Shown in pieces: positions 1 to 64,000 of a stretch of DNA of 64,000 nucleotides. Position 1 is the stretch's first letter. Each line of letters begins with the position of its first letter. The stretch is taken from the IMG/VR virus record IMGVR_UViG_3300008963_000001, positions 1-64,000 of that record; one strand, written 5' to 3'. Position numbers and translations under genes: made by a program. The notes under the pieces are model-generated. The model was not told where the DNA came from and searched no databases. It saw only the letters and a list, made by a program, of their open reading frames with translations. This DNA is from a virus.

Positions 1-1
1 C

Positions 2-154
2 GAGCCAGCTAACAATTATGCTGTGACAATTGACGGCAAACGTTGGAAAGTGTTCAGCTCAGAAAGAGCAGCACAGAAAGCAGCTAACACTATCAAGTCT
101 AAATACGGCAAGGATGCACAGGTCTTTCAAACTGGTTCTCCTGCTACAAACTAA
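2..154 (+). CDS. 3' end of a hypothetical protein (5'-truncated by window edge)
   Basis: Open frame from base 2 (EPANNYAVTIDGKRWKVF...SPATN) ending TAA at 152-154, followed by a terminator hairpin. Confidence 0.7.
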   Translation, partial: EPANNYAVTIDGKRWKVFSSERAAQKAANTIKSKYGKDAQVFQTGSPATN

Positions 155-194
155 AATAATAACTAGAAAAGCAATTAATAGTTACTACACTTTG

Positions 195-228
195 AAAAGC
201 CAGTCAAAACAATTGACTGGCTTTTTTT
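195..228 (+). terminator. Rho-independent terminator
   Basis: AAAAGCCAGTCA-aaacaat-TGACTGGCTTTT 12-bp stem followed by a T7 run; the A-run on the left makes it potentially bidirectional. Confidence 0.85.
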
Positions 229-279
229 ATGGCTATATAATAATAATTTATTTACTGGCTTTTTTTATAGCTATATAAT
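213..279 (+). promoter_or_regulatory. Two tandem sigma70-type promoters
   Basis: TTGACT(213-218)-N17-TATAAT(236-241) and TTTACT(251-256)-N17-TATAAT(274-279), upstream of SD AAGGAG and ATG 305. Confidence 0.75.
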
Positions 280-291
280 AATAATTTATTT
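216..291. repeat. 38-bp tandem duplication (one mismatch)
   Basis: 216-253 ACTGGCTTTTTTTATGGCTATATAATAATAATTTATTT vs 254-291 ACTGGCTTTTTTTATAGCTATATAATAATAATTTATTT. Confidence 0.95.
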
Positions 292-304
292 AAGGAGAAC
301 AACA

Positions 305-577
305 ATGGCTAAGATTTACGGCCCCGAAGAAAAGGCAAAACTAGAAAGATTGATTCGCGAAGGCTCGAACGTCCTGCGAGAAGTAGAAGATTTACAGGAA
401 GGCCTTAAAGAAACTGTAAAGGCAGTTGCGGAAGAACTGCAAATCAAACCTGCAATTATCAACAAGAGTATTAAAATTGCCCACAAAGACGAGTGGTACA
501 AGCATCAAGAAGAGTGGGAAGAAATTGAAGGCATTTTAGGCATTACAAAAAATTTACCGGAAGACAAAGACGAATAA
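305..577 (+). CDS. Small dsDNA-binding protein, GapR/DUF2312/T4 DsbA-like
   Basis: 90 aa helical protein, pattern L..LI.E..(x)..L.E.LKE.VKAV.EEL.IKP...IK; strong SD; next to DNA polymerase. Confidence 0.6.
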   Translation: MAKIYGPEEKAKLERLIREGSNVLREVEDLQEGLKETVKAVAEELQIKPAIINKSIKIAHKDEWYKHQEEWEEIEGILGITKNLPEDKDE

Positions 578-650
578 ATATCTTCACTAGCAAGGTAGGC
601 GAGGCCATAAACCGCAAGTCAGGTCAAGCGAGCCGGAAGTCGCAACAAGG
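575..650 (+). promoter_or_regulatory. TAAATA late-promoter box plus structured 5' leader of the DNA polymerase gene
   Basis: TAAATA at 575-580; GC-rich 582-643 segment able to fold CUUC/GAAG, GGC/GCC and GGCC/GGUC helices with a kink-turn-like GA/GA junction. Confidence 0.45.
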
Positions 651-662
651 AGAAAAAACAAT

Positions 663-3329
663 ATGAGCTATGTTGACGCGATCTATGATCGTGATCAAGA
701 TATGATTCGAGTCGTTGAAAGAAACGACAAGGGAGAGCGCCACTTTAAAGAATTCCCTGCACGTCATATCTTTTACTATGATGACCCCAAAGGTAAATTC
801 CAATCAATTTTTGGTACCCCTGTAAGTCGTGTTTCATGTAAGAATATCAAAGAAATGCGCAAAGAACTTGCGATACACTCTAATCGCAAATTATATGAAA
901 GCGATATAAATCCTATCTATAGATGTCTAGAAGACAACTATCTCAATCAAGATGCACCCAAACTAAATGTAGCGTTTTTCGATATCGAGGTGGATTTTGA
1001 TCCAGAGCGCGGCTATGCTGCACCAGAAGATGCATTTATGCCGATCACTGCAATTGCTGTTCATCTGCAATGGCTAGACACGCTCGTGTGTTTGGCTATT
1101 CCTCCCAAGACACTATCTATGGAAGAAGCAGAAAAGCAAGTGGAAGACTTCCCTAATACCATGCTTTTTGAAACAGAAGCAGAACTATTGGAAACATTCT
1201 TAGATTTAATCGAAGAAGCCGACGTGTTAAGTGGGTGGAACAGCGAAGGATTTGATATTCCCTATACTGTTAACCGCGTGACCAAAGTTCTCAGCAAAGA
1301 AGACACTCGAAGGTTTTGCCTGTGGAACCAACTGCCTAAAAAGCGCGAATACGAAAAGTTTGGTAAAACTTCACAGACATATGATCTTGTGGGGCGCATA
1401 CATGTCGACAGTTTAGAGCTGTACAGAAAATACAATTATGAAGAACGTCACACGTATCGACTGGACGCAATCGGCGAGCTGGAAGTAGGCGAAAAGAAAA
1501 CTGTCTACGAAGGCACACTGGATCAATTATACAACAACGACTTTCGCAAGTTTATCGAATACAACAGGCAGGACACTGCACTGCTAGACAAGTTAGATAA
1601 AAAACTAAAATTTATTGATCTTGCAAACACAATTGCGCACGAAAATACTGTGCTTATTCAAACTACTATGGGTGCTGTTGCTGTAACAGAACAGGCAATT
1701 ATCAATGAAGCACACCGCAGAGGCATGGTGGTGCCAAACAGAGTCAAACGCGAACCTGGCTCGGAGCCTGCGGCAGGTGCATATGTTGCATATCCAAAGA
1801 AAGGTATCCACGAATGGGTAGGATCAGTTGACATCAACTCGCTGTATCCGTCGGTGATTCGTGCGCTTAATATGGGTCCTGAAACAATTGTAGGCCAGTT
1901 GCGACAGGATGGTACACAGGCCATGATTGAAGCAGAAATGGGCAAAGGAAAGAGTTTCGCCAATGCTTGGGAAGGCAAGTTTGGCAGCATGGAATATGAT
2001 GCTGTTATGGCCAAGGAAGTTGGCAGAGAAGTAGCCATCGACTGGGAAAATGGCGAAAGTGACACTCTCAGTGCCGCGCAGATCTACGATCTTGTTTTTG
2101 AAAGCAACCAGCCTTGGATGTTGAGTGCCAATGGAACAATTTTTACGTATGAATTCGAAGGTGTGATACCAGGTTTGTTGGCGCGATGGTATAAAGAACG
2201 TAAAGAAATGCAGGCCAAACTAAAAGAAGTCAGAAATGCAGGTAACACAATTGAAGAAGAATACTGGGACAAACGGCAGTTGGTTAAAAAAATTAATCTA
2301 AACAGTTTGTATGGTGCAATTCTCAACCCCGGTTGCCGCTTCTTTGATAACCGAATCGGACAGAGTACCACACTCACCGGTCGCCAAATTACACGTCACA
2401 TGGCGGCTAAGATTAATGAAATCATCGCGGGAGAATATGACCACGTAGGCAAAGCAATAATATACGGCGACACCGACAGTGCCTATTTTTCTGCATATAC
2501 TACTCTACGCAAGGATATCGACAAGGGCAATATTCCGTGGGACGTTGATAATATAATCGAACTATACGACACAATAGGCGAAGAGGCCAACTCTACGTTT
2601 ACCAAGTTCATGCAGTACGCATTTCATTGTCCTAAAAAACACGGCGATATCATCAAATCCGGTCGAGAAATTGTAGCAAAAAAAGGACTGTTCATTACAA
2701 AAAAACGCTATGCAGTGCTGGTAGTAGACAACGAAGGCAAGCGGCTTGATGTAGAAGGCAAGTCCGGTAAGATCAAACCAATGGGACTTGATCTTAAGCG
2801 TTCGGACACGCCTGTCGTAATCCAAGAATTCCTTTCAACAGTGTTACAAATGGTACTAGAAGGCTATGAAAAAGAAGAAGTGCTAGAATATATTACTGAT
2901 TTTCGCACCGACTTCAAGGCCAGACCGGGTTGGGAAAAGGGCAGTCCTAAGAGAGCAAACAAAATTACAGAATACAAGGCCAAAGAAAAGAAAGCAGGCA
3001 AAGCAAACATGCCCGGGCACGTTCGAGCAAGCATCAATTGGAACACGCTTAAAAACATGCACGGAGACAAGTATTCGATGAGTATCACAGACGGTGCAAA
3101 AGTAATTGTTTGCAAACTAAAACAAAACCCCATGGCATACACGTCTGTGGCCTATCCTGTAGACGAACTAAGACTGCCAGACTGGTTTAAGGAATTGCCG
3201 TTCGATGACGCGGCAATGGAGAATTCAGTCATCGACGAAAAATTAAAAAATCTTATCGGAGAACTGGGTTGGGACATTGCGAGCACAAGATCCGATAATA
3301 CTTTTAACAAATTGTTCGATTTTGAATAA
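663..3329 (+). CDS. gp43: Family B DNA polymerase (T4 gp43-like)
   Basis: 888 aa; exonuclease motifs FFDIE, WNSEGFDIPY, YNRQD; polymerase motifs DINSLYPS, KINLNSLYG, YGDTDS; no intein-sized insertion. Confidence 0.97.
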   Translation: MSYVDAIYDRDQDMIRVVERNDKGERHFKEFPARHIFYYDDPKGKFQSIFGTPVSRVSCKNIKEMRKELAIHSNRKLYESDINPIYRCLEDNYLNQDAPKLNVAFFDIEVDFDPERGYAAPEDAFMPITAIAVHLQWLDTLVCLAIPPKTLSMEEAEKQVEDFPNTMLFETEAELLETFLDLIEEADVLSGWNSEGFDIPYTVNRVTKVLSKEDTRRFCLWNQLPKKREYEKFGKTSQTYDLVGRIHVDSLELYRKYNYEERHTYRLDAIGELEVGEKKTVYEGTLDQLYNNDFRKFIEYNRQDTALLDKLDKKLKFIDLANTIAHENTVLIQTTMGAVAVTEQAIINEAHRRGMVVPNRVKREPGSEPAAGAYVAYPKKGIHEWVGSVDINSLYPSVIRALNMGPETIVGQLRQDGTQAMIEAEMGKGKSFANAWEGKFGSMEYDAVMAKEVGREVAIDWENGESDTLSAAQIYDLVFESNQPWMLSANGTIFTYEFEGVIPGLLARWYKERKEMQAKLKEVRNAGNTIEEEYWDKRQLVKKINLNSLYGAILNPGCRFFDNRIGQSTTLTGRQITRHMAAKINEIIAGEYDHVGKAIIYGDTDSAYFSAYTTLRKDIDKGNIPWDVDNIIELYDTIGEEANSTFTKFMQYAFHCPKKHGDIIKSGREIVAKKGLFITKKRYAVLVVDNEGKRLDVEGKSGKIKPMGLDLKRSDTPVVIQEFLSTVLQMVLEGYEKEEVLEYITDFRTDFKARPGWEKGSPKRANKITEYKAKEKKAGKANMPGHVRASINWNTLKNMHGDKYSMSITDGAKVIVCKLKQNPMAYTSVAYPVDELRLPDWFKELPFDDAAMENSVIDEKLKNLIGELGWDIASTRSDNTFNKLFDFE

Positions 3330-3336
3330 AAAGTTG

Positions 3337-3365
3337 TTGACAAACAGCTCAAACCTAAATAAACT
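3337..3365 (+). promoter_or_regulatory. sigma70-type promoter with embedded TAAATA box
   Basis: TTGACA(3337-3342)-N17-TAAACT(3360-3365); TAAATA at 3356-3361; the -35 lies within an imperfect inverted repeat AGTTGTT-GACA-AACAGCT. Confidence 0.6.
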
Positions 3366-3389
3366 TGTACTACAAATGGAGAATAAATT

Positions 3390-4127
3390 ATGCAAGACAT
3401 CTTACAAGATATTGTAAGTCACACACAGAATCTCGGCTTCCTTCTTACTGTTAAAGTTGTAGGGGACGAAGACAAAACAGAAATGTTTTCAATGGCTGAC
3501 GATCGATCTGTTATTATGAGCGCAGAGACGCACAATCCTTATGCGGACATGATCGGTACATTTGGCATGCCACAGCTTAACAAGCTGAAGTATTTGTTGG
3601 ACGGTTCTGAGTACAAAGAAGATGCTAAGATCACAGTCACTACTGCCGAGCGCAACGGCGAAACCGTTCCTGTAGGTATTCATTTTGAAAACAAGGATGG
3701 CGATTTCAAGAACGATTACCGTTTTATGAATCAAGACATCATCAACGAAAAAATGAAGACCGTAAAGTTTCGTGGTGCGAATTGGAATGTAACTGTTGTT
3801 CCTAGTCTTGCTAGCGTACAGAGATTTAACTTTCAAGCAGGTGCTAACAGCGAACATCCTACATTTATTGCCCGTACAGAAGATAGCAATTTAAAGTTCA
3901 CGTTTGGCGATGCTAGCACGCACGGCGGCGAGTTTGTATTTGCAACAGACGTCGAAGGTACGCTAGATAAAGGCTGGGCTTGGCCTGTTGCACCTATTCT
4001 TGCAATTCTTAAAATTGCGGATGTCAACAATACCAAGATGAGTTTGAGTAACGACGGTGCAATTCAGATCGAGCTTGATTCAGGACTTGCAAACTACAAA
4101 TATATCATTCCTGCACAAGCGGCCTAA
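3390..4127 (+). CDS. gp45: Sliding clamp / processivity factor, T4 gp45-like
   Basis: 245 aa, size and alternating beta/alpha pattern of a two-domain clamp subunit; directly downstream of polB; SD GGAG. Confidence 0.65.
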   Translation: MQDILQDIVSHTQNLGFLLTVKVVGDEDKTEMFSMADDRSVIMSAETHNPYADMIGTFGMPQLNKLKYLLDGSEYKEDAKITVTTAERNGETVPVGIHFENKDGDFKNDYRFMNQDIINEKMKTVKFRGANWNVTVVPSLASVQRFNFQAGANSEHPTFIARTEDSNLKFTFGDASTHGGEFVFATDVEGTLDKGWAWPVAPILAILKIADVNNTKMSLSNDGAIQIELDSGLANYKYIIPAQAA

Positions 4128-4130
4128 ATA
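4125..4130 (+). promoter_or_regulatory. TAAATA late-promoter box 5 nt before the dpdA ATG
   Basis: TAAATA-atcat-ATG(4136); no SD visible upstream. Confidence 0.5.
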
Positions 4131-4135
4131 ATCAT

Positions 4136-5686
4136 ATGAAAAAACCAGTAGACTTAACTCCGTTACAAAAAGACTATGCTGTCTATTTGCCAGCAATAAG
4201 TAGTTTTTACTCTACATATATTGCAAAGCAGAGACAGAGCGAATTTGTACCTAAAGATCGTATCCCTGCAGGCTTTGATCGTGGCATCGAAGGCATGAAC
4301 TTCCTAAACCACGAAGCAGGTTATTACACATACGATTATGCTCTGTACTCTGCAGGCCATGCTCAATTAGATCCGCAGAAAACACTAGAATCAGACATAA
4401 TGATTCATGATCGAGACAAGAGTCGTTCTATGATTTTAGGCGACTCCGGCGGTTATCAGGTAGGTAAAGGCATTCTCAAATTTGATTGGCACAACTTCGA
4501 GGGTGCAGAAGCAAATGCAACTCGAAATAAAATACTCAATTGGCTAGAATTAACAGCAGACTGGTCAATGACGCTGGATGTTCCTACTTGGGCATGCGAC
4601 CATATTCATGCTCCGAAGACTGGATTAAAGAATTTCGAAGACTGCCTCGAAAAAACACGTTTTAATAACCAGTATTGGTTAGAACGTAGGCAAGGCAAAA
4701 CCAAATTCTTAAATGTCTTGCAGGGATCAGACTGGGACACAGCAGAACAGTGGTACGAAGGCGTAAAAGAATTTTCCGACGAAAGCGTTTGGGGCGACAA
4801 GGCCTGCGAAGGCTGGGCAATGGGCGGCGCTAACATGTGCAAAATGCCTATTACACTGCGCCGTTTGATTACTATGAAGTTTGACGGCATGTTAGAAGGC
4901 AAAGATTGGATGCACTTCTTGGGAACTGCCCAGTTAGATTGGAGTTGTTTCCTAACCAGCATTCAGCGACAGGTTCGCAAGCACTGCAACGAGAATTTTA
5001 CCATTTCATTTGATTGTGCTAGTCCGTTTATTGCAACAGCACACGGACTTGTTTATACTAATGCGCAACACAATGCCAAGCGGTGGGCAGTAATCATGGA
5101 CAAGGCTCCCGACAACAAGGCACTGGCAGAACGTCATGACATTCCGTTTCCGTTTGAAAGTGAAATTGGTAGGCGATTGAGCATTGCTGACGTCTGCCAC
5201 TATGCGCCTGGCATGCTCAACAAGATTGGCAAAGAAGGCAAAACATCATGGGACAGTTTTGCATATGCACTGATGATGTCGCACAATGTATACTGTCATA
5301 TCGTAGCAGTGCAACGTGCTAACAATCTCATGGACATCGAGCGTGCAAAGGCACAGCCCGACTGGAGACACTGGAAAAAGGTCAAACAAGCCGATAAGAG
5401 CGACGAGTATTCCGAATGGGTGCCGCGCAATATTTTATACTTCGATCGTTTTGTAGAAGAACTGTTTGAGTGCGAGACAAAACAAGCGGCGTTTGACATG
5501 ATCAAGCAGGCCGATAGTTTCTTAAAAGATCTAGAAGGTGCTAGACTACGCGGCGGTATTACAAACGAATTCAATCGCATGTTTGTGGAAGTAGATGACG
5601 AAGGCGACGAAATTCAACCGTGGACTGATGACAGGGAAGACGACGAACTCGACAAACTCGAAGGAGAGTTAAAGGAGAATGAATGA
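4136..5686 (+). CDS. dpdA: DpdA-type DNA 7-deazaguanine transglycosylase (TGT superfamily)
   Basis: 516 aa; TGT motifs ILGDSGGYQ, MTLDVP, NVLQG, GWAMGG, HFLG, ISFDCASP; clustered with folE, queE and a QueD-like gene. Confidence 0.85.
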   Translation: MKKPVDLTPLQKDYAVYLPAISSFYSTYIAKQRQSEFVPKDRIPAGFDRGIEGMNFLNHEAGYYTYDYALYSAGHAQLDPQKTLESDIMIHDRDKSRSMILGDSGGYQVGKGILKFDWHNFEGAEANATRNKILNWLELTADWSMTLDVPTWACDHIHAPKTGLKNFEDCLEKTRFNNQYWLERRQGKTKFLNVLQGSDWDTAEQWYEGVKEFSDESVWGDKACEGWAMGGANMCKMPITLRRLITMKFDGMLEGKDWMHFLGTAQLDWSCFLTSIQRQVRKHCNENFTISFDCASPFIATAHGLVYTNAQHNAKRWAVIMDKAPDNKALAERHDIPFPFESEIGRRLSIADVCHYAPGMLNKIGKEGKTSWDSFAYALMMSHNVYCHIVAVQRANNLMDIERAKAQPDWRHWKKVKQADKSDEYSEWVPRNILYFDRFVEELFECETKQAAFDMIKQADSFLKDLEGARLRGGITNEFNRMFVEVDDEGDEIQPWTDDREDDELDKLEGELKENE

Positions 5687-5865
5687 AGTCTGATCAAAGA
5701 TTAAAATTTCTACAAGAATCGCACGCATATCTCGACAAACAAATAGCAGAAGTTTATAGGTCTAGATCTTTTGAAGATTTAGAACTGGTAAAACTCAAGA
5801 AAGAAAAATTAAGGCTGAAAGATGCAATTAGACACTTACAACACTCAACCGAGCGCGTCGATTAG
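5683..5865 (+). CDS. Small coiled-coil protein, DUF465/YdcH-like
   Basis: 60 aa; L.E.H..LD.QI...; L..LKKEKLRLKD.I pattern; ATGA-coupled to dpdA. Confidence 0.65.
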   Translation: MKSDQRLKFLQESHAYLDKQIAEVYRSRSFEDLELVKLKKEKLRLKDAIRHLQHSTERVD

Positions 5866-6019
5866 GATCACACGACAGGATTTTGATCGATTACAAGAGC
5901 TTGTTAATGGGTTTAAGCAAATAGACGAAATTGAATGTACGCAGGAACAAAACAGCGTTCGATTTAAATTTTTCCTAGATGGTTATGAAATAAGTTTTAA
6001 GAGGACGCACAATGAATAG
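5822..6019 (+). CDS. Hypothetical protein
   Basis: 65 aa ORF filling the gap between neighbours in the operon; start uncertain. Confidence 0.55.
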   Translation: MQLDTYNTQPSASIRITRQDFDRLQELVNGFKQIDEIECTQEQNSVRFKFFLDGYEISFKRTHNE

Positions 6020-6524
6020 AGATTATGCTTCGGGGCAGTCGAACAAGGTTGTGTTTTTCCGCGGCGTTGAAGTCGAACACACTCCTGCATATGGTATGGA
6101 AACACTTTTTGTAACAGGCGTACAGGATGCTACAGAAATAGAAAAGCATTTAGAGGCGTGCAAGCATGTTTTCTTCGGTGCGAATCACAGTTTCAATCCA
6201 ACCGAACCTGCACACTACGAGCCGTGGGAAACAATGATTGAACACTTTTTACGCAAGGATATACTATGCACCTTAGATATCCCACTAAGCATAGCAGAAG
6301 AATTTTTAGAGGGACCTCTCGTAGAATATGACAACTTTATTCCTCAGATTAGAGTTGCTATTCCCTATATAAAACAGTATAATTATAACACTATGATTAA
6401 AATTGACGACAAAGATTTTCAAGCAACCAATCCCGGTGTTTGGTGTCATAGATTACACGATCTTATGAACAGCGATGTGTTTACGCCATGGCACGAGTAT
6501 AAAAATGATGAGGTTATCAAGTGA
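6012..6524 (+). CDS. Hypothetical protein in the dpd cluster (possible accessory modification enzyme)
   Basis: 170 aa; SD GAGG; enzyme-like motifs GVEVEH, FFGANHSF, TNPGVWCH; no family assigned. Confidence 0.75.
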   Translation: MNRDYASGQSNKVVFFRGVEVEHTPAYGMETLFVTGVQDATEIEKHLEACKHVFFGANHSFNPTEPAHYEPWETMIEHFLRKDILCTLDIPLSIAEEFLEGPLVEYDNFIPQIRVAIPYIKQYNYNTMIKIDDKDFQATNPGVWCHRLHDLMNSDVFTPWHEYKNDEVIK

Positions 6525-6922
6525 CAACTGTTAAGCAAGACGTTCGCCCAAAAAAAATGATCTGGGTAACATTTCAAAAAGAAGGCATTCACAAATATCC
6601 AGCGGCACTGACCGATCCAAAACTCGCAACAGGCGGCTGGGATGATGTAAGTTTTCTCGGCTATCCGCACAGGCATATTTTTAAGTTTAAAGTTTGGATT
6701 GAAGTGTTTACCGACGACCGTGATATTGAATTTATTCAGTTTAAACGCTGGCTAGAACGTCTTTACAGTGGCCAGGACGGTGATGTGTTAGCACTAGACT
6801 ATAAGAGTTGTGAAATGATTTCAGATGAACTTCATGAAATTATTTCGAACAAATATCCCAGCCGAGAGGTTTGGATTGAAGTCTCCGAAGACGGAGAAAA
6901 TGGATCTTTCATCAAATATTAA
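6521..6922 (+). CDS. dpdL: QueD/PTPS-fold paralog with LxxxHRHxF motif (DpdL-like)
   Basis: 133 aa; LGYPHRHIF (6656-6682) in place of the QueD CxxxHGH motif; DRDIEF and SCEMIS/VxEDGE tunnel-fold motifs. The DpdL assignment rests on recalled motif knowledge. Confidence 0.65.
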   Translation: MTTVKQDVRPKKMIWVTFQKEGIHKYPAALTDPKLATGGWDDVSFLGYPHRHIFKFKVWIEVFTDDRDIEFIQFKRWLERLYSGQDGDVLALDYKSCEMISDELHEIISNKYPSREVWIEVSEDGENGSFIKY

Positions 6923-6935
6923 TAAAGGAAAAGAG

Positions 6936-7133
6936 ATGAAGAAAGAAGTTTTTAAAATTTTTAACGACCTCGAAGAGTATCACGATTTTTGTCGCTTCGA
7001 ATTGCGTGAGTTTGATCCCGCTCACTTGTATCGCAAAAGCAACAGAAACTATAGAGCATTTTTGGCGTACAAAAATGCAAAACGCAACGGCCGAGGACGT
7101 AATTTTAATAAACACAATCACAATAGAAGATAA
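6936..7133 (+). CDS. Small basic hypothetical protein
   Basis: Start reassigned to ATG 6936 (SD AAGGA/AAGAG); MKKEVFKIF...NHNRR; TAATG-coupled to the next gene. Confidence 0.7.
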   Translation: MKKEVFKIFNDLEEYHDFCRFELREFDPAHLYRKSNRNYRAFLAYKNAKRNGRGRNFNKHNHNRR

Positions 7134-8245
7134 TGACAGTATATATTGTTGACATAGAAGCCGTAGAGACACGCTACACAGGACAGTGGAAGACACACGT
7201 GCCTCGCTTGCTAGGAAAGCGAGGATTTGATGTCTGTGTTGTTGAAGGTGCCAAGGACATTCCTCCTGCAACAACGCCTGGAGCGTTTTTAAACTTTGGC
7301 GGTACAAATGTATACAAAGCATCGCAAGTTGAACAGATCAGCAGAATGTTTTGTGACGGTAAAATCAAAGGAGGGGATCATTTTCTATTCACAGATGCAT
7401 GGCATCCGGGAATTATCAACCTCAAATATATGAGTGAGCTGCTGAATGTTCCTGTTACTATACACGCACTTTGGCATGCAGGCAGTTATGACGAACAAGA
7501 CTTTCTAGGTAGATTGATTGGCGACGCGCCTTGGGTAAGACATGCTGAAAAAAGCATGTACTATGCAATCGATCACAATTACTTTGCTACTGACTTTCAT
7601 GCAAAACTATTCCATAGAGAACTGTTAAACAACGGATATCCTACAGAGAATCCTTGGTTTGAAGAGGATGTGGAAGAACTGTACGACGATGGTAAAATTG
7701 TTCGCTCGGGCTGGCCCATGGAGTATTTAGAAGACACTCTTACGCCTTATAAACACATGGACAAGCGAGATCTTATCTTGTTCCCTCATCGTATTGCTCC
7801 TGAGAAACAGCCAGAAATATTTAACGATCTCAAACAAGCATTACCTCAATACGAGTTTGCAGTATGCCAAAGCTATGATTTAACCAAGAACGAGTATCAT
7901 AACATGCTAGGCGAAGCAAAACTTGTTTTTAGTGCTAATTTACAAGAAACACTCGGTATTAGTTGGTATGAGGGTGCACTTGTAGGCGCACTGCCGATGG
8001 TCCCTAATCGATTAAGCTATAGCGAAATGGCCGAGACTGAATTTTTATATCCCAGCGAGTGGACTACAAATTTTGCAAATTATATAGCACATAAAGAACA
8101 AATTTGTAATCAAATAGTTGATTACATGGAAAACTATAACAGCTATCTGCCTGCACTAAACAAACAGGTTTTTAGACTTAAAGATAACTTTTTTAGCAGT
8201 GATGCCTTGATAAAAAACTTAAAAGGGAAGAAATATTCATGTTAA
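7133..8245 (+). CDS. GT-B fold (GT4-like) glycosyltransferase
   Basis: 370 aa; FPHRIAPEKQP donor-binding motif and EX7E motif ETLGISWYE. Confidence 0.8.
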   Translation: MTVYIVDIEAVETRYTGQWKTHVPRLLGKRGFDVCVVEGAKDIPPATTPGAFLNFGGTNVYKASQVEQISRMFCDGKIKGGDHFLFTDAWHPGIINLKYMSELLNVPVTIHALWHAGSYDEQDFLGRLIGDAPWVRHAEKSMYYAIDHNYFATDFHAKLFHRELLNNGYPTENPWFEEDVEELYDDGKIVRSGWPMEYLEDTLTPYKHMDKRDLILFPHRIAPEKQPEIFNDLKQALPQYEFAVCQSYDLTKNEYHNMLGEAKLVFSANLQETLGISWYEGALVGALPMVPNRLSYSEMAETEFLYPSEWTTNFANYIAHKEQICNQIVDYMENYNSYLPALNKQVFRLKDNFFSSDALIKNLKGKKYSC

Positions 8246-8258
8246 AAATTATTATCTA

Positions 8259-8295
8259 TTGCAATTTTAAAAAGTATTGTATATAATACTAAATA
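8259..8295 (+). promoter_or_regulatory. sigma70-type promoter plus TAAATA late box upstream of folE
   Basis: TTGCAA(8259-8264)-N17-TATAAT(8282-8287); TAAATA 8290-8295. Confidence 0.7.
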
Positions 8296-8296
8296 T

Positions 8297-8325
8297 GATG
8301 AGACATCCTCGTCTATAACTCGGAG
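8297..8325 (+). ncRNA. Candidate compact cis-regulatory RNA (preQ1-I-like hairpin/pseudoknot) in the folE leader
   Basis: GAUGAG-ACAUC-CUCGUC hairpin followed by UAUAACUCGGAG overlapping the SD; alternative AGAC/GUCU stem whose loop UCC can pair with SD GGA. Confidence 0.35.
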
Positions 8326-8330
8326 AAACA

Positions 8331-9020
8331 ATGAAAAAATACGAAGAAATTATTCAGCGTTGCAAAAGCGCCGACAAGCGTTACTGGGCCGGAGACAATA
8401 TCTCCCGCTTGCTACAAAAAGGTGAGAAAGAACAGCTCATCGAAGAAGCTACAGAAGCATTTGAAACTGTTCTCGACACACTGATTATCGACCGTCACAA
8501 CGACCCCAACAGTAAAGGCACTGCGCGCCGTTTGGCCAAAATGTATTTCAATGAAATAATGGCAGGACGGTATGAACACTGTCCTGATGCAACTGCATTT
8601 CCCAACAACACCACAGACGAGCCGTATGATGGCATGTTGGTTGTTAGATCGGAGCTCAAAAGCATGTGCAGTCACCATCATCAGCCGGTAAGTGGTGTCG
8701 CTTATATAGGCATTCTTGCCGCTGATACTCTAATAGGTCTAAGCAAATACACCCGTATTGCACAATGGTGTGCTCGTCGAGGTACCCTACAGGAAGAGCT
8801 TGCTATGGAGATTGCTCGACAGATTATGCAGAACACTGGATCTAATGACGTAGGAGTTTACATCCAAGCTACGCACGGCTGTTGCGAAAACAGAGGAATT
8901 TCTGCGCACAGCAGTCTCACGCAAACAACAGTGTTAAAAGGCGCGTTTAAAGAGGACTCTGCTACTAAAAAAGAGTTTATGGATAATATCAAATTACAGC
9001 AAGAATTTGCTCCTAGATAA
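8331..9020 (+). CDS. folE: GTP cyclohydrolase I (type IA)
   Basis: 229 aa; TARRLAKMY, SMCSHHHQP, GLSKY, LQEEL, HGCCENRGI zinc and substrate motifs. Confidence 0.97.
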   Translation: MKKYEEIIQRCKSADKRYWAGDNISRLLQKGEKEQLIEEATEAFETVLDTLIIDRHNDPNSKGTARRLAKMYFNEIMAGRYEHCPDATAFPNNTTDEPYDGMLVVRSELKSMCSHHHQPVSGVAYIGILAADTLIGLSKYTRIAQWCARRGTLQEELAMEIARQIMQNTGSNDVGVYIQATHGCCENRGISAHSSLTQTTVLKGAFKEDSATKKEFMDNIKLQQEFAPR

Positions 9021-9057
9021 CTGTAACACAATGTAAAGGAACGCAGAGGATAGTAAA

Positions 9058-9504
9058 ATGTTTAAATTATTTTTAAAACTGCTTGATCGACTCGATAGAA
9101 AAAGAGTTATTACTGATAGAACAGGAAAGATCCCCTATCTTGTTAGATACTATTTGTTTCTCAAAGACAGGAAAAAGTTTCCCGTTAATGTAACTCTTCA
9201 CAAAGTTTTAGTTAGTGACGAGCCTACACTACACGATCATCCATGGGGATATGCTACATTTATTTTGAAAGGCGGTTATTACGAACACACACCAGAAGGA
9301 CGTTTTTGGAGAGGACCGGGACATTTTAGAATTCGCAGGCCCGACGATCTTCATTGGTTAGAGCTGCCTAGAAATACGGAAGGTAATGAAATTCCCTGTT
9401 GGAGTTTGTTTTTTATGGGGGAAAAGAAGCAGGATTGGGGATTCCTCAAAAACGGGGAATGGGTTCACAACGAAGTATATCTCAAGGAAAAATACAATGG
9501 TTAA
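9058..9504 (+). CDS. Cupin-fold protein
   Basis: 148 aa; LHDHPW...GGYYE and downstream LHWLEL cupin metal motifs; SD GAGG. Confidence 0.75.
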   Translation: MFKLFLKLLDRLDRKRVITDRTGKIPYLVRYYLFLKDRKKFPVNVTLHKVLVSDEPTLHDHPWGYATFILKGGYYEHTPEGRFWRGPGHFRIRRPDDLHWLELPRNTEGNEIPCWSLFFMGEKKQDWGFLKNGEWVHNEVYLKEKYNG

Positions 9505-10036
9505 GAAACACTATTACTCATGGCACGACATAGAAAACATGTGTGTAAATATTATTACTCAAATGTATGCCGATAACTGGCGGCCGGATTATATTGTCGG
9601 AATTACACGCGGCGGCAATGTTCCTGCTATAATTATATCTCATATGACTGGGATACGTTGCGAATCTTTGAAAATCAGCTTGCGTGACGGCGGTGGCGGA
9701 AGCGAAACCAACTGTTGGATGGCAGATGATGCTTTTGGATACGAATTCGACGAAGTCAACACTGAAAGTCGTACGGTTGATCCTAAAAAGATCTTAGTTG
9801 TAGACGACATAAACGACACAGGCGAAACTTTTAATTGGCTGATGCAAGATTGGGAATCGTCATGCAGACCGCAGGACGAACGCTGGCAATCAATTTGGGG
9901 TGACTCGGTAAGATTTGCAGTGCTTACGGAGAACCTATCTAGTCGTTTTGATCACGTGAATTACAGTGTGCACGAAGTCAACAAGGCGGAAGAAGATGTC
10001 TGGCTTTGCTATCCCTGGGAGGTGGTGGGGAAATGA
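9497..10036 (+). CDS. Purine phosphoribosyltransferase (Gpt/XGPRT-like)
   Basis: Start reassigned to ATG 9497; IVGITRGG and PRPP-binding motif ILVVDDINDTGET; C-terminal WLCYPWE. Confidence 0.9.
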   Translation: MVKKHYYSWHDIENMCVNIITQMYADNWRPDYIVGITRGGNVPAIIISHMTGIRCESLKISLRDGGGGSETNCWMADDAFGYEFDEVNTESRTVDPKKILVVDDINDTGETFNWLMQDWESSCRPQDERWQSIWGDSVRFAVLTENLSSRFDHVNYSVHEVNKAEEDVWLCYPWEVVGK

Positions 10037-10218
10037 ACAAATATGCAATTAGAATTCCCTTTGACGGCGACTACATTTTAGTTACCGAGGGAAACTGGAA
10101 TGACATTAAAGTTCGTACGTTTGATACCGAAGAAGAAGCAGAAGATCATGCCCGAATTTGGGGGGCTTCCGCAGAAGTTGTTGAGATTACCGAAGACAAG
10201 AACGACGATGAACGTTAA
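10033..10218 (+). CDS. Hypothetical protein
   Basis: Start reassigned to ATG 10033 (ATGA overlap with PRTase stop); MNKYAIRIPF... Confidence 0.65.
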   Translation: MNKYAIRIPFDGDYILVTEGNWNDIKVRTFDTEEEAEDHARIWGASAEVVEITEDKNDDER

Positions 10219-10576
10219 AGACACGCCGTGGTCAGATCCTCTGTGGGAAACCGATAGTTTTTTTGTATTTAAAGACGGGTTTCCCGTAACCAAAGGACAT
10301 TTACTTTTTGTACCAAAACACGACACGCCCTTGAGTATTTCGTCATGCTTGTATGCTGCATATAATCACGGCGAACAAATGATCGGCATGGGAGAGTGCG
10401 AAGGGTTTAACGTAGGTATGAATGTGGGAGAATCTGCTGGTCAAACCGTTATGTATCCGCACATTCATCTTATTCCTAGACGCACGGGCGACATGCAAGA
10501 CCCTAGGGGTGGTGTAAGACATGTAATTCCTGCTAAAGGAAATTACAAAATTGACAGTGCACACGAAAGGTGTTAA
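10208..10576 (+). CDS. HIT-family nucleotide hydrolase
   Basis: Start reassigned to ATG 10208; DGFPVTKGHLLFVPK, GFNVGMNVGESAGQTVMYPHIHLIPR (first His of the triad replaced by Tyr). Confidence 0.9.
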   Translation: MNVKDTPWSDPLWETDSFFVFKDGFPVTKGHLLFVPKHDTPLSISSCLYAAYNHGEQMIGMGECEGFNVGMNVGESAGQTVMYPHIHLIPRRTGDMQDPRGGVRHVIPAKGNYKIDSAHERC

Positions 10577-10585
10577 CATACTACT

Positions 10586-11437
10586 ATGAGTAAAATTAAA
10601 ATAGCAGAGCTGTTCTACAGTATTCAAGGTGAAGGTCGCTACATGGGTGTTCCTTCTATTTTCTTACGCACATTCGGTTGTAATTTTACATGCTCAGGCT
10701 TTAACATGCCTAAAGGCGAAAAAAGTATCGAAGCAGACGAGATTGCAAAACAAGTAGACGAGTACAACAGCTACGAAGAGTTGCCTATTATTAATACAGG
10801 ATGCGATTCATATGCATCTTGGCATCCAAAGTTTAAACATCTTTCGCCGCTTATGGAATCAGATGCTATTGCAGAAAAAATAGCCGAGTTGCTTCCTTTT
10901 AAACGGTGGGAGGACGAGCATCTTATTCTCACTGGCGGCGAGCCGTTGTTGGGCTGGCAAAAATCTTTTCCGGATCTGTTAGAGCATCCGAAGATGGCAG
11001 GTTTAAAAGCAATTACATTTGAGACTAACGGCACTCAGCCTTTGCATGATAATTTTAAAGATTATTTGCGCAAGTGGTTAGATGACGGGAAAGGCGAAAA
11101 AGAGATTACTTTTTCCGTAAGTGCAAAACTCAGCTGTTCAGGCGAATCTAGAGAAAAGGCCATCAAGCCAGAGGTTGTATGTGAGTATGAGGACTTTGGC
11201 CCAACATTCCTCAAGTTTGTAGTTGCAACACAAGAAGATGCAGAAGAAGCACTAGAAACTACTGATATATATCGTGCAGAAGGCTTTAAGGGTCATACCT
11301 ATCTCATGCCTGTAGGTGGTACTGCTGATGTTTACAATCTTAACAATCGACAGGTAGCTAAATTTGCAATGGAAAATGGCTTACGATATTCAGATAGATT
11401 GCAAGTTCCGCTGTTTGAAAATGAGTGGGGTACATAA
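10586..11437 (+). CDS. queE: 7-carboxy-7-deazaguanine synthase (radical SAM)
   Basis: 283 aa; ELFYSIQGEG, FLRTFGCN, LTGGEPLL, ETNGT, SVSAKL, YLMP, DRLQ; cluster motif CX3CX36C. Confidence 0.92.
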   Translation: MSKIKIAELFYSIQGEGRYMGVPSIFLRTFGCNFTCSGFNMPKGEKSIEADEIAKQVDEYNSYEELPIINTGCDSYASWHPKFKHLSPLMESDAIAEKIAELLPFKRWEDEHLILTGGEPLLGWQKSFPDLLEHPKMAGLKAITFETNGTQPLHDNFKDYLRKWLDDGKGEKEITFSVSAKLSCSGESREKAIKPEVVCEYEDFGPTFLKFVVATQEDAEEALETTDIYRAEGFKGHTYLMPVGGTADVYNLNNRQVAKFAMENGLRYSDRLQVPLFENEWGT

Positions 11438-11832
11438 TGAAGTGGTTAGAGCGCTTAACAGGCTTAGATAAAGTAAAACAAGAAGCACAAGAAAAAATTA
11501 ACGAAGCAGAAGCCATGCTGGAAAAGGCAGAGGAAAAAACTCTGTCGCCAAAAGAAAAGGCAACACGAAAGAAACAGCCTTGGGTCGGAGTTATTGACAC
11601 ACATGTCAACCAAGAAAACGTTCGGAATGGTTTTTTTGAACTGGACTGGAACAAGTATTTTATTGATGTGCTTCGTCAACAGGGTTATGGTCTAGATGGG
11701 GACTCCGACGAGGACATTGTAGATAGATGGTTTAGAGAACTTTGTGCTAATGTTGTTGTAGACGGAGATCTTGGTGGGCAGATCGACACAGGCATGATAG
11801 ACGTTGGAGCGGTAAAGAGAGATAATACATGA
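11437..11832 (+). CDS. Conserved hypothetical phage protein
   Basis: Start reassigned to ATG 11437 (TAATG); GFFELDWN and IVDRWF motifs. Confidence 0.75.
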   Translation: MKWLERLTGLDKVKQEAQEKINEAEAMLEKAEEKTLSPKEKATRKKQPWVGVIDTHVNQENVRNGFFELDWNKYFIDVLRQQGYGLDGDSDEDIVDRWFRELCANVVVDGDLGGQIDTGMIDVGAVKRDNT

Positions 11833-12827
11833 CATACATTCTTGTAGATACAGCAAATACTTTCTTTAGAGCACGGCATGTAATAAGAGGCGATGCCGAC
11901 ATTAAAGTAGGTATGGCATTTCATATTACTTTAAATTCTATAAGAAAAGCGTGGCAAGACTTCGATGGCAGTCATGTAGTATTCTGTTTAGAAGGCCGCA
12001 GTTGGCGTAAAGATTACTACGAGCCTTACAAGAGAAATCGTTCAGACGCACGAGCCGCTCTTACAGAAAAAGAACAAGAAGAAGATAAGATTTTTTGGGA
12101 AGCTTTCGATACCTTTAAAGATTTTATTAGCGATAAGACAAACTGTACAGTTTTACAACATAAACAATTAGAAGCAGACGACTTAATTGCAGGATGGATT
12201 CAGCAGCATCCCAACGACGATCACGTGATTATAAGCACAGACTCTGATTTTGCACAACTAATTGCATCCAATGTAAAACAGTACAACGGTGTGCAGGAAA
12301 TTACAACCACACACGAAGGGTATTTTGATGCCAAGGGCGGGCCTGTCGTTGATAAAAAAACAAAAGAAGCAAAGCCGGCACCAGACCCCGACTGGCTTTT
12401 GTTTGAGAAGTGTATTAGAGGCGATACAAGCGACAATGTTTTTTCTGCTTATCCGGGTGTAAGAAAGAAAGGAAGCAAGAACAAAGTAGGACTTATTGAA
12501 GCATACGAAGATAAGAATTCAAAAGGATTTAATTGGAACAATTTAATGTTACAGCGCTGGGTTGATCATAACGGCGAAGAGCATCGTGTGCTTGACGACT
12601 ATGAGAGAAATCGCAAACTTATTGATCTAACTGCTCAACCTGACAACATCAAAGAGATAATTAAAAACACCATCGACGAAGCTACAGGCAATGCAAAATC
12701 TGTAAGCCAAGTCGGTATACGTTTAATGAAATTTTGCCACGTTTGGGATCTACAAAAGATTTCCGATCAGGCACAAAGCTATGCAGAACCATTAAACGCA
12801 AAATATGGGCAGAAGGAAACAGCATGA
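11829..12827 (+). CDS. rnh: RNase H / 5'-3' flap endonuclease (T4 rnh-like)
   Basis: 332 aa; VDTANTFFR, EADDLIA, STDSDFAQL, GDTSDNV acidic motifs. Confidence 0.92.
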   Translation: MTYILVDTANTFFRARHVIRGDADIKVGMAFHITLNSIRKAWQDFDGSHVVFCLEGRSWRKDYYEPYKRNRSDARAALTEKEQEEDKIFWEAFDTFKDFISDKTNCTVLQHKQLEADDLIAGWIQQHPNDDHVIISTDSDFAQLIASNVKQYNGVQEITTTHEGYFDAKGGPVVDKKTKEAKPAPDPDWLLFEKCIRGDTSDNVFSAYPGVRKKGSKNKVGLIEAYEDKNSKGFNWNNLMLQRWVDHNGEEHRVLDDYERNRKLIDLTAQPDNIKEIIKNTIDEATGNAKSVSQVGIRLMKFCHVWDLQKISDQAQSYAEPLNAKYGQKETA

Positions 12828-13297
12828 CAGATATACACGCAAAACCAGTAATTGATAAAAAATTCTGGATTGTAGAAAAAGACGGAACAAAATTAGCTAC
12901 TCTTAGAAAAAACGAAGATAACAGATATGTTATGAGCAACGAGTCTGGAGTAGAAATTTTTAATAACGAAGAGAGCGTTATAGACAAGTTCGGTGAAAAC
13001 TTTTTCGTAAGCAAGGTAATTGGAGAAACAGGGGAAGAACCGCAGGAAGTGCACGGCTTTCCAGCAAGCACAGCACCTCATAACTCTATGTTCGACATAA
13101 AGAGAAGATTGCCTTTGTTTACAAAAAGCAAAGATTCAAAAAGCCTGTACTGTGCAGGTTATTATTTGATTCGGTTTGACAAAGGATGGGTGAAGAGCTT
13201 TTGCCCAAAACTAATAACTGTTCAAAGGTACGATTATAGAGGACCTTTTAAAACTGATTTAGAAATGAAACAGGCTCTGTCAAATGTCTCAAGGTAA
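12824..13297 (+). CDS. Conserved hypothetical phage protein
   Basis: Start reassigned to ATG 12824 (ATGA overlap); SLYCAGYY, SFCPKLIT motifs. Confidence 0.8.
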   Translation: MTDIHAKPVIDKKFWIVEKDGTKLATLRKNEDNRYVMSNESGVEIFNNEESVIDKFGENFFVSKVIGETGEEPQEVHGFPASTAPHNSMFDIKRRLPLFTKSKDSKSLYCAGYYLIRFDKGWVKSFCPKLITVQRYDYRGPFKTDLEMKQALSNVSR

Positions 13298-13532
13298 TAT
13301 TCCTGCAACACAACCTGCAATTGAGAAATTTATTAGACGAGTGTCTAGTGCCGATAAGTCCAATCAAAAAGAAATCCGTATGACCATACAGGAAGCAAGA
13401 GACCTAGTTCAAGATCTTGCCTTAATATCCAGTAACCTCGGAAAAGTTGTAGCACAAATTAACAACTCACTGTCCGAAATACAAAAAAGTTCAACTGAAG
13501 TAGACATTAAATTTGACGGAGGCGGTTTCTAA
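13284..13532 (+). CDS. Hypothetical protein
   Basis: 82 aa helical ORF ending DGGGF, in the operon. Confidence 0.75.
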   Translation: MSQGNIPATQPAIEKFIRRVSSADKSNQKEIRMTIQEARDLVQDLALISSNLGKVVAQINNSLSEIQKSSTEVDIKFDGGGF

Positions 13533-13537
13533 CAAGA

Positions 13538-13569
13538 TAAATAACTACGCACATAACTAGGATGCGTAG
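13538..13569 (+). promoter_or_regulatory. TAAATA late box followed by an SD-containing hairpin
   Basis: TAAATA 13538-13543; perfect 7-bp stem CTACGCA(13545-51)/TGCGTAG(13563-69) with loop CATAACTAGGA. Confidence 0.6.
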
Positions 13570-13574
13570 AAAAA

Positions 13575-13859
13575 ATGAGTAGACCTAAACCGACAGTGAT
13601 TTTAGAACACGCGAACAAAGAAAATTACAAAATAGAACAGATACTCGAAAGCGAAGCGATTTGGGCTGTTTTCTACAAAGGAAAACCGTTCAATCTAAAA
13701 AGCGGAAGTTTGCTGTCGAGCTATCCAGGACCTAAATACAAAAAAGTAAGTTTTAGCAATCCGGGACATGCAAGAAATCTAGCTAAAAAACTCAACGATT
13801 TGTTTAAAACAAACGACTTTAGTGTTTACAAACTAACCTCAGGAGAAGAGGAAAAATAA
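13575..13859 (+). CDS. Conserved hypothetical phage protein
   Basis: 94 aa; IWAVFY, PGPKYKKVSFSNPGHA motifs. Confidence 0.8.
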   Translation: MSRPKPTVILEHANKENYKIEQILESEAIWAVFYKGKPFNLKSGSLLSSYPGPKYKKVSFSNPGHARNLAKKLNDLFKTNDFSVYKLTSGEEEK

Positions 13860-14246
13860 ATGGATGTCAAAGATCAGCTAGTGGCTACATTTATGCAGGC
13901 TGCAGGCGATGATCATACAGACACTCGCAAAGCAAAAAAGAATAAAATAGATTGGTTTTATAATATAAGACCAGATGGTGGTTTAAGATTAACTGAATTT
14001 GGTTTTAAGTATTTAACAATTAAAGCAGAATTAAAATCTTATAAGGTAGATTTACCAAAAGACTTTTCAATAACTCCGCAGGTACTAGTATGGCTAGACA
14101 ATTTTATAGAATCTCCCTACTATCTAACAAAAAAACATATTACAGTATTCAAAGAGAGTTCTGCATTTGAATTATATCTGTTTTCCGGTGACATACGCAA
14201 ATACGGTTACAATAAAGCACTAGCAAAAAGATTAATCCAAGATTAA
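13860..14246 (+). CDS. Hypothetical protein
   Basis: 128 aa; GGLRLTEFG suggests a winged-helix-like element. Confidence 0.75.
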   Translation: MDVKDQLVATFMQAAGDDHTDTRKAKKNKIDWFYNIRPDGGLRLTEFGFKYLTIKAELKSYKVDLPKDFSITPQVLVWLDNFIESPYYLTKKHITVFKESSAFELYLFSGDIRKYGYNKALAKRLIQD

Positions 14247-14276
14247 TTATAGTAGCAGTTAATATAGGTAAATATT

Positions 14277-14546
14277 TTGGAAACGAACTTATCGCCATTG
14301 GACATTTTAAATCAAAGAAGAATGAATTTTTTACCTGTTCATTTTTCTGTAACAGAAGTACCCGAAGCACATAAAAGCGATATCAGGCTTTGGATACAGA
14401 ATAGATTACATGGCAGGTATTTTTTAGGAACACGTCCTATTGTAAGTTCGAAAAACAAATTGGTAACACCTACAGTAGTAGGGTTTGAAGACAAGAAAGA
14501 ATTAACATATTTTATGTTGGCATGCCCGTTTCAAAGGAGAAAATAA
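14277..14546 (+). CDS. Hypothetical protein
   Basis: 89 aa from TTG 14277 (alternative ATG 14322); TAAATA at 14269-14274 upstream. Confidence 0.65.
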   Translation: METNLSPLDILNQRRMNFLPVHFSVTEVPEAHKSDIRLWIQNRLHGRYFLGTRPIVSSKNKLVTPTVVGFEDKKELTYFMLACPFQRRK

Positions 14547-14779
14547 TGGAAGAGCAAAACGTCGATACAAACGAAGTCGAAAACACCGAACAGCAGCCTG
14601 CAGAAGGTCAGCAGCCCGCAGACTTAAATATCAGCGATTTAGCCGCTCTGAAAAGCATTGTAGAAATTGCAACACAGCGCGGCGCATTTAGAGCAAACGA
14701 GCTCGAAGCTGTAGGCAAAACTTTTAACAAGCTAGAAACATTCCTACAGACTGTTTCATCAGCACAAAAGGAAGAATAA
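14546..14779 (+). CDS. Small acidic hypothetical protein
   Basis: Start reassigned to ATG 14546 (SD AGGAG); RGAFRANEL motif. Confidence 0.8.
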   Translation: MEEQNVDTNEVENTEQQPAEGQQPADLNISDLAALKSIVEIATQRGAFRANELEAVGKTFNKLETFLQTVSSAQKEE

Positions 14780-15420
14780 TGAAAGCAATTAAACACACCG
14801 GCAAAATGAAGAACACGGGAAGCAAAGTTCTTGTAGCATTTAGAACACTTCCCGGAGAAAGCGACAAAGCATTGGTATTTAGAGTAGATACTCTACCCGA
14901 TTCCTATCACGATGCTCTTATGGATATGATCGAAACTGAACAGGTGCAACAGGCATTTGAACTGGGAGAAATGTTGTTTATTAGGAGTTTTCCAGACGGT
15001 AGACCTATGTTGCAGGCGCTTCGCGCAGATGATAGGTTGAAGAAGGTATCTACTGATGATGTCCTAATGACGCCGAATCCCACTTCTGAAGTTGTGCTAT
15101 CAGAGCTTAACAAAATGATTGCAGAGCAAAAGAATATAGCAGTCGATGACCTTTATACTTTTGTTAAGGGGGCGCCGAAAAAAGAAGAAGTGGAAGCTAG
15201 CAATAACACTGTTGCAACTGCGGAAACTTTACCATCCGACGAGCCAGCACCAGTTGCTGCAGACGCAGGTGAAGTTCTCGACGATGCAGCTCTTGCAAAG
15301 TCTTACCGCAGTCAGGCAGACGCTATGTACAAGGAAGCGGCTAGATTAAGAAGAGAAGCAGACGAACTAGATCCGCCTAAGAAGAAGACTACTAAAAAAT
15401 CATCAAAAGAGGAAGCTTAG
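14779..15420 (+). CDS. Conserved hypothetical phage protein
   Basis: 213 aa, TAATG-coupled; C-terminal predicted helix and basic tail. Confidence 0.8.
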   Translation: MKAIKHTGKMKNTGSKVLVAFRTLPGESDKALVFRVDTLPDSYHDALMDMIETEQVQQAFELGEMLFIRSFPDGRPMLQALRADDRLKKVSTDDVLMTPNPTSEVVLSELNKMIAEQKNIAVDDLYTFVKGAPKKEEVEASNNTVATAETLPSDEPAPVAADAGEVLDDAALAKSYRSQADAMYKEAARLRREADELDPPKKKTTKKSSKEEA

Positions 15421-15432
15421 AGCTTCCTTTTT
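15405..15432. terminator. Bidirectional Rho-independent terminator between convergent genes
   Basis: AAAAG-AGGAAGCT-tag-AGCTTCCT-TTTT; A-run left, T-run right. Confidence 0.8.
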
Positions 15433-16652
15433 CGTGTGTTTCCGTAATGAATTACTTTGCTCGCATGCGAGTAGAATTTCCTCCATGGATCGACCACTAT
15501 GCTGCCTATAGGAATAGTGCAGTATAATTCGTCTTTAGCTTGATTCTTTTGCCCGGTATATTCATAAGTAACTTCAGCAGAATGCGCCATTAGAAACACT
15601 CCGGGATCCCTCGGTTCGTAATCATCTCCTGTGTACGGATCTATATAGGTAGGGGTAAAGCCGTGCTCCTTACAATAGTGCCCGACTAACAGGCTATAAC
15701 TCCCGTCTAAATAAGGAACTTTAGGCTTATACGCTTTGCCATGAATGTATATGGGCATGTTTTCTTCGTTGGCAATGTCAATTAAAAATTTAGCAAGATT
15801 CTCTGCTTGTGTTTCTCTCGCGCTCATAATAGCATCGAATAGATCATATCCTAGGTCCAGCTCTTGTGCCATGTATCTAAGCGCAATATTGTCTCTAGGA
15901 TGACATGCTCCGCCGTCTCCCATACCAGCAGTCATATACTGTGGGCTCATAATTCGCATCTTAGACTGCGCTAGAGCGTCTGTAACGACATCTACGTTAA
16001 TATTGCCCTGTTGCATAGCCACGTCTTGAATCATGTTAACAAGGCTTACTTTGGCGCTTATAAAGGTATTGTAAAATACTTTGATACACTCGCATTCGTC
16101 GTATGTACCTATAACATAACGAGGATCGTTTTCCATTATAGTATCATAAAATTGCTTCAACTGTTTTGCATCACCTGTTTCTTTACCGTCGTCGGTGCCT
16201 ATCATAATCATCTCAGGATTGATCATATCCCATGCTACCGATCCCATTGCAATTAGATAAGGATTATATACAAAACGAGTGTTTGTGGCTTTAAGGACAA
16301 ATTCTCTTCGAACAGTGCCGGGAAGCACTGTAGATATTAGAACCAACAATTGATCGTTGTTCATGTGTGTATTGGCTTCGGTTAATACTTCGTTGACTAT
16401 ATTGTAACTAAAATCCCTAGGCTCTAAATGTGCAGTAGGTGCACTTCCGTCGTAGTCTTTATCGTGAGGAGTAGGCACGGCTACAAAAACAATATCAACA
16501 TCGTCGACACAATCTTTAATACTATCAACAATGTCGACTTTATCGCTTGTATACTTTTCAATGTCATATCCTTTTACAGTGTGACCTTTGTCTACTATTG
16601 CCTCTGCGCAGGGCATGCCTAATTTGCCTATTCCGATATAGCCAATATGCAT
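15417..16652 (-). CDS. ugd: UDP-glucose/GDP-mannose 6-dehydrogenase family
   Basis: Rossmann GYIGIGKLG, VAVPTP, STVLPGT, YNP, KVFYNTF, catalytic GDGGACHPRD; start reassigned to ATG 16652 behind SD GGAGG. Confidence 0.93.
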   Translation of the reverse strand: MHIGYIGIGKLGMPCAEAIVDKGHTVKGYDIEKYTSDKVDIVDSIKDCVDDVDIVFVAVPTPHDKDYDGSAPTAHLEPRDFSYNIVNEVLTEANTHMNNDQLLVLISTVLPGTVRREFVLKATNTRFVYNPYLIAMGSVAWDMINPEMIMIGTDDGKETGDAKQLKQFYDTIMENDPRYVIGTYDECECIKVFYNTFISAKVSLVNMIQDVAMQQGNINVDVVTDALAQSKMRIMSPQYMTAGMGDGGACHPRDNIALRYMAQELDLGYDLFDAIMSARETQAENLAKFLIDIANEENMPIYIHGKAYKPKVPYLDGSYSLLVGHYCKEHGFTPTYIDPYTGDDYEPRDPGVFLMAHSAEVTYEYTGQKNQAKDELYCTIPIGSIVVDPWRKFYSHASKVIHYGNTRKRKL

Positions 16653-16664
16653 CAATACCTCCAA

Positions 16665-16683
16665 TAAATAATAGTTGTATTTA
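16665..16683. promoter_or_regulatory. Two opposed TAAATA late-promoter boxes
   Basis: TAAATA on + at 16665-16670 and on - at 16678-16683 between divergent genes. Confidence 0.55.
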
Positions 16684-16696
16684 ATTGGAACACGAT

Positions 16697-17911
16697 ATGA
16701 AGAGAATTTTTAACGCAATAGCAGAAAATGAATATGTAGAAGAGACTCTCGACAGTATTTTTACTGTATTGCTTAGAGAGACAACAGAGCAATCACAATT
16801 CCACTATTTAGACAAATATTCTTATATTGAAGGATTGCTTAAATATACCGATTTTACTAAAACCACTGATCTTTTCCAGTATATCAGACCCAAAATTCTC
16901 AAAAAAATAAGAAAAAGACGTTGTTTTTTTGTTTTTGATGCAAGTACCGAAGGCTTTAGCCCAATTTACGATTGGCTGTTTTTTGATTGCTTGTATTACA
17001 GTTGTGAGAAATATTCAATCGATCCCCGTCAAGTAATTTTTGTCAGTGCCAATCTAAGAGACGATCAAAATATAAAAAAATATTGTAGAGACAATAAAAA
17101 AGTACCTTTAAGAGTGTTCTGTTTCCCTAGTTTTGAGCAGGTTCTAGCAATAGATGAGAGACAAAAAGACCAAGAAATTGAAAAATTTTATGATATAGCA
17201 ATCGAAAAGGCACACACTAATTATAATGGAAAAATTCTATCTAGTCTAAGTAGAACCAATAGGCATTATAGAAGCCTGTCAATTTTTCTTACATATCACA
17301 GTAAATTAAGGAATATATCTCTTTTAAGTCATAATACAATAGATATTAGAGACAAAAAAAGATGGTTACAATCATATGGTCTTGCACATTGGGACGAAGG
17401 ATCGGTAGATGAATGGACAAGAGAATTACCGATGACGATTGATAGAAAAGATTTTTCTACAAATTGGGCAATAGATACACCTTATCGACATATACATGAT
17501 CAAACAGTATTTCAGGTTGTAAACGAAACTCATCAAAATAACTGGAATAAAACAAGTATGTTTTTCAGTGAAAAAACATTTAGACCCGTTGCATATTTTC
17601 AACCATTTGTAATTTATGGCCAAGCAGGGTGCAATAGATGGCTATCTAAAATAGGATATCACACCTACGATCCTTGGTTCGATCTATCGTTTGACGATAT
17701 CGAAGATCCTGTAAAACGTTGCCAAACAATGATAGAAATGCTAGAAGATACTGCATCGATGCTATTACAAATGGATCGAGAACAACAATTAAATTGGCGC
17801 TTCAAACAACCTGATCTACTCAAATCGAACTTTAAGACAATGGTAGAATCTCGTTACAGTAGACAAAAACTTCAAGACTTTCTAAAGAAAATTCAATATG
17901 AAAAAATATAA
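16697..17911 (+). CDS. Putative glycosyltransferase, remote GT10 (fucosyltransferase)-like C-terminal domain
   Basis: FQVVNET...FFSEKTFRP resembles the GT10 FENS...Y.TEK motif; start uncertain (TTG 16685 or ATG 16697). Confidence 0.5.
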   Translation: MKRIFNAIAENEYVEETLDSIFTVLLRETTEQSQFHYLDKYSYIEGLLKYTDFTKTTDLFQYIRPKILKKIRKRRCFFVFDASTEGFSPIYDWLFFDCLYYSCEKYSIDPRQVIFVSANLRDDQNIKKYCRDNKKVPLRVFCFPSFEQVLAIDERQKDQEIEKFYDIAIEKAHTNYNGKILSSLSRTNRHYRSLSIFLTYHSKLRNISLLSHNTIDIRDKKRWLQSYGLAHWDEGSVDEWTRELPMTIDRKDFSTNWAIDTPYRHIHDQTVFQVVNETHQNNWNKTSMFFSEKTFRPVAYFQPFVIYGQAGCNRWLSKIGYHTYDPWFDLSFDDIEDPVKRCQTMIEMLEDTASMLLQMDREQQLNWRFKQPDLLKSNFKTMVESRYSRQKLQDFLKKIQYEKI

Positions 17912-18749
17912 AAGACTTTTTACATTTGGGTGCAGTTTTACTGACTACTGGTGGCTTACATGGCCAGAAATTTTAGGCTACGAACTAGATGTTCCAGTAT
18001 ACAACTATGGCAGATGTGGTGCCGGCAACACTTATATTTTCAACACATTCTGCCAAGCAGATGCAAAATTTAATTTTAACGAACACGACTTAGTAGTAAT
18101 CAGCTGGACCAATGTTGCTAGAGAAGACAGACACGTAAACGGAGATTGGATAACCCCAGGAAATATCTACACTCAAGATATATACGGCGCAAAGTATGTA
18201 AAAAAATGGGCAGATACGTTAGGATATTTAGTAAGAGACCTAGCCTATATACATTCTGCAACAGAAATTTTAAAAACACGCGGTGTAGATTTTTATAATT
18301 TACAGATGTGCGAACTAGTATATCAAGCCGATCAACAGTCTGCAGATTTTAACGTAGCAGATAAAGAAAATAAACATTATCAAAATTTAAAAAAACAATA
18401 CAAAAAAACTATAGACACATTAAAGCCTAGTTTTATGACTGTTCTTTGGGATAATAATATTGGTAGTAACAAACACCTTTTAGATAAAAAATATTTTAAT
18501 TATTTTAGCGACGGGCACCCGCTACCTCTAGAGCACTTGGCATATTTAGAAAATATTTTAAATATAGATTTTTCCAAGAACACTAACAATGTTGTTAGAC
18601 AAAAACAAGAAAAATTTATTTCGATAATCAATCAAGCAGAGCAGGAATATAAAAAAAGTTTTCATTTATTCGAATTACCGCAAATTATACAAAATAGAAT
18701 AACGGAAGAATGTAAGCTAAAGATAGAACTAAAACCAAATGTCTTGTAA
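17898..18749 (+). CDS. SGNH/GDSL-like hydrolase or O-acyltransferase
   Basis: FGCSFT block I, NYGRCGAGN block II, C-terminal DGHP (DxH) block V. Confidence 0.65.
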   Translation: MKKYKRLFTFGCSFTDYWWLTWPEILGYELDVPVYNYGRCGAGNTYIFNTFCQADAKFNFNEHDLVVISWTNVAREDRHVNGDWITPGNIYTQDIYGAKYVKKWADTLGYLVRDLAYIHSATEILKTRGVDFYNLQMCELVYQADQQSADFNVADKENKHYQNLKKQYKKTIDTLKPSFMTVLWDNNIGSNKHLLDKKYFNYFSDGHPLPLEHLAYLENILNIDFSKNTNNVVRQKQEKFISIINQAEQEYKKSFHLFELPQIIQNRITEECKLKIELKPNVL

Positions 18750-19904
18750 TTCAGGAAAAGTTTTGCAAAAACTTTGAGATCTTTTAGAATCAAGTTCTTT
18801 GGTAATTGCTTTAAACATTCTATGTATATTGTTGTCGTACTGGCTATTTTGTAAAAAACTAATTACACCGTTTATTTGATTTTCTACATGTTCATTATAT
18901 CTAGTTTTGTTGGATTCTAATTTATCAATAATTTTTTCTTTGAGCGGTTGCGGGATAATTTGGAAAGTATAAAACGACGGGTTTTGGATGCAATATAATA
19001 TTGGATAAAAGTCATCTATATCGAACAAGTTGTTTTCTAAAAGATAGTCAAAAAATTCAGGTATTGTGTATACATTAAACACACTAACTACAGAACTCAG
19101 TGAAAGAGCTACATTATCTCCTAGTGAGTTTATTTCTCTAATATTTTCTTCGATATCTTGCCATTTAGATCCGTCTCTAATATACTCTGCACGACTGCCC
19201 CAGCTATCTAGACTCCCTGAGATTACAATATTATTAATTTTATTCCAATAGTCTACAACTTTCTTGTCCTTAAATTTCAACTTGGATAGATTCGAGTTAT
19301 ACCTTATTTTTACATCGCGCCGATTCATTTTAACTATTTCATCTAAGATATCATAGTGTGTTTGCATCAGCAAGGGTTCGCCGCCTGCAAAATAAAAAGT
19401 ATCTACATAAGGAAAATGCTGTTTTATATCTTCGTACAGTTCTGTATTTTCTTTGCCGCCCGCAAAAACATATGTTTTTGCATGATTGTTTTCTTTTGCC
19501 CAGCTTGAACTAAATGTAGGACTACAGCTTCTGCATTTAAAATTACAGATGTTGCTCCACCTCACGTCTATGTAACGCAGTTTAAACTCAGGCAGGCATC
19601 CGTTATCTTCTGTAACATCTTTGAGATACGCATACTTTTCAAAATCTCTGTTCGCTTCCTGCCTAAAACTTGCATTTCCGTTATCCTCGTTGTTATAACA
19701 ACTTGTGCAAGTATCGCTGCGCTCGCCATTCAACATCTTTTTGCGCAGGTCGCGATATGCTTTTTGATTCCAAATATCTTCTATTCTATCTTGTCTAACA
19801 TTACCTAGAGACAATGTGTGGTTAGCAACACAGCAGGGCAATACTTTACCGTCTGTATCCGCATACATGTGTATCCAAGGCAAAATGCAAAACGTATCGG
19901 CCAT
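18729..19904 (-). CDS. Radical SAM enzyme with N-terminal SPASM/twitch-like Cys domain
   Basis: CNFKCRSC, FAGGEPLL, YNSN; N-terminal FCILPW...PCC...CTSC. Confidence 0.9.
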   Translation of the reverse strand: MADTFCILPWIHMYADTDGKVLPCCVANHTLSLGNVRQDRIEDIWNQKAYRDLRKKMLNGERSDTCTSCYNNEDNGNASFRQEANRDFEKYAYLKDVTEDNGCLPEFKLRYIDVRWSNICNFKCRSCSPTFSSSWAKENNHAKTYVFAGGKENTELYEDIKQHFPYVDTFYFAGGEPLLMQTHYDILDEIVKMNRRDVKIRYNSNLSKLKFKDKKVVDYWNKINNIVISGSLDSWGSRAEYIRDGSKWQDIEENIREINSLGDNVALSLSSVVSVFNVYTIPEFFDYLLENNLFDIDDFYPILYCIQNPSFYTFQIIPQPLKEKIIDKLESNKTRYNEHVENQINGVISFLQNSQYDNNIHRMFKAITKELDSKRSQSFCKTFPELQDIWF

Positions 19905-21275
19905 CTATGCTACCTCACAATAGTCTTGCATGAATTCTACATATTCTGGAAATGTTTCCTGAAAGTTTGTTTGCCGTCTTCTGTCGTATTCTCTAAACCA
20001 GCGGGCAAAATCTCTCCTGCCTTCTTGAATTTTTGATTCTGAGTACTTTGTTACATTCATGTATTCTACAACACGCTTGAATTTTTCATATTCGATAGTT
20101 GAAAATTTAAATTTATCGTTGTTATCAAGATTATTTCGAATGTAGGCTAGATTTTCTTTCATATATGGCATGAATTTATCTTTCGGTAATATATTCATAT
20201 CATATTGCAGGGGTTCTTTTAAGTAGGGAGTGTCGAACCGGATTCTCTGCCATTGTTTTTGGTTGTCGATATTATATCGACTTCGCCACTCTAGCATTTT
20301 TTCTAACAGGCTAGTAAAATTGGCTACTGTTAGAATGTTGAATGTTATCATAAAGGTGATCGGCAGATTGGTTTTAGTAAGATATAAATCTAAATTGCGT
20401 TCCCAAAGTTCTATATCGAGACCGGTCCTTAAATATTCTGCACGATTGCCCCAGGTGTCTATCGATGTAAAAACTTTAAAATCTTTAATGCAGTTGTTCG
20501 CTATGAGATTGTTGATTTTGTCTGCTAACCGCTCTACTAATTTAGTTTTTACACCTAAATTTGTGTTTATGTTTAATTCTAATTGCGGTTGAGGATTTTT
20601 TTCTAGCTCGTCGAACAATCTCCACGTGCTTTGTTGCAATAATGGCTCCCCGCCGGTGATTCTAAGGATAGTAAGTGTTTTTATTAGTTCTGGCCACCAC
20701 TCCCACCATGCGTCAACATAGGGATTTTCTTCTTCCTTGTAAACATTGAACCAGTCAATGTCGTTCCTATGATTTTTTACCATATCATAGGGTCCAAAAT
20801 CTCTAATTTCTTTGTGGTAAGTGCTAGAATGCTTAGGATGGCAATAGCCACACTTGAAGTTGCACTCATTTCCGAAACTTATTTCCACGTATTGAGGATT
20901 TATATTTTGGTCCCATGAACCTTTTGTTATTTGATCGTATCTCTCTGGTGTGTAGATACTTGCGTTGCGCTCTTTTCTGTCGGAAATGTATTCTTTGCCT
21001 AAATCTTCGATATTCCAGCAATACTGGCACCCCGAAGGTCTTTCTCCCTCTAACATTTCTGCTCTTTCTAACTTCTTAAGTGGTGTATTATGGAGCGCAC
21101 TGGGGTTTTCTTTGAGTTCTTCTATTGGTATCGGGTGCGGTGCAGGATGATAACAACTGTGAGTTTCACCAGTTTGTAAATAAATTGTAGTGTGATGCCA
21201 CTTGGCAAGGCAGAAGCTAGGACTAACTGCGTCCATTAAAGGAATTATCTTATCAATCTGCTCTTTATTACTCAT
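19905..21275 (-). CDS. Radical SAM enzyme with N-terminal SPASM/twitch-like Cys domain
   Basis: CNFKCGYC, ITGGEPLL, INTN; N-terminal FCLAKW...HSCYH...CQYC; start likely ATG 21275. Confidence 0.9.
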   Translation of the reverse strand: MSNKEQIDKIIPLMDAVSPSFCLAKWHHTTIYLQTGETHSCYHPAPHPIPIEELKENPSALHNTPLKKLERAEMLEGERPSGCQYCWNIEDLGKEYISDRKERNASIYTPERYDQITKGSWDQNINPQYVEISFGNECNFKCGYCHPKHSSTYHKEIRDFGPYDMVKNHRNDIDWFNVYKEEENPYVDAWWEWWPELIKTLTILRITGGEPLLQQSTWRLFDELEKNPQPQLELNINTNLGVKTKLVERLADKINNLIANNCIKDFKVFTSIDTWGNRAEYLRTGLDIELWERNLDLYLTKTNLPITFMITFNILTVANFTSLLEKMLEWRSRYNIDNQKQWQRIRFDTPYLKEPLQYDMNILPKDKFMPYMKENLAYIRNNLDNNDKFKFSTIEYEKFKRVVEYMNVTKYSESKIQEGRRDFARWFREYDRRRQTNFQETFPEYVEFMQDYCEVA

Positions 21276-22320
21276 AAACTTTATCAAACTGCTGTTTTAA
21301 CCAATCAAAATCATTTATAGACTCGAATCCGTCTCGATCGGTTCTGTGGGTTAAGCCGAATGCGTAACCTTGTTCGGCACCTGTTAATGCATACTGGCCA
21401 AACGGCTTGTCTGATCCTACAGTTTTCCAAATTTTTAATCTTTCTTCGGTGTCGTCGTCTACTTGATTAGGAATAATTTTACTTGATAACTTGGCACATT
21501 CTCGAAATGCTGATTTCCATGTATTAAAAGGATCAGTATTAAACTCTGTTGTGTTAGAAACAGTGTCGATATATTTAAATTTTCCGCTTATACTAGTAGT
21601 CATGTCGGTTTTTTCGGAGTCGACATCTAACGTGTAGCTTCTTGGTAACAGTTTAACACCACCATACCCGTATTTTAATCCATTTATAGGATTATTGCTT
21701 GCCCAAACATAAACAGTGTCTCTCTGAAATTGATCAGGGGAATGATCAAATCTAAAATTATCATCTATATCAGCATCGCCGTCTACTACATAAAACATTT
21801 CCGACGTAACAAGCTTTGCAGCTTCTCTATGTGCATTATGGATTCCTTTAACACCATGAATTCTGTGAGCAGCGGGCGCCTTTTGTTTTAGTTTTCTAAA
21901 GTTTTTTTCTGCATTTGGTTCATTGTAACTAATAAAGACCACTTCAAAGAATTCATCCTGCTTTTTAGGGCGGCTTATTTCTAGGTTAACTTCTTTTCGG
22001 TTAATAAAAAATTTATGTTTAAATTCAACTTTACTAGGATTTAGGTTTTTTGGGAACAAGCAAACACCGTCAAATGTTCCGCCGTTCTTAAAAATATGAA
22101 CAAACATGTCGTCGTATTTGTCAGCACGATATGAATTTAAGTCAAAGTCGTAATCAATTTCTAGATTATCCCATACAACCCAAAACATCTTTGTTAGAGA
22201 TTTTTTCTTCAGCTGATCAAACTCGGCATCCGGAGGCATTCTATATGCTCTTGGATAATGAATCTTAAATTCATCCCAATCTTTATTGTTCGTGCCTAGG
22301 TATATTATATCGTAGTTCAT
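21268..22320 (-). CDS. GT-A fold glycosyltransferase-like protein with an N-terminal degenerate duplicate domain
   Basis: VVFISYNEP, DxD motif VDGDAD, NGLKYGYGGVKL; paralog of 22317-23207. Confidence 0.65.
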   Translation of the reverse strand: MNYDIIYLGTNNKDWDEFKIHYPRAYRMPPDAEFDQLKKKSLTKMFWVVWDNLEIDYDFDLNSYRADKYDDMFVHIFKNGGTFDGVCLFPKNLNPSKVEFKHKFFINRKEVNLEISRPKKQDEFFEVVFISYNEPNAEKNFRKLKQKAPAAHRIHGVKGIHNAHREAAKLVTSEMFYVVDGDADIDDNFRFDHSPDQFQRDTVYVWASNNPINGLKYGYGGVKLLPRSYTLDVDSEKTDMTTSISGKFKYIDTVSNTTEFNTDPFNTWKSAFRECAKLSSKIIPNQVDDDTEERLKIWKTVGSDKPFGQYALTGAEQGYAFGLTHRTDRDGFESINDFDWLKQQFDKVYE

Positions 22321-23207
22321 GATAGATAATAGGTTTTGCAGAGATTGATAGTTTCGTTATAGACATCTAAGGCGTATTCACTCATATCGCAATCTAAACA
22401 AGGAAAGTTTAATCCTAATCGCAATTTAATTTCTTGACCTAGAGTTTTAATAGTGTCGGTTACTTCTGATCCTGTTAATTTTGATACTTTTTCATTGTAA
22501 ATCTCAGTTAATTTTTCAAAATCTCTCACATCTACATGATCCCAGTCAGTGCAATACGTCATATGTACACCCATTCTTGCACCAAGCACCGCAAATTCGC
22601 CATTTTCAACATGTGACCCGACTGTGCACCACTGTCTTAATCTGTGTAAGTTGTGCCACCACACCTCTTCTTTAATTCTATCTGGATTTACCTTTTCTCC
22701 ATCGGCCAGTGTCATTTTTACACCTTCTCTAAAGCCGGCGCGCCATGCTTGAAAAGGCGTTTTATTAATATTTGTATCACTAAAAACTTGTGGAAACGCT
22801 CTATAACCGTTTTCCCAACAAAAGTCTACTTCTGCACGCTTGTTTTCTGCGGCCTCGTGTGTTTTCATGCCCAAAATAAAATCTTTTTTCCACAACTTTA
22901 ACCCGCCGTTGCCGTATCTTAGCCCGTTGATGTTGTTTTGCCCGCACCAACTGTATACTTCTATATTGTTGTCTGTCATATCTAAATCGAGATTAAAAAA
23001 ATCCGTTCTTACAACGTTGTCTGCATCAACTGTCAACAAACACTCTGTTTCACTTAATTCGGCGGCTGCTTTGTGGGCAGCGTCTGATCCCTTAACTCCG
23101 TGTATTCTTTTGGTCCAAGGTACTTTATCACAGAGGTCTGCGAAGTTTTCTTCCGCATTAGGTTCGTCATAACTGATAAAAACTACATCAAATTCGAGTG
23201 GTTTCAT
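22317..23207 (-). CDS. GT-A fold glycosyltransferase-like protein
   Basis: VVFISYDEP, VDADN DxD motif, NGLRYGNGGLKL. Confidence 0.7.
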   Translation of the reverse strand: MKPLEFDVVFISYDEPNAEENFADLCDKVPWTKRIHGVKGSDAAHKAAAELSETECLLTVDADNVVRTDFFNLDLDMTDNNIEVYSWCGQNNINGLRYGNGGLKLWKKDFILGMKTHEAAENKRAEVDFCWENGYRAFPQVFSDTNINKTPFQAWRAGFREGVKMTLADGEKVNPDRIKEEVWWHNLHRLRQWCTVGSHVENGEFAVLGARMGVHMTYCTDWDHVDVRDFEKLTEIYNEKVSKLTGSEVTDTIKTLGQEIKLRLGLNFPCLDCDMSEYALDVYNETINLCKTYYLS

Positions 23208-23830
23208 ACAAAATCCATTACATATTTCTTAAAAAGTCGCCTAGTATATAAGCTGATATTGTCATGCGGCACGGTTATTTGAAACTCCATATCTCCGTTG
23301 ACTAGGTCTATAATATTAAAAGAAAATTTATCAAAAATAATGTTAGGGTCGTTGTATTCTGTTACCAAAAAATCCATTTCGGTATCGCCTGACCAGTGTA
23401 TCTTTCTAGACTTTGGCTGATTGGTTGATTCTAAATCTACATAATTGCCTCCCCATTGCTTGCCTAATTGTATTTTTAAGCTGCTGGTCACGGTGTTATG
23501 ACACACAAAAACGTCTGCATCTTCGTGTTCGCACCATTTTTTTGATGGGATTCTGTGTAGAACGTCATCGATTTTGGTTAAACTTTGTGTTTCTACAATA
23601 TCAACACCGCCGCTATCGATGTCTAGGTAACAGTTGTGTATCTTTATTTCGCCATTTAGTATTCTTTCTGCTAATTCCTCGTCAAGGTCGACGATGTTTA
23701 CATCGTCATTAAAAGAAATAGACGGGCCGACTTTGACTATTTTAAAGCTGTCTGGGTCGAATCTTGCTTTGTATTGTATTTTCTCTGCTTCGGCGTTTTG
23801 AATTTCTTGTAATAAATCTACTTCTGCCAT
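23204..23830 (-). CDS. Acidic hypothetical protein in the glycosyltransferase operon
   Basis: 208 aa ORF overlapping neighbours; no family recognised. Confidence 0.75.
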   Translation of the reverse strand: MAEVDLLQEIQNAEAEKIQYKARFDPDSFKIVKVGPSISFNDDVNIVDLDEELAERILNGEIKIHNCYLDIDSGGVDIVETQSLTKIDDVLHRIPSKKWCEHEDADVFVCHNTVTSSLKIQLGKQWGGNYVDLESTNQPKSRKIHWSGDTEMDFLVTEYNDPNIIFDKFSFNIIDLVNGDMEFQITVPHDNISLYTRRLFKKYVMDFV

Positions 23831-24657
23831 GCTTTGTGCTCCAACGTACTGATTATTTCTCTAGTCATTAGATCTTTTTCAACATAGTGCACAATATCGT
23901 TCTGTTGATAATTGCCAATTTTTAAATTTGCGTCTTTGTTGATATAGAATCCCACATGATTAGTAGATTTGTTTGCTGGCCAAGGCCAATTTTGCACCAT
24001 GGGCTTAAAATGAACTACTCTAGGAAACGCAAGATCGTAGGCAATATCGTCTTCGATCCCTAGAATCTTTGCTGACAGTGCAAATGCTTCGTCGGTCCCT
24101 ATGACTTTGGGTTTGTGTTTGCTTAGGAATAAATTTGAAAAAGCATCGCTGTCTTTTAAAATTTCTCTCTGTAGGTTAAAAAAATCTCTGCAGAGGTCAC
24201 TGTTCTTAACAAAAAATGTGTAAAAGGAATAAAGATTAGGCAAATCGTTTGCTGTGAATGTTTTTCTGTAATAGTCATCTTGAATCTGTTCTCCCCTATA
24301 CGTATACGCACAAGAAGGAATATACAATTCACAGTTGTCTAAGAAATAGTCGATCCAATGACTGTAATCTCTCAAAAAAATCATATCAGCATCGAGACAC
24401 ACTGTTGCATCCCACGGCGAGTATAGATCCATATTGGATCTTCCGTCCCAGCCTTCGGGCAGTGATTCTATAATCACTGTATCGAACACCCATGAACTTT
24501 CTATATTATCTAAAAGGCCGCCATCTTCTAAAACAAGTGCTACCTTGTCGTATCCGTGCTTTTGGGTAGTTTTTATACTCAAGGCAAGTGCATATGCAAG
24601 ATTGATGTAATCCATATCATCGTGCTGTTTGCAAACTATTAAATATCCAAAATTCAT
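23818..24657 (-). CDS. GT-A (GT8-like) glycosyltransferase
   Basis: Y...A..LA.S N-terminus, SPWDATVCLDADMIF DxD motif, GTDE, late VHFK/VHY motifs. Confidence 0.7.
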   Translation of the reverse strand: MNFGYLIVCKQHDDMDYINLAYALALSIKTTQKHGYDKVALVLEDGGLLDNIESSWVFDTVIIESLPEGWDGRSNMDLYSPWDATVCLDADMIFLRDYSHWIDYFLDNCELYIPSCAYTYRGEQIQDDYYRKTFTANDLPNLYSFYTFFVKNSDLCRDFFNLQREILKDSDAFSNLFLSKHKPKVIGTDEAFALSAKILGIEDDIAYDLAFPRVVHFKPMVQNWPWPANKSTNHVGFYINKDANLKIGNYQQNDIVHYVEKDLMTREIISTLEHKAWQK

Positions 24658-25514
24658 ATGCTGTCTAACAGTGCCTCGTAATTTCTTGTTATGCTCTTTT
24701 TATTCATAACGTGGACGTCTCTCTCTGCTAGAGAAGTTACATAATATTTTCCGGTTAAGTCTTTGTCAATTAAAAAACACAATCTGTCGTTGTTAACATG
24801 TGAAAGACAGTCTTTGTCTAGTGTTGTAAGCACGTCTGGTAAAAAATAATCAGTTGATTCCTCAAAACCGTCGGCAATATGTTTAGCAACACTAAAAGCA
24901 ATGTCGTTGCGATATTGAAGACTGTCAAACCTATATAAACTAGCAAATGTAGTATAATTTTCTCTAATAGTTTCAACCAAATCAAATATTAATTTAGATT
25001 CTAGATCTTTTTTAAACATTACAGTAGTAGCCCAAAGCATTTTGGGCCCGGTGGATGAAACGTATCTATCCATATATTTCAGGCGATCTTCTGTGTTGAT
25101 GTCTAGGGCCGCGCTGCTGATTAGAAAAGACTGATCAATGTCCCAATAGCTGTTTAACCGGTTTGATTGGACAATGAAATCACAATCGATTAACAGTGTT
25201 TCTTGGTAAGGTGTTAGATACCATGCACTAGACCTATTTTGGTTTGTAAACAGTACATTATGGCAGGCCTGCATGTCTTGTAATTTTCTAGTGTTGTTGG
25301 GCTCGGGTCTTTCGTCAACAATAATTTGATCGAACACAGATTGTGCTGTTGGGTATATGTTGGAAGACTGCATCCACTCCGTTGTCGAATCGTCTGTTAC
25401 TAGAGACACAGGAAGACCTAAATTTTTCTTAGCAAGAGATGCTGACACAATAGCAATGCGGGCATAGTCCACATCTCTATTGTTGTGTGCATACATCAAC
25501 ACACCTCTAGTCAT
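24654..25514 (-). CDS. GT-A (GT8-like) glycosyltransferase
   Basis: TPYQETLLIDCDF DxD motif, RNDIAFS, HVMNK; paralog of 23818-24657. Confidence 0.7.
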   Translation of the reverse strand: MTRGVLMYAHNNRDVDYARIAIVSASLAKKNLGLPVSLVTDDSTTEWMQSSNIYPTAQSVFDQIIVDERPEPNNTRKLQDMQACHNVLFTNQNRSSAWYLTPYQETLLIDCDFIVQSNRLNSYWDIDQSFLISSAALDINTEDRLKYMDRYVSSTGPKMLWATTVMFKKDLESKLIFDLVETIRENYTTFASLYRFDSLQYRNDIAFSVAKHIADGFEESTDYFLPDVLTTLDKDCLSHVNNDRLCFLIDKDLTGKYYVTSLAERDVHVMNKKSITRNYEALLDSI

Positions 25515-25857
25515 TCAGTAGTTTCTCCACTGATCGTTTTTTACTGAATTCTTTGTATTCTTCGTAATACTCAAAACTAGTAGTAAAATATCGATCAAAA
25601 ACTTCATCTTTGAATACTTCCACGTCTTTGATTAAAACCGGATTGTCGTTGCTGTCGAGAAGGACAACATTGTGTGTTCTCCCCATATCGATTAAAGTGT
25701 GAACAAAGTTTAAAAGAGTTTGATCTATTTTAAATAGGCCGCCATTATAACCAAATGTAAGACGTGCTTCGGCCTTTTCTTTAAGTAGGCGTTTTTGAGA
25801 TGATAGTGTTTGACGATAATTTGCAAAGTCAAGGGCTTGCTGAAACTGCTCGTTCAT
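25507..25857 (-). CDS. Hypothetical protein (possibly DUF4376-like tail-associated chaperone)
   Basis: 116 aa; SD GGAG; GGLFKID...LLDSNDNPVLI pattern; first gene behind the promoter at 25878-25906. Confidence 0.7.
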   Translation of the reverse strand: MNEQFQQALDFANYRQTLSSQKRLLKEKAEARLTFGYNGGLFKIDQTLLNFVHTLIDMGRTHNVVLLDSNDNPVLIKDVEVFKDEVFDRYFTTSFEYYEEYKEFSKKRSVEKLLND

Positions 25858-25877
25858 AATTTCTCCAAATTAAAATT

Positions 25878-25906
25878 ATAGTAGCAGTTTATTTAAGCAT
25901 TGTCAA
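25878..25906 (-). promoter_or_regulatory. Composite sigma70 (extended -10) plus TAAATA promoter for the GT/radical SAM operon
   Basis: Minus strand TTGACA(25906-25901)-N17-TACTAT(25883-25878) with TGn extension; TAAATA at 25895-25890. Confidence 0.7.
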
Positions 25907-25918
25907 CTACAATAGAGG

Positions 25919-27649
25919 TTAATTAGATACTCTTCCTAGCACGGTTCCGATATCTCTAAACGCAACATTATTTGCACCTTTAACAGACAGTCCTGCGAGG
26001 CCGCCGAATCCTCCTAGATACGAGTCTTGGTCGTATACTATAGAATCGGTGTTTTCTATTCCTCGCCCACCGTTAAGACCGTTTTCGCCCCAGTTGCCTC
26101 CTCGTCCGCCGCTTCCGCCTTGCGCCGTTAAGCCTCCTGAGCTAGAACTACTGCCAGACCCGCCTGCGCCTTCGCTAGTAAATGTTCCAGCGGCACCGTC
26201 TGCGGCGGCACTCGGGCCGCTGCCTCCTGAAGACGAGGATAGGCTTGACTGGCCGCCGCCGCCACCGGCGCCATAACCTAACAGATTAGGAGTGTTATCA
26301 CGTTTATCTCTTAATTGCGCAAAGCCGCCGCCGCCACCGCCGCCGCCACCGCCGGCTATGGTGCCTTGATTATCAATTAAACATTCTACAAAGGTAGTTA
26401 AGGCAGTACCTCCAGGCGAACCGCTAGAACCATTGCCGCCGCTGCCTCCGCTACCGCCATTACCGCCTCGTCCTACGATAGTTCCGTTATTAATTAAACT
26501 TACGCCGCTAGGAAAGCTTCCTGAAATTGTACAAGCAGCCGTGCTGTCGCCGGCGGTATCGCCCGAAACAACAACTCCGCTAGCAATTGTAATAACAATA
26601 TGATCAGAACCGTTCCATCCGCTGTTTTGTGCAAACGTTCTAATATCTAAATTAGTAGTATCGGAACTTACGGTAGCACGGAATGTAGATGCATCGTCTG
26701 GGTCTACATTCAAAACATTGATATCTCTTACTGTCACGTCTGGAACAGGAATATCGACTGCATTGACCGTAGCCGGAACCATGTTAAAAATTGGATTTTT
26801 AGTAGAGATAAAGTATTTTAGTTCTCCATCGACGCCGTCTGGACCGATTCCCGTAGGCGGATGATCGTCTTGATATCTTATGAGAAATTCGAGAGTAGAA
26901 GCATCACCATTGCTGTTGTCTGACACTCCTGGAGTTCTAGCAAATATTTGATAGACGTTTGCGCCGTATGGCGATGACGCATTAAATTGTTCTACCAGCT
27001 GATAGGATCCGCCGAGTCTATAAAAGTTTTGAGCGTCATTCGGCTCAATTCCGGTTTCTGGTATAACAGCGCCGAACTCGTATGTGCCTACAGTCTCAAG
27101 CAATTCAGTCCATTTTTCGTTCTGCGCACGAATTGTTCCGATGTCGCCAGTGGCGTTTCCGCCAGTTCTTTGACTGAGTATTCTAACTGTCCCGCCGGCA
27201 TTAAAGAAAAAACGAGCTTGGTCGGCTGACCCAAACTCTAGTGTTACGATTGCTTGAGCACGTTCACGCCAAAAACCGTTATATGATCCTGATCCGTGGT
27301 CTGTTATTGTAAACTGTCCGTTAGCTACGTTAAACCTGTTTGCATCGACAGTTTGAGACTCGGTTAAATATCTCTCATATGGTTCTGTTGTGTTGTCGTA
27401 CTTTATAGTTTCGTTTGCTACCGCGTCGGGCAGCGTTGGTATCGTTCCTGTTTGATGTCTTATACAATTAATTAGATCATTTTTAAGTGCTGCCCATTCA
27501 TTCACTGTAATACTATTGCTTTCGTCTACAGGAGAACTTTGAACAACTTGTCCGTAGCCTCGGTTGTTAGCACCGTTACCTAGAACGCTGGAAACAAGTT
27601 GTTGAACGGTATTATAGTCACTTTTTGCTATTTTATCATTAACGGCCAT
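25919..27649 (-). CDS. Virion tail/baseplate-associated protein with glycine-rich C-terminal domain
   Basis: 576 aa; N-terminal half paralogous to 27665-28582; C-terminal GRGGNGGSGG/GGGGGGGGGG repeats. Confidence 0.75.
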   Translation of the reverse strand: MAVNDKIAKSDYNTVQQLVSSVLGNGANNRGYGQVVQSSPVDESNSITVNEWAALKNDLINCIRHQTGTIPTLPDAVANETIKYDNTTEPYERYLTESQTVDANRFNVANGQFTITDHGSGSYNGFWRERAQAIVTLEFGSADQARFFFNAGGTVRILSQRTGGNATGDIGTIRAQNEKWTELLETVGTYEFGAVIPETGIEPNDAQNFYRLGGSYQLVEQFNASSPYGANVYQIFARTPGVSDNSNGDASTLEFLIRYQDDHPPTGIGPDGVDGELKYFISTKNPIFNMVPATVNAVDIPVPDVTVRDINVLNVDPDDASTFRATVSSDTTNLDIRTFAQNSGWNGSDHIVITIASGVVVSGDTAGDSTAACTISGSFPSGVSLINNGTIVGRGGNGGSGGSGGNGSSGSPGGTALTTFVECLIDNQGTIAGGGGGGGGGGFAQLRDKRDNTPNLLGYGAGGGGGQSSLSSSSGGSGPSAAADGAAGTFTSEGAGGSGSSSSSGGLTAQGGSGGRGGNWGENGLNGGRGIENTDSIVYDQDSYLGGFGGLAGLSVKGANNVAFRDIGTVLGRVSN

Positions 27650-27664
27650 TCTTTAAAACCTTAC

Positions 27665-28582
27665 TTAAGAAGCTGATATATTAGATACTGAGTATGTTGG
27701 GCTTGTAACGTTAAACTGTCCGGTCCCAGTCGGAAGCAACGAACTAGCAGCTTTAACTTCTACTATGTTAAAGTTTAGTTCGCCGTCGACAAAGCCCGAA
27801 GGGGGATTTGTATTTGCTGGGAATCCAGACACAACATCGGGATCGACATAATCGTCCTTTAACGACAGCCTAATATCTACTTTAGTGGCGCCGCCATTGC
27901 TGTTATCCGGTACATTGCTTTTTGCTTCGAGCAAAACACTGTTGTTTGCATATGCAGCACTCGAAAACTGTTGGAAAATAGATTGGTAGTCGTCAGTTAG
28001 ATCGTAAAAGTTTACGTCATTATTATAATCCATTCCAAATATAACTGCTCCTACTTCTGTTAATAAACTGTTCCAAGAATTATTTTGAGCGGTAGTAGTA
28101 TAGTTTTCTAAAGTTGGTGTGATTTCAACTCTAGAGCCGCTGTTAAAGAAGTAGCGGGCATCGTTTGTATTTTGAAAATCTAATGAAATTTCTAACACTG
28201 CTTGATCATTCCATTGTCCTGAGAACGCAGGGGGCGAATTGATCTGTTCAATATCAACACCGCTAGGGGCAAGTTTAAATCTATTTTCTCTAAGTTCGCT
28301 GATAACATTGGCATAATTTACTTTGGGATCTCCTGACTGGTCTCCTATTACATCGCCCACTTCAGCATCTACAACAGAAGGCAAAACTCCGTCTTGGTGT
28401 AGTTTGGCATTAATAATATCAAAACGCAGGTCATCCCACTGCTGTGCTGTAATAATATTTCCTGCAAACACCGGAGAGCTAACCACAGTTTGGCCGTAAC
28501 CAAAACTGCCTGTTCCAGGGCCCATTACCTCTACAATTAGATTGCGTAATGAGTTATAATCCGAATCTTGTATATCAGTCAT
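27665..28582 (-). CDS. Virion structural protein (baseplate/fibre-associated)
   Basis: 305 aa; SDYN...GYGQ...IT..QW..L..DIIN and ARYFFNSG shared with 25919-27649. Confidence 0.75.
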   Translation of the reverse strand: MTDIQDSDYNSLRNLIVEVMGPGTGSFGYGQTVVSSPVFAGNIITAQQWDDLRFDIINAKLHQDGVLPSVVDAEVGDVIGDQSGDPKVNYANVISELRENRFKLAPSGVDIEQINSPPAFSGQWNDQAVLEISLDFQNTNDARYFFNSGSRVEITPTLENYTTTAQNNSWNSLLTEVGAVIFGMDYNNDVNFYDLTDDYQSIFQQFSSAAYANNSVLLEAKSNVPDNSNGGATKVDIRLSLKDDYVDPDVVSGFPANTNPPSGFVDGELNFNIVEVKAASSLLPTGTGQFNVTSPTYSVSNISAS

Positions 28583-30345
28583 TACAATATAACCGCTTCT
28601 ATTTTAGTAATGCCCTCATCGTCTTTGTTTTCTAATGCTATTGCAAAAATGTGTCCTGCGTCGCTTGCAACTGCATATCCATTCTGGCCTGCAACAAGAG
28701 TATCGCCTTTGCGGACGCGGCCGCCTACTTTCATCGGTACTCTGCCTTTTAATGCAATGTAAACACCATTTTCTAATTCTGTATTCATCATAAATGCAGG
28801 GTTTGTAGATACTGCACCAATTGCTCTCGAGCTAGCGGTACATGCTGTTACTTCTGCAGATCCGCCTACTATAACCACTGTGCCAGTTTCGTAATCGTCG
28901 TCAGGCAAGTATTTTTCAGCGAGGTCGGCGTATTGCGCAGCAGTGGCTGTTCCTTCGAAAAGGTTTGCTTTTAAATTTCCTGCAGAAGTTCTAGCTGCAA
29001 TTGTATCCGCAACCGGATTAGTCTTTGCACTTCTATAATCAGGATCGGTATCGGTTGCAGCATCGTCTATTTTTAATCTATCAGCAAAGTTTGCGGTGCC
29101 TTGCAGTTGATTAACAAAAATGTCTCCTGCGCTATCCCTAATCACTACACTTTGTTTATTTGCGCTGATTGGTAATTGTATGCTAGGTAAATTATCTCCT
29201 AGTCTATCTGCGTTGTCTGCTGTTCCCTGTAAACTGCCCTGTACATTACCTACAAGAGTTCCTCTAAGATCCGCACCAGTATATCCAATTATTAAATTTT
29301 CTGCATCAATTATTTTTTGAGCACCGCCGAACACACTGCCAGTTACGTTTCCTGTTACATCGCCGGTTACATCACCGGTTAAATCGCCTATAAATGTATT
29401 TGCATAGATATTGTCATACTTTAACAACGGCGTTCCGACATTAAATGTACTGTCTGAGCCGGGCGTAATACCATCTGCATTTACAATAAGCACATCGCGC
29501 TCGTCTGTGATAGGGCTTACAACTACGCGGAATCGTAAATCATTTCCCAGCTGATTTCTAAAATACAGAACATCGTTTTCTACACTAACTTTAAGATCAT
29601 TAGTGTCTCCTAGAGTATAACCGCTATCATCAAAAGAAACACCACCATCAAAAGATATGTTTCCTCGCTGTACAAAATTCTCCGGCGAGATGCCGTCTAA
29701 AGTTAAAGCGTTTGCGGCGGTGCCCCAGTAAACATATGAATCGCCGCTGATGCCGTTGACATCTGTATTGGTTAGAGTAAAACCTTTTTTAATAGTTGTA
29801 AAACCTTCGATAGGGTTTAGTGATGTGTTTAACTGGAATTCATCGTCACTGACGATGCCTACTGTTTCGCCACCGGCATTTAATTTTAGTATTGTATAAT
29901 TAGTTCCGCCTGTGTCTTTTACTACTTGAGGCACTGCGGCAGATACACCCTGTGTATTGCTAGTTTCCGGTCCAACCAAAACGAATTCTGATCCAGACCA
30001 AGTGTACAATTGATTGGTAGAGTTATCCCACCAGAACTCGCCAGGCTCTAGTCCAGCGGGTGCTGTTGAGCCTACTTCTGCACCATTAGCAATTTTAAAT
30101 TTGGAGCCATCATAAAATTTTAAACGTTTGTTTGCACTGTCATACCAAATTTGACCTTGTAATGCTCTTGGCGGTGCCGTAGTGTTGGCAAAATTTTCTA
30201 ATAGGTGTAGGAAATTTTCATTTTGAACTTCGCCGTATCCTGCATAGTTTTTACCAACAAATCTAATATCTGTCGAATTATCAATAGAACCGTCTTCTAC
30301 TGATGTTAAAAATTCTCCGTTAAATTTATCTACTTGATAACTCAT
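28582..30345 (-). CDS. Tail fibre-like protein, paralog 1
   Basis: 587 aa; shared N-domain GKNYAGYGE..NENF..LLENF; GDVT repeats; C-terminal ADLAEKY domain. Confidence 0.8.
   Translation of the reverse strand: MSYQVDKFNGEFLTSVEDGSIDNSTDIRFVGKNYAGYGEVQNENFLHLLENFANTTAPPRALQGQIWYDSANKRLKFYDGSKFKIANGAEVGSTAPAGLEPGEFWWDNSTNQLYTWSGSEFVLVGPETSNTQGVSAAVPQVVKDTGGTNYTILKLNAGGETVGIVSDDEFQLNTSLNPIEGFTTIKKGFTLTNTDVNGISGDSYVYWGTAANALTLDGISPENFVQRGNISFDGGVSFDDSGYTLGDTNDLKVSVENDVLYFRNQLGNDLRFRVVVSPITDERDVLIVNADGITPGSDSTFNVGTPLLKYDNIYANTFIGDLTGDVTGDVTGNVTGSVFGGAQKIIDAENLIIGYTGADLRGTLVGNVQGSLQGTADNADRLGDNLPSIQLPISANKQSVVIRDSAGDIFVNQLQGTANFADRLKIDDAATDTDPDYRSAKTNPVADTIAARTSAGNLKANLFEGTATAAQYADLAEKYLPDDDYETGTVVIVGGSAEVTACTASSRAIGAVSTNPAFMMNTELENGVYIALKGRVPMKVGGRVRKGDTLVAGQNGYAVASDAGHIFAIALENKDDEGITKIEAVIL
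29338..29388 (-). repeat. 12-nt-period coding repeats (GDVT/GNVT)
   Basis: Encodes GDLTGDVTGDVTGNVTG. Confidence 0.7.
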
Positions 30346-30655
30346 GGGGGTGTCCTTGCTTATTGATATATTTATCGTCTATCATATGGCTGATATAATC
30401 GTAAACATCTGGATTATTTTTTAAAAATTCTATTATTTTATCCACAGCGTCATTATGTTTATCAATTTCTTCTATCGTCCAATTAGAGTTTGTAAATCTT
30501 GCTATTTGTTTGTTACTATCGAAATTAGGAACAGGAATTTCGGTAGTATTTCTAGGAAACAAAAAAGTACCTGGTTCTAATGGCGATTCGTCTGCTTCAG
30601 TTACAAAAAGAAAATATCCATTGTCGTCATATTGATATACAGTTTTAGATCGCAT
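30326..30655 (-). CDS. Tail fibre assembly chaperone (Tfa-like)
   Basis: 109 aa; VYQYDDNGYF...ADESPLEPG.FL.P.N.T...P...W pattern; directly downstream of a collar-domain fibre. Confidence 0.65.
   Translation of the reverse strand: MRSKTVYQYDDNGYFLFVTEADESPLEPGTFLFPRNTTEIPVPNFDSNKQIARFTNSNWTIEEIDKHNDAVDKIIEFLKNNPDVYDYISHMIDDKYINKQGHPHELSSR
30369..30374 (-). promoter_or_regulatory. TAAATA late-promoter box
   Basis: Minus-strand TAAATA 23 nt upstream of ATG 30345, inside the 3' end of the Tfa-like ORF. Confidence 0.5.
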
Positions 30656-30656
30656 A

Positions 30657-32780
30657 CTAATATTTTATACATGCAAGCAATGCTATGTTTCTAGGTCTGG
30701 TTTCGTTGCCCCCAGAAAATCCTATAGAATCAAGATCATTTGCAGTCCTCTCGGCATCATCTTGGTATAGTCCTGGCGCAAAAAGTTGTGACCCTATAGT
30801 TCCTCTGTTATTACCTACTACCGTATGATTGTGTCTTCTAAACTCGTCTGCTTGAAAGCTTGCAAAACTTCTTCCGCTGTCTACACCTCTACCGTCGTCC
30901 CAGCCTCTAATAAACTCGCCTCGCAGGTCTGGCAAATTAAATGTTGTAGAACCGTTGCCGCCTCCGAACACAGTTCCAATTTTTGCAAACAGTTCGCTAT
31001 ATGTAGCTCTTGACACTTCTGCTCCGTTTGCCTTAAGCCAGCCGTCGGGTGCAGATGACATGGCAAAATATGCTACTTGTCCTGTAAACCCAAAATCTAA
31101 CTCTTCGATTTTATTATCTACATAATTTTTTGTAGCGGCATGCAGACTATTAATAGGATCGGCATGTAAAGTTAAAAATCCAGTCATTGTGTCGCCAGAA
31201 TTCTCAACAAATTTCAGCGTTGGGTCATCCCATACCGGTTCAGAAGCGCTGTTTAAACTTAGATATAGTCCTGGAGCCGACGGTGCAACAAAACCGGTTG
31301 TGCTTGCGCCTGTTTGATAAGGTATTGCCCCTTGGCCGCCGCCAATTATATTGTTGGCTAGCGTGCTTGTGTCAGCCGAAGTAGCATTACCTTCAAATGT
31401 ATTTGCATATATCTTGTCAAATTTGCTAGACGAATGTCCTAAGTTAACAGTTTCTGAATCTTCGGTATATATTGTATTGATATTTTCGCCGCCTAGTGCA
31501 AGAGATGTCGAAGAAGGAATAAATTTTAGATAGTTATTATCATCAAGGTTGATGCTAAAACTTGTTTTTGCAGTAATGTTAGGCGATCCTAAATTGTTTA
31601 ATAACAATTGAGCATTATTTCCAATCACCACACCGTTATCTGCAATTCCTAGTGCCTCTAAAGTTCCTACGCGTTGTAGATTAGAAAATAATATAGTAGA
31701 CGCAAGCGCATCGTTTGTGAGTGTTTTTGCATTGGCAGTAACTGTTATATCTTCTGTGCCGTCAAATGACACGCCGTTAATAGTTCTCGGAGTTCTCAGT
31801 CTAGTTGCAGTAGCGGCGTTGCCTGATAGACTTTGACCAATAAATTGATTGGCTTCAACAACATTAAACCTGCTAGTACCGACAGAAACATCGATATTAC
31901 CCTCAACATTACCTACGAGATCTGCTGTAATAGTTCCTGCAGAAAAATCTCCGCGACTATCTCTTGCTACTATTGTTCCGATTACATTGTTGTCAGTGGC
32001 ATCTATGTCCCACGTTATCTCTTGTTCTCCGTTAAAACTGCTTCCTTTAATATATTCGCCAGGAACAAGACGATTAGGTGTAGGAGCAAAAATGCTTATA
32101 TCTCTGCTGCCATTAAAACCAACACCATTTATAGTCCTGGTGTTATCTAATATTTCTGCACGACTAGCTAGGCCTATCAAATTGCCATCTATTACTGTAT
32201 TATCTCTTAGAGTCATTCCCGGCGATATGCTGTCAAAACCAGGCAAATCATTAATTTCTTGATTTACATTAAAATTATTATTAGATGAAATAGCAATCAC
32301 TGCGTTATCAATCGTATGCAGTATTACCGGGTAATCTTTGCCGTCTTGTCCCCTAATTTCGCTTGATACGTCGCGAGTGGTTTCGAAATTAGCAAGATTG
32401 TTCGGTCCAACAAATTCCCAATTTGTGCCGTCGTAAACAAAAAGAATATTATCTGTGGTACGCAACCAAAAGGAACCCAAAGGAGGATTTTCTGGCTCAA
32501 CATCTGAGCGAGCAGCCGATCCTACAGGATTCCAGGAATCTCCGTCATAACTGTTTAGTGTGTTATCTACGTTATTAAACCATAGCTGACCCGATATTGG
32601 CGTGCTTGGCGGAGCATCATTGGAAAAGTTTTCTAACAGAAAAACAAAATTTTCGTTCTGTATTTCACCATAACCGGTTGTATTTCGTCCTACAAGAGGA
32701 AGTGTGGTTGTTGTATCTATTGTTCCATCTTGTAAGACAGTTAATACAGCCCCGTTAAATCTGTTTATTTGATAACTCAT
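30657..32780 (-). CDS. Tail fibre with collar domain and metal-binding tip, paralog 2
   Basis: 707 aa; shared N-domain; C-terminal GQVAYFAMSSAPDGWLKANG...LPDLRGEFIRGWD...HNH...ETRPRNIALLACIKY. Confidence 0.9.
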   Translation of the reverse strand: MSYQINRFNGAVLTVLQDGTIDTTTTLPLVGRNTTGYGEIQNENFVFLLENFSNDAPPSTPISGQLWFNNVDNTLNSYDGDSWNPVGSAARSDVEPENPPLGSFWLRTTDNILFVYDGTNWEFVGPNNLANFETTRDVSSEIRGQDGKDYPVILHTIDNAVIAISSNNNFNVNQEINDLPGFDSISPGMTLRDNTVIDGNLIGLASRAEILDNTRTINGVGFNGSRDISIFAPTPNRLVPGEYIKGSSFNGEQEITWDIDATDNNVIGTIVARDSRGDFSAGTITADLVGNVEGNIDVSVGTSRFNVVEANQFIGQSLSGNAATATRLRTPRTINGVSFDGTEDITVTANAKTLTNDALASTILFSNLQRVGTLEALGIADNGVVIGNNAQLLLNNLGSPNITAKTSFSINLDDNNYLKFIPSSTSLALGGENINTIYTEDSETVNLGHSSSKFDKIYANTFEGNATSADTSTLANNIIGGGQGAIPYQTGASTTGFVAPSAPGLYLSLNSASEPVWDDPTLKFVENSGDTMTGFLTLHADPINSLHAATKNYVDNKIEELDFGFTGQVAYFAMSSAPDGWLKANGAEVSRATYSELFAKIGTVFGGGNGSTTFNLPDLRGEFIRGWDDGRGVDSGRSFASFQADEFRRHNHTVVGNNRGTIGSQLFAPGLYQDDAERTANDLDSIGFSGGNETRPRNIALLACIKY

Positions 32781-32794
32781 TTATCGCTCCGTGT

Positions 32795-34669
32795 TTATGG
32801 TGGTAAAATTTCATCGCTAACAAACGTCCAAGTACCGCCTAATATTTGAAATGTTTTTATTATTCTTGTGACAGTTACGGACGATCCAGCAACTGTTGCT
32901 GTAGAAACATTTACATTAGTAACTGCTGGCGCTGTGCCTGTTGGTGTGACAAAAGTCGCCGTGCTTTCGTTTACTAAAGGATTTATATCTAATGTTACAG
33001 CATTATTATTAAGGATATTGCAGAGAATTCGAGCAAGAGTTCCGTTTCTGTATTCTACAGGAGGTGCTAGATTTGTTAATATTTCATTAGCAATATAGTT
33101 ATTGGGCTTGGCATCTGATAAATCAATGCTAAACACTAAGTTCCTTGTTTCAATAGTATCATCCACATACTCTTTAGATGCAGCATCTTGCTGATCGATT
33201 GGATCTGCAAGTCCTGTAATTCTAGGAGAGCCGAGGAGAGCAACATTTCCGTCTCCGTCTGGTTCTAATTCTAAATCATCATTGTTCGCGACAGTAGAAA
33301 TTTTATGATTTTCTAGGCGCATTTCTGTCACAGGCGGAATGCCAGGGCCTATATTTACTACATTCTGTGTACCAAAACTAGTAACACCAGGAATGCTTGT
33401 TATGCCGGGGCCTAAACTACTGCCATCGATAACAGTCTTTCCGTCTATTTTAAATGCTTTTCCGCTAACAAGATTAATGTGATCCGAACTTGTCCATGCT
33501 TGTGACGCTAGTGTAGGCAATAAATTTGTTCCAGTCTGGCCTTGGTCGCTCCATAGAAACACGTGATCGTTAGTTCCTTTGAGGATTAAGCCGCCGCCGT
33601 CGGCAATCTCGTCAGAATTAGAGCCGCTATCGCCGGTTTGTGCAAGCACCATGACTTTGTCTTCGATAACAAGTTCTGAAGTTTTAATTTGAGAAACATC
33701 ACCGTCGTTTATCGTTAAATTGCCTTTGATAGTAATATCGCCAGCAATTTCGATGTCACCACCGAGATTTAATTTGCTGTCTGTAAATCCAGGATATACA
33801 TTTACAGTTCTATCAGCTGGATTTATAAGAAGCGCATTTTCTTGGTTTATGCCTCGTCTTACATTTAGAATAAGATTTCTATCAGTTGCCGCGTTTCTTA
33901 AAACAACATCGCCTTGATTTTCAACCAATAATCTTGCTTGGCTACCAGAACCAACTTGAATTCCTAGATCTGTGTTGATACTAATCGAGCCGTTAATTTG
34001 ATTTGCAGTATCGGTTCTTACATAACTTGATGCAGGAGCGCCTCCTAGACTTTCGGCATTTGTAGCAGTCACATCAAACTTTAGCCCTGCTAGATTACCT
34101 GCATTAAAACCAGGAACAATATCTCCAGTAAACCCTTCTATTGTTTCTTTCGGCGTAAAACTGTCTTTAGAGAAAATACCTAACAGTATGCCATTATTGT
34201 AAAACAGAGTCACAACTCTGCTTTGGTTCAAACTGTCTAAAATAGTTTGTACTTCAATACCGCTTTTAAGCTGTGTTTCGCTAAAAGACGGTCCTAATAA
34301 TATAGTGTTTTCGCCGTCGAAAAAATACAATTGTTTATCTATGTCATTGAACCAAAGATCGCCTACACCTAATGTCTGCGGCTGGACGTTAGAAATAGTT
34401 GCAGAGCTTACAGGAACAAATGCAGTTCCTGTATATACTTTAAGTTTTAGTTCGTTTGTATCAAACCATACTTGGCCAGCAATTGGTTTTTCTGGTTCTG
34501 CTGTGCTTGCAAAATTTTCAAGCAATTGAATAAGATTTTCATTATAGGCTTCGCCGAAACCACTATAGTTTTTACCTATTAATGTCAAATCAGTAGTTTG
34601 GTCATCGATTTGGCCATCTGCTACTGTCGTTAATAGTGTTCCGTCTGTTTTGTTAATCTGATATGCCAT
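32795..34669 (-). CDS. Tail fibre/baseplate-associated protein, paralog 3
   Basis: 624 aa; shared N-domain GKNYSGFGE..NENL..LLENF; DAASKEYVD motif. Confidence 0.8.
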   Translation of the reverse strand: MAYQINKTDGTLLTTVADGQIDDQTTDLTLIGKNYSGFGEAYNENLIQLLENFASTAEPEKPIAGQVWFDTNELKLKVYTGTAFVPVSSATISNVQPQTLGVGDLWFNDIDKQLYFFDGENTILLGPSFSETQLKSGIEVQTILDSLNQSRVVTLFYNNGILLGIFSKDSFTPKETIEGFTGDIVPGFNAGNLAGLKFDVTATNAESLGGAPASSYVRTDTANQINGSISINTDLGIQVGSGSQARLLVENQGDVVLRNAATDRNLILNVRRGINQENALLINPADRTVNVYPGFTDSKLNLGGDIEIAGDITIKGNLTINDGDVSQIKTSELVIEDKVMVLAQTGDSGSNSDEIADGGGLILKGTNDHVFLWSDQGQTGTNLLPTLASQAWTSSDHINLVSGKAFKIDGKTVIDGSSLGPGITSIPGVTSFGTQNVVNIGPGIPPVTEMRLENHKISTVANNDDLELEPDGDGNVALLGSPRITGLADPIDQQDAASKEYVDDTIETRNLVFSIDLSDAKPNNYIANEILTNLAPPVEYRNGTLARILCNILNNNAVTLDINPLVNESTATFVTPTGTAPAVTNVNVSTATVAGSSVTVTRIIKTFQILGGTWTFVSDEILPP

Positions 34670-34677
34670 TTAATTTC

Positions 34678-36825
34678 CTATTCAAAAGTAGTCTCGAACT
34701 CGGCTGGTCCAGATCGTATTATATAATTTAGAGTCAAATAAGGGTTCATAATACCAACAGCAGTTCCTAAATTTACAGTTTCTGGTTTCTTTATACCGCC
34801 CGAATCATATAGGTATTGTGCTTGTCCAGGCTGTGTTCCGCCAAGGCCCGATACACCCGATGCGTTAATTGCTGAATCTGGCAGTACTGCACCGTACTGT
34901 ATGCCGTCTGCTATCATATCGTGGCTGTGCTCAGGAAGATTACTTAACTGTAGTTCGACGTTGCTCGCGCCGCTTGATGCGCCTAAGGTTGTTGATTCGA
35001 TGCCTTCTACGCGCTCAGGCGACGGTATGCCGCCGCCGGCGTCTACATAGGCACCTGTTGGGCTTCCTGTTAACGGAACCTGATCGCCGTTGTCCATGTT
35101 ATGTCTACCCAAAGCAAATCTTCCTCTTAGATCGGGTAGCCTAAAAGTGTTTATCCCTCGCACCGGTTCTGTTCCGTTGTATGTTGTACCTAAGATATCG
35201 AACAACTGAGGATATTTTGCAATTTCTACCTCACTGCCGTCACAAAGCAAATAACCAACTGGAGGATTTTGTCCTGCATATGGAATGATTGCGCCGATTG
35301 GCATGCCTAAGTCGCCAACAAACACATCACGTGACTGTTTGTATAAACCTGTATCTGAGCCTTCGGATCTAAATGTTAAAACAAAGTCTGATCGTTGACT
35401 TTGTGTCGGAAAAGGTTCAGGTTTATCGTTAATAATCGCAGATGTAAGCGAAGTTTGGAATATTTTTGTTCTAGTCCCAACTTGGCCGTCAAATTGTATT
35501 GGAGCAGAAGTTACATCTCCTGCCAACTGAAAACTGGTTATGTCTTGTAGTGCTGTTGCGGTTGCGGCATTTCCTGATATGTTACCGTCGATTGTTCCTA
35601 CAATTTCGTCTGCTCGAATGCGTACAGCATTAATTTCTTTCCATCGACTATTTTGCGTGCCTAAAACATATTGTCCGGTATTAGAGGGAAGTATATCTGT
35701 CGCGGTTGTTTGATCAAGCACTTCTAAAGTGCTTCCTATTTTTAAGTTTTTTGTAATAGACATCCCGCCAGCGGTAGAAATGCTACCATTGTTGAGATTT
35801 GTACTTTCCGAATTATCTTGTATCGATAATCTACCTTCTGCGATTCCTACATTGCCTACTACATCTAAGGCATTTGTAGGAGATAACGTATTGATGCCTA
35901 CCCTGTCATCTATTATACGCACAATAGTAGAAGGAATATTATTTCTATTTGTCTGTATGTCTATCGAACTTCCTACAGCATTGTTAAAAATTTTCGCTGT
36001 GTTTGCGCCGTCTGACAACAACCGAAAGCTGCTATCGATGCCAATATTAAGTCCATTATTATTTCTAATATTAAATGATTGATCAGTTGTGTTGACGGTG
36101 TCGTTACGCAAAAATCTACTCGAGGGGACTGTTTCGCTTCCTACAACTAAGCTTTCTGATTCAGTTGCTGTTCCTATTAATTTAGGTAACACTCCGCCGA
36201 AAAGTTCTGTAAACTGATTACGTTCGTTTTCGTCGCCGGGTGTAGTTATATTAATTCCTGCCGATATACTATCAAAACCAGTAATTTCTACCTTTGGTGT
36301 AAATGTGTCTTTACTTACTATAGCTACTGGGAGATCTGCCAAATAAAGTATCAATATAGATCTACTTATATTATTGGTATCAGTTATAGTTTCAACAGCA
36401 GGCCCGTATCTCAAACCATCAATTGTGCTTTCTTGAGGACCAACAAGAAGCCATCTCTGTCCAGTAAATATCCTCAGTTGCTGATTTGCAGTATCAACCC
36501 ACAATTCTCCTACATTAGAATCTTCAACGGCAGGCTGAGCTACGCCTCGTTGTATATTAGATGCAGCACGCCAATTTGTATTATCGAATATTTGTAAAAT
36601 ACCACTGTCTGTGTCGTACCACAATTGTCCTTCTACAGGGTTGACGGGTTGCTCATTGTCTGCAAAATTTTCGAGCAACTTTAGAAAGTTTTCTCCGATT
36701 ATCTGTCCATAGCCTGTTACATTTCTCCCTGGAAAAGTAAGGCTTGTGTCGGTATTAGATGTATTATCAAATACAGTAATAGGACTTTTATTTTCGCTGT
36801 CTGTAAAATTAATAATATATGGCAT
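34678..36825 (-). CDS. Short tail fibre-like protein with collar domain, paralog 4
   Basis: 715 aa; shared N-domain; PIGAIIPYAG...GYLLCDG...FRLPDLRGRF; HSH tip; NPYLTLNYII. Confidence 0.85.
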   Translation of the reverse strand: MPYIINFTDSENKSPITVFDNTSNTDTSLTFPGRNVTGYGQIIGENFLKLLENFADNEQPVNPVEGQLWYDTDSGILQIFDNTNWRAASNIQRGVAQPAVEDSNVGELWVDTANQQLRIFTGQRWLLVGPQESTIDGLRYGPAVETITDTNNISRSILILYLADLPVAIVSKDTFTPKVEITGFDSISAGINITTPGDENERNQFTELFGGVLPKLIGTATESESLVVGSETVPSSRFLRNDTVNTTDQSFNIRNNNGLNIGIDSSFRLLSDGANTAKIFNNAVGSSIDIQTNRNNIPSTIVRIIDDRVGINTLSPTNALDVVGNVGIAEGRLSIQDNSESTNLNNGSISTAGGMSITKNLKIGSTLEVLDQTTATDILPSNTGQYVLGTQNSRWKEINAVRIRADEIVGTIDGNISGNAATATALQDITSFQLAGDVTSAPIQFDGQVGTRTKIFQTSLTSAIINDKPEPFPTQSQRSDFVLTFRSEGSDTGLYKQSRDVFVGDLGMPIGAIIPYAGQNPPVGYLLCDGSEVEIAKYPQLFDILGTTYNGTEPVRGINTFRLPDLRGRFALGRHNMDNGDQVPLTGSPTGAYVDAGGGIPSPERVEGIESTTLGASSGASNVELQLSNLPEHSHDMIADGIQYGAVLPDSAINASGVSGLGGTQPGQAQYLYDSGGIKKPETVNLGTAVGIMNPYLTLNYIIRSGPAEFETTFE

Positions 36826-36828
36826 CTA

Positions 36829-37467
36829 TTAAACCTCGTTGAAGCCCGTCAAACTTTGAATACGTATAGTGTAGTCTATTTGGAGCAGTCGATTAAGTGA
36901 CTTCTGAACAGGATGGAAAATAACATGTGTTAAAAGTTTGCCAGAACCGTTTGGATCAAACGATCTAAGACCCAGTTCGTCAAAAACAAATTCGCCATCA
37001 AGGTCAACGGAATTATCAAATGCTTCTTGTTCATCCGGCTCGCCATAATCTAGCAAACAGCTTACAACTATATCACTGTAAGTTGCACCACTAATATGTC
37101 TCACTTCGGTTTTATTTCTAAACGGATCACTATTTTCTATGGAATTTTGATCTATTACTTTAGAATATGTTTGATTATAAAGACTAGAATTTGTTCCAAT
37201 TGTATTTGGAGTAAGATATGTAATTAATCCCGTAGGATCAACTGTTGTTCCTCCAGATCCGAAATCCATTTGAAAAAGCGTTCCAATGCCTTGATTTGAC
37301 AAAGAATTGGCTAGTGCAATACTCATGTTTTCATAATGTATTGCATTTCTTTTGTCTATAAAAACCTCATTAGACGCAGGATCGTATATTTTTATATGGC
37401 CTTCGACATGAAAACCTGTTGTTTCGTCTGGTTTTTTAGATGGTTGCGTGTTATTTTCCATTGACAT
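36829..37467 (-). CDS. Putative baseplate wedge / fibre-attachment protein
   Basis: 212 aa; GHIKI...KRNAI...FGSGG...FDELGL...IDYTIRI; TAAATA box at 37489-37484 upstream. Confidence 0.65.
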   Translation of the reverse strand: MSMENNTQPSKKPDETTGFHVEGHIKIYDPASNEVFIDKRNAIHYENMSIALANSLSNQGIGTLFQMDFGSGGTTVDPTGLITYLTPNTIGTNSSLYNQTYSKVIDQNSIENSDPFRNKTEVRHISGATYSDIVVSCLLDYGEPDEQEAFDNSVDLDGEFVFDELGLRSFDPNGSGKLLTHVIFHPVQKSLNRLLQIDYTIRIQSLTGFNEV

Positions 37468-37483
37468 CTCTTAATTTGCTATG

Positions 37484-37489
37484 TATTTA
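37484..37489 (-). promoter_or_regulatory. TAAATA late-promoter box
   Basis: Overlaps the stop codon of the giant ORF; 16 nt before ATG 37467. Confidence 0.55.
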
Positions 37490-40400
37490 TTCAGGTAATT
37501 CGGTATTCTTTTCCTGTATGAATTTTGCGATAACAGAGTTGTTATCAATCAGCGATTCTCCAGTTGTAGCTGTGCTTTCGCCTCTGTCATACCAAGAAGA
37601 GCCGGTTTTCTTAATCACTGTAATTCTAGTTCCGGCCTCAGGAACAGCAGTAAGTCTGATAAAAGTGTCTTCGCCAGACACACTAAAATCTGCTTCAACT
37701 GTTTCGTCAGATTCTGGGCTGTATGCTCCTAATTCGGCATTAAACATTTGTCTAGGTGTTTTAACCAGTCGGCGACCGCCTACAAAAACTTCAACGTCGT
37801 TGCACTGATAATAGTTGTTTGGAATTGTGTTTCTAAACCAATTTTTTATATCAGTCTTTTGAGGAATAAACGGTAGAGGTCCTATCAAGTTCGAACTGCC
37901 GTCAGATACAAAATCAATTCTTTCTTGCGATTCTGAATATGGAATTATATCACTTATTCCCTGTGATACTATTTTAGAACCTGCTGAATAAGACTCACCA
38001 ATAGGCGATCCTAGTGCTCCTCTTCTAAGTTGGCTTAGTGTATTGCCTGTTTTGTTAAAATATTCAATTTTTTCGCCGTCGATTTCGATCATTCCCGGCC
38101 GATTTTTCTCTGTATCAGGTTCATATAGTAATTCTGCATTTGAGACTACAATTTCTGTGTCATAATAATTCAAATCCTGCTGTAATACAATATCATTTTT
38201 ACTGTATCTAAAGAATCTATCTACATTAAGCATGTCTTTGTGTATCTCATAGGCACTAGGCAGAGAGAATACATCATTGCCGAAGGCAAATATTTTAATG
38301 ATGTCTGATTCCGTTGTTTGACTGTTTAAATAAACACTTCTTTTGTCTGGTGACAAATAATATTCGCTGTCCAATGTTAATCGTTCTCCGTTTAGGTAAA
38401 CGTAAAGGAAACTGGCAGATACTGGTTCAAAATTCAGCTCAAATTTTACTTGGCCTCCTGAATATTCGTCGCTGATAAATTCTTGCGAAGGGTACTGTCT
38501 AAACCATGTAATCTGAATTGTGTCACTGTGCTGTAAGTCTACAGATTCTGATATAATTAAATTGTTTTCGTTAATTCTAAAATCTGTTCTAAAGTCGTTT
38601 TCTATTTTTATAACGTCTCCTTCTACAAGAGCTTCTTCATTTATAATAACAGTTTTAGTTGTTCCATTAAACACGTAATCAGTAATAAATTCTAACTGCT
38701 CATTGTTTTTAAACACAGTTAAATTAGCATTTAATATAGATCCTGCACTTTCTTCAGGATCTGTGCCAATTACAATTTCATTATTGGTCCCGTCATATAT
38801 TTTAACAACTGTGTCAACACCTCGCAGTACACGATTATTGACTTCTACAAGAACACTGCTGTTTTCAGCACCTTCTTGCAGATTAGCATAGTCAGTAATT
38901 TCAAAAGATCTCGTGCTGCCATCGTGCTGGGAAGATTCTTGGTTAATGGTCACTATGTCCGACTCGCTAGAAGTTAAATTAGAATAAGCACCAAGTGCAA
39001 CAATCTTTATTGAGTCATTAAATTCTGGAGCATTACCAAACTGGACTAAAGTTTTATCTGGCTGATCAGTTAGCTCGGTACTATCAATAAATTCAACATC
39101 GGTTTGTATTCCGTTTACTGTAACAAAAATTGAGCTTGTTAGATCAAAATTAGCACTTGTTAAAAACAGCGAAGTTTCTCCGTCGCCTACATATTCTTTA
39201 AAATCAATTATTCTAAGACCGCCTAAACCAATTGAAAATATTTCTATAGTAGATCCTGTTGCGGGCGGGTCAAAGAATTCCAATGTATAACTATTGAGAT
39301 TTAAATCGTAGTCTGTTTCAAAAGTTTTCTGCTGTTTGTCAACGTAAACTATTACAGATTTTGTTTCTAGAATCGTTTGGCCTATGTCGAAAAATCTAGT
39401 GCTTCCGTCTCCAACGATTTTACGAGTAAGTGCTGGTGTTGTACCAGAAATTGAATTCTGATAAACTGTAATTGACAAACTGTCTAAAACCTGTCCTGGA
39501 ACATTTTCTTCGGTTGCAGGAGTATTTTCTGGAGTATTATAGCCATCGCCGTCTATGGATATTTCCTCTGGCGTGCTTCCGTTTGCAGTAATGTAGGCAT
39601 TGTCTATACTGGAAAGAGTGCCTCCCGACAGTCTTGTGTCTAATACATTAATATCATTTATTGTTACAGAACCGTCAGAATCTGCAGGACGGAATATTAA
39701 GGTATCTCCGTCATTTAGACTAACGTATGACCCTATCTCAACAGTTCTACTTGTGCCATCGCCTACAAATGTAGGCATAACTGCATTTTTGTTTGTTACA
39801 AGACTAGAATCTCCGTCGGAAGCAAAATTAGGGTCGTCTATCCGTACTGTAGTAGGCATATTGAATTCCGAAGAATACTGCAAATTATCAATTGTAGGTT
39901 CCGGTATATTTTGTTGCCTTTGCAGATAAACGTTTATTTCTTGCCCTTGTGCAGGAATAAAGGGCAAATCTATGGAGTTAGTCGACCCATCTACAACAAC
40001 ATAAAAATCGGATTCGGACTCAACACTGTCCCAGGAATCCGTAAACCATGGAAGTGCATCCCAACCGCCGGTAACATCAAACGTTGTTCCTTGAATCTTA
40101 ACACCGCCATAATCAACGCCGGTCATTAGCTGATCTAAATCTTTCCCTTTCATTCCTGTTCCAGGACTGTAAAAGGAATCAATACGATCTACTGCATCGA
40201 AAATTTCTTGGTTAATGGTGTATGTAATTTCAATACTATCGCCAACAGCAGGTGGTTCGACAAAAGTAATCTGTCCTTTAAGGGCATTATAACCATTTAC
40301 GTTCTGTTTAAACAGTGTAATCGAATAATCGCTATCTAGTGCAAGTTGGTTGTTAATGCTAACTGAAATATTCTCGTTGGAATTAGACGGCGGATACTTT

Positions 40401-43400
40401 AACGAATAAACCGCAGACGAGCCCGTTCCAACAAATGTTTCAGAGTTGGTAAATTTTTGGTAATTGCCTAGCGCAGAAAGTCTATCAAACTTAATTGTTA
40501 AGTCCATTGATCTCACTTTCGAATCGCCTATTATTGCTACTGCTCTTGCAACGGTATCGCCGGTGCTTGTTCCTCCAACTAGTTTAATTTGAGGTGCTTT
40601 GGTATATCCTTGTCCTTGATTAAGTATTTTTACACCACGCACTCGGCCATTGGCAATATAGGCAATTGCCTCTGCTCCTGTGCCGTCTCCTTCAATAAGC
40701 ACTCTCGGCTGTGCCACATAATTGCTACCTGGATCGGTAACTTCAATATTGACAACCCCAAATCCGTTGTTGTCTAACCACCATCTCCACGGATATTCCT
40801 GAACAATAGGATCCGTAGATTGAGTTGGAACAACCCGGCCTTGTGTAGAATTATAATAGGCAGGCAAGTCGAAATCGGTTGTAGAAGTTCTCGACTCGTC
40901 TGTGTTTTTATATTTGCTTACAAATTCTCTAATAGAAGATCGATAGGGTTTTACTTCATTGACATAATCTTCGTAACTTTCGAGGCTGTCATTTTCATAG
41001 TTTATTTTCTGTTTTAGATTACCTACACGATGAGTTGCTTTGAGAAAACTTGTTTTAAACAACCAATCTACATATGCCTGCTCTACTAACACATATCGCA
41101 TGGTTGCAAAGAACAGTTTATTGTATTCCTGTGCGTAAGTTCCTATAAAAATGTCATTTTTAACAGCTTTTAAAATATTCCTTATTTCTTGCGAATTATT
41201 ATTGTCATAAAAGCCGCCATCATAGGCACTTGCAGAGTCATAACCTATTCCAGCTAGTGAAGTATCAAAAATAGATCTGTCAAATTGAATAGTGCCACGT
41301 TCACGACCTACTAGTGTGTATTTGTTTAAGAAATCACTTTCACTGTCGGATACTTTTTCAAAAACAGCCCAGCCGCCTGAACCGTATTCTTGTATTCTTA
41401 ACAGATCTCCTATTTCAACTTCTACAGTCGGTTCTTGTGCAACACTTTGTATTTCTTTAACGATGCTGCGTTCGGCGCTATAACCTTCCTTCCAAAAATC
41501 TGCAAACGACCAATATCTTGCGGTGTCGAACGCCTGAGATAAGCTTCGGAAAAATACTTGTCTCTGGTCGTCCCAACTGTAAATCCCCCAAAATCCATTT
41601 GCGTTAGAATCTGATTTTACTAGAACTGCAAATCTTCTTGCTTTTAAGGTAATTTCTGTGTAATTTCGACCTCTCCTAGTGACAGTCACGCCGTTTACTC
41701 TGCCCTGATTATCTATTGTAACTTCAACTTCAGCATTTTCCCCGTTACCTTCTATTTCTACAATAGGAGCAATTTTATATCCAAACCCAGGATCTAAAAT
41801 TTCTACTGTTTCCAGTTCTCCGTCGGCTAGATTGGGTTTTAAAACTGCCTGTTTTAATCTAGATGTTCCGATAGACTGTAAATCTTCAAACACATCCACT
41901 TCAGTATCATACAGATTTAGCAAAGGACTAGGTGTAGTATCTACTAAATTCAAATTCTCAAAACTGATAGTGTCTGCAAACGGTTCTTGCCTTAGCACAG
42001 TATTAACTCGATCAGTTACGATTTCTAAAGCTTTAAACCTGTCAACAAACATACTTTGTCTTGGCCTATACAGTATACCATACTTTTGTTTTGTTGGAAG
42101 ATTTTCAGCAGGGACCTTTAACCCTGCAGAGTTGTACCCTACAAGACTGTCTATCCATTTGTTTTCTAATTTTTTATTAGGAACGCTTGTTGCTACGCCT
42201 TCTGACAACAACTGCCACTCGCTGTGAACAGGATTTTGTTTTTGTAGTGATGTATAAAATTCAAAGTTTACTAACGATGTTGACTCATTAACAACATTAT
42301 CAAAATTATATAGAATAAAACTGTTGGGTCCGCTTAGGCCTATAAATGCAGATCCGACGCTTTGTGGGTTTTCAATTAAATCTCTAATGCTAGCTGCGCT
42401 AAGATTCTTGGTTAACTCGTCGCCGACAATTGTTTTATTTCTTACCCAGTAGTAGTATAAGGTTTGTGTTGGCTGTTGAGTATCGGGGTCGAACAAGGTT
42501 TTAACCGAATACACGTTGTCTTCAGGATACAACGGTTGTCCTGAAACTCCAAGGTTTAACCCTTCTGTTGTGTCGGCTAAAAGACTCCATTGGCTAGGTA
42601 GCAGGCGCGACTCGACCCATTCGTAGATGTCGATCCTCGATCCTGTCACTTGTCGATTCCAATTTCCTAATCTATAAGATAGTTCTCCTTGTTCGTAATC
42701 TAGCCACTTCGCTGTAGAGACATCCCACCAAATTTTTCCTACGTTTCGATCAGCCCACGCGGTTTGAGGATCAACCACCGCATCGAGCTCTAAGCTAAAG
42801 CTATATACTGCCGGATCGTAGCTGGTTTTAAAATCTATCTGTGATTCTGCAATGTTTAAAATTTTTCCTTTGGCAGAATCTACAACATCTAGGTCTTGTA
42901 TCTTAACACTGTTTATGTTATCGTATAATTCAGTAGATTTTACTAGATCAATATTAGTTTTAGCTTGTTGTTGCGCAATGGTCCTCAATGATTCTGCGTT
43001 TACAAGTTTATTGAAGGTTCTAAATTTCCCTCTGCCGCCATCTTCTAATCTATAGTGCGGAGATCCCACAACAATATTATTACCTTCTGCATCTACGCTA
43101 GAACCAAAACCTTCGTTTGCTTGTAAATCTTCTTGTATTTTTTCGGCTAAGAAATATTTGCTTCCTTTTAGTTCAAACAGGTAGACCGAGCCTGCATATC
43201 CCGGCTCTTCAAAAAACTCTGTAGTACGTTCGTCAAACACTGTTGAGTTGTTGTCGAATCTCACAGGTGGTGCGTAAGGAGAGTTTTTAGCTCCTACTGC
43301 AATTTTACTAGTATCCGAGCTGATAGAAATGCTGCTTCCAAAAAATTCATTAGGATATCTTTCAAAGCTGCTGATGTCCTGTGCTAGACTGAATGTGTTT

Positions 43401-46400
43401 CCAGTATTTCGAAATATGTATACAGAACCTTGATTTTGTAAGTTTATATCGGCCTTGGGGCTAGATACTACCAGCAATGATCCGGCAGCGTCAACATCTA
43501 AATCAAAACCAAACTCGTCGCCCGAGCTTATTTCTATAAACTGGCTGTCGTCGGCTAAAATCGTGCTGGTTGATATTGTCTGGTCTAAGACATATTTTCC
43601 TAGATCATTTTTCTTAAATACAAAAACTTTACCGGTCGGAGTTGCGGTGCTGTCTCCAATATTTTTCCACGGCAGGCCGACTGGTTCTTGTCCGTAACTG
43701 AATATTGAGGAATCAGATGTTTCTAGATCATTTACCAATTGATGATACGATCCTTGATATTTTACAACATCATTTTCTTTGTATTCGTAATCACTTCTCC
43801 AGACGCCTTTGTAGTTTTCAAAATATTGATCGTCGGCAAACGGTGCGCTGACAGCAAGAACAGAACCATCTGTGTTTGATTTTATTCTATGGCCAAACTG
43901 CTCGCCTTCAGAAATAAGTGGTAATACTTCTGTGTCTGTTGCGCCGAAGTTCAGTGTAGAATCAAAAAATGTTTGTGTTGTGTCTAACTGCAACATCGGT
44001 CCTAAATGACCAGCGGAAGCAATTGTCCATGCGTTGCTTTCGACCGGGTATTTGATATTTGCCTCGCTAGCAGGGAAAACATTTTGCTGAGCTTGATAAA
44101 GATTTCCATCAAACCATACAATACTGCCCACCGGATAGAAAGGATTAGTTCTTACAGTTCCGTTGCTGATAAAACCAGCCTGGTCACCGTCAATCTTTGC
44201 TATGATTCTATCACCCACAGAATAGAATATTCCAGTAGAGCCGTTAATTTCATTCCAATCTGTATCACCTAGTGTTTCTATGAGTAGATCTTGGCCTGTT
44301 TTAATTTGATTAATAGGCAAGACTGTGCCAGGATCATAAGCACCTGCAAAACTATAATCTGTAGCATGTATCCAATCATTGCCTACGTATTTGTACACAT
44401 AGACGGCACCGGTGCTGTTGTTTGCTCCGGGAGCAGAAACAAACATTGTATATTCGTCGTTGTTTTTGCTGATTGAAATTTGTGATCCGAACAGCTCTAG
44501 GTCTGTCGGTCTAGGACTTACAAAGCTAAACTCATGCTCCCATTGATCATTCTTATATTCATATATGTCTATCATCCCTTGAGATGCAAGCGAGCTTCTT
44601 CGACCGGTGAATGTTGCTGGAATGTTTTTAGCAAATTGCCATCTATCATTATATACATCAATTGTGCTGCCGTCGCCTTCGATTTCTTCTTTGGGTGTCC
44701 ATAATAGTCCATCGTGCAACACAATATCTCGACTAGAATAATTGCCTCTTGGGTCAAAAGCACCTTTATAGTTGCTTGGAACATCGCCGGCCTTAGGAGA
44801 GCCTACAGCAAGCCATTTTTCGTCAGGGCTTACAGCTATTGATTCTCCGAACGACCTTTCTACGAAGCTGGATAGGCCAGGAACAGGTTGGACAATTTGT
44901 TTTAAATCCAACGATTTTCTATTATCTAGGTAAACAGGAATACTAGCTGTAGCTGGATCTGACGCTAATATTTGCTTTTTATTTGCAATGTACTTTACAA
45001 CAGAGCCTAATCTACCCGGTTGACTGATAGCATCTTCGCTAACGTTTTTTGATTGATATAATTTTTGTTTTTCTAAGACTGACCATTTATTATTTTGATC
45101 GCTATCAACAAACAATTTAGAGCCTTCGCGAAGATGTGCAACAGCATCTTCTGGCATGCTTTCGTAATCAACAAATCTTGCTTCTTCGAGTCTATAAACT
45201 GATGCCTGGGTGCTATCGTCTGGCTCGGGATCGTCTGCATCGGGCGCCTTTAGTATGGTTACGGTTTTAGGTCCAATGCTTTGGATCTGATAGATACCAT
45301 TAAAATTTGTAATATTTTTAAAACCAACATATTCATCTGGTTGAAAATTGTGATAACGATTAAACTCAACTGTTATCGTATTGGTATCAGCAACGATTCC
45401 TGTTACACTTAGTTCAGGAGTAAGTAAAAATCTTAAAACAGTCCAATCTCTTCCGTCGAACGTAATCCAAATATGATCTCCATCGACTATATCTTCGATG
45501 TTAAGTGCCGGCAAGTCTTGTCTAGTACGAACTACAAATTCAGTTTGATCTGTTCTTACGTACCCTGCTGTTCGAGATGCATGTGTCGCGGCCGTTACAG
45601 GTATTACATCAGTAACAAACTTATCGTTGCCGATAGTAAAGTTGTCTGCATTAATTCTATAATAAAAATCGGCTGCGTTGTCTGTGTTTCCGTCAATTAA
45701 AACCAGTTGCGGGTCTGATTCGAATTTATCCTTTCTTAGTTCAATTTCATATTCTTGAGTCTGATCTATACCTCCCAAGAAGCCCGAACGAATTGCCCAT
45801 TCCTCATTTAATTCTAGACTGTCTTCGTCTGCGTTGTCACTTAATTTATCGAAAACCTTGTCTAGTGCATTTCTTGTGCCTTTTTCCTGTATAAATCCTT
45901 GATATAATCTAAATTGTGTTACAGGATCTTCCGCAATATTCTGCAGATATTGTCTAGGTTGATATCCAATATTGTGTCGTGCAAGCAGTTTTTGATTTTC
46001 GCTGATTCCGCTGCTTGTTACTTCAAAATAGTCTTCAAAGCTGTTAATTCTATAATCAAAGTTAGGAACAAGTTGTTTTTCTGGCTGAGAATCTAGTTTA
46101 GACCAATTGCTGTCATCAAAAAACTCTTTACCAGTTTGATTTCTAAGGCTTACCCAATTATAACTTTTATATCTAACAATGTCGCCTAAGTTATAGTCTA
46201 CAAACGGCTGCCAGTCTCTAATGTTTACGTTATCGAACAAGAAACCAGGAGAAGTATAATCGCCGTCCCAATCTACAGTTCTAAAACCTTGTGATTTAAT
46301 TCTACCTTGCCTATAACCTGTGGATTTGTCATATATTACATCATTAAACACTGTTCTATCAGTAAACACTGTGACGTGTTCTTTGAGCACATAATTCAAT

Positions 46401-49400
46401 TGTAGGAAGAATATGCCGTCGTTTATGTTTTCTACGCCGATTTCGAAAGATTGAAAGGATCTTTCTACGTTGATAAATTTTGGGTCAATAGTTCGTCCGT
46501 CACTCTTTAATAGATTATAAGGATAAAATCCATCCAGTAGGTTTTCCGCTACACCTACGGGCTTTCTTACTTTGAGTTTTTGCGCTCCTGGCGACACAGT
46601 AAGCAAACTTCCTATTTCCCAATTGTTTTTTGTCCAGAATAAAAATTCTTTTGCTGACGTTGTCCAGTCTTGCGGAGTTTGATTTTCAAAGTCATATTCA
46701 TCAAAAACAAAACCTTGATCGGAGAGATATTCTCCGTACCCCAGTAAGAAATCTACCACGTCCTGTATTGTAGTAAGAGTTGTTCCGTAGGTGAGTCGAG
46801 ATACAGATCTCTTGTTAAACCTTCTGCGTTTAAATGCCTGTGTGCCACCTGTTACAGGAAGTTTAGGCAACTGCGCATACAAGGATGAATCAAATGTCTC
46901 TCCAGATGTGTGTGTTTGGGTAGCACGGTAATAAGTTCCGTTTCTTTCTACGATCGTACCATTGTTATATCTTTGATTTGCAGCCCACGTTACGAACTCT
47001 TCGGATATTCCGCCAACTGTTATGACAGGATCTTGTTGGTTTGACAGAGCATCGTAGTATTCGAAAAATGGATTTATATTGTTATAACCTCTAACACTCC
47101 AACCGTTGTCCTGTTTCTCAAAAATCACACCACTATAAATCAGTGTTTCTACAGGACTGCTCACATTGAAAATGATATCGTAGTTTTCTGGCGGAATAAA
47201 AATACTTTCGTTGGTTGACGAAGGTGACTTCGAGTCTAGCAAAAATTTCTGCTGAGCCTTGTCTACAAACCCGCTCATTCTTACACTGAGATTGGTGTCA
47301 ATATTTTGTATTTTATTTTCTAGAGATTCTCTACCTACACCTAAATCACTTAGATAGTCTTTGACATAATTGATAAGTCCAGCAGTTTGAATTCCGTCGA
47401 TGCTGGGAATTTCAATGTCACTGGGTTTAAAAAATGTTTTGGTATTTGTGTCAACCAATTGTCCTAAGAGATTGCGCTCTGTGGTTTGGCGATCTAAATT
47501 AGTGGTAATAAATTTGAATGGCTTTAACAGGCACATTGCAATCACATAGGCAAATGGCAATTCGGAACTTCTTCTCCAAGCGGCTTCTGCCGGTGCAACA
47601 TCGCCTACCAAGAATGATCCTCGATTGTTGACCAATGCAAAGTTTTTAGCAAACCCGCTGTCTAACGGACTTAATAAATTGCCAGCATCGTCTACGGGTA
47701 TGTGTCCTAGTATTGTCGAACGAGCATATCTAGAATCGAAACCTTGCCTTTCACCTTGTCTGATGTACCCGCGACTGATGTCTTCCCATAAGATGAGGTT
47801 GCCACTAGTGTAAGGTGCAGGGCCGTATTCTTCTTCCCACCACTCAGGCATTTCGGAAAAGCCTAGCATTTCCCAAGGATGCACGTGCGGCTCGTCTGTG
47901 TCATAGATGTATAGATACACACCTCTCCACCAGCCTGGAAGATTTTCAGTGTTAGTATAATCTGTTAGGTTAGAATAGGTGTAGGTAAAACTGTTTTCCG
48001 AATCCAAATAGACGTTGTTAGAGTAATCTATGTTAGAATCAGTTACCCATCTTAGAAATTCTGCAGCAAGTATGCTGTCTAGGTCTTCTTTAGAAAAGTC
48101 TCCCTTGTAATAATAACCGCCAACTACTTGATCTATATCAAAGAAATCTTTATCATAATTTACTTTGATGTTATTGTAAATTCTTTTTTCAAGTTCTAAT
48201 ATTAAATCGTCTCGAAAGTCTCCATAAGTAGTAGTTAGGCTTCCGTCGTGTCCTTGAATGACTTCTCTAGGTTGTGTGAAAGTTGTATCAACATATTTTT
48301 TTGGTTTGAATCGTTTATACGAGCCTAGAGCAGTTGGCGTTGGCGGAATATAATTAGCAGAAGTATTAACATATTCTCTTATCTGTATTCTGTCGCCTTC
48401 GCTTAGGGGTGTAAGAATTGTAATAAAACCAAAATCTGTGTCAAACACATAATCTTGCCCGTGCAACAACTGTTGATCGTTTATGTAGGCATATACTGCA
48501 CGCCTTGATAGAGAATCTAAATCAAAATTTTCGTCTAATGTAAAAGTGGTTATACCCGGATCGTCCACTGTTATGTCTATTGTTGTGTACGCCCCGCTTC
48601 CTATCATGTCGCTGTCAGAGAACGGAGACGCCGGGCTCATTGTTTTTCCAAGATCAGTAATAATTTCGTCTAAGAAGTCTGGAATACTATCATTAAAATC
48701 TATTTCGACGGCCTTTTTAACAAATCTATTTTTAAAATTTGTATAGGATCTTTCAGCAAATTGTATAGCCCGTACTAAATTAGATTGTTTATCACACAGC
48801 ATCAATACACTCAAAGGAGCAATACCGCTGTGCTTTACAAAACGTGTTGCATTTTGTATGTAATTGTTTAGATCACGAACATTGGTGTTACCAGGCAACT
48901 GTCCTGTTAGGCGCGCATCAAATTCAAAAGCGGATTTTAGATGATCTGTTGCTTGTCCTAGTGTAAGGGTTGTAAGAGCCGCATTAAACGGGTTATTTTG
49001 AAGTCCAATGGGTAATTCATAATAGCCTAAGTCAGGGTCTACGTCTCCTATGACCTTAACTGTTACAATGTCATCAGAGTCAAATTGTCTTTCAAATATG
49101 AACGAGTTCTGCTGTCGTTCGTAATTGCTTGATATTTGTTTTCCGTTAACATAAAATCTTATTTCGTGGTCGGGATCGTTTGACAAATTGTCCCAATCAA
49201 CAGTTTGGAAAGTAACTGTGTTTGTCTGTTGTTCTATGTTTGCAAAGTCTACGATTGGTTGTAGATATTTTGAATCTGTTTGGCGCCAGCCGTTGCCTAA
49301 ATTGCCGTCCAAAAGATAGAATGTGGTGTTTATTGGAATTTCAAATGTTTCTATGTTTTCGCCGTATGTAACTGTGCCTCTATCTAAATGCCATTCGAAC

Positions 49401-51367
49401 TGTATATCACCTACATTGTCAATGTTTAGATAGCTGATTGAAAATCCTAACTCACTATCCACAGGCCCGTTTCCTTGAGCATAAGAAAAGATCGAGTTTC
49501 CTCTAAACGTAGACACAGGATAGACATTTGTGTTGCCCAGAATGTTACCTGCGTCATCGAAAAGATCAAACAGGGGTGCTTGGTTTACAGAATCTTTGCG
49601 TTGCGCACGCTGCCAATTCGCTCCATCAAAAAAGAACATAGAGTTACTGTATTGATCGCCTCGTCTAACAAGAACACAGTCGTCCTGTTGAGAGGTTGCG
49701 TCGACGTCTTCGGCCAAATGAATCTGCCTATTGCCATTAAAAGTAATAAACTCTACTCGATAAATTTTGTTGTTGGTTAGCGGATCGGTATCATTTACAA
49801 CAAGAAGTCTTGCTCCGTTAAACAATCTTTCACCGTCTACGCTGTACCCTGCGGATCCTTCTATGGTAGAAAGCACATCTGTTGTAAAGTCGTCAACAAA
49901 GTCCACCGTTTGTTTAGCGGTTATGCCGTGCTGGAAAAGTTTAAGGTTTGGTTTAAATTCAATAATTGGACGTTTTGCACGCAGTTCTTCCGGTGCGGCA
50001 AAATCTTGACCTCGTGTTCTATATGCTTGCTCCAGCACAGATCTATGGAACCATCTGTTGTAGCGGCTCCAGGGGTTTCGATCTCTACTGTCTCTGCGAA
50101 TTAAAACATAATCTTTTTGGCCAGGGAAATTATTGGCGTCGTCAAAAGGCTGTGTGTCGAATCCTGCATTATCAAAAAATACTTCTGGGCTTGTGCCTGA
50201 AATTTCGGGCGGAATCAAATCTTCAAAGTTAGTAAGCGTGATTCCATCGCCTACGCCCTCAATTAACCACGACCCTTTGCTGTATTTTTCTGGAACTGTT
50301 TGGCCAGTGAATTCAATTACAAGGCCGTTTGTAAACTCTATACCGTTAGAGCTGGTATAATTTACTTTTCCGATTATGTCCTTTTCAACATCTAAGAAAG
50401 TATTAGTGTCAGCATCGGCTATAATAAACTGTCCAAGTCTGTTTGGATCGTTAGCACTTTGATAATACAGCAGGTCTGGGGCGTCTAGCGGTACCTCGAA
50501 CGTTATTGTTCCTTGTTCTGCTCCGTTATTTTCAATGCCTTCATTGTACTCAAAACTGTTTCCTGTTGCATTGCTGTCAATCAACTCCCAATCCTGCGAG
50601 TCTACATCTATTGTGCTGTTGTCACTAGGAGTGTTTTCTGCTAGAGATTTAAACAATTGTCCATTTACTACAGCTAAATCGCCAGGAAAATAAGTTTTTG
50701 TGGGATCAAATTGTAGCGACCCCACATCATAATTGGTCTTTATTACAAAACCCTCGTTGGGAGAATTAACTTGGAATTTATAAGTTTGTCCACGATACAG
50801 TGTAATTGTAGGATTATTTGTAAGACCATCTGGTGTAAAGATCCAAGAAGATCCCACACCCTGAATTACTCTATATGTGCTTTGTATAGATTGTGTTTGG
50901 CCCGCAACGTCGAGCGACGGTGGCCCTAGAGGAGCCCAAAAATATTCTCTATAGTTTGTAAATTTGTCCCAATCTATAGGAGGATTCCAAGAATAATGAT
51001 CCTGATCCGAAATTAGGTCATCACGTTCGTTGTTGTTGTTAAAAAATTTAAGCTGGTTTTTTAAATCTAGATAATCATAAAAATCAGTGATTTCGTTTTT
51101 ATCGTTTTTTACATTTACACCGGGTTCAAGCTGGTATCTACTGCGTAGAGTCTCATCAGAATCTAAATAGACACTGTCCCCTCTAAATGTTTTTCCGTAG
51201 CGTTGGCCAAAATACCCTACAATACGTTCTAAACTGCCTGGTTGCGTAATAGGATCTACGACACCAGAAAAGAATTTGTTGTTACTGGCTGTTTGAAAAA
51301 CTTGTGGTAACAGCTCTTGTGTCTTTCTAATAGGGATTCCGCTGTTTGGGTACTTTTTACCAGCCAT
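37487..51367 (-). CDS. Giant (4626 aa) baseplate wedge/virion protein, gp7-position
   Basis: Uninterrupted 13.9-kb ORF translationally coupled (TAATG) to gp6; contains FG-GAP-like propeller repeats, CBM5/12-like repeats and DPG..Y repeats. Confidence 0.85.
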   Translation of the reverse strand: MAGKKYPNSGIPIRKTQELLPQVFQTASNNKFFSGVVDPITQPGSLERIVGYFGQRYGKTFRGDSVYLDSDETLRSRYQLEPGVNVKNDKNEITDFYDYLDLKNQLKFFNNNNERDDLISDQDHYSWNPPIDWDKFTNYREYFWAPLGPPSLDVAGQTQSIQSTYRVIQGVGSSWIFTPDGLTNNPTITLYRGQTYKFQVNSPNEGFVIKTNYDVGSLQFDPTKTYFPGDLAVVNGQLFKSLAENTPSDNSTIDVDSQDWELIDSNATGNSFEYNEGIENNGAEQGTITFEVPLDAPDLLYYQSANDPNRLGQFIIADADTNTFLDVEKDIIGKVNYTSSNGIEFTNGLVIEFTGQTVPEKYSKGSWLIEGVGDGITLTNFEDLIPPEISGTSPEVFFDNAGFDTQPFDDANNFPGQKDYVLIRRDSRDRNPWSRYNRWFHRSVLEQAYRTRGQDFAAPEELRAKRPIIEFKPNLKLFQHGITAKQTVDFVDDFTTDVLSTIEGSAGYSVDGERLFNGARLLVVNDTDPLTNNKIYRVEFITFNGNRQIHLAEDVDATSQQDDCVLVRRGDQYSNSMFFFDGANWQRAQRKDSVNQAPLFDLFDDAGNILGNTNVYPVSTFRGNSIFSYAQGNGPVDSELGFSISYLNIDNVGDIQFEWHLDRGTVTYGENIETFEIPINTTFYLLDGNLGNGWRQTDSKYLQPIVDFANIEQQTNTVTFQTVDWDNLSNDPDHEIRFYVNGKQISSNYERQQNSFIFERQFDSDDIVTVKVIGDVDPDLGYYELPIGLQNNPFNAALTTLTLGQATDHLKSAFEFDARLTGQLPGNTNVRDLNNYIQNATRFVKHSGIAPLSVLMLCDKQSNLVRAIQFAERSYTNFKNRFVKKAVEIDFNDSIPDFLDEIITDLGKTMSPASPFSDSDMIGSGAYTTIDITVDDPGITTFTLDENFDLDSLSRRAVYAYINDQQLLHGQDYVFDTDFGFITILTPLSEGDRIQIREYVNTSANYIPPTPTALGSYKRFKPKKYVDTTFTQPREVIQGHDGSLTTTYGDFRDDLILELEKRIYNNIKVNYDKDFFDIDQVVGGYYYKGDFSKEDLDSILAAEFLRWVTDSNIDYSNNVYLDSENSFTYTYSNLTDYTNTENLPGWWRGVYLYIYDTDEPHVHPWEMLGFSEMPEWWEEEYGPAPYTSGNLILWEDISRGYIRQGERQGFDSRYARSTILGHIPVDDAGNLLSPLDSGFAKNFALVNNRGSFLVGDVAPAEAAWRRSSELPFAYVIAMCLLKPFKFITTNLDRQTTERNLLGQLVDTNTKTFFKPSDIEIPSIDGIQTAGLINYVKDYLSDLGVGRESLENKIQNIDTNLSVRMSGFVDKAQQKFLLDSKSPSSTNESIFIPPENYDIIFNVSSPVETLIYSGVIFEKQDNGWSVRGYNNINPFFEYYDALSNQQDPVITVGGISEEFVTWAANQRYNNGTIVERNGTYYRATQTHTSGETFDSSLYAQLPKLPVTGGTQAFKRRRFNKRSVSRLTYGTTLTTIQDVVDFLLGYGEYLSDQGFVFDEYDFENQTPQDWTTSAKEFLFWTKNNWEIGSLLTVSPGAQKLKVRKPVGVAENLLDGFYPYNLLKSDGRTIDPKFINVERSFQSFEIGVENINDGIFFLQLNYVLKEHVTVFTDRTVFNDVIYDKSTGYRQGRIKSQGFRTVDWDGDYTSPGFLFDNVNIRDWQPFVDYNLGDIVRYKSYNWVSLRNQTGKEFFDDSNWSKLDSQPEKQLVPNFDYRINSFEDYFEVTSSGISENQKLLARHNIGYQPRQYLQNIAEDPVTQFRLYQGFIQEKGTRNALDKVFDKLSDNADEDSLELNEEWAIRSGFLGGIDQTQEYEIELRKDKFESDPQLVLIDGNTDNAADFYYRINADNFTIGNDKFVTDVIPVTAATHASRTAGYVRTDQTEFVVRTRQDLPALNIEDIVDGDHIWITFDGRDWTVLRFLLTPELSVTGIVADTNTITVEFNRYHNFQPDEYVGFKNITNFNGIYQIQSIGPKTVTILKAPDADDPEPDDSTQASVYRLEEARFVDYESMPEDAVAHLREGSKLFVDSDQNNKWSVLEKQKLYQSKNVSEDAISQPGRLGSVVKYIANKKQILASDPATASIPVYLDNRKSLDLKQIVQPVPGLSSFVERSFGESIAVSPDEKWLAVGSPKAGDVPSNYKGAFDPRGNYSSRDIVLHDGLLWTPKEEIEGDGSTIDVYNDRWQFAKNIPATFTGRRSSLASQGMIDIYEYKNDQWEHEFSFVSPRPTDLELFGSQISISKNNDEYTMFVSAPGANNSTGAVYVYKYVGNDWIHATDYSFAGAYDPGTVLPINQIKTGQDLLIETLGDTDWNEINGSTGIFYSVGDRIIAKIDGDQAGFISNGTVRTNPFYPVGSIVWFDGNLYQAQQNVFPASEANIKYPVESNAWTIASAGHLGPMLQLDTTQTFFDSTLNFGATDTEVLPLISEGEQFGHRIKSNTDGSVLAVSAPFADDQYFENYKGVWRSDYEYKENDVVKYQGSYHQLVNDLETSDSSIFSYGQEPVGLPWKNIGDSTATPTGKVFVFKKNDLGKYVLDQTISTSTILADDSQFIEISSGDEFGFDLDVDAAGSLLVVSSPKADINLQNQGSVYIFRNTGNTFSLAQDISSFERYPNEFFGSSISISSDTSKIAVGAKNSPYAPPVRFDNNSTVFDERTTEFFEEPGYAGSVYLFELKGSKYFLAEKIQEDLQANEGFGSSVDAEGNNIVVGSPHYRLEDGGRGKFRTFNKLVNAESLRTIAQQQAKTNIDLVKSTELYDNINSVKIQDLDVVDSAKGKILNIAESQIDFKTSYDPAVYSFSLELDAVVDPQTAWADRNVGKIWWDVSTAKWLDYEQGELSYRLGNWNRQVTGSRIDIYEWVESRLLPSQWSLLADTTEGLNLGVSGQPLYPEDNVYSVKTLFDPDTQQPTQTLYYYWVRNKTIVGDELTKNLSAASIRDLIENPQSVGSAFIGLSGPNSFILYNFDNVVNESTSLVNFEFYTSLQKQNPVHSEWQLLSEGVATSVPNKKLENKWIDSLVGYNSAGLKVPAENLPTKQKYGILYRPRQSMFVDRFKALEIVTDRVNTVLRQEPFADTISFENLNLVDTTPSPLLNLYDTEVDVFEDLQSIGTSRLKQAVLKPNLADGELETVEILDPGFGYKIAPIVEIEGNGENAEVEVTIDNQGRVNGVTVTRRGRNYTEITLKARRFAVLVKSDSNANGFWGIYSWDDQRQVFFRSLSQAFDTARYWSFADFWKEGYSAERSIVKEIQSVAQEPTVEVEIGDLLRIQEYGSGGWAVFEKVSDSESDFLNKYTLVGRERGTIQFDRSIFDTSLAGIGYDSASAYDGGFYDNNNSQEIRNILKAVKNDIFIGTYAQEYNKLFFATMRYVLVEQAYVDWLFKTSFLKATHRVGNLKQKINYENDSLESYEDYVNEVKPYRSSIREFVSKYKNTDESRTSTTDFDLPAYYNSTQGRVVPTQSTDPIVQEYPWRWWLDNNGFGVVNIEVTDPGSNYVAQPRVLIEGDGTGAEAIAYIANGRVRGVKILNQGQGYTKAPQIKLVGGTSTGDTVARAVAIIGDSKVRSMDLTIKFDRLSALGNYQKFTNSETFVGTGSSAVYSLKYPPSNSNENISVSINNQLALDSDYSITLFKQNVNGYNALKGQITFVEPPAVGDSIEITYTINQEIFDAVDRIDSFYSPGTGMKGKDLDQLMTGVDYGGVKIQGTTFDVTGGWDALPWFTDSWDSVESESDFYVVVDGSTNSIDLPFIPAQGQEINVYLQRQQNIPEPTIDNLQYSSEFNMPTTVRIDDPNFASDGDSSLVTNKNAVMPTFVGDGTSRTVEIGSYVSLNDGDTLIFRPADSDGSVTINDINVLDTRLSGGTLSSIDNAYITANGSTPEEISIDGDGYNTPENTPATEENVPGQVLDSLSITVYQNSISGTTPALTRKIVGDGSTRFFDIGQTILETKSVIVYVDKQQKTFETDYDLNLNSYTLEFFDPPATGSTIEIFSIGLGGLRIIDFKEYVGDGETSLFLTSANFDLTSSIFVTVNGIQTDVEFIDSTELTDQPDKTLVQFGNAPEFNDSIKIVALGAYSNLTSSESDIVTINQESSQHDGSTRSFEITDYANLQEGAENSSVLVEVNNRVLRGVDTVVKIYDGTNNEIVIGTDPEESAGSILNANLTVFKNNEQLEFITDYVFNGTTKTVIINEEALVEGDVIKIENDFRTDFRINENNLIISESVDLQHSDTIQITWFRQYPSQEFISDEYSGGQVKFELNFEPVSASFLYVYLNGERLTLDSEYYLSPDKRSVYLNSQTTESDIIKIFAFGNDVFSLPSAYEIHKDMLNVDRFFRYSKNDIVLQQDLNYYDTEIVVSNAELLYEPDTEKNRPGMIEIDGEKIEYFNKTGNTLSQLRRGALGSPIGESYSAGSKIVSQGISDIIPYSESQERIDFVSDGSSNLIGPLPFIPQKTDIKNWFRNTIPNNYYQCNDVEVFVGGRRLVKTPRQMFNAELGAYSPESDETVEADFSVSGEDTFIRLTAVPEAGTRITVIKKTGSSWYDRGESTATTGESLIDNNSVIAKFIQEKNTELPE

Positions 51368-54300
51368 TAGTAAGTGCTTCCTCCGGTAGTGCTAGATCCA
51401 GTCATTGTACTATTCAAATCAGTAATAGAAGAAGTTACAGTAGTTGATATTTGACTAGAACTCTGTGCTGTTGTATCGCCTTCGTTGCCCAGCACAGTGT
51501 TGTTAATGCTGGTAACTATTTCTACTGTGTCGACTGTTGCGCCACTTATAAAGATTTCGTTTGGTGCGCTTTGTATTTCAAACAAGCTTCCAAATGCTTC
51601 ACCTGCTTGCTTGCTTACAATTGTAAAGTTACTTATAAAAGGCGCTAGCTGATTAAAAATATATGTATTCATTTCACTTACATAAAATCTATCGCCAAAG
51701 TCCCAATTGTTAATATCAAAAAACGCGTTTACAGCATTAATAATTCTAACTTTTAGATCATTGTCGCTTATTCTCTGCTCTGGATTCTTTACAACAAGGA
51801 ATCGAGCTTGAAGTTCTGGCTCAGCGTCTTTGCCAAAAAGCACTTTATATGCAACAGGATGATAAACAATTTCGTCAGAAATGCTCTTGATATTGTTAAG
51901 CTGTTGTCCAAACTGTATTCTTAATTCGTCTGTGGTAGGCAATTCGGGCTTTGTTGCAGTACCGTTGATATAGTTTCTAAATTGAGTGTCGTAAGAACGT
52001 GTTAAAATAAACAGGTCTATGATATTGCTGACGCTGGGGTCAATTCTTCTTTCTTCGCTTGCATTGTGAATGTATTCAAATCTTATGCCATCTCGGCCGT
52101 AGACTGCTTTAAATTCAGGCCTAAGAATCAGCGTGTTTGTATTTCTATCAACCTGTTTGACTCTATTTTGATTTACGTCATAAAAATAAATCAGCTGTCC
52201 GTTTTCTTCAGAGTTGATATCGACATCCTCTTCTGACTCTAAAATTTTAAATAGTGTAGGATCTTGATATTCAAAGCTAGTAGATCCGTACTCGTCAATT
52301 TCTCTTTTAAATATTAAGAAATTCAATTCCGAGTCTGCGCCTGCAATTTGCTCAAACGAATCTGGGTTGTCGATAACACCGTCTTGATCTTTGTCGCTAA
52401 ATGCAAGCTTGATTTCTTTGGTGCTTTCGTAACCGTCTGCAAATTTAATTGTGTCGCTTATTTCAAAATCTATATCGTTCACAAGCGGGGTTGTAAAATC
52501 ACTACCGGTATTAATACCTAGAACACTAACGGTATCTTTAACAACTTCGCCGGTGCGTGAATTATAGGATCTATCTGTGCTGTCAAAATAGAATCGATTT
52601 TGATTTAAGCTTCCGAATACATAGTCTAATTTTCTAATTCTTACTTCATACCTGTCAGCTTTCTGTACAAATGCTACAAACCAGCTAGAGTCTAAAGAAT
52701 TGTTACTTGTGTCTCCGGCAGACCCCAAATTAAAATCATCTATCAAATTTAAATTTGATTCCTCTACGAGATTCCAAGTGGCCGTGTTGTTGTCGTACCG
52801 AATACCAAAATCAAAACCCTGTAGTATTTGATTTATCATTTCATTTTCAAAACCTAATGGAAGGTTCTGAACAAATTTTGGTATAATTCGCTCCGCAATT
52901 GCGCCTGTAGGGATGCTGTCGCTGAACCTAATCGGTCCTAACCCACTTTCAAGTGTTCCGCGGCCAGCTACGGTACCGTCTCCAGATACACTTACTACCT
53001 TGGTCCATAGAGAATCACTAGACCCTTCGTGATCCGCTGGTCCGGGCATTAGTGTTCCTGCAGGATAGTCTAAATGATCCGCAACTGTTTTTGTCATAAA
53101 ATGAAAACCTGCAGGCGCTTTAAACTTGATCAAAGCATTCGGAGTTACGTATTTTAAAGCACTTGTAGAAAAAGTTCCTACTTGTAATAGCCTAGAATCT
53201 ATCCCGCTTTCAAAATACCCAGTGCTAGACCCGTCATCGTTTGTAATCTGTTGCCAGAGCGAATTGTCGTCTGCAAATAGTATTTTTGGATAATTTGTAA
53301 AATAAAAATTATAAGTGCCGACGTCTTCGAGCTCTGGTTCGATTTCTTGTCTGATAAAATTGATAACTTCATTTCGATTTGTAAAAGTAAGTGTTTTGCT
53401 TATTTCTTTGTTTTCTTTATAGATATATCCGTCAGAAGCAAACAATCTTACATCGCTGTATTTGCCTGTTGCATCTACAATATCAAAGTTTCTGCTGATG
53501 CCGCTCGAAGTTCTATTAACACTTCTTACTTTTAATATATTTTGGCTCGATGTTAAGGGAGCAAGGTTATAATCTTCTCCAGTAATCATTCTGTTTTGAG
53601 TATAATAACTCGCCGGAGCTCGGGTTCGAATACTGTCAATACTTTCAGATGCAGAAGCATTGTTGATACTAGATTGCAAGGCAAGACCTACTGTAAGTGT
53701 GTGCCTTACTCCGTTAGAATTAAAATAATCAAAAGAAATATTAATTCCTTTCATTTCATTAGGAGCAATTGTATATTCTATACCGTTGCTCACTCTATAA
53801 AAGATTCTAAACGGACCTCTTGGGAGATTTCCATACACGCCATCTGCAAACTGTAGTCTTATTCTGTCGTTTTCTCTAGTTTCGACCGCGTAAATATTTC
53901 TAACGTTGTTTTCGATACTGTTAAATGCAATATTATTCCCGCTGAGATTATTAACCTGCGTCCATTCTTGCGTTTGCACAGCGTTGGCATCTAAGGAATA
54001 TAACCAAACGTCGTTGTCGTTGATATTTTGAGCATCTACATCAACAGTTTCGTTAGTTGTGGGCGTGTCGATAGTAAAATCCGCTGTTTCTAAACTTCCT
54101 TGTTTAAAAAGAAGATAAAAACCAGTATTAGCACTGCCAGGACCTCTGCCGTCTTGTCTGTATACAAAGCCCAATTGATTGCCGGGCACAGGCGCTTCTT
54201 CATATAAAAATTCTCTGTTTTGAAAGCTAGTGCTTAAGATTTCAAAACTCATGTTCCTGCCGGCTACTGTCTTGTCAAAGCTGAATACAGGCACATCAGT

Positions 54301-54879
54301 TGATGCTGATCTAAATCTATACTGTTCTGTAGGTATTCCTTGTATAGTTGCATTCCCTTGACTTCGACCAAACTGAGTGTTGTCTGCCATTGCAGAATTT
54401 AGGATAGTTAAAAACTGTTCTGACCAGTTTTCGTTGGTGGGGTCGTTCCAAGATATAACCTGTTGTGCTAGGTTTCTGCCGTTGCTGTCGAACACTGCTT
54501 CTGTTGTGCTCACAGTAGTAAATTTAAGCAGTCCTTCCGACGGTGTGTTGCGAGATGCTTTGTAACTAAGCATTTTGGCAATGCGTAGCACACTCTCTTT
54601 GCGTTCTGCCAGTTCGATAAAATTTTCTCGGCTGGCTAGATCTATTCTAAAAGACAGGCTTTGGCCTAGAAACGCAATTGCATCGATCAGTGCAAGATAT
54701 TCTGAGCTCTCTATATAATCGTTAAAATCTTCGGGATAATTTTCTCTGAGATAGGTTATAATAACTCGACGTAGATTTTCAAAATCATAGGATTTGAAAT
54801 CTGCATTTTTAAAAGTTTGATAGATTCTAGTCCAATCTTCATTGAGAATAAGATTGTTTTGTCTTTCAGTAGTGCTCAT
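51367..54879 (-). CDS. gp6: Baseplate wedge subunit, T4 gp6-like
   Basis: 1170 aa; SYDFENLR...YLRENYPEDFNDY.ESSE...LIDAIA...ENFIELAER.ESV...A.ML.Y; QNRMITGEDY. Confidence 0.9.
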   Translation of the reverse strand: MSTTERQNNLILNEDWTRIYQTFKNADFKSYDFENLRRVIITYLRENYPEDFNDYIESSEYLALIDAIAFLGQSLSFRIDLASRENFIELAERKESVLRIAKMLSYKASRNTPSEGLLKFTTVSTTEAVFDSNGRNLAQQVISWNDPTNENWSEQFLTILNSAMADNTQFGRSQGNATIQGIPTEQYRFRSASTDVPVFSFDKTVAGRNMSFEILSTSFQNREFLYEEAPVPGNQLGFVYRQDGRGPGSANTGFYLLFKQGSLETADFTIDTPTTNETVDVDAQNINDNDVWLYSLDANAVQTQEWTQVNNLSGNNIAFNSIENNVRNIYAVETRENDRIRLQFADGVYGNLPRGPFRIFYRVSNGIEYTIAPNEMKGINISFDYFNSNGVRHTLTVGLALQSSINNASASESIDSIRTRAPASYYTQNRMITGEDYNLAPLTSSQNILKVRSVNRTSSGISRNFDIVDATGKYSDVRLFASDGYIYKENKEISKTLTFTNRNEVINFIRQEIEPELEDVGTYNFYFTNYPKILFADDNSLWQQITNDDGSSTGYFESGIDSRLLQVGTFSTSALKYVTPNALIKFKAPAGFHFMTKTVADHLDYPAGTLMPGPADHEGSSDSLWTKVVSVSGDGTVAGRGTLESGLGPIRFSDSIPTGAIAERIIPKFVQNLPLGFENEMINQILQGFDFGIRYDNNTATWNLVEESNLNLIDDFNLGSAGDTSNNSLDSSWFVAFVQKADRYEVRIRKLDYVFGSLNQNRFYFDSTDRSYNSRTGEVVKDTVSVLGINTGSDFTTPLVNDIDFEISDTIKFADGYESTKEIKLAFSDKDQDGVIDNPDSFEQIAGADSELNFLIFKREIDEYGSTSFEYQDPTLFKILESEEDVDINSEENGQLIYFYDVNQNRVKQVDRNTNTLILRPEFKAVYGRDGIRFEYIHNASEERRIDPSVSNIIDLFILTRSYDTQFRNYINGTATKPELPTTDELRIQFGQQLNNIKSISDEIVYHPVAYKVLFGKDAEPELQARFLVVKNPEQRISDNDLKVRIINAVNAFFDINNWDFGDRFYVSEMNTYIFNQLAPFISNFTIVSKQAGEAFGSLFEIQSAPNEIFISGATVDTVEIVTSINNTVLGNEGDTTAQSSSQISTTVTSSITDLNSTMTGSSTTGGSTY

Positions 54880-54896
54880 AATACCGTCCTATATGG

Positions 54897-54902
54897 TATT
54901 TA
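54897..54902 (-). promoter_or_regulatory. TAAATA late-promoter box
   Basis: Minus-strand TAAATA upstream of SD AGGA and the gp6 ATG. Confidence 0.55.
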
Positions 54903-54920
54903 CCTTACGTAGTTAAATGC

Positions 54921-55358
54921 TTAGTTTATGATAGAGTTATTTCTATCAAAGTTAAAGGTCATGCGCTCGTTTACATTAAAGGGTATGTAAAGTAATTCCG
55001 CTTCTATTCTAATGCCCTGCTGAGTGCTGTCGATCGTCAATTGTCGCACTGACACTCTTGGATCATAATTGATTATAGCTTCGACATCTTTTGAGATAGC
55101 TTCTTTGGTTTCTTCGGTAAATTGATCGAATAACAAGTCCCAAATAATTGTTCCGAACTCTGGATTTTCTAATTTTTCGCCTTTGCGAATATAAAAATGA
55201 TTGATTATGTCCTGCTTAACTAGATCTATATCGTAGAGTTTAAAACCGCGGTCTTTGCTCTTGCTGCTAAATCCTTTGTAGGTCTGAGTAAAGGGACTCT
55301 CGTCGCCTACACTTACTGAATTTTGTCCTACTTTTTTGGTATTAAAAAGTGTTGCCAT
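54921..55358 (-). CDS. gp25: Baseplate wedge subunit gp25-like
   Basis: 145 aa; LVKQDIINHFYIRKGEKLENPEFGT..LLF...YDPRV. Confidence 0.9.
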   Translation of the reverse strand: MATLFNTKKVGQNSVSVGDESPFTQTYKGFSSKSKDRGFKLYDIDLVKQDIINHFYIRKGEKLENPEFGTIIWDLLFDQFTEETKEAISKDVEAIINYDPRVSVRQLTIDSTQQGIRIEAELLYIPFNVNERMTFNFDRNNSIIN

Positions 55359-57043
55359 TATTTTTCTCTATCTGTGCTAGCGGGCTTTAGAAATTCTGGA
55401 GCTAGATTTTCATGCAGTGCCCACGGCTCGTGCATCGGAATGCGTTTCATAATACTATTTAATGTAAAAGTTTCTTGGTATTTTGAGGCGGCATATGTTA
55501 GAGATCCGTTTGTTACCGAATTTTCGTGTGTTATTAGATCTGTAACCACACCAGCGACGCCAGCTTGAGCCGCAGGCGGGCCGTTCATATCTATTTTAGG
55601 TGCTGTTTCTGTGTGATTACCTGCTATGCTTAAAATGTCTGTGTTTTGTGAGGCTGTAAACAAATTGTCTCCGTCGGTGTAGAGTTCAAACTTGTAGGCC
55701 GGCTGAACCGAGCCTTGTCCTGCCGCAACAGAAATATTGCCTTTGACGTTAACAGCGAGATTTCCATCTACAGGCGTGTCGTTTGCGTCTAGATATTGTC
55801 TTGTTTCAATTCTACCGTTTGCGCCTATTAGAATATTGGTATTGTAGGCGCTTTCAATCTGAACTCTGCCTGACTCGAGGTCTTCTGAATCTCTTATTCG
55901 TCCTTTGTCGTCGCTAGGTTCGGTTTTGCTGTACTCTGCGCTGGCTTTGATGTTTACGTTTCTACCAGCCTCCATGTTTATGTCTCTGTCTGCATATAGA
56001 TTTAAATCGTTTTGCGAATGCACAGACACACTGTCGTTGGCAAATATATCAATTTTTCCATCGGACGACATTTCAATCCAGCTGGTGCCGCGCGAATTTC
56101 CTAAATAAATTAAATCTTCAGAATTATGGAACAGCAATTGGTGGCCTGTTCTTGTTCTTATTCTTGTGTATTCGTCGGCAGGTATAGTAGGATCGCCCTG
56201 TTCTCCATTTTGAGTGTCTGCATATGCGTTGCCTTCTCCTATCTGGCTGGCTGGCGCCCTGCGCTGAAATCTGTCATCGCCGTCGTCAATTACAAATTGT
56301 GTTCCTCCTAGCCTGCTTACAGGAACAGGGTTAGGAGTTCTATTGAGCGTATCGCCTCTTACCGCACGTTTGGCACCGTTGCGTCTATCTAGCGGCCCGG
56401 GCGTAGAAATACCATAAACACTGTTGGGCGGTACTCTGCGAGAAGTTGTTGTGGTCACTCCCCTCGAATAATCTTCTATAAGTCCCTGCTCGAGGAACCT
56501 ATCTGCAATAGGATGCACAGGCTTTTGAACTTTATCTTCGTCTTTGATGCGATCCTGTTGACCATTGAGTCTTCGATTTATTTCGCCTACAGGCAAAGGC
56601 CCTGTAGTGCCGTATTTTTGTTGGTCTTCAGGTGTAAGCGCAACTTGATCAGTTGCTCCGATTGCAGGAACCATTCTGTGTGCAAACCTAGGCGGAATGC
56701 AACCCAGCCAGTAGCCCTGTGCAGGATCGTCATTAACAAAAACCACTAAAACATCAGTGCCTACATCTGGCGGCACAAACCACATGCCATATGATTTCTG
56801 TGTATCGTTAAAATCTTCTAGATTATTGCCTTGATGTTCGTAGGCTGTATTGCCAAAAAAAGGAAATGCAGGTCTAACAACATAAGGAACCTCGCCTTGT
56901 TTGTTGCCTTGATCTCTATATAGTGTGACCTGAAGAGCTCCTCCTAGAGTAGGATCTGCGTGTCCTATTATTCTAGCTGTTTGTATGCCGCTTAGTTTAG
57001 ACTGTGTCGTCTGATTATACGGTCTTCTTTTTTCTATGCTCAT
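55358..57043 (-). CDS. gp5: Baseplate hub/central spike, gp5/VgrG-like (OB fold plus beta-helix)
   Basis: 561 aa; GMWFVPPDVGTDVLVVF OB-fold motif; RTRTGHQ...IEMSSDG.IDI beta-helix repeats; no lysozyme domain seen. Confidence 0.85.
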   Translation of the reverse strand: MSIEKRRPYNQTTQSKLSGIQTARIIGHADPTLGGALQVTLYRDQGNKQGEVPYVVRPAFPFFGNTAYEHQGNNLEDFNDTQKSYGMWFVPPDVGTDVLVVFVNDDPAQGYWLGCIPPRFAHRMVPAIGATDQVALTPEDQQKYGTTGPLPVGEINRRLNGQQDRIKDEDKVQKPVHPIADRFLEQGLIEDYSRGVTTTTSRRVPPNSVYGISTPGPLDRRNGAKRAVRGDTLNRTPNPVPVSRLGGTQFVIDDGDDRFQRRAPASQIGEGNAYADTQNGEQGDPTIPADEYTRIRTRTGHQLLFHNSEDLIYLGNSRGTSWIEMSSDGKIDIFANDSVSVHSQNDLNLYADRDINMEAGRNVNIKASAEYSKTEPSDDKGRIRDSEDLESGRVQIESAYNTNILIGANGRIETRQYLDANDTPVDGNLAVNVKGNISVAAGQGSVQPAYKFELYTDGDNLFTASQNTDILSIAGNHTETAPKIDMNGPPAAQAGVAGVVTDLITHENSVTNGSLTYAASKYQETFTLNSIMKRIPMHEPWALHENLAPEFLKPASTDREK

Positions 57044-57086
57044 CTATTTCTCTTTAGGTGTAGTCTGTAATTTTTTTATTGTCACA

Positions 57087-59711
57087 TTAAAACGTGGAAT
57101 AAGAAGAAGAATTATTATTATTTCTATTTTCTAAATCAGCCGGATTTTCCTGCGGTTTTCTTTGCACAGTGGTTTGTGTTGCCAATTGATTATCTTGATC
57201 TATGTCAAGCGGCTGGTTATCAAAGTCTACACTTTGTCCTGGCATTCTAAGACATGTTAGGTTTTGTTTAAAGATTCCTTCTTCGAACGTGTTTTCTACG
57301 ATTACTACTTTGTAAATCCCGCTGAACGGGCTTTCCTGACCCTGCGTGGGAAATTTATATAAGCCTGTGTTTGTGTCTACGTCCGCTGGGGTTCTAAAAG
57401 TAATGTAAATGAAAACGTCTTGGCCTTCATAGTTCATCGAGCCGTCCTGTAGAATCTGTTCTGTGATTCCAGTGGCACTAAAATAGTTTGCTAGGCCGCT
57501 GGTAGAAAGATAGTAAGGATCACCCAGTATTTCCAAGTTGACTTTAATTAAATCCTGACTCGAACCTTCGATAAATGCTTGGTGAAATGCATCGGCAACT
57601 TGTTTTTCAGTGCTGGTTGTTCCGGTGCCGCCTTTGATAGACAAGTCTATTGGTTTTGGTCGTAACCTTCCTGTACCCAAGCTTGCGGCTTGCGCTCTAT
57701 CGTCGCCGCCACGGGGAGTTTCGGTCTCTACAGGCGGATCTTCTGCAATTCCTTGTTGATTGGGGTTGGCTTCGGACGTAGTATCTGCTTCGGGCGAAGG
57801 ATTGTTACCTACATAGAATAAATTGTTGATTTGAACGTCAAATTTTAATATATCTGTGTTTTGTCCTGTGTAGATATAATTGTAGCCTTTTACAATTTTT
57901 TCTTGTAGTTTTTCGTATCCAATGCCTGGTGTAGAAGGATTAGAAAACACACTTTGATGGACCAAAAACGGAACTACACGATATGTTATTTTTCTAGCAT
58001 AGTCTGCAATTAGAGGATCATAGTCTAAAAATTCTATTTGTACATCTAGTCTAAACCATCTTATAAAACCATCTACAGTATTGTCTGGATTGATTGCATC
58101 AGCTGCATATTTGCTGCTTAGAACAACTTTTGTGATAATATCGGTCAGAGTTTGCTTTTGAGTAAACTGAAAGGTTCGGTTTTTTGGATCGATGACCATT
58201 TTATCTCGTATCAATCTACCCTCTTCGTCTGTTACTTCGTCTTCTCTTCTAAAAGCAAAATTTCCTCCGTCTGACTGATCGAAACCAAAATCGCTTTGAC
58301 CTATTTCGTTCTTTCCAAAATCTGTTATCACAGGCGCATTTGTAGAAGATATCGTTCTCTGAGGCTGTCTTCTTACCGACTGTGTAGCGGAACGCTCGTT
58401 GGGAGATTCTGCTCTAATAAAATCGTTTGATTGTTCTGGAAATTGTACTTCATAGACATCAGGCACAGATATTCTACCTGCTTCGACTAAACGTTTTTCG
58501 TTTCGATTTAGAACAGAACAAAGACTGCGAGGATTTTTTGGGTCTACCAGTACTTCTTTGACCGTTCCTTCTGTGCTGGCTTCGAGGTTAATGTCTGTAA
58601 ACAAGGTGTTTATAGTGTCTCCGAATCCTGCATGATTGTACGGAATTCCTTTGACATTATATCTGCTTCCAGACTCGTCAACATTGAAATCTACATTTGT
58701 TAGACGCATTACAAAATACTTAGAGCTCACACTTTCGAATGCTTCGCCTGACTCTGAAAAGCCTTGAAAATCCAACTTTAATAGATACGGAGCATTATCT
58801 AAATAGTTTGCATAGCCTGCTTTAATAGCGGCATTTTGCATGCTTTGTAGCAACAGTCCCATGCTGTAAGGTTCGAGAATTTCGAAACTAAAGCTAACAG
58901 CGTTTTGGTTTCCGCTCTGCGTGTTTGCAGAAGTAAGCACTTTCATTTGAAAGTTATCGACAAAATATTCTGGTGCAACTTCCCCAAAAATTCCAGTTCT
59001 ATCTGCGTCGAATCTACCCGCGCTCGAAAAAACAACCGTAGAACTGTTGCTTTCACCTGAAATTTCGTTGTCAAACTCTGCTCCGGCGAAGTTATTATTA
59101 TTTCTATAGAGTTCTGGGTTGTTGAACTGTTCTGGCGTTAAACAGGCCATTGTCCATAAAGGTGCGTATGAAGCAAAATCTTCCAACTGATTTCTCTGTA
59201 GTCGAGGCAGATTAGCTGTCAGCTTAGTAGATGTTGTATTAGGATCTGATCTTGTAGGCTCGGTTTCTTTTTGTTGGCCGTTTCCGGAGACGACATTGGC
59301 AGACGCTCCCGGCTCGCTTTCACCGGTCGAAACTGATGCATTACCTTTGTTAACTTTTAAGCCGCTAGTGGACTGGGTTACTGCTGAGCCGTCGGGCTTG
59401 CTTGCCGGGAGGTTTCTCCCTGATCTTGCTTCCGCTTTTGCCCTAGATCTTGCTTCTGATTCATCAGATGTATTTCGTTGAGCTAGCTCTGCTCGAAGTC
59501 GGTCGGCTTGCCTTTGAGCTGAGCGGCTTAGACCACGAAAGTCGTTTGCTAACCACTCTGCTCTCTCTATTTGCTCACTAGGTGCGCCGCGAGCCCGCAA
59601 AGACCTGGCTGTTTGCGCAAAGTCTTCTGCATCTCTTGCTTTGCCTCTAGCATTTCTCTCATTTGATTCGATCCGAGCAAGTAAATCTTCTGTTCCTTCT
59701 TGTTCGGCCAC
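57087..59711 (-). CDS. Baseplate hub protein (gp27-like) with N-terminal low-complexity extension
   Basis: 874 aa; FEILEPYSMG, LEILGDPYYL, FSGIYKVVIVENTF..G.F.Q.L typical of hub proteins; located between gp5 and gp53. Confidence 0.7.
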   Translation of the reverse strand: MAEQEGTEDLLARIESNERNARGKARDAEDFAQTARSLRARGAPSEQIERAEWLANDFRGLSRSAQRQADRLRAELAQRNTSDESEARSRAKAEARSGRNLPASKPDGSAVTQSTSGLKVNKGNASVSTGESEPGASANVVSGNGQQKETEPTRSDPNTTSTKLTANLPRLQRNQLEDFASYAPLWTMACLTPEQFNNPELYRNNNNFAGAEFDNEISGESNSSTVVFSSAGRFDADRTGIFGEVAPEYFVDNFQMKVLTSANTQSGNQNAVSFSFEILEPYSMGLLLQSMQNAAIKAGYANYLDNAPYLLKLDFQGFSESGEAFESVSSKYFVMRLTNVDFNVDESGSRYNVKGIPYNHAGFGDTINTLFTDINLEASTEGTVKEVLVDPKNPRSLCSVLNRNEKRLVEAGRISVPDVYEVQFPEQSNDFIRAESPNERSATQSVRRQPQRTISSTNAPVITDFGKNEIGQSDFGFDQSDGGNFAFRREDEVTDEEGRLIRDKMVIDPKNRTFQFTQKQTLTDIITKVVLSSKYAADAINPDNTVDGFIRWFRLDVQIEFLDYDPLIADYARKITYRVVPFLVHQSVFSNPSTPGIGYEKLQEKIVKGYNYIYTGQNTDILKFDVQINNLFYVGNNPSPEADTTSEANPNQQGIAEDPPVETETPRGGDDRAQAASLGTGRLRPKPIDLSIKGGTGTTSTEKQVADAFHQAFIEGSSQDLIKVNLEILGDPYYLSTSGLANYFSATGITEQILQDGSMNYEGQDVFIYITFRTPADVDTNTGLYKFPTQGQESPFSGIYKVVIVENTFEEGIFKQNLTCLRMPGQSVDFDNQPLDIDQDNQLATQTTVQRKPQENPADLENRNNNNSSSYSTF

Positions 59712-59712
59712 C

Positions 59713-60012
59713 TTATACTCCTAAAAATCTTTGTAGATTGGATTTTTTTGGTATTTTTATCCTAACACCTGGCTCAAAATCATAGATAGGATCTTTTATA
59801 ACACTCATGTTGCGCTGAACAAACACCCACCATAGTTTGGAATTTCCGTATAGATCGTATGCAAGTAGGTCTGGTCTGTGCCTATACTGGCTTTCGATTG
59901 TGTATTCGAAGTCGTCCGATTCTGATGGTACAGGTCTTATGTTTAACAATTCGAGATATGAACGATTTTGTCTAGTGTCCGAATAAGGACTGTATTTAGA
60001 ATAAGTTGCCAT
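59713..60012 (-). CDS. gp53: Baseplate wedge gp53/LysM-like protein
   Basis: 99 aa; RPDLLAYDLYG...LWWVF..RN motif. Confidence 0.8.
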   Translation of the reverse strand: MATYSKYSPYSDTRQNRSYLELLNIRPVPSESDDFEYTIESQYRHRPDLLAYDLYGNSKLWWVFVQRNMSVIKDPIYDFEPGVRIKIPKKSNLQRFLGV

Positions 60013-61172
60013 TAGATGTATCCTTGACCTGTTCCGCTTGCGCCGGTTGTCATAGAGCCATTAGCATACTCTTGCAAACTAAACTGACGCATTTTGCTTC
60101 TGCTGTAGATCGGCTTGCAAGTAACTGATATACTGCTCAACACAGGGACCCAGGTATTGGTCTTTTCATACTTAACATAGTTAACATCTTCGTTGAGCTG
60201 AACGTTAAAATTAGTAATAACCACAGGCACATTATTAAAGATGCTTGCACCATAACCAGACAGTTGGCAAATTATAGGCGGATTGCCGGCGTTTGTGCTG
60301 GCACCGTAAAACATTTTTGTTGCTGTTTTTAAGAAAGTAGTTGCAGCAATCCAATATTCTGCATCTGTGCTGGTTTCTGCCGAAAATTCCCCTACAATTT
60401 GTATGTCATCTACTTGGCTGCTTTTGTAACCTAGAATTGGATAATTTGTGTGCACGGGATCAATTTGATTGTAGTTTGCTGTAGTAGACACAGTTACCTG
60501 TGGAATATATGGCCAAACTAAGCCTCCCGTGTCTTCTAAACGCTTAAATAACTTGCTGTTAAACTGGTTCCATTGGCAATTGATTTTTACCCTCCAATCA
60601 TTTTTAGGTGTTGCTTTTATTTCTATGGGCTGGCCTGTAGACTGGAAAAGTTCGCCGCCCGCTGGCAGATTTGCGCCTCTTTTAAGGCTGAGTATGTTGT
60701 TGAGAGCACCTGCCGCGCCGGAAATATTGCCTAGTGCGTCTTGCACGCCCGATGCCAAACTGCCTCCGGTGATCTGTTCGAGATTGCCTGCTAGGTCCGA
60801 CGTTATGTTGGATATCGCAGGTACTGCCTCAGATAAAGTGTCTAAACCGGCTGAATCTACTCTGTTCTGCACTGATTCTATGCCAGGCCCGATGCCCCTA
60901 ACGTTCGGCGGGGCACCGCCGCCGAGGCTAGTGTTTGCATCAAACTCACTGATAGCATTGTCTAAATATGATCCCTCAAGAGGCGAAGGTCCTAAACCGC
61001 TGCCTAGTCCGCCTGCTAACTGGTTAGTAAGGCCGTCGACACCTTGCTTGGCAGCTTGCGAGATTTCCGACAACCCTTGGGAAAAACCATCTGTCGCAGA
61101 AGATGCGGCTGCGGATATTTCCGAGGAAACATTCGATACCAGTTTAGCTAGAGGGGAAGTCGATCGTGCCAT
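60012..61172 (-). CDS. Tail tube initiator, gp48/gp54-like
   Basis: 386 aa; Gly/Ser-rich N-half, C-half with WPYIPQV...NPPIICQLSGYG...FNNVPVVITNF tube-fold motifs. Confidence 0.7.
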   Translation of the reverse strand: MARSTSPLAKLVSNVSSEISAAASSATDGFSQGLSEISQAAKQGVDGLTNQLAGGLGSGLGPSPLEGSYLDNAISEFDANTSLGGGAPPNVRGIGPGIESVQNRVDSAGLDTLSEAVPAISNITSDLAGNLEQITGGSLASGVQDALGNISGAAGALNNILSLKRGANLPAGGELFQSTGQPIEIKATPKNDWRVKINCQWNQFNSKLFKRLEDTGGLVWPYIPQVTVSTTANYNQIDPVHTNYPILGYKSSQVDDIQIVGEFSAETSTDAEYWIAATTFLKTATKMFYGASTNAGNPPIICQLSGYGASIFNNVPVVITNFNVQLNEDVNYVKYEKTNTWVPVLSSISVTCKPIYSRSKMRQFSLQEYANGSMTTGASGTGQGYI

Positions 61173-61198
61173 TTTTTTAAAAAATCTCCATATAACTC

Positions 61199-61227
61199 TA
61201 TTTATTTTTAAAATTATGTGCTACTAT
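61199..61227. promoter_or_regulatory. Divergent promoter region
   Basis: Minus-strand TAAATA at 61204-61199 for the baseplate operon; plus-strand extended -10 TGcTACTAT at 61219-61227 for gp55. Confidence 0.5.
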
Positions 61228-61253
61228 TATTATATAAGGAGAATATTAACAAC

Positions 61254-62102
61254 ATGACCAGAAGAGTAAAGTATCTAAACAATCGTGATCTACTAAAAGA
61301 AATACACAAAAGCAAAACTACTTATTGTAGTTACATCCAGCCTGAATATCATCAATTTGATATTATTGTTCCCAGTATCGACAAGATCAACATAAGAACA
61401 ACAGCAGAAGCCAAAAGAAATCAAGCCGCAAGAATTGCAAAAGCAAATTGGGAAGCTGCTTGCGAACAGGTTACCTCAGGCAAAAAACCTAGTCAAAAAG
61501 AATTCGAAATCGATTATAAAAAAATCAAAAAACAAGACGTAGTATTTCGTGTAATGACCTTTGAGCACATTCCGCTTGCGCCTGGACGCAAGAAAACAGT
61601 CAAGACCGTTGCAGACGCACACGAAAAAGTTAACTTTCCTCCCTTTCAGCACTGGAAGTTTGACGAAAACGATAACCTAATATGCGTGGGCAAAAGCCAC
61701 TGGAAAGGCGACGTTCACAATGGTGAATTTTCTAAAACACACGGACACACCACAGAAGAACTTGCAAAAATGTGGATGAAACTGTGTGAACGTTATGCTA
61801 CCAGAGGCAATGTGCGTGGCTATACCTATAACGATGAGATGCGCGGTCAAGCAATACTTCAGCTTACACAAATCGGTCTACAGTTTGACGAAAGCAAATC
61901 TGACAATCCGTTTGCATACTATACCGCAGCAGTTACCAACAGTTTTGTGAGAATCATTAATATTGAAAAACGAAATCAATCAATCAGAGACGACATATTG
62001 GAAATGAACGGCATGAATCCAAGCTGGACTAGACAAAACGAAGGAAGAGACAACGGCCTAGAACAGCCCCGCGCTATCTATCAGGGCAAAGAGGACAGTT
62101 GA
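61254..62102 (+). CDS. gp55: Late-transcription sigma factor, T4 gp55-like
   Basis: Start reassigned to ATG 61254 (SD AAGGAG); YLNNRDLL, GYTYNDEM, FDESKSDNPFAYYT..V.NSF; upstream of gp47-gp46 as in T4. Confidence 0.8.
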   Translation: MTRRVKYLNNRDLLKEIHKSKTTYCSYIQPEYHQFDIIVPSIDKINIRTTAEAKRNQAARIAKANWEAACEQVTSGKKPSQKEFEIDYKKIKKQDVVFRVMTFEHIPLAPGRKKTVKTVADAHEKVNFPPFQHWKFDENDNLICVGKSHWKGDVHNGEFSKTHGHTTEELAKMWMKLCERYATRGNVRGYTYNDEMRGQAILQLTQIGLQFDESKSDNPFAYYTAAVTNSFVRIINIEKRNQSIRDDILEMNGMNPSWTRQNEGRDNGLEQPRAIYQGKEDS

Positions 62103-62127
62103 CATATGATCGTTGATATTGTATTAT
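62099..62127 (+). promoter_or_regulatory. sigma70-type promoter for gp47-gp46
   Basis: TTGACA(62099-62104)-N17-TATTAT(62122-62127); SD GGAGG before ATG 62143. Confidence 0.7.
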
Positions 62128-62142
62128 ACATGTGGAGGATTT

Positions 62143-63153
62143 ATGTCACTGTTTAAAAAAGCCGCATGTTTTACCGACATACACTTTGGTATGAAAAACG
62201 GCAGTCGCATTCATAATTCAGATTGTGAAGAATTTGTCAAATGGTTTTGCGAACAGGCAAAACAGGAAGGTTGCGAGACCTGTATCTTTCTAGGCGATTG
62301 GCATCACAACAGAAGTAGTGTGGATGTCAGTACTATGAACTATTCTGTGTCGAATCTCGAAAGATTGAGTAAATCATTTACAGATGTGTATGTAATACTA
62401 GGCAACCACGACGAATATTACAAAGACAAGAGAGAAATACATTCGGTTGAATTTGCAAGACTGTTTCCCAACGTCCACCTAGTAAACGAAATTTTCACTG
62501 ACGGCGATGTAAGCATTGTACCGTGGCTGGTAGGCGATGAGTGGCAAGAAATCTCTAAAATCCAATCTCGTTATATTTTTGGTCATTTTGAACTGCCCAG
62601 CTTTTACATGAACGCAATGGTACAGATGCCTGATCACGGCAGCTTGCGAGCAAGCCACTTTCAGAATCAAGAATATGTGTTTACAGGTCACTTTCACAAG
62701 CGTCAGCAGAGAAACAATATTGTGTACATGGGCAATGCATTTCCTCACAACTATGCAGACGCCGGCGACGACGAACGCGGTATGATGATTTTAGAGTGGG
62801 GCAAGGAGCCTGTGTATCGTGCATGGCCCGATCAGCCCAAATATCGTGTGTACAAACTGAGCCAAATACTGGAAAAGCCAGATGAACTGCTGTTCCCAAA
62901 AATGCACTGCCGTGCAACTATTGATGTAGAATTGAGCTTTGAAGAAGCCAACTTTATCAAAGAACAGTTTATTCCGCAATATGATCTACGAGAGTTACAG
63001 ATGATTCCAGAGAAAGTTGAGGTGGATTCGCAGACCGCAGTAGTTGACATGAATTTTGAAAGCGTTGACACTATTGTTATGAATTCTCTCACAAGTCTTG
63101 ACACAGAAAGTTATGATCATAAACTGTTATTGGATCTATACAAAGACCTATGA
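62143..63153 (+). CDS. gp47: Recombination endonuclease subunit, Mre11/SbcD-like
   Basis: Start reassigned to ATG 62143; metallophosphoesterase motifs DIHFG, FLGDWHH, LGNHD, FGH, TGHFH. Confidence 0.95.
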   Translation: MSLFKKAACFTDIHFGMKNGSRIHNSDCEEFVKWFCEQAKQEGCETCIFLGDWHHNRSSVDVSTMNYSVSNLERLSKSFTDVYVILGNHDEYYKDKREIHSVEFARLFPNVHLVNEIFTDGDVSIVPWLVGDEWQEISKIQSRYIFGHFELPSFYMNAMVQMPDHGSLRASHFQNQEYVFTGHFHKRQQRNNIVYMGNAFPHNYADAGDDERGMMILEWGKEPVYRAWPDQPKYRVYKLSQILEKPDELLFPKMHCRATIDVELSFEEANFIKEQFIPQYDLRELQMIPEKVEVDSQTAVVDMNFESVDTIVMNSLTSLDTESYDHKLLLDLYKDL

Positions 63154-64000
63154 TTAAAATAAAAAATCTAACCGTACAGAATTTCATGAGCGTTGGAAAT
63201 CAGACGCAGGCCATTGACTTTGATCGAGGACACCTTACATTGGTGTTAGGCGAAAATCTCGATCTCGGCGGAGACGATGGTGGCAATCGCAACGGCACTG
63301 GCAAAACAACTATAGTTAACAGTTTGAGCTATGCGCTGTATGGTCAGGCTCTTACAAATATTAAAAAAGATAATCTAGTAAACAAAATCAACAACAAGCA
63401 CATGCTTGTGACCTGTACTTTTGAAAAAGACGGTGTTGAATATCACATTGAACGCGGCCGTAGGCCTAATGTATTAAAACTAAAAATTAACGGGCACGAT
63501 CAAGTGCCAGAAGACAGCGACGAAAGCCAAGGCGACAGTCGAGAAACACAAAAAGCCATTGAAGATATCATAGGCATGAGTCACATGATGTTCAAACATC
63601 TTGTAGCTCTCAACACCTATACTGAACCGTTTCTTTCGATGCGAGCTAACGATCAGCGCGATATCATCGAGCAGTTGCTTGGCATAACCATGCTGTCTGA
63701 AAAAGCAGAAAAGCTGAAAGAAAACAATAAGTTTATCAAAGACGAAATCAAGACCGAAACTGCTAAAATAGACGCAATCAAAAGCAGCAACGATAAGATT
63801 CTAGAATCGATTCACGGCCTCGAAAGAAAACAAAAAATTTGGAACGACAACAAAACACGCGACCTTAACGATATCGAAGTGGCTATAGAAAAACTGGCTC
63901 ATATAGACATCGAACAAGAAATTGAAAATCAACGTTTGTTAACAGAATGGCGAGAGCGCAAGCGAGAACGAGAAAACATCGAAAGCATGCTGGCTAGACA
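63150..64000 (+). CDS. gp46: Recombination ATPase subunit, Rad50/SbcC-like (3'-truncated by window edge)
   Basis: ATGA-coupled to gp47; IKNLTVQNFMSVGN, Walker A NGTGKTT, FKHLVALN...QRDIIEQLLG, then coiled coil to the window end. Confidence 0.95.
   Translation, partial: MIKIKNLTVQNFMSVGNQTQAIDFDRGHLTLVLGENLDLGGDDGGNRNGTGKTTIVNSLSYALYGQALTNIKKDNLVNKINNKHMLVTCTFEKDGVEYHIERGRRPNVLKLKINGHDQVPEDSDESQGDSRETQKAIEDIIGMSHMMFKHLVALNTYTEPFLSMRANDQRDIIEQLLGITMLSEKAEKLKENNKFIKDEIKTETAKIDAIKSSNDKILESIHGLERKQKIWNDNKTRDLNDIEVAIEKLAHIDIEQEIENQRLLTEWRERKRERENIESMLAR

What the first reader, a model, noticed from the sequence alone, without database searches (positions are those of the whole stretch)
4136..11437. 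7-deazaguanine DNA-modification cluster with an unusual accessory set (DpdL-like, GT-B, cupin, PRTase, HIT), placed directly behind polB and the clamp
Seen: dpdA, a QueD paralog, folE and queE are interleaved with a glycosyltransferase, a cupin, a purine PRTase, a HIT hydrolase and three unknown genes. No queC, queF or canonical queD occurs in the 64 kb. Established: FolE, QueD and QueE make CDG from GTP; QueC makes preQ0; DpdA exchanges G in phage DNA for the deaza base, giving restriction resistance. Inference: the end product may be a CDG- or 7-deazaguanine-derived base with further chemistry not yet described.
Basis: partly seen in the sequence, partly recalled or inferred. Interest (0 to 1): 0.8.

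Follow-up and report, generated by a model that had tools for sequence, protein, structure and literature searches.

The report
Phage 7-deazaguanine DNA-modification gene cluster
A soil jumbo phage carries, just behind its DNA polymerase, the known "DpdL-type" gene kit for swapping guanine in its DNA for 7-deazaguanine, plus a tightly linked sugar-transferase of unknown role, so the final base could be more than plain 7-deazaguanine.

Summary
Window 4136-11437 is one co-directional gene run behind polB and a clamp-like gene. It encodes a very divergent TGT-fold DpdA (516 aa), DpdL (LGYPHRHIF, the published LxxxHRHxF signature), FolE, a QueE-like radical-SAM enzyme, a GT-B/GT4 glycosyltransferase, a cupin, a Gpt-like PRTase, a HIT protein and small unknown genes.

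The core (DpdA + DpdL + FolE + QueE, no QueC) is the published phiST/ACP17-type pathway, which is proposed to give 2'-deoxy-7-deazaguanine (dDG). The nearest cultured relatives are PA5oct-like jumbo phages. Their DNA resists G-site restriction enzymes, but their modified base has not been identified chemically.

The "missing" canonical queD is almost certainly a contig-end artefact. Related contigs carry it 42-52 kb upstream of dpdA, and this contig has only 4 kb upstream. queC is absent even from the complete PA5oct genome.

The GT4 gene lies next to or near dpdL in seven separate cultured phage lineages. A 170-aa unknown co-occurs with it in three lineages. A Gpt-like PRTase recurs inside a cyanophage deazaguanine cluster. 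None of these partners is described in the papers I could search. The cupin and HIT families are common in phages without this pathway.

Verdict: a real cluster and a new variant of a known kind. Whether the extra genes change the final base is open.

The parts
663..3329 (+). Family B DNA polymerase (context: replication module that the cluster follows)
   Evidence: PF00136 117.7 bits and PF03104 68.5 bits. 51% identical to the PA5oct polB and 50% to the Phosso polB.
3390..4127 (+). Sliding-clamp-like protein (context)
   Evidence: No Pfam hit. 34% identical to the Phosso protein annotated 'DNA polymerase III sliding clamp beta' and 35% to PA5oct EST35_0314. The clamp fold was not tested here.
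4136..5686 (+). Divergent DpdA-like guanine transglycosylase (TGT fold), 516 aa, with a disordered acidic C-terminal tail
   Evidence: GDSGGYQ motif; D103, S104 and G106 are invariant in 64 relatives. AF2 model pLDDT 91.8. The top 50 Foldseek PDB hits are all tRNA-guanine transglycosylase, E about 1e-8. VIA Z 18.7 over 303 residues. hhalign to the ACP17 DpdA: 96.6% probability. Pfam TGT is not reached.
5683..5865 (+). DUF465 small protein (variable part of the cluster)
   Evidence: PF04325, E 6e-11. Not found in the 80 related loci by tblastn.
5822..6019 (+). 65-aa ORF of unknown function; not conserved and possibly not a gene
   Evidence: No family hit. Absent from the related loci.
6012..6524 (+). 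p170: conserved unknown protein that travels with dpdL and the GT
   Evidence: Present in 74 of 80 related loci. Among cultured phages it occurs only in PA5oct-like phages and ACP17. No Pfam, PHROG, NCBIfam, PDB-profile or Atlas match.
6521..6922 (+). DpdL (QueD paralog, proposed CDG decarboxylase)
   Evidence: LGYPHRHIF at residues 46-54 matches the LxxxHRHxF signature (PMC10516641). 57% identical to the ACP17 DpdL and 34% to phiST CGPG_00067. phrog_17812, E 3.6e-34.
6825..7133 (+). Small basic protein (pI 10.3). The conserved part starts near M38 (6936), so the real start is probably there.
   Evidence: Found in 58 of 80 related loci, with matches starting at query residues 25-41. A GGA-rich stretch lies upstream of 6936. 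No family hit.
7133..8245 (+). GT-B fold, GT4-like glycosyltransferase; a conserved partner of dpdL
   Evidence: AF2 pLDDT 83. Foldseek PDB hits BshA, glycogen synthase and MshA, E about 2e-9. The ACP17 GT has TM 0.82/0.88. EX7E motif at E272-E280: E280 is invariant and E272 is kept in at least 90% of the aligned relatives. 41% identical to PA5oct EST35_0317, 35% to ACP17 and 49% to Phosso.
8331..9020 (+). GTP cyclohydrolase I (FolE)
   Evidence: PF01227 137.9 bits; phrog_2197 E 3.9e-45. Below the NCBIfam equivalog cut-off, 136 vs 202 bits.
9058..9504 (+). Cupin-like protein of the phage 'cysteine dioxygenase' family; role unknown
   Evidence: phrog_4786, E 1.5e-34. Homologs in 95 phage records, mostly actinophages and siphophages without deazaguanine genes. 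Present in 35 related loci.
9497..10036 (+). Gpt-like (xanthine-guanine) phosphoribosyltransferase. The ORF opens at 9386, but homology starts at M38 (9497).
   Evidence: PF00156 42 bits; NF006613 XPRT E 1.5e-9, below cut-off. 27% identical from residue 38 onward (E 5e-12) to the XGPRT that sits inside the BUCT-ZZ01 deazaguanine cluster.
10100..10576 (+). HIT-family nucleotide hydrolase/transferase; role unknown
   Evidence: PF01230 40.5 bits. Motif YPHIHLIPR. Homologs are generic actinophage HIT proteins. Present in 25 related loci.
10586..11437 (+). QueE-like radical-SAM enzyme (CDG synthase)
   Evidence: phrog_2076 E 1.2e-53; PF04055 30.5 bits. 49% identical to the BUCT-ZZ01 QueE. All NCBIfam QueE models are below cut-off.
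11425..12827 (+). 135-aa unknown gene plus a 5'-3' exonuclease/RNase H (context: the replication module resumes)
   Evidence: PF02739 73.8 bits. 55% identical to the PA5oct RNaseH.

Best explanation
This is a phage module that replaces guanine in the phage's own DNA with a 7-deazaguanine base. [quoted passage not shown]

Proposed steps:
1. FolE converts GTP to dihydroneopterin triphosphate.
2. A canonical QueD makes CPH4. QueD is not on this contig; in relatives it is encoded about 45 kb upstream.
3. The QueE-like radical-SAM enzyme makes 7-carboxy-7-deazaguanine (CDG).
4. With no QueC, the pathway cannot reach preQ0. DpdL, a QueD paralog that has lost the catalytic Cys, is proposed to decarboxylate CDG to 7-deazaguanine.
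5. The 516-aa TGT-fold protein, encoded right behind polB and the clamp-like gene, exchanges guanine in newly made phage DNA for that base. This would protect the DNA from restriction enzymes that read G.

Accessory genes:
- The Gpt-like PRTase most plausibly salvages the guanine released by each exchange back to GMP, then GTP, which feeds FolE.
- The GT4 glycosyltransferase and p170 are genuine conserved partners of DpdL. Their step is unknown. They may be the 'other unknown enzymes' that Cui et al. invoked when DpdL plus DpdA alone gave no dDG in E. coli.

Shown here: the folds, motifs, homologies, synteny and co-occurrence. Inferred: every enzymatic step, the identity of the final base, and the salvage role.
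For: DpdA identity:
- DSGGYQ motif with an invariant Asp.
- TGT fold: Foldseek E 1e-8 and VIA Z 18.7 over 303 aa.
- hhalign 96.6% to the ACP17 DpdA and 94% to the BUCT-ZZ01 homolog.

DpdL identity:
- Exact LxxxHRHxF signature, plus 57% and 34% identity to the two DpdLs named in PMC10516641.

FolE and QueE-like.

Absences:
- No QueC in the 128-kb contig, in four large relatives or in the complete PA5oct genome.
- No QueF in the contig.

QueD:
- A CxxxHGY-type QueD, the same type as in phiST, ACP17 and BUCT-ZZ01, lies 42-52 kb upstream of dpdA in 5 of 5 related contigs long enough to show it.
- It is absent in 5 of 5 contigs that are too short on that side.

Conservation and partners:
- Synteny is conserved in 80 IMG/VR loci and in PA5oct.
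- PA5oct DNA resists G-containing restriction sites and is hit by modified-G-sensing END nucleases (PMC12191111).
- phiST, which has the same core, contains dDG at complete replacement (PMC10516641).
- The PRTase recurs inside the BUCT-ZZ01 cluster.
- The GT lies adjacent or near to dpdL in PA5oct, ACP17, Phosso, BUCT-ZZ01, BUDD, X1 and BCSR5, in both gene orders.
Against: - No enzymatic step is demonstrated for this family.
- DpdL's decarboxylase activity is only a published proposal, and DpdL plus DpdA gave no dDG in E. coli.
- p516 fails the Pfam TGT threshold and is not detectably like phiST DpdA3, so its substrate cannot be read from homology.
- QueD is not on this contig; its presence is inferred from relatives.
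- A glycosyltransferase has no obvious acceptor on plain 7-deazaguanine, so its tight linkage to DpdL hints that dDG may not be the end product.
- FolE, PRTase and HIT are missing from some otherwise complete related loci.
Confidence: 0.72

Rival explanations
1. The final DNA base is not plain dDG. It is a further-derivatised 7-deazaguanine, for example a sugar-bearing one. The GT4 enzyme, possibly with p170, would add a glycosyl group either to the free base or to the base already in DNA. This would be a purine hypermodification not yet described.
For: - The GT4 gene sits beside or within 3 kb of dpdL in seven cultured lineages, in both orders (GT then DpdL, or DpdL then GT). That argues for selection on linkage.
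- All 18 phage records with a p370 homolog covering at least 80% of the query also carry DpdL.
- The EX7E motif is conserved, so the enzyme is probably active.
- DpdL plus DpdA from ACP17, a GT-bearing phage, gave no dDG in E. coli.
- PA5oct is restricted by nucleases that sense hypermodified DNA.
- From my own memory, not tested here: GT4-type GTDC1 glycosylates queuosine in tRNA, and huimycin-type natural products carry N-glycosylated 7-deazaguanine.
Against: - 7-deazaguanine has no hydroxyl to glycosylate, and an N2 or carboxyl-ester linkage would be unusual in DNA.
- phiST reaches dDG without any such GT.
- The GT family is acidic, pI 4.8-6.3. This is weakly more typical of a small-molecule enzyme than of a DNA-binding one.
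- No paper in the searchable library reports such a base.
Confidence: 0.25
2. The base is incorporated before replication. The Gpt-like PRTase would convert free 7-deazaguanine or CDG into the ribonucleotide, as in toyocamycin-type pathways. That nucleotide would be reduced and phosphorylated to the dNTP and used by the adjacent polB. HIT would play a nucleotide-clearing role.
For: - A purine PRTase lies inside the cluster here and in BUCT-ZZ01.
- The cluster is embedded in the replication module.
- phiST carries a MazG-like pyrophosphatase in its cluster.
- Replacement is complete in phiST-type phages.
Against: - A TGT-fold base-exchange enzyme is present and is the most conserved element, found in all 80 loci.
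- The PRTase is absent from several related loci that still keep dpdA, dpdL, the GT and queE, for example L033, L058, L075 and L082.
- Published analysis concludes insertion is post-replicative in all known cases.
- HIT enzymes are not known dNTP pyrophosphatases (my own knowledge).
Confidence: 0.08
3. The GT4, p170, cupin, PRTase and HIT genes are unrelated passengers in a replication-module hot spot. They take no part in the guanine modification, and the cluster is simply a phiST-type dDG system.
For: - The cupin and HIT families are common in phages without deazaguanine genes.
- FolE, the cupin, the PRTase and HIT are variably present among close relatives.
- The space between dpdA and p170 is variable in length.
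Against: - GT-DpdL adjacency across unrelated phage groups is hard to explain by hitch-hiking. The groups include a T4-like cyanophage, Busanvirus, Xanthomonas and Burkholderia phages and three jumbo lineages.
- Among cultured phages, p170 occurs only where DpdL and the GT occur.
- The PRTase recurs in the BUCT-ZZ01 cluster.
Confidence: 0.2

Closest known systems
phiST / ACP17 DpdL-type 7-deazaguanine (dDG) system (Cui et al. 2023, NAR, PMC10516641)
   Same: - DpdA-family transglycosylase plus DpdL with the LxxxHRHxF signature.
- FolE and QueE present.
- QueD of the CxxxHGY type, seen in relatives.
- No QueC.
- Location next to the DNA polymerase gene.
   Different: - The transglycosylase is not DpdA3 (hhalign 66% probability over 84 columns, no BLAST hit). 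It is a 516-aa form distantly related to the ACP17 DpdA.
- QueD is about 45 kb away rather than in the cluster.
- A GT4 glycosyltransferase, p170, a cupin, a Gpt-like PRTase and a HIT protein are inserted.
- phiST has none of these and carries a MazG-like gene instead.
Pseudomonas jumbo phage PA5oct (Wroclawvirus) replication and G-modification region, EST35_0311-0325
   Same: - Same gene order: polB, clamp-like gene, 540-aa DpdA-like (42% identical), GT (41%), DpdL (57%), QueE-like, then RNaseH/FEN (55%).
- QueD copies lie far from the cluster.
- No QueC.
- PA5oct DNA is reported resistant to G-site restriction enzymes (PMC12191111).
   Different: - PA5oct has no FolE, cupin or HIT in the cluster, and only a weak 59-residue match (E 4e-5) to the part of the PRTase ORF upstream of the PRTase domain.
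- Its p170 homolog lies about 27 kb away.
- Its polB is split by a homing endonuclease.
- The chemical identity of its modified G is still unreported in the papers I could read.
Synechococcus phage BUCT-ZZ01 deazaguanine cluster (ON615601, T4-like cyanophage)
   Same: One run of QueE (49% identical), xanthine-guanine PRTase (27%), QueD, FolE, a DpdA-like 416-aa protein, DpdL (37%) and a GT (24%).
   Different: - QueD lies inside the cluster.
- No cupin, HIT or p170.
- A different phage family and a different host.
Bacterial tRNA-guanine transglycosylase (TGT, PF01702) and bacterial Dpd system DpdA
   Same: (beta/alpha)8 TGT fold. DSGGxQ catalytic-Asp motif, an 'LD' substrate Asp, 'QG', and 'FDC..P'-like segments that align.
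   Different: - About 15% sequence identity, below the Pfam threshold.
- The Zn-site Cys pattern is not conserved in the family consensus (SYDxSSPF).
- About 95 extra N-terminal residues and a roughly 110-residue helical, acidic C-terminal extension.
- The genomic context predicts DNA, not tRNA, as the substrate.

Membership tests
DpdA / TGT superfamily | TGT (beta/alpha)8 fold | tested here: met
   AF2 model pLDDT 91.8. The top 50 Foldseek PDB hits are all TGT, E about 1e-8, probability 1.00. VIA-align Z 18.7, rmsd 4.5, 303 aligned residues, model range 11-435.
DpdA / TGT superfamily | DSGGxQ motif carrying the catalytic Asp | tested here: met
   LGDSGGYQ at residues 101-108. D103, S104 and G106 are invariant in 64 diverse relatives. 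The motif aligns to DSGGYQ of Z. mobilis TGT.
DpdA / TGT superfamily | Pfam PF01702 gathering threshold | tested here: not met
   No hit for the protein or for the whole contig in six frames. Only 4 of 64 relatives give weak TGT hits, best E 0.007.
DpdA / TGT superfamily | Sequence relationship to an accepted phage DpdA | tested here: met
   hhalign of profile A1 against the ACP17 424-aa DpdA: 96.6% probability, E 6e-10, 180 columns. Against the BUCT-ZZ01 416-aa protein: 94.2%.
DpdA3 subfamily (phiST, CP220) | Sequence similarity to phiST CGPG_00065 | tested here: not met
   blastp gives no significant hit. hhalign gives 66.6% probability over only 84 columns.
DpdA / TGT superfamily | Exchange of guanine in DNA for a 7-deazaguanine base | not testable with these tools
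   Needs biochemistry or LC-MS of DNA.
DpdL (proposed CDG decarboxylase) | LxxxHRHxF in place of the QueD CxxxHGH motif | tested here: met
   LGYPHRHIF at residues 46-54. Motif definition from PMC10516641.
DpdL (proposed CDG decarboxylase) | Homology to the named DpdLs of phiST and ACP17 | tested here: met
   57% identical to ACP17 (E 2e-36) and 34% to phiST CGPG_00067 (E 4e-8).
DpdL (proposed CDG decarboxylase) | Genome context: DpdA, FolE, QueE and QueD present, QueC absent | tested here: met
   QueD was shown only in relatives.
DpdL (proposed CDG decarboxylase) | CDG decarboxylase activity | not testable with these tools
   The activity is also unproven in the literature.
Canonical QueD (PTPS, PF01242) | A PF01242 match in the genome | tested here: not met
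   No match in the 128,677-bp contig, and no tblastn match with the relatives' QueD. It is present 42-52 kb upstream of dpdA in relatives G002, G004, G005, G006 and G007. The contig covers about 36% of the genome.
QueC (PF06508) | A PF06508 match in the genome | tested here: not met
   No match in the contig, in four large relatives or in the complete PA5oct genome.
FolE (GTP cyclohydrolase I) | Pfam PF01227 above the gathering score | tested here: met
   137.9 bits against a cut-off of 27. Below the NCBIfam equivalog cut-off, 136 vs 202.
QueE (CDG synthase) | Radical-SAM domain and a QueE family profile | tested here: met
   PF04055 30.5 bits against 29.5; phrog_2076 'QueE-like' E 1.2e-53 over the full length. 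49% identical to the BUCT-ZZ01 QueE.
QueE (CDG synthase) | NCBIfam QueE equivalog cut-offs; canonical CX3CX2C or CX14CX2C cluster motif | tested here: inconclusive
   Best NCBIfam QueE score is 51.6 bits against a cut-off of 260. The sequence shows C32-x3-C36 with no Cys at +3, so the third ligand is unclear.
GT-B / GT4 glycosyltransferase | Two-Rossmann GT-B fold | tested here: met
   Foldseek PDB hits BshA, glycogen synthase, MshA and PimA, E 2e-9 to 1e-6, TM up to 0.64. BFVD: the ACP17 'Glycosyl transferase family 1' protein, TM 0.82/0.88.
GT-B / GT4 glycosyltransferase | EX7E motif of retaining GT4 enzymes | tested here: met
   E272-x7-E280. E280 is invariant and E272 is kept in at least 90% of 26 aligned relatives. 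The motif definition is from my own knowledge.
GT-B / GT4 glycosyltransferase | Pfam Glycos_transf_1 threshold | tested here: not met
   No Pfam, PHROG or NCBIfam hit at E <= 0.01.
Gpt-like type I purine PRTase | Pfam PF00156 above the gathering score | tested here: met
   42 bits against 26.3.
Gpt-like type I purine PRTase | XPRT/Gpt equivalog score; purine specificity | tested here: inconclusive
   NF006613 scores 37.6 bits against a cut-off of 138. 27% identical to the BUCT-ZZ01 protein annotated 'xanthine-guanine phosphoribosyltransferase'. Substrate not testable.
HIT superfamily | Pfam PF01230 above the gathering score; histidine-triad motif | tested here: met
   40.5 bits against 21.5. 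The motif YPHIHLIPR keeps the two C-terminal His residues of HxHxHxx (motif reading from my own knowledge).

The most novel reading that the evidence does not exclude
In the many phages that pair DpdL with this GT4 enzyme, the base finally present in DNA is a glycosylated or otherwise GT-dependent 7-deazaguanine derivative, not plain dDG. These phages include this abundant environmental jumbo-phage clade, PA5oct, ACP17, Phosso, BUCT-ZZ01 and the Xanthomonas and Burkholderia phages. Such a base would be the first sugar-bearing purine hypermodification of phage DNA. The GT4 and p170 proteins would be the 'missing enzymes' that explain why DpdA plus DpdL alone gave no product in E. coli.
Probability: 0.22. 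Interest if true: 0.85.

Novelty: new variant of a known kind. Interest (0 to 1): 0.55.

Why it matters
7-deazaguanine DNA modifications are a major phage counter-defence, and the DpdL branch is the least understood. Its decarboxylase step has never been reconstituted.

This analysis gives three things:
- A transglycosylase family that Pfam misses. It is very abundant in metagenomes: more than 7,700 sequence clusters at 90% identity, and 879 representatives at 50%.
- A concrete short list of conserved partners to add to reconstitution experiments: the GT4 enzyme, p170 and the Gpt-like PRTase.
- Cultured, tractable relatives in which to test them, namely PA5oct and ACP17.

PA5oct is being considered for phage therapy, and its modified G is chemically unidentified. 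Knowing the base bears on restriction and END-nuclease sensitivity and on sequencing and cloning artefacts.

If the glycosyltransferase acts on the base, that would be a new class of purine hypermodification.

Tried and rejected
- Pfam, PHROG and NCBIfam gave nothing for p516, p170, p102 and p370.
- phmmer of p516 against PDB sequences found nothing. The profile search gave only marginal TGT hits, E about 0.5, so the fold had to be shown by a model.
- p170: the ESM Atlas gave no usable hit, tried twice. The profile against PDB gave only a chance LacI hit, E 1.9. hhalign showed no relationship to the Phosso 'glycosylase', the BUCT-ZZ01 174-aa protein or phiST CGPG_00066. Its function stays unknown.
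- Rfam at E <= 1 over 1-14000 found no preQ1 or other riboswitch; the only match was a chance-level sRNA at 146-227.
- Two literature searches for a glycosylated deazaguanine, or for any description of the GT-DpdL pair, found nothing relevant. The library is incomplete, so this is not proof of novelty.
- The supplementary tables of PMC10516641 are not held. I could not check whether PA5oct or its DpdA-like protein was listed there, or which DpdA subfamily ACP17 was assigned to.
- Sequencing runs: three soil-metagenome DNA runs hold the stretch and may be its source. No RNA holder is listed.
- I considered a complex-prediction job for GT with DpdL or DpdA and did not run it, because no binding claim is made.
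- I considered that DpdL might replace QueD in this phage and rejected it, because relatives carry a separate canonical-type QueD upstream.

Full report
**What is there**

The window is the first 64 kb of a 128,677-bp IMG/VR viral contig that CheckV rates 36% complete. The phage is therefore probably a jumbo phage of roughly 350 kb. Three soil-metagenome runs hold the stretch.

From 663 to 12827 all genes lie on the + strand with small gaps or overlaps. In order they are:
- polB (663-3329; PF00136 and PF03104)
- a clamp-like gene (3390-4127)
- a 516-aa gene (4136-5686)
- DUF465 (5683-5865)
- a 65-aa ORF
- p170 (6012-6524)
- a 133-aa QueD paralog (6521-6922)
- a small basic protein (to 7133)
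- a 370-aa gene (7133-8245)
- FolE (8331-9020)
- a cupin-like gene (9058-9504)
- a PRTase (ORF from 9386, homology from 9497, to 10036)
- HIT (10100-10576)
- a QueE-like gene (10586-11437)
- a 135-aa gene
- a 5'-3' exonuclease/RNase H (11829-12827)

Family assignments for FolE, the PRTase, HIT, QueE and the cupin come from Pfam, PHROGs and NCBIfam.

**The transglycosylase**

The 516-aa protein has no hit in any profile library, and the contig has no Pfam TGT match in six frames. It does contain LGDSGGYQ.

A search of 1.8 billion cluster representatives found 879 relatives at E <= 0.001. In 64 diverse ones, D103, S104 and G106 of that motif, together with H260 and D293, are invariant. The family consensus reads GDSGGFQI ... 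LDxPT ... FLNVLQG ... HxLG ... SYDxSSPF.

A profile of these relatives hits almost only TGT chains in PDB sequence space. The E-value is marginal, about 0.5, but the DSGGYQ motifs align on each other.

The AlphaFold model is confident (pLDDT 91.8), and its structural matches are unambiguous:
- All top 50 Foldseek PDB hits are tRNA-guanine transglycosylase, E about 1e-8.
- VIA-align gives Z 18.7 over about 303 residues, spanning model residues 11-438.

Profile comparisons place it nearest the ACP17 DpdA:
- ACP17 DpdA: 96.6% probability.
- The corresponding BUCT-ZZ01 protein: 94.2%.
- phiST DpdA3: only 66.6% over 84 columns.

I therefore call it a DpdA-like member of the TGT superfamily. It is not DpdA3 and it lies below the Pfam threshold. 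Residues 471-500 are disordered and the tail is strongly acidic.

**DpdL and the rest of the core**

The 133-aa protein carries LGYPHRHIF. Cui et al. give exactly this LxxxHRHxF signature for DpdL, the QueD paralog they propose as the CDG decarboxylase (PMC10516641). It is 57% identical to the ACP17 DpdL and 34% to phiST CGPG_00067.

FolE is clear (137.9 bits). The radical-SAM protein matches the phage QueE family over its full length (E 1.2e-53) and is 49% identical to the QueE of cyanophage BUCT-ZZ01. It falls below all NCBIfam QueE cut-offs and has an unusual Cys spacing.

**The missing genes**

QueC, QueD/PTPS and QueF give no match in the whole contig.

For QueD this is very probably a contig-end effect. 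I searched ten related records in two batches: nine viral contigs, each holding a p516 homolog, and the complete PA5oct genome.
- A PTPS-family gene appears 42-52 kb upstream of dpdA in every related contig that extends that far (G002, G004, G005, G006, G007).
- It appears in none of the contigs with less upstream sequence (G001, G003, G008, G009). The window's own contig, with only 4.1 kb upstream, also has none.
- PA5oct has two PTPS genes about 50 kb from its cluster.
- These genes carry CxxxHGY, the same variant as the in-cluster QueD of phiST, ACP17 and BUCT-ZZ01.

QueC is different. It is absent from the complete PA5oct genome and from the four large relatives searched. The pathway therefore truly stops before preQ0.

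**Relatives and conservation**

The cluster is syntenic with Pseudomonas jumbo phage PA5oct, EST35_0311-0325. The PA5oct order is polB, clamp-like gene, DpdA-like (42% identical), GT (41%), DpdL (57%), QueE-like, RNaseH (55%).

Eighty IMG/VR loci with 65-85% identical DpdA-like genes keep the order polB, clamp, dpdA, a variable stretch, p170, dpdL, small basic protein, GT, FolE, cupin, PRTase, HIT, queE, p135, FEN.
- p170, dpdL, the small basic protein and the GT are nearly always present where the locus reaches them.
- FolE, the cupin, the PRTase and HIT drop out in some full-length loci, for example L033, L036, L058, L075 and L082.

The DpdA-like and GT families are each represented by at least 7,700 90%-identity clusters in public metagenomes.

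[quoted passage not shown] It also reports that PA5oct is restricted by END nucleases that sense modified G. No mass-spectrometric identification of the base is given (PMC12191111).

**The accessory genes**

The 370-aa protein is a GT-B/GT4 glycosyltransferase.
- Its model (pLDDT 83) matches BshA, glycogen synthase, MshA and PimA, and, lower down the list, a tetrahydrobiopterin glucosyltransferase.
- The ACP17 homolog matches at TM 0.82/0.88.
- An EX7E motif (E272-E280) is conserved.

Its distribution is the most interesting result. All 18 cultured-phage records with a homolog covering at least 80% of the query also carry DpdL. These are the PA5oct group, ACP17, Phosso, Xanthomonas BUDD and X1, Burkholderia BCSR5 and Synechococcus BUCT-ZZ01. 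In them the two genes are adjacent or within 3 kb, and both gene orders occur. Other DpdL phages lack the GT: phiST and its kin, RHph_I1_18, Ahp1, D479, Bakedbeans and MA9V-3.

Among cultured phages, p170 is found only in PA5oct-like phages and ACP17. It resisted every attempt at annotation.

The PRTase is Gpt-like. A homolog annotated as xanthine-guanine PRTase sits between QueE and QueD in BUCT-ZZ01, so the link to the pathway recurs independently.

The cupin and HIT families are widespread in phages without deazaguanine genes. I attach no pathway role to them.

**Mechanism**

The best-supported reading is the published DpdL route:
1. GTP to H2NTP by FolE.
2. H2NTP to CPH4 by the distal QueD.
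3. CPH4 to CDG by QueE.
4. CDG to 7-deazaguanine by DpdL (proposed).
5. Exchange of that base for guanine in phage DNA by the DpdA-like enzyme, encoded within the replication module. phiST and ACP17 have the same placement.

Each exchange frees a guanine. A Gpt-like PRTase would return it to the GTP pool that feeds FolE. That is an inference, but it is the simplest account of the PRTase.

The role of the GT is open, because plain 7-deazaguanine offers no obvious acceptor. Either the GT (with p170) acts on an intermediate or on the inserted base to give a derivative not yet described, or it has an unrelated function. Cui et al. could not obtain dDG from DpdL plus DpdA of phiST or ACP17 in E. 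coli and suggested that further enzymes might be needed. For ACP17-type clusters the GT and p170 are the obvious candidates.

A pre-replicative route through the PRTase is possible but less likely. The transglycosylase is the most conserved element of the cluster, while the PRTase is dispensable in relatives.

**Novelty and verdict**

The core is a known kind of system. Its position by polB is already described, and PA5oct-type phages have already been flagged as G-modified.

New here, as far as the searchable literature goes:
- recognition of this Pfam-invisible DpdA family by fold;
- the GT4-DpdL(-p170) linkage across lineages;
- the recurrent Gpt-like PRTase;
- the explanation of the 'missing' QueD.

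I rate it a new variant of a known kind, with interest 0.55. I give about a one-in-four chance that the final base carries chemistry beyond dDG.

Noticed in passing
window 5546-5686 (p516 residues 471-516): The DpdA-like protein ends in a disordered, strongly acidic tail (DDEGDE...DDREDDELD) followed by a short helix. 14 of 64 relatives have a net charge of -8 or lower in their last 45 residues. It recalls the acidic tails that tether SSB-type proteins to replisomes, and it is encoded right after the clamp-like gene.
   Followed up: partly
related contigs G002 (L087), G004 (L086), G005 (L092), G006 (L090), G007 (L091): A CxxxHGY-type QueD gene sits at a nearly constant 42-52 kb upstream of dpdA in this phage clade. 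The deazaguanine pathway is therefore split between two distant genome regions.
   Followed up: yes
window 10679-10804 (QueE residues about 32-73): The QueE-like protein has C32-x3-C36 but no Cys at the canonical +3 position. The third cluster ligand is unclear. The BUCT-ZZ01 QueE is 49% identical and may share the feature.
   Followed up: no
window 8246-8330: The 85-nt gap before folE is the only sizeable spacer in the cluster. Rfam finds no riboswitch or other family there at E <= 1.
   Followed up: partly
L034:12680-13774: The GT homolog in one related contig contains an in-frame stop codon. This may be a pseudogene, a sequencing error or recoding.
   Followed up: no
L001 (PA5oct) 2605-7831: The PA5oct polB is split into two ORFs by a Hef-like homing endonuclease gene. 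The window's polB is a single 888-aa ORF.
   Followed up: no
L088 (Phosso) and PV764938.1 323225-324610: In the 469-kb Sinorhizobium phage Phosso, the DpdL-GT-FolE-QueE block follows polB and the clamp, but the DpdA-like gene lies about 170 kb away. A 177-aa gene annotated 'glycosylase' occupies the slot between the clamp and dpdL.
   Followed up: partly
window 6825-7133: A small, very basic protein (pI 10.3, C-terminus RNGRGRNFNKHNHNRR) is conserved between dpdL and the GT in 58 of 80 related loci. The annotated ORF overlaps the dpdL 3' end, and the real start is probably at 6936.
   Followed up: partly
window about 15400-16700: Coding strand and GC skew switch near 15.4-16 kb. The + strand replication and modification module ends there and a long minus-strand block begins.
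   Followed up: no
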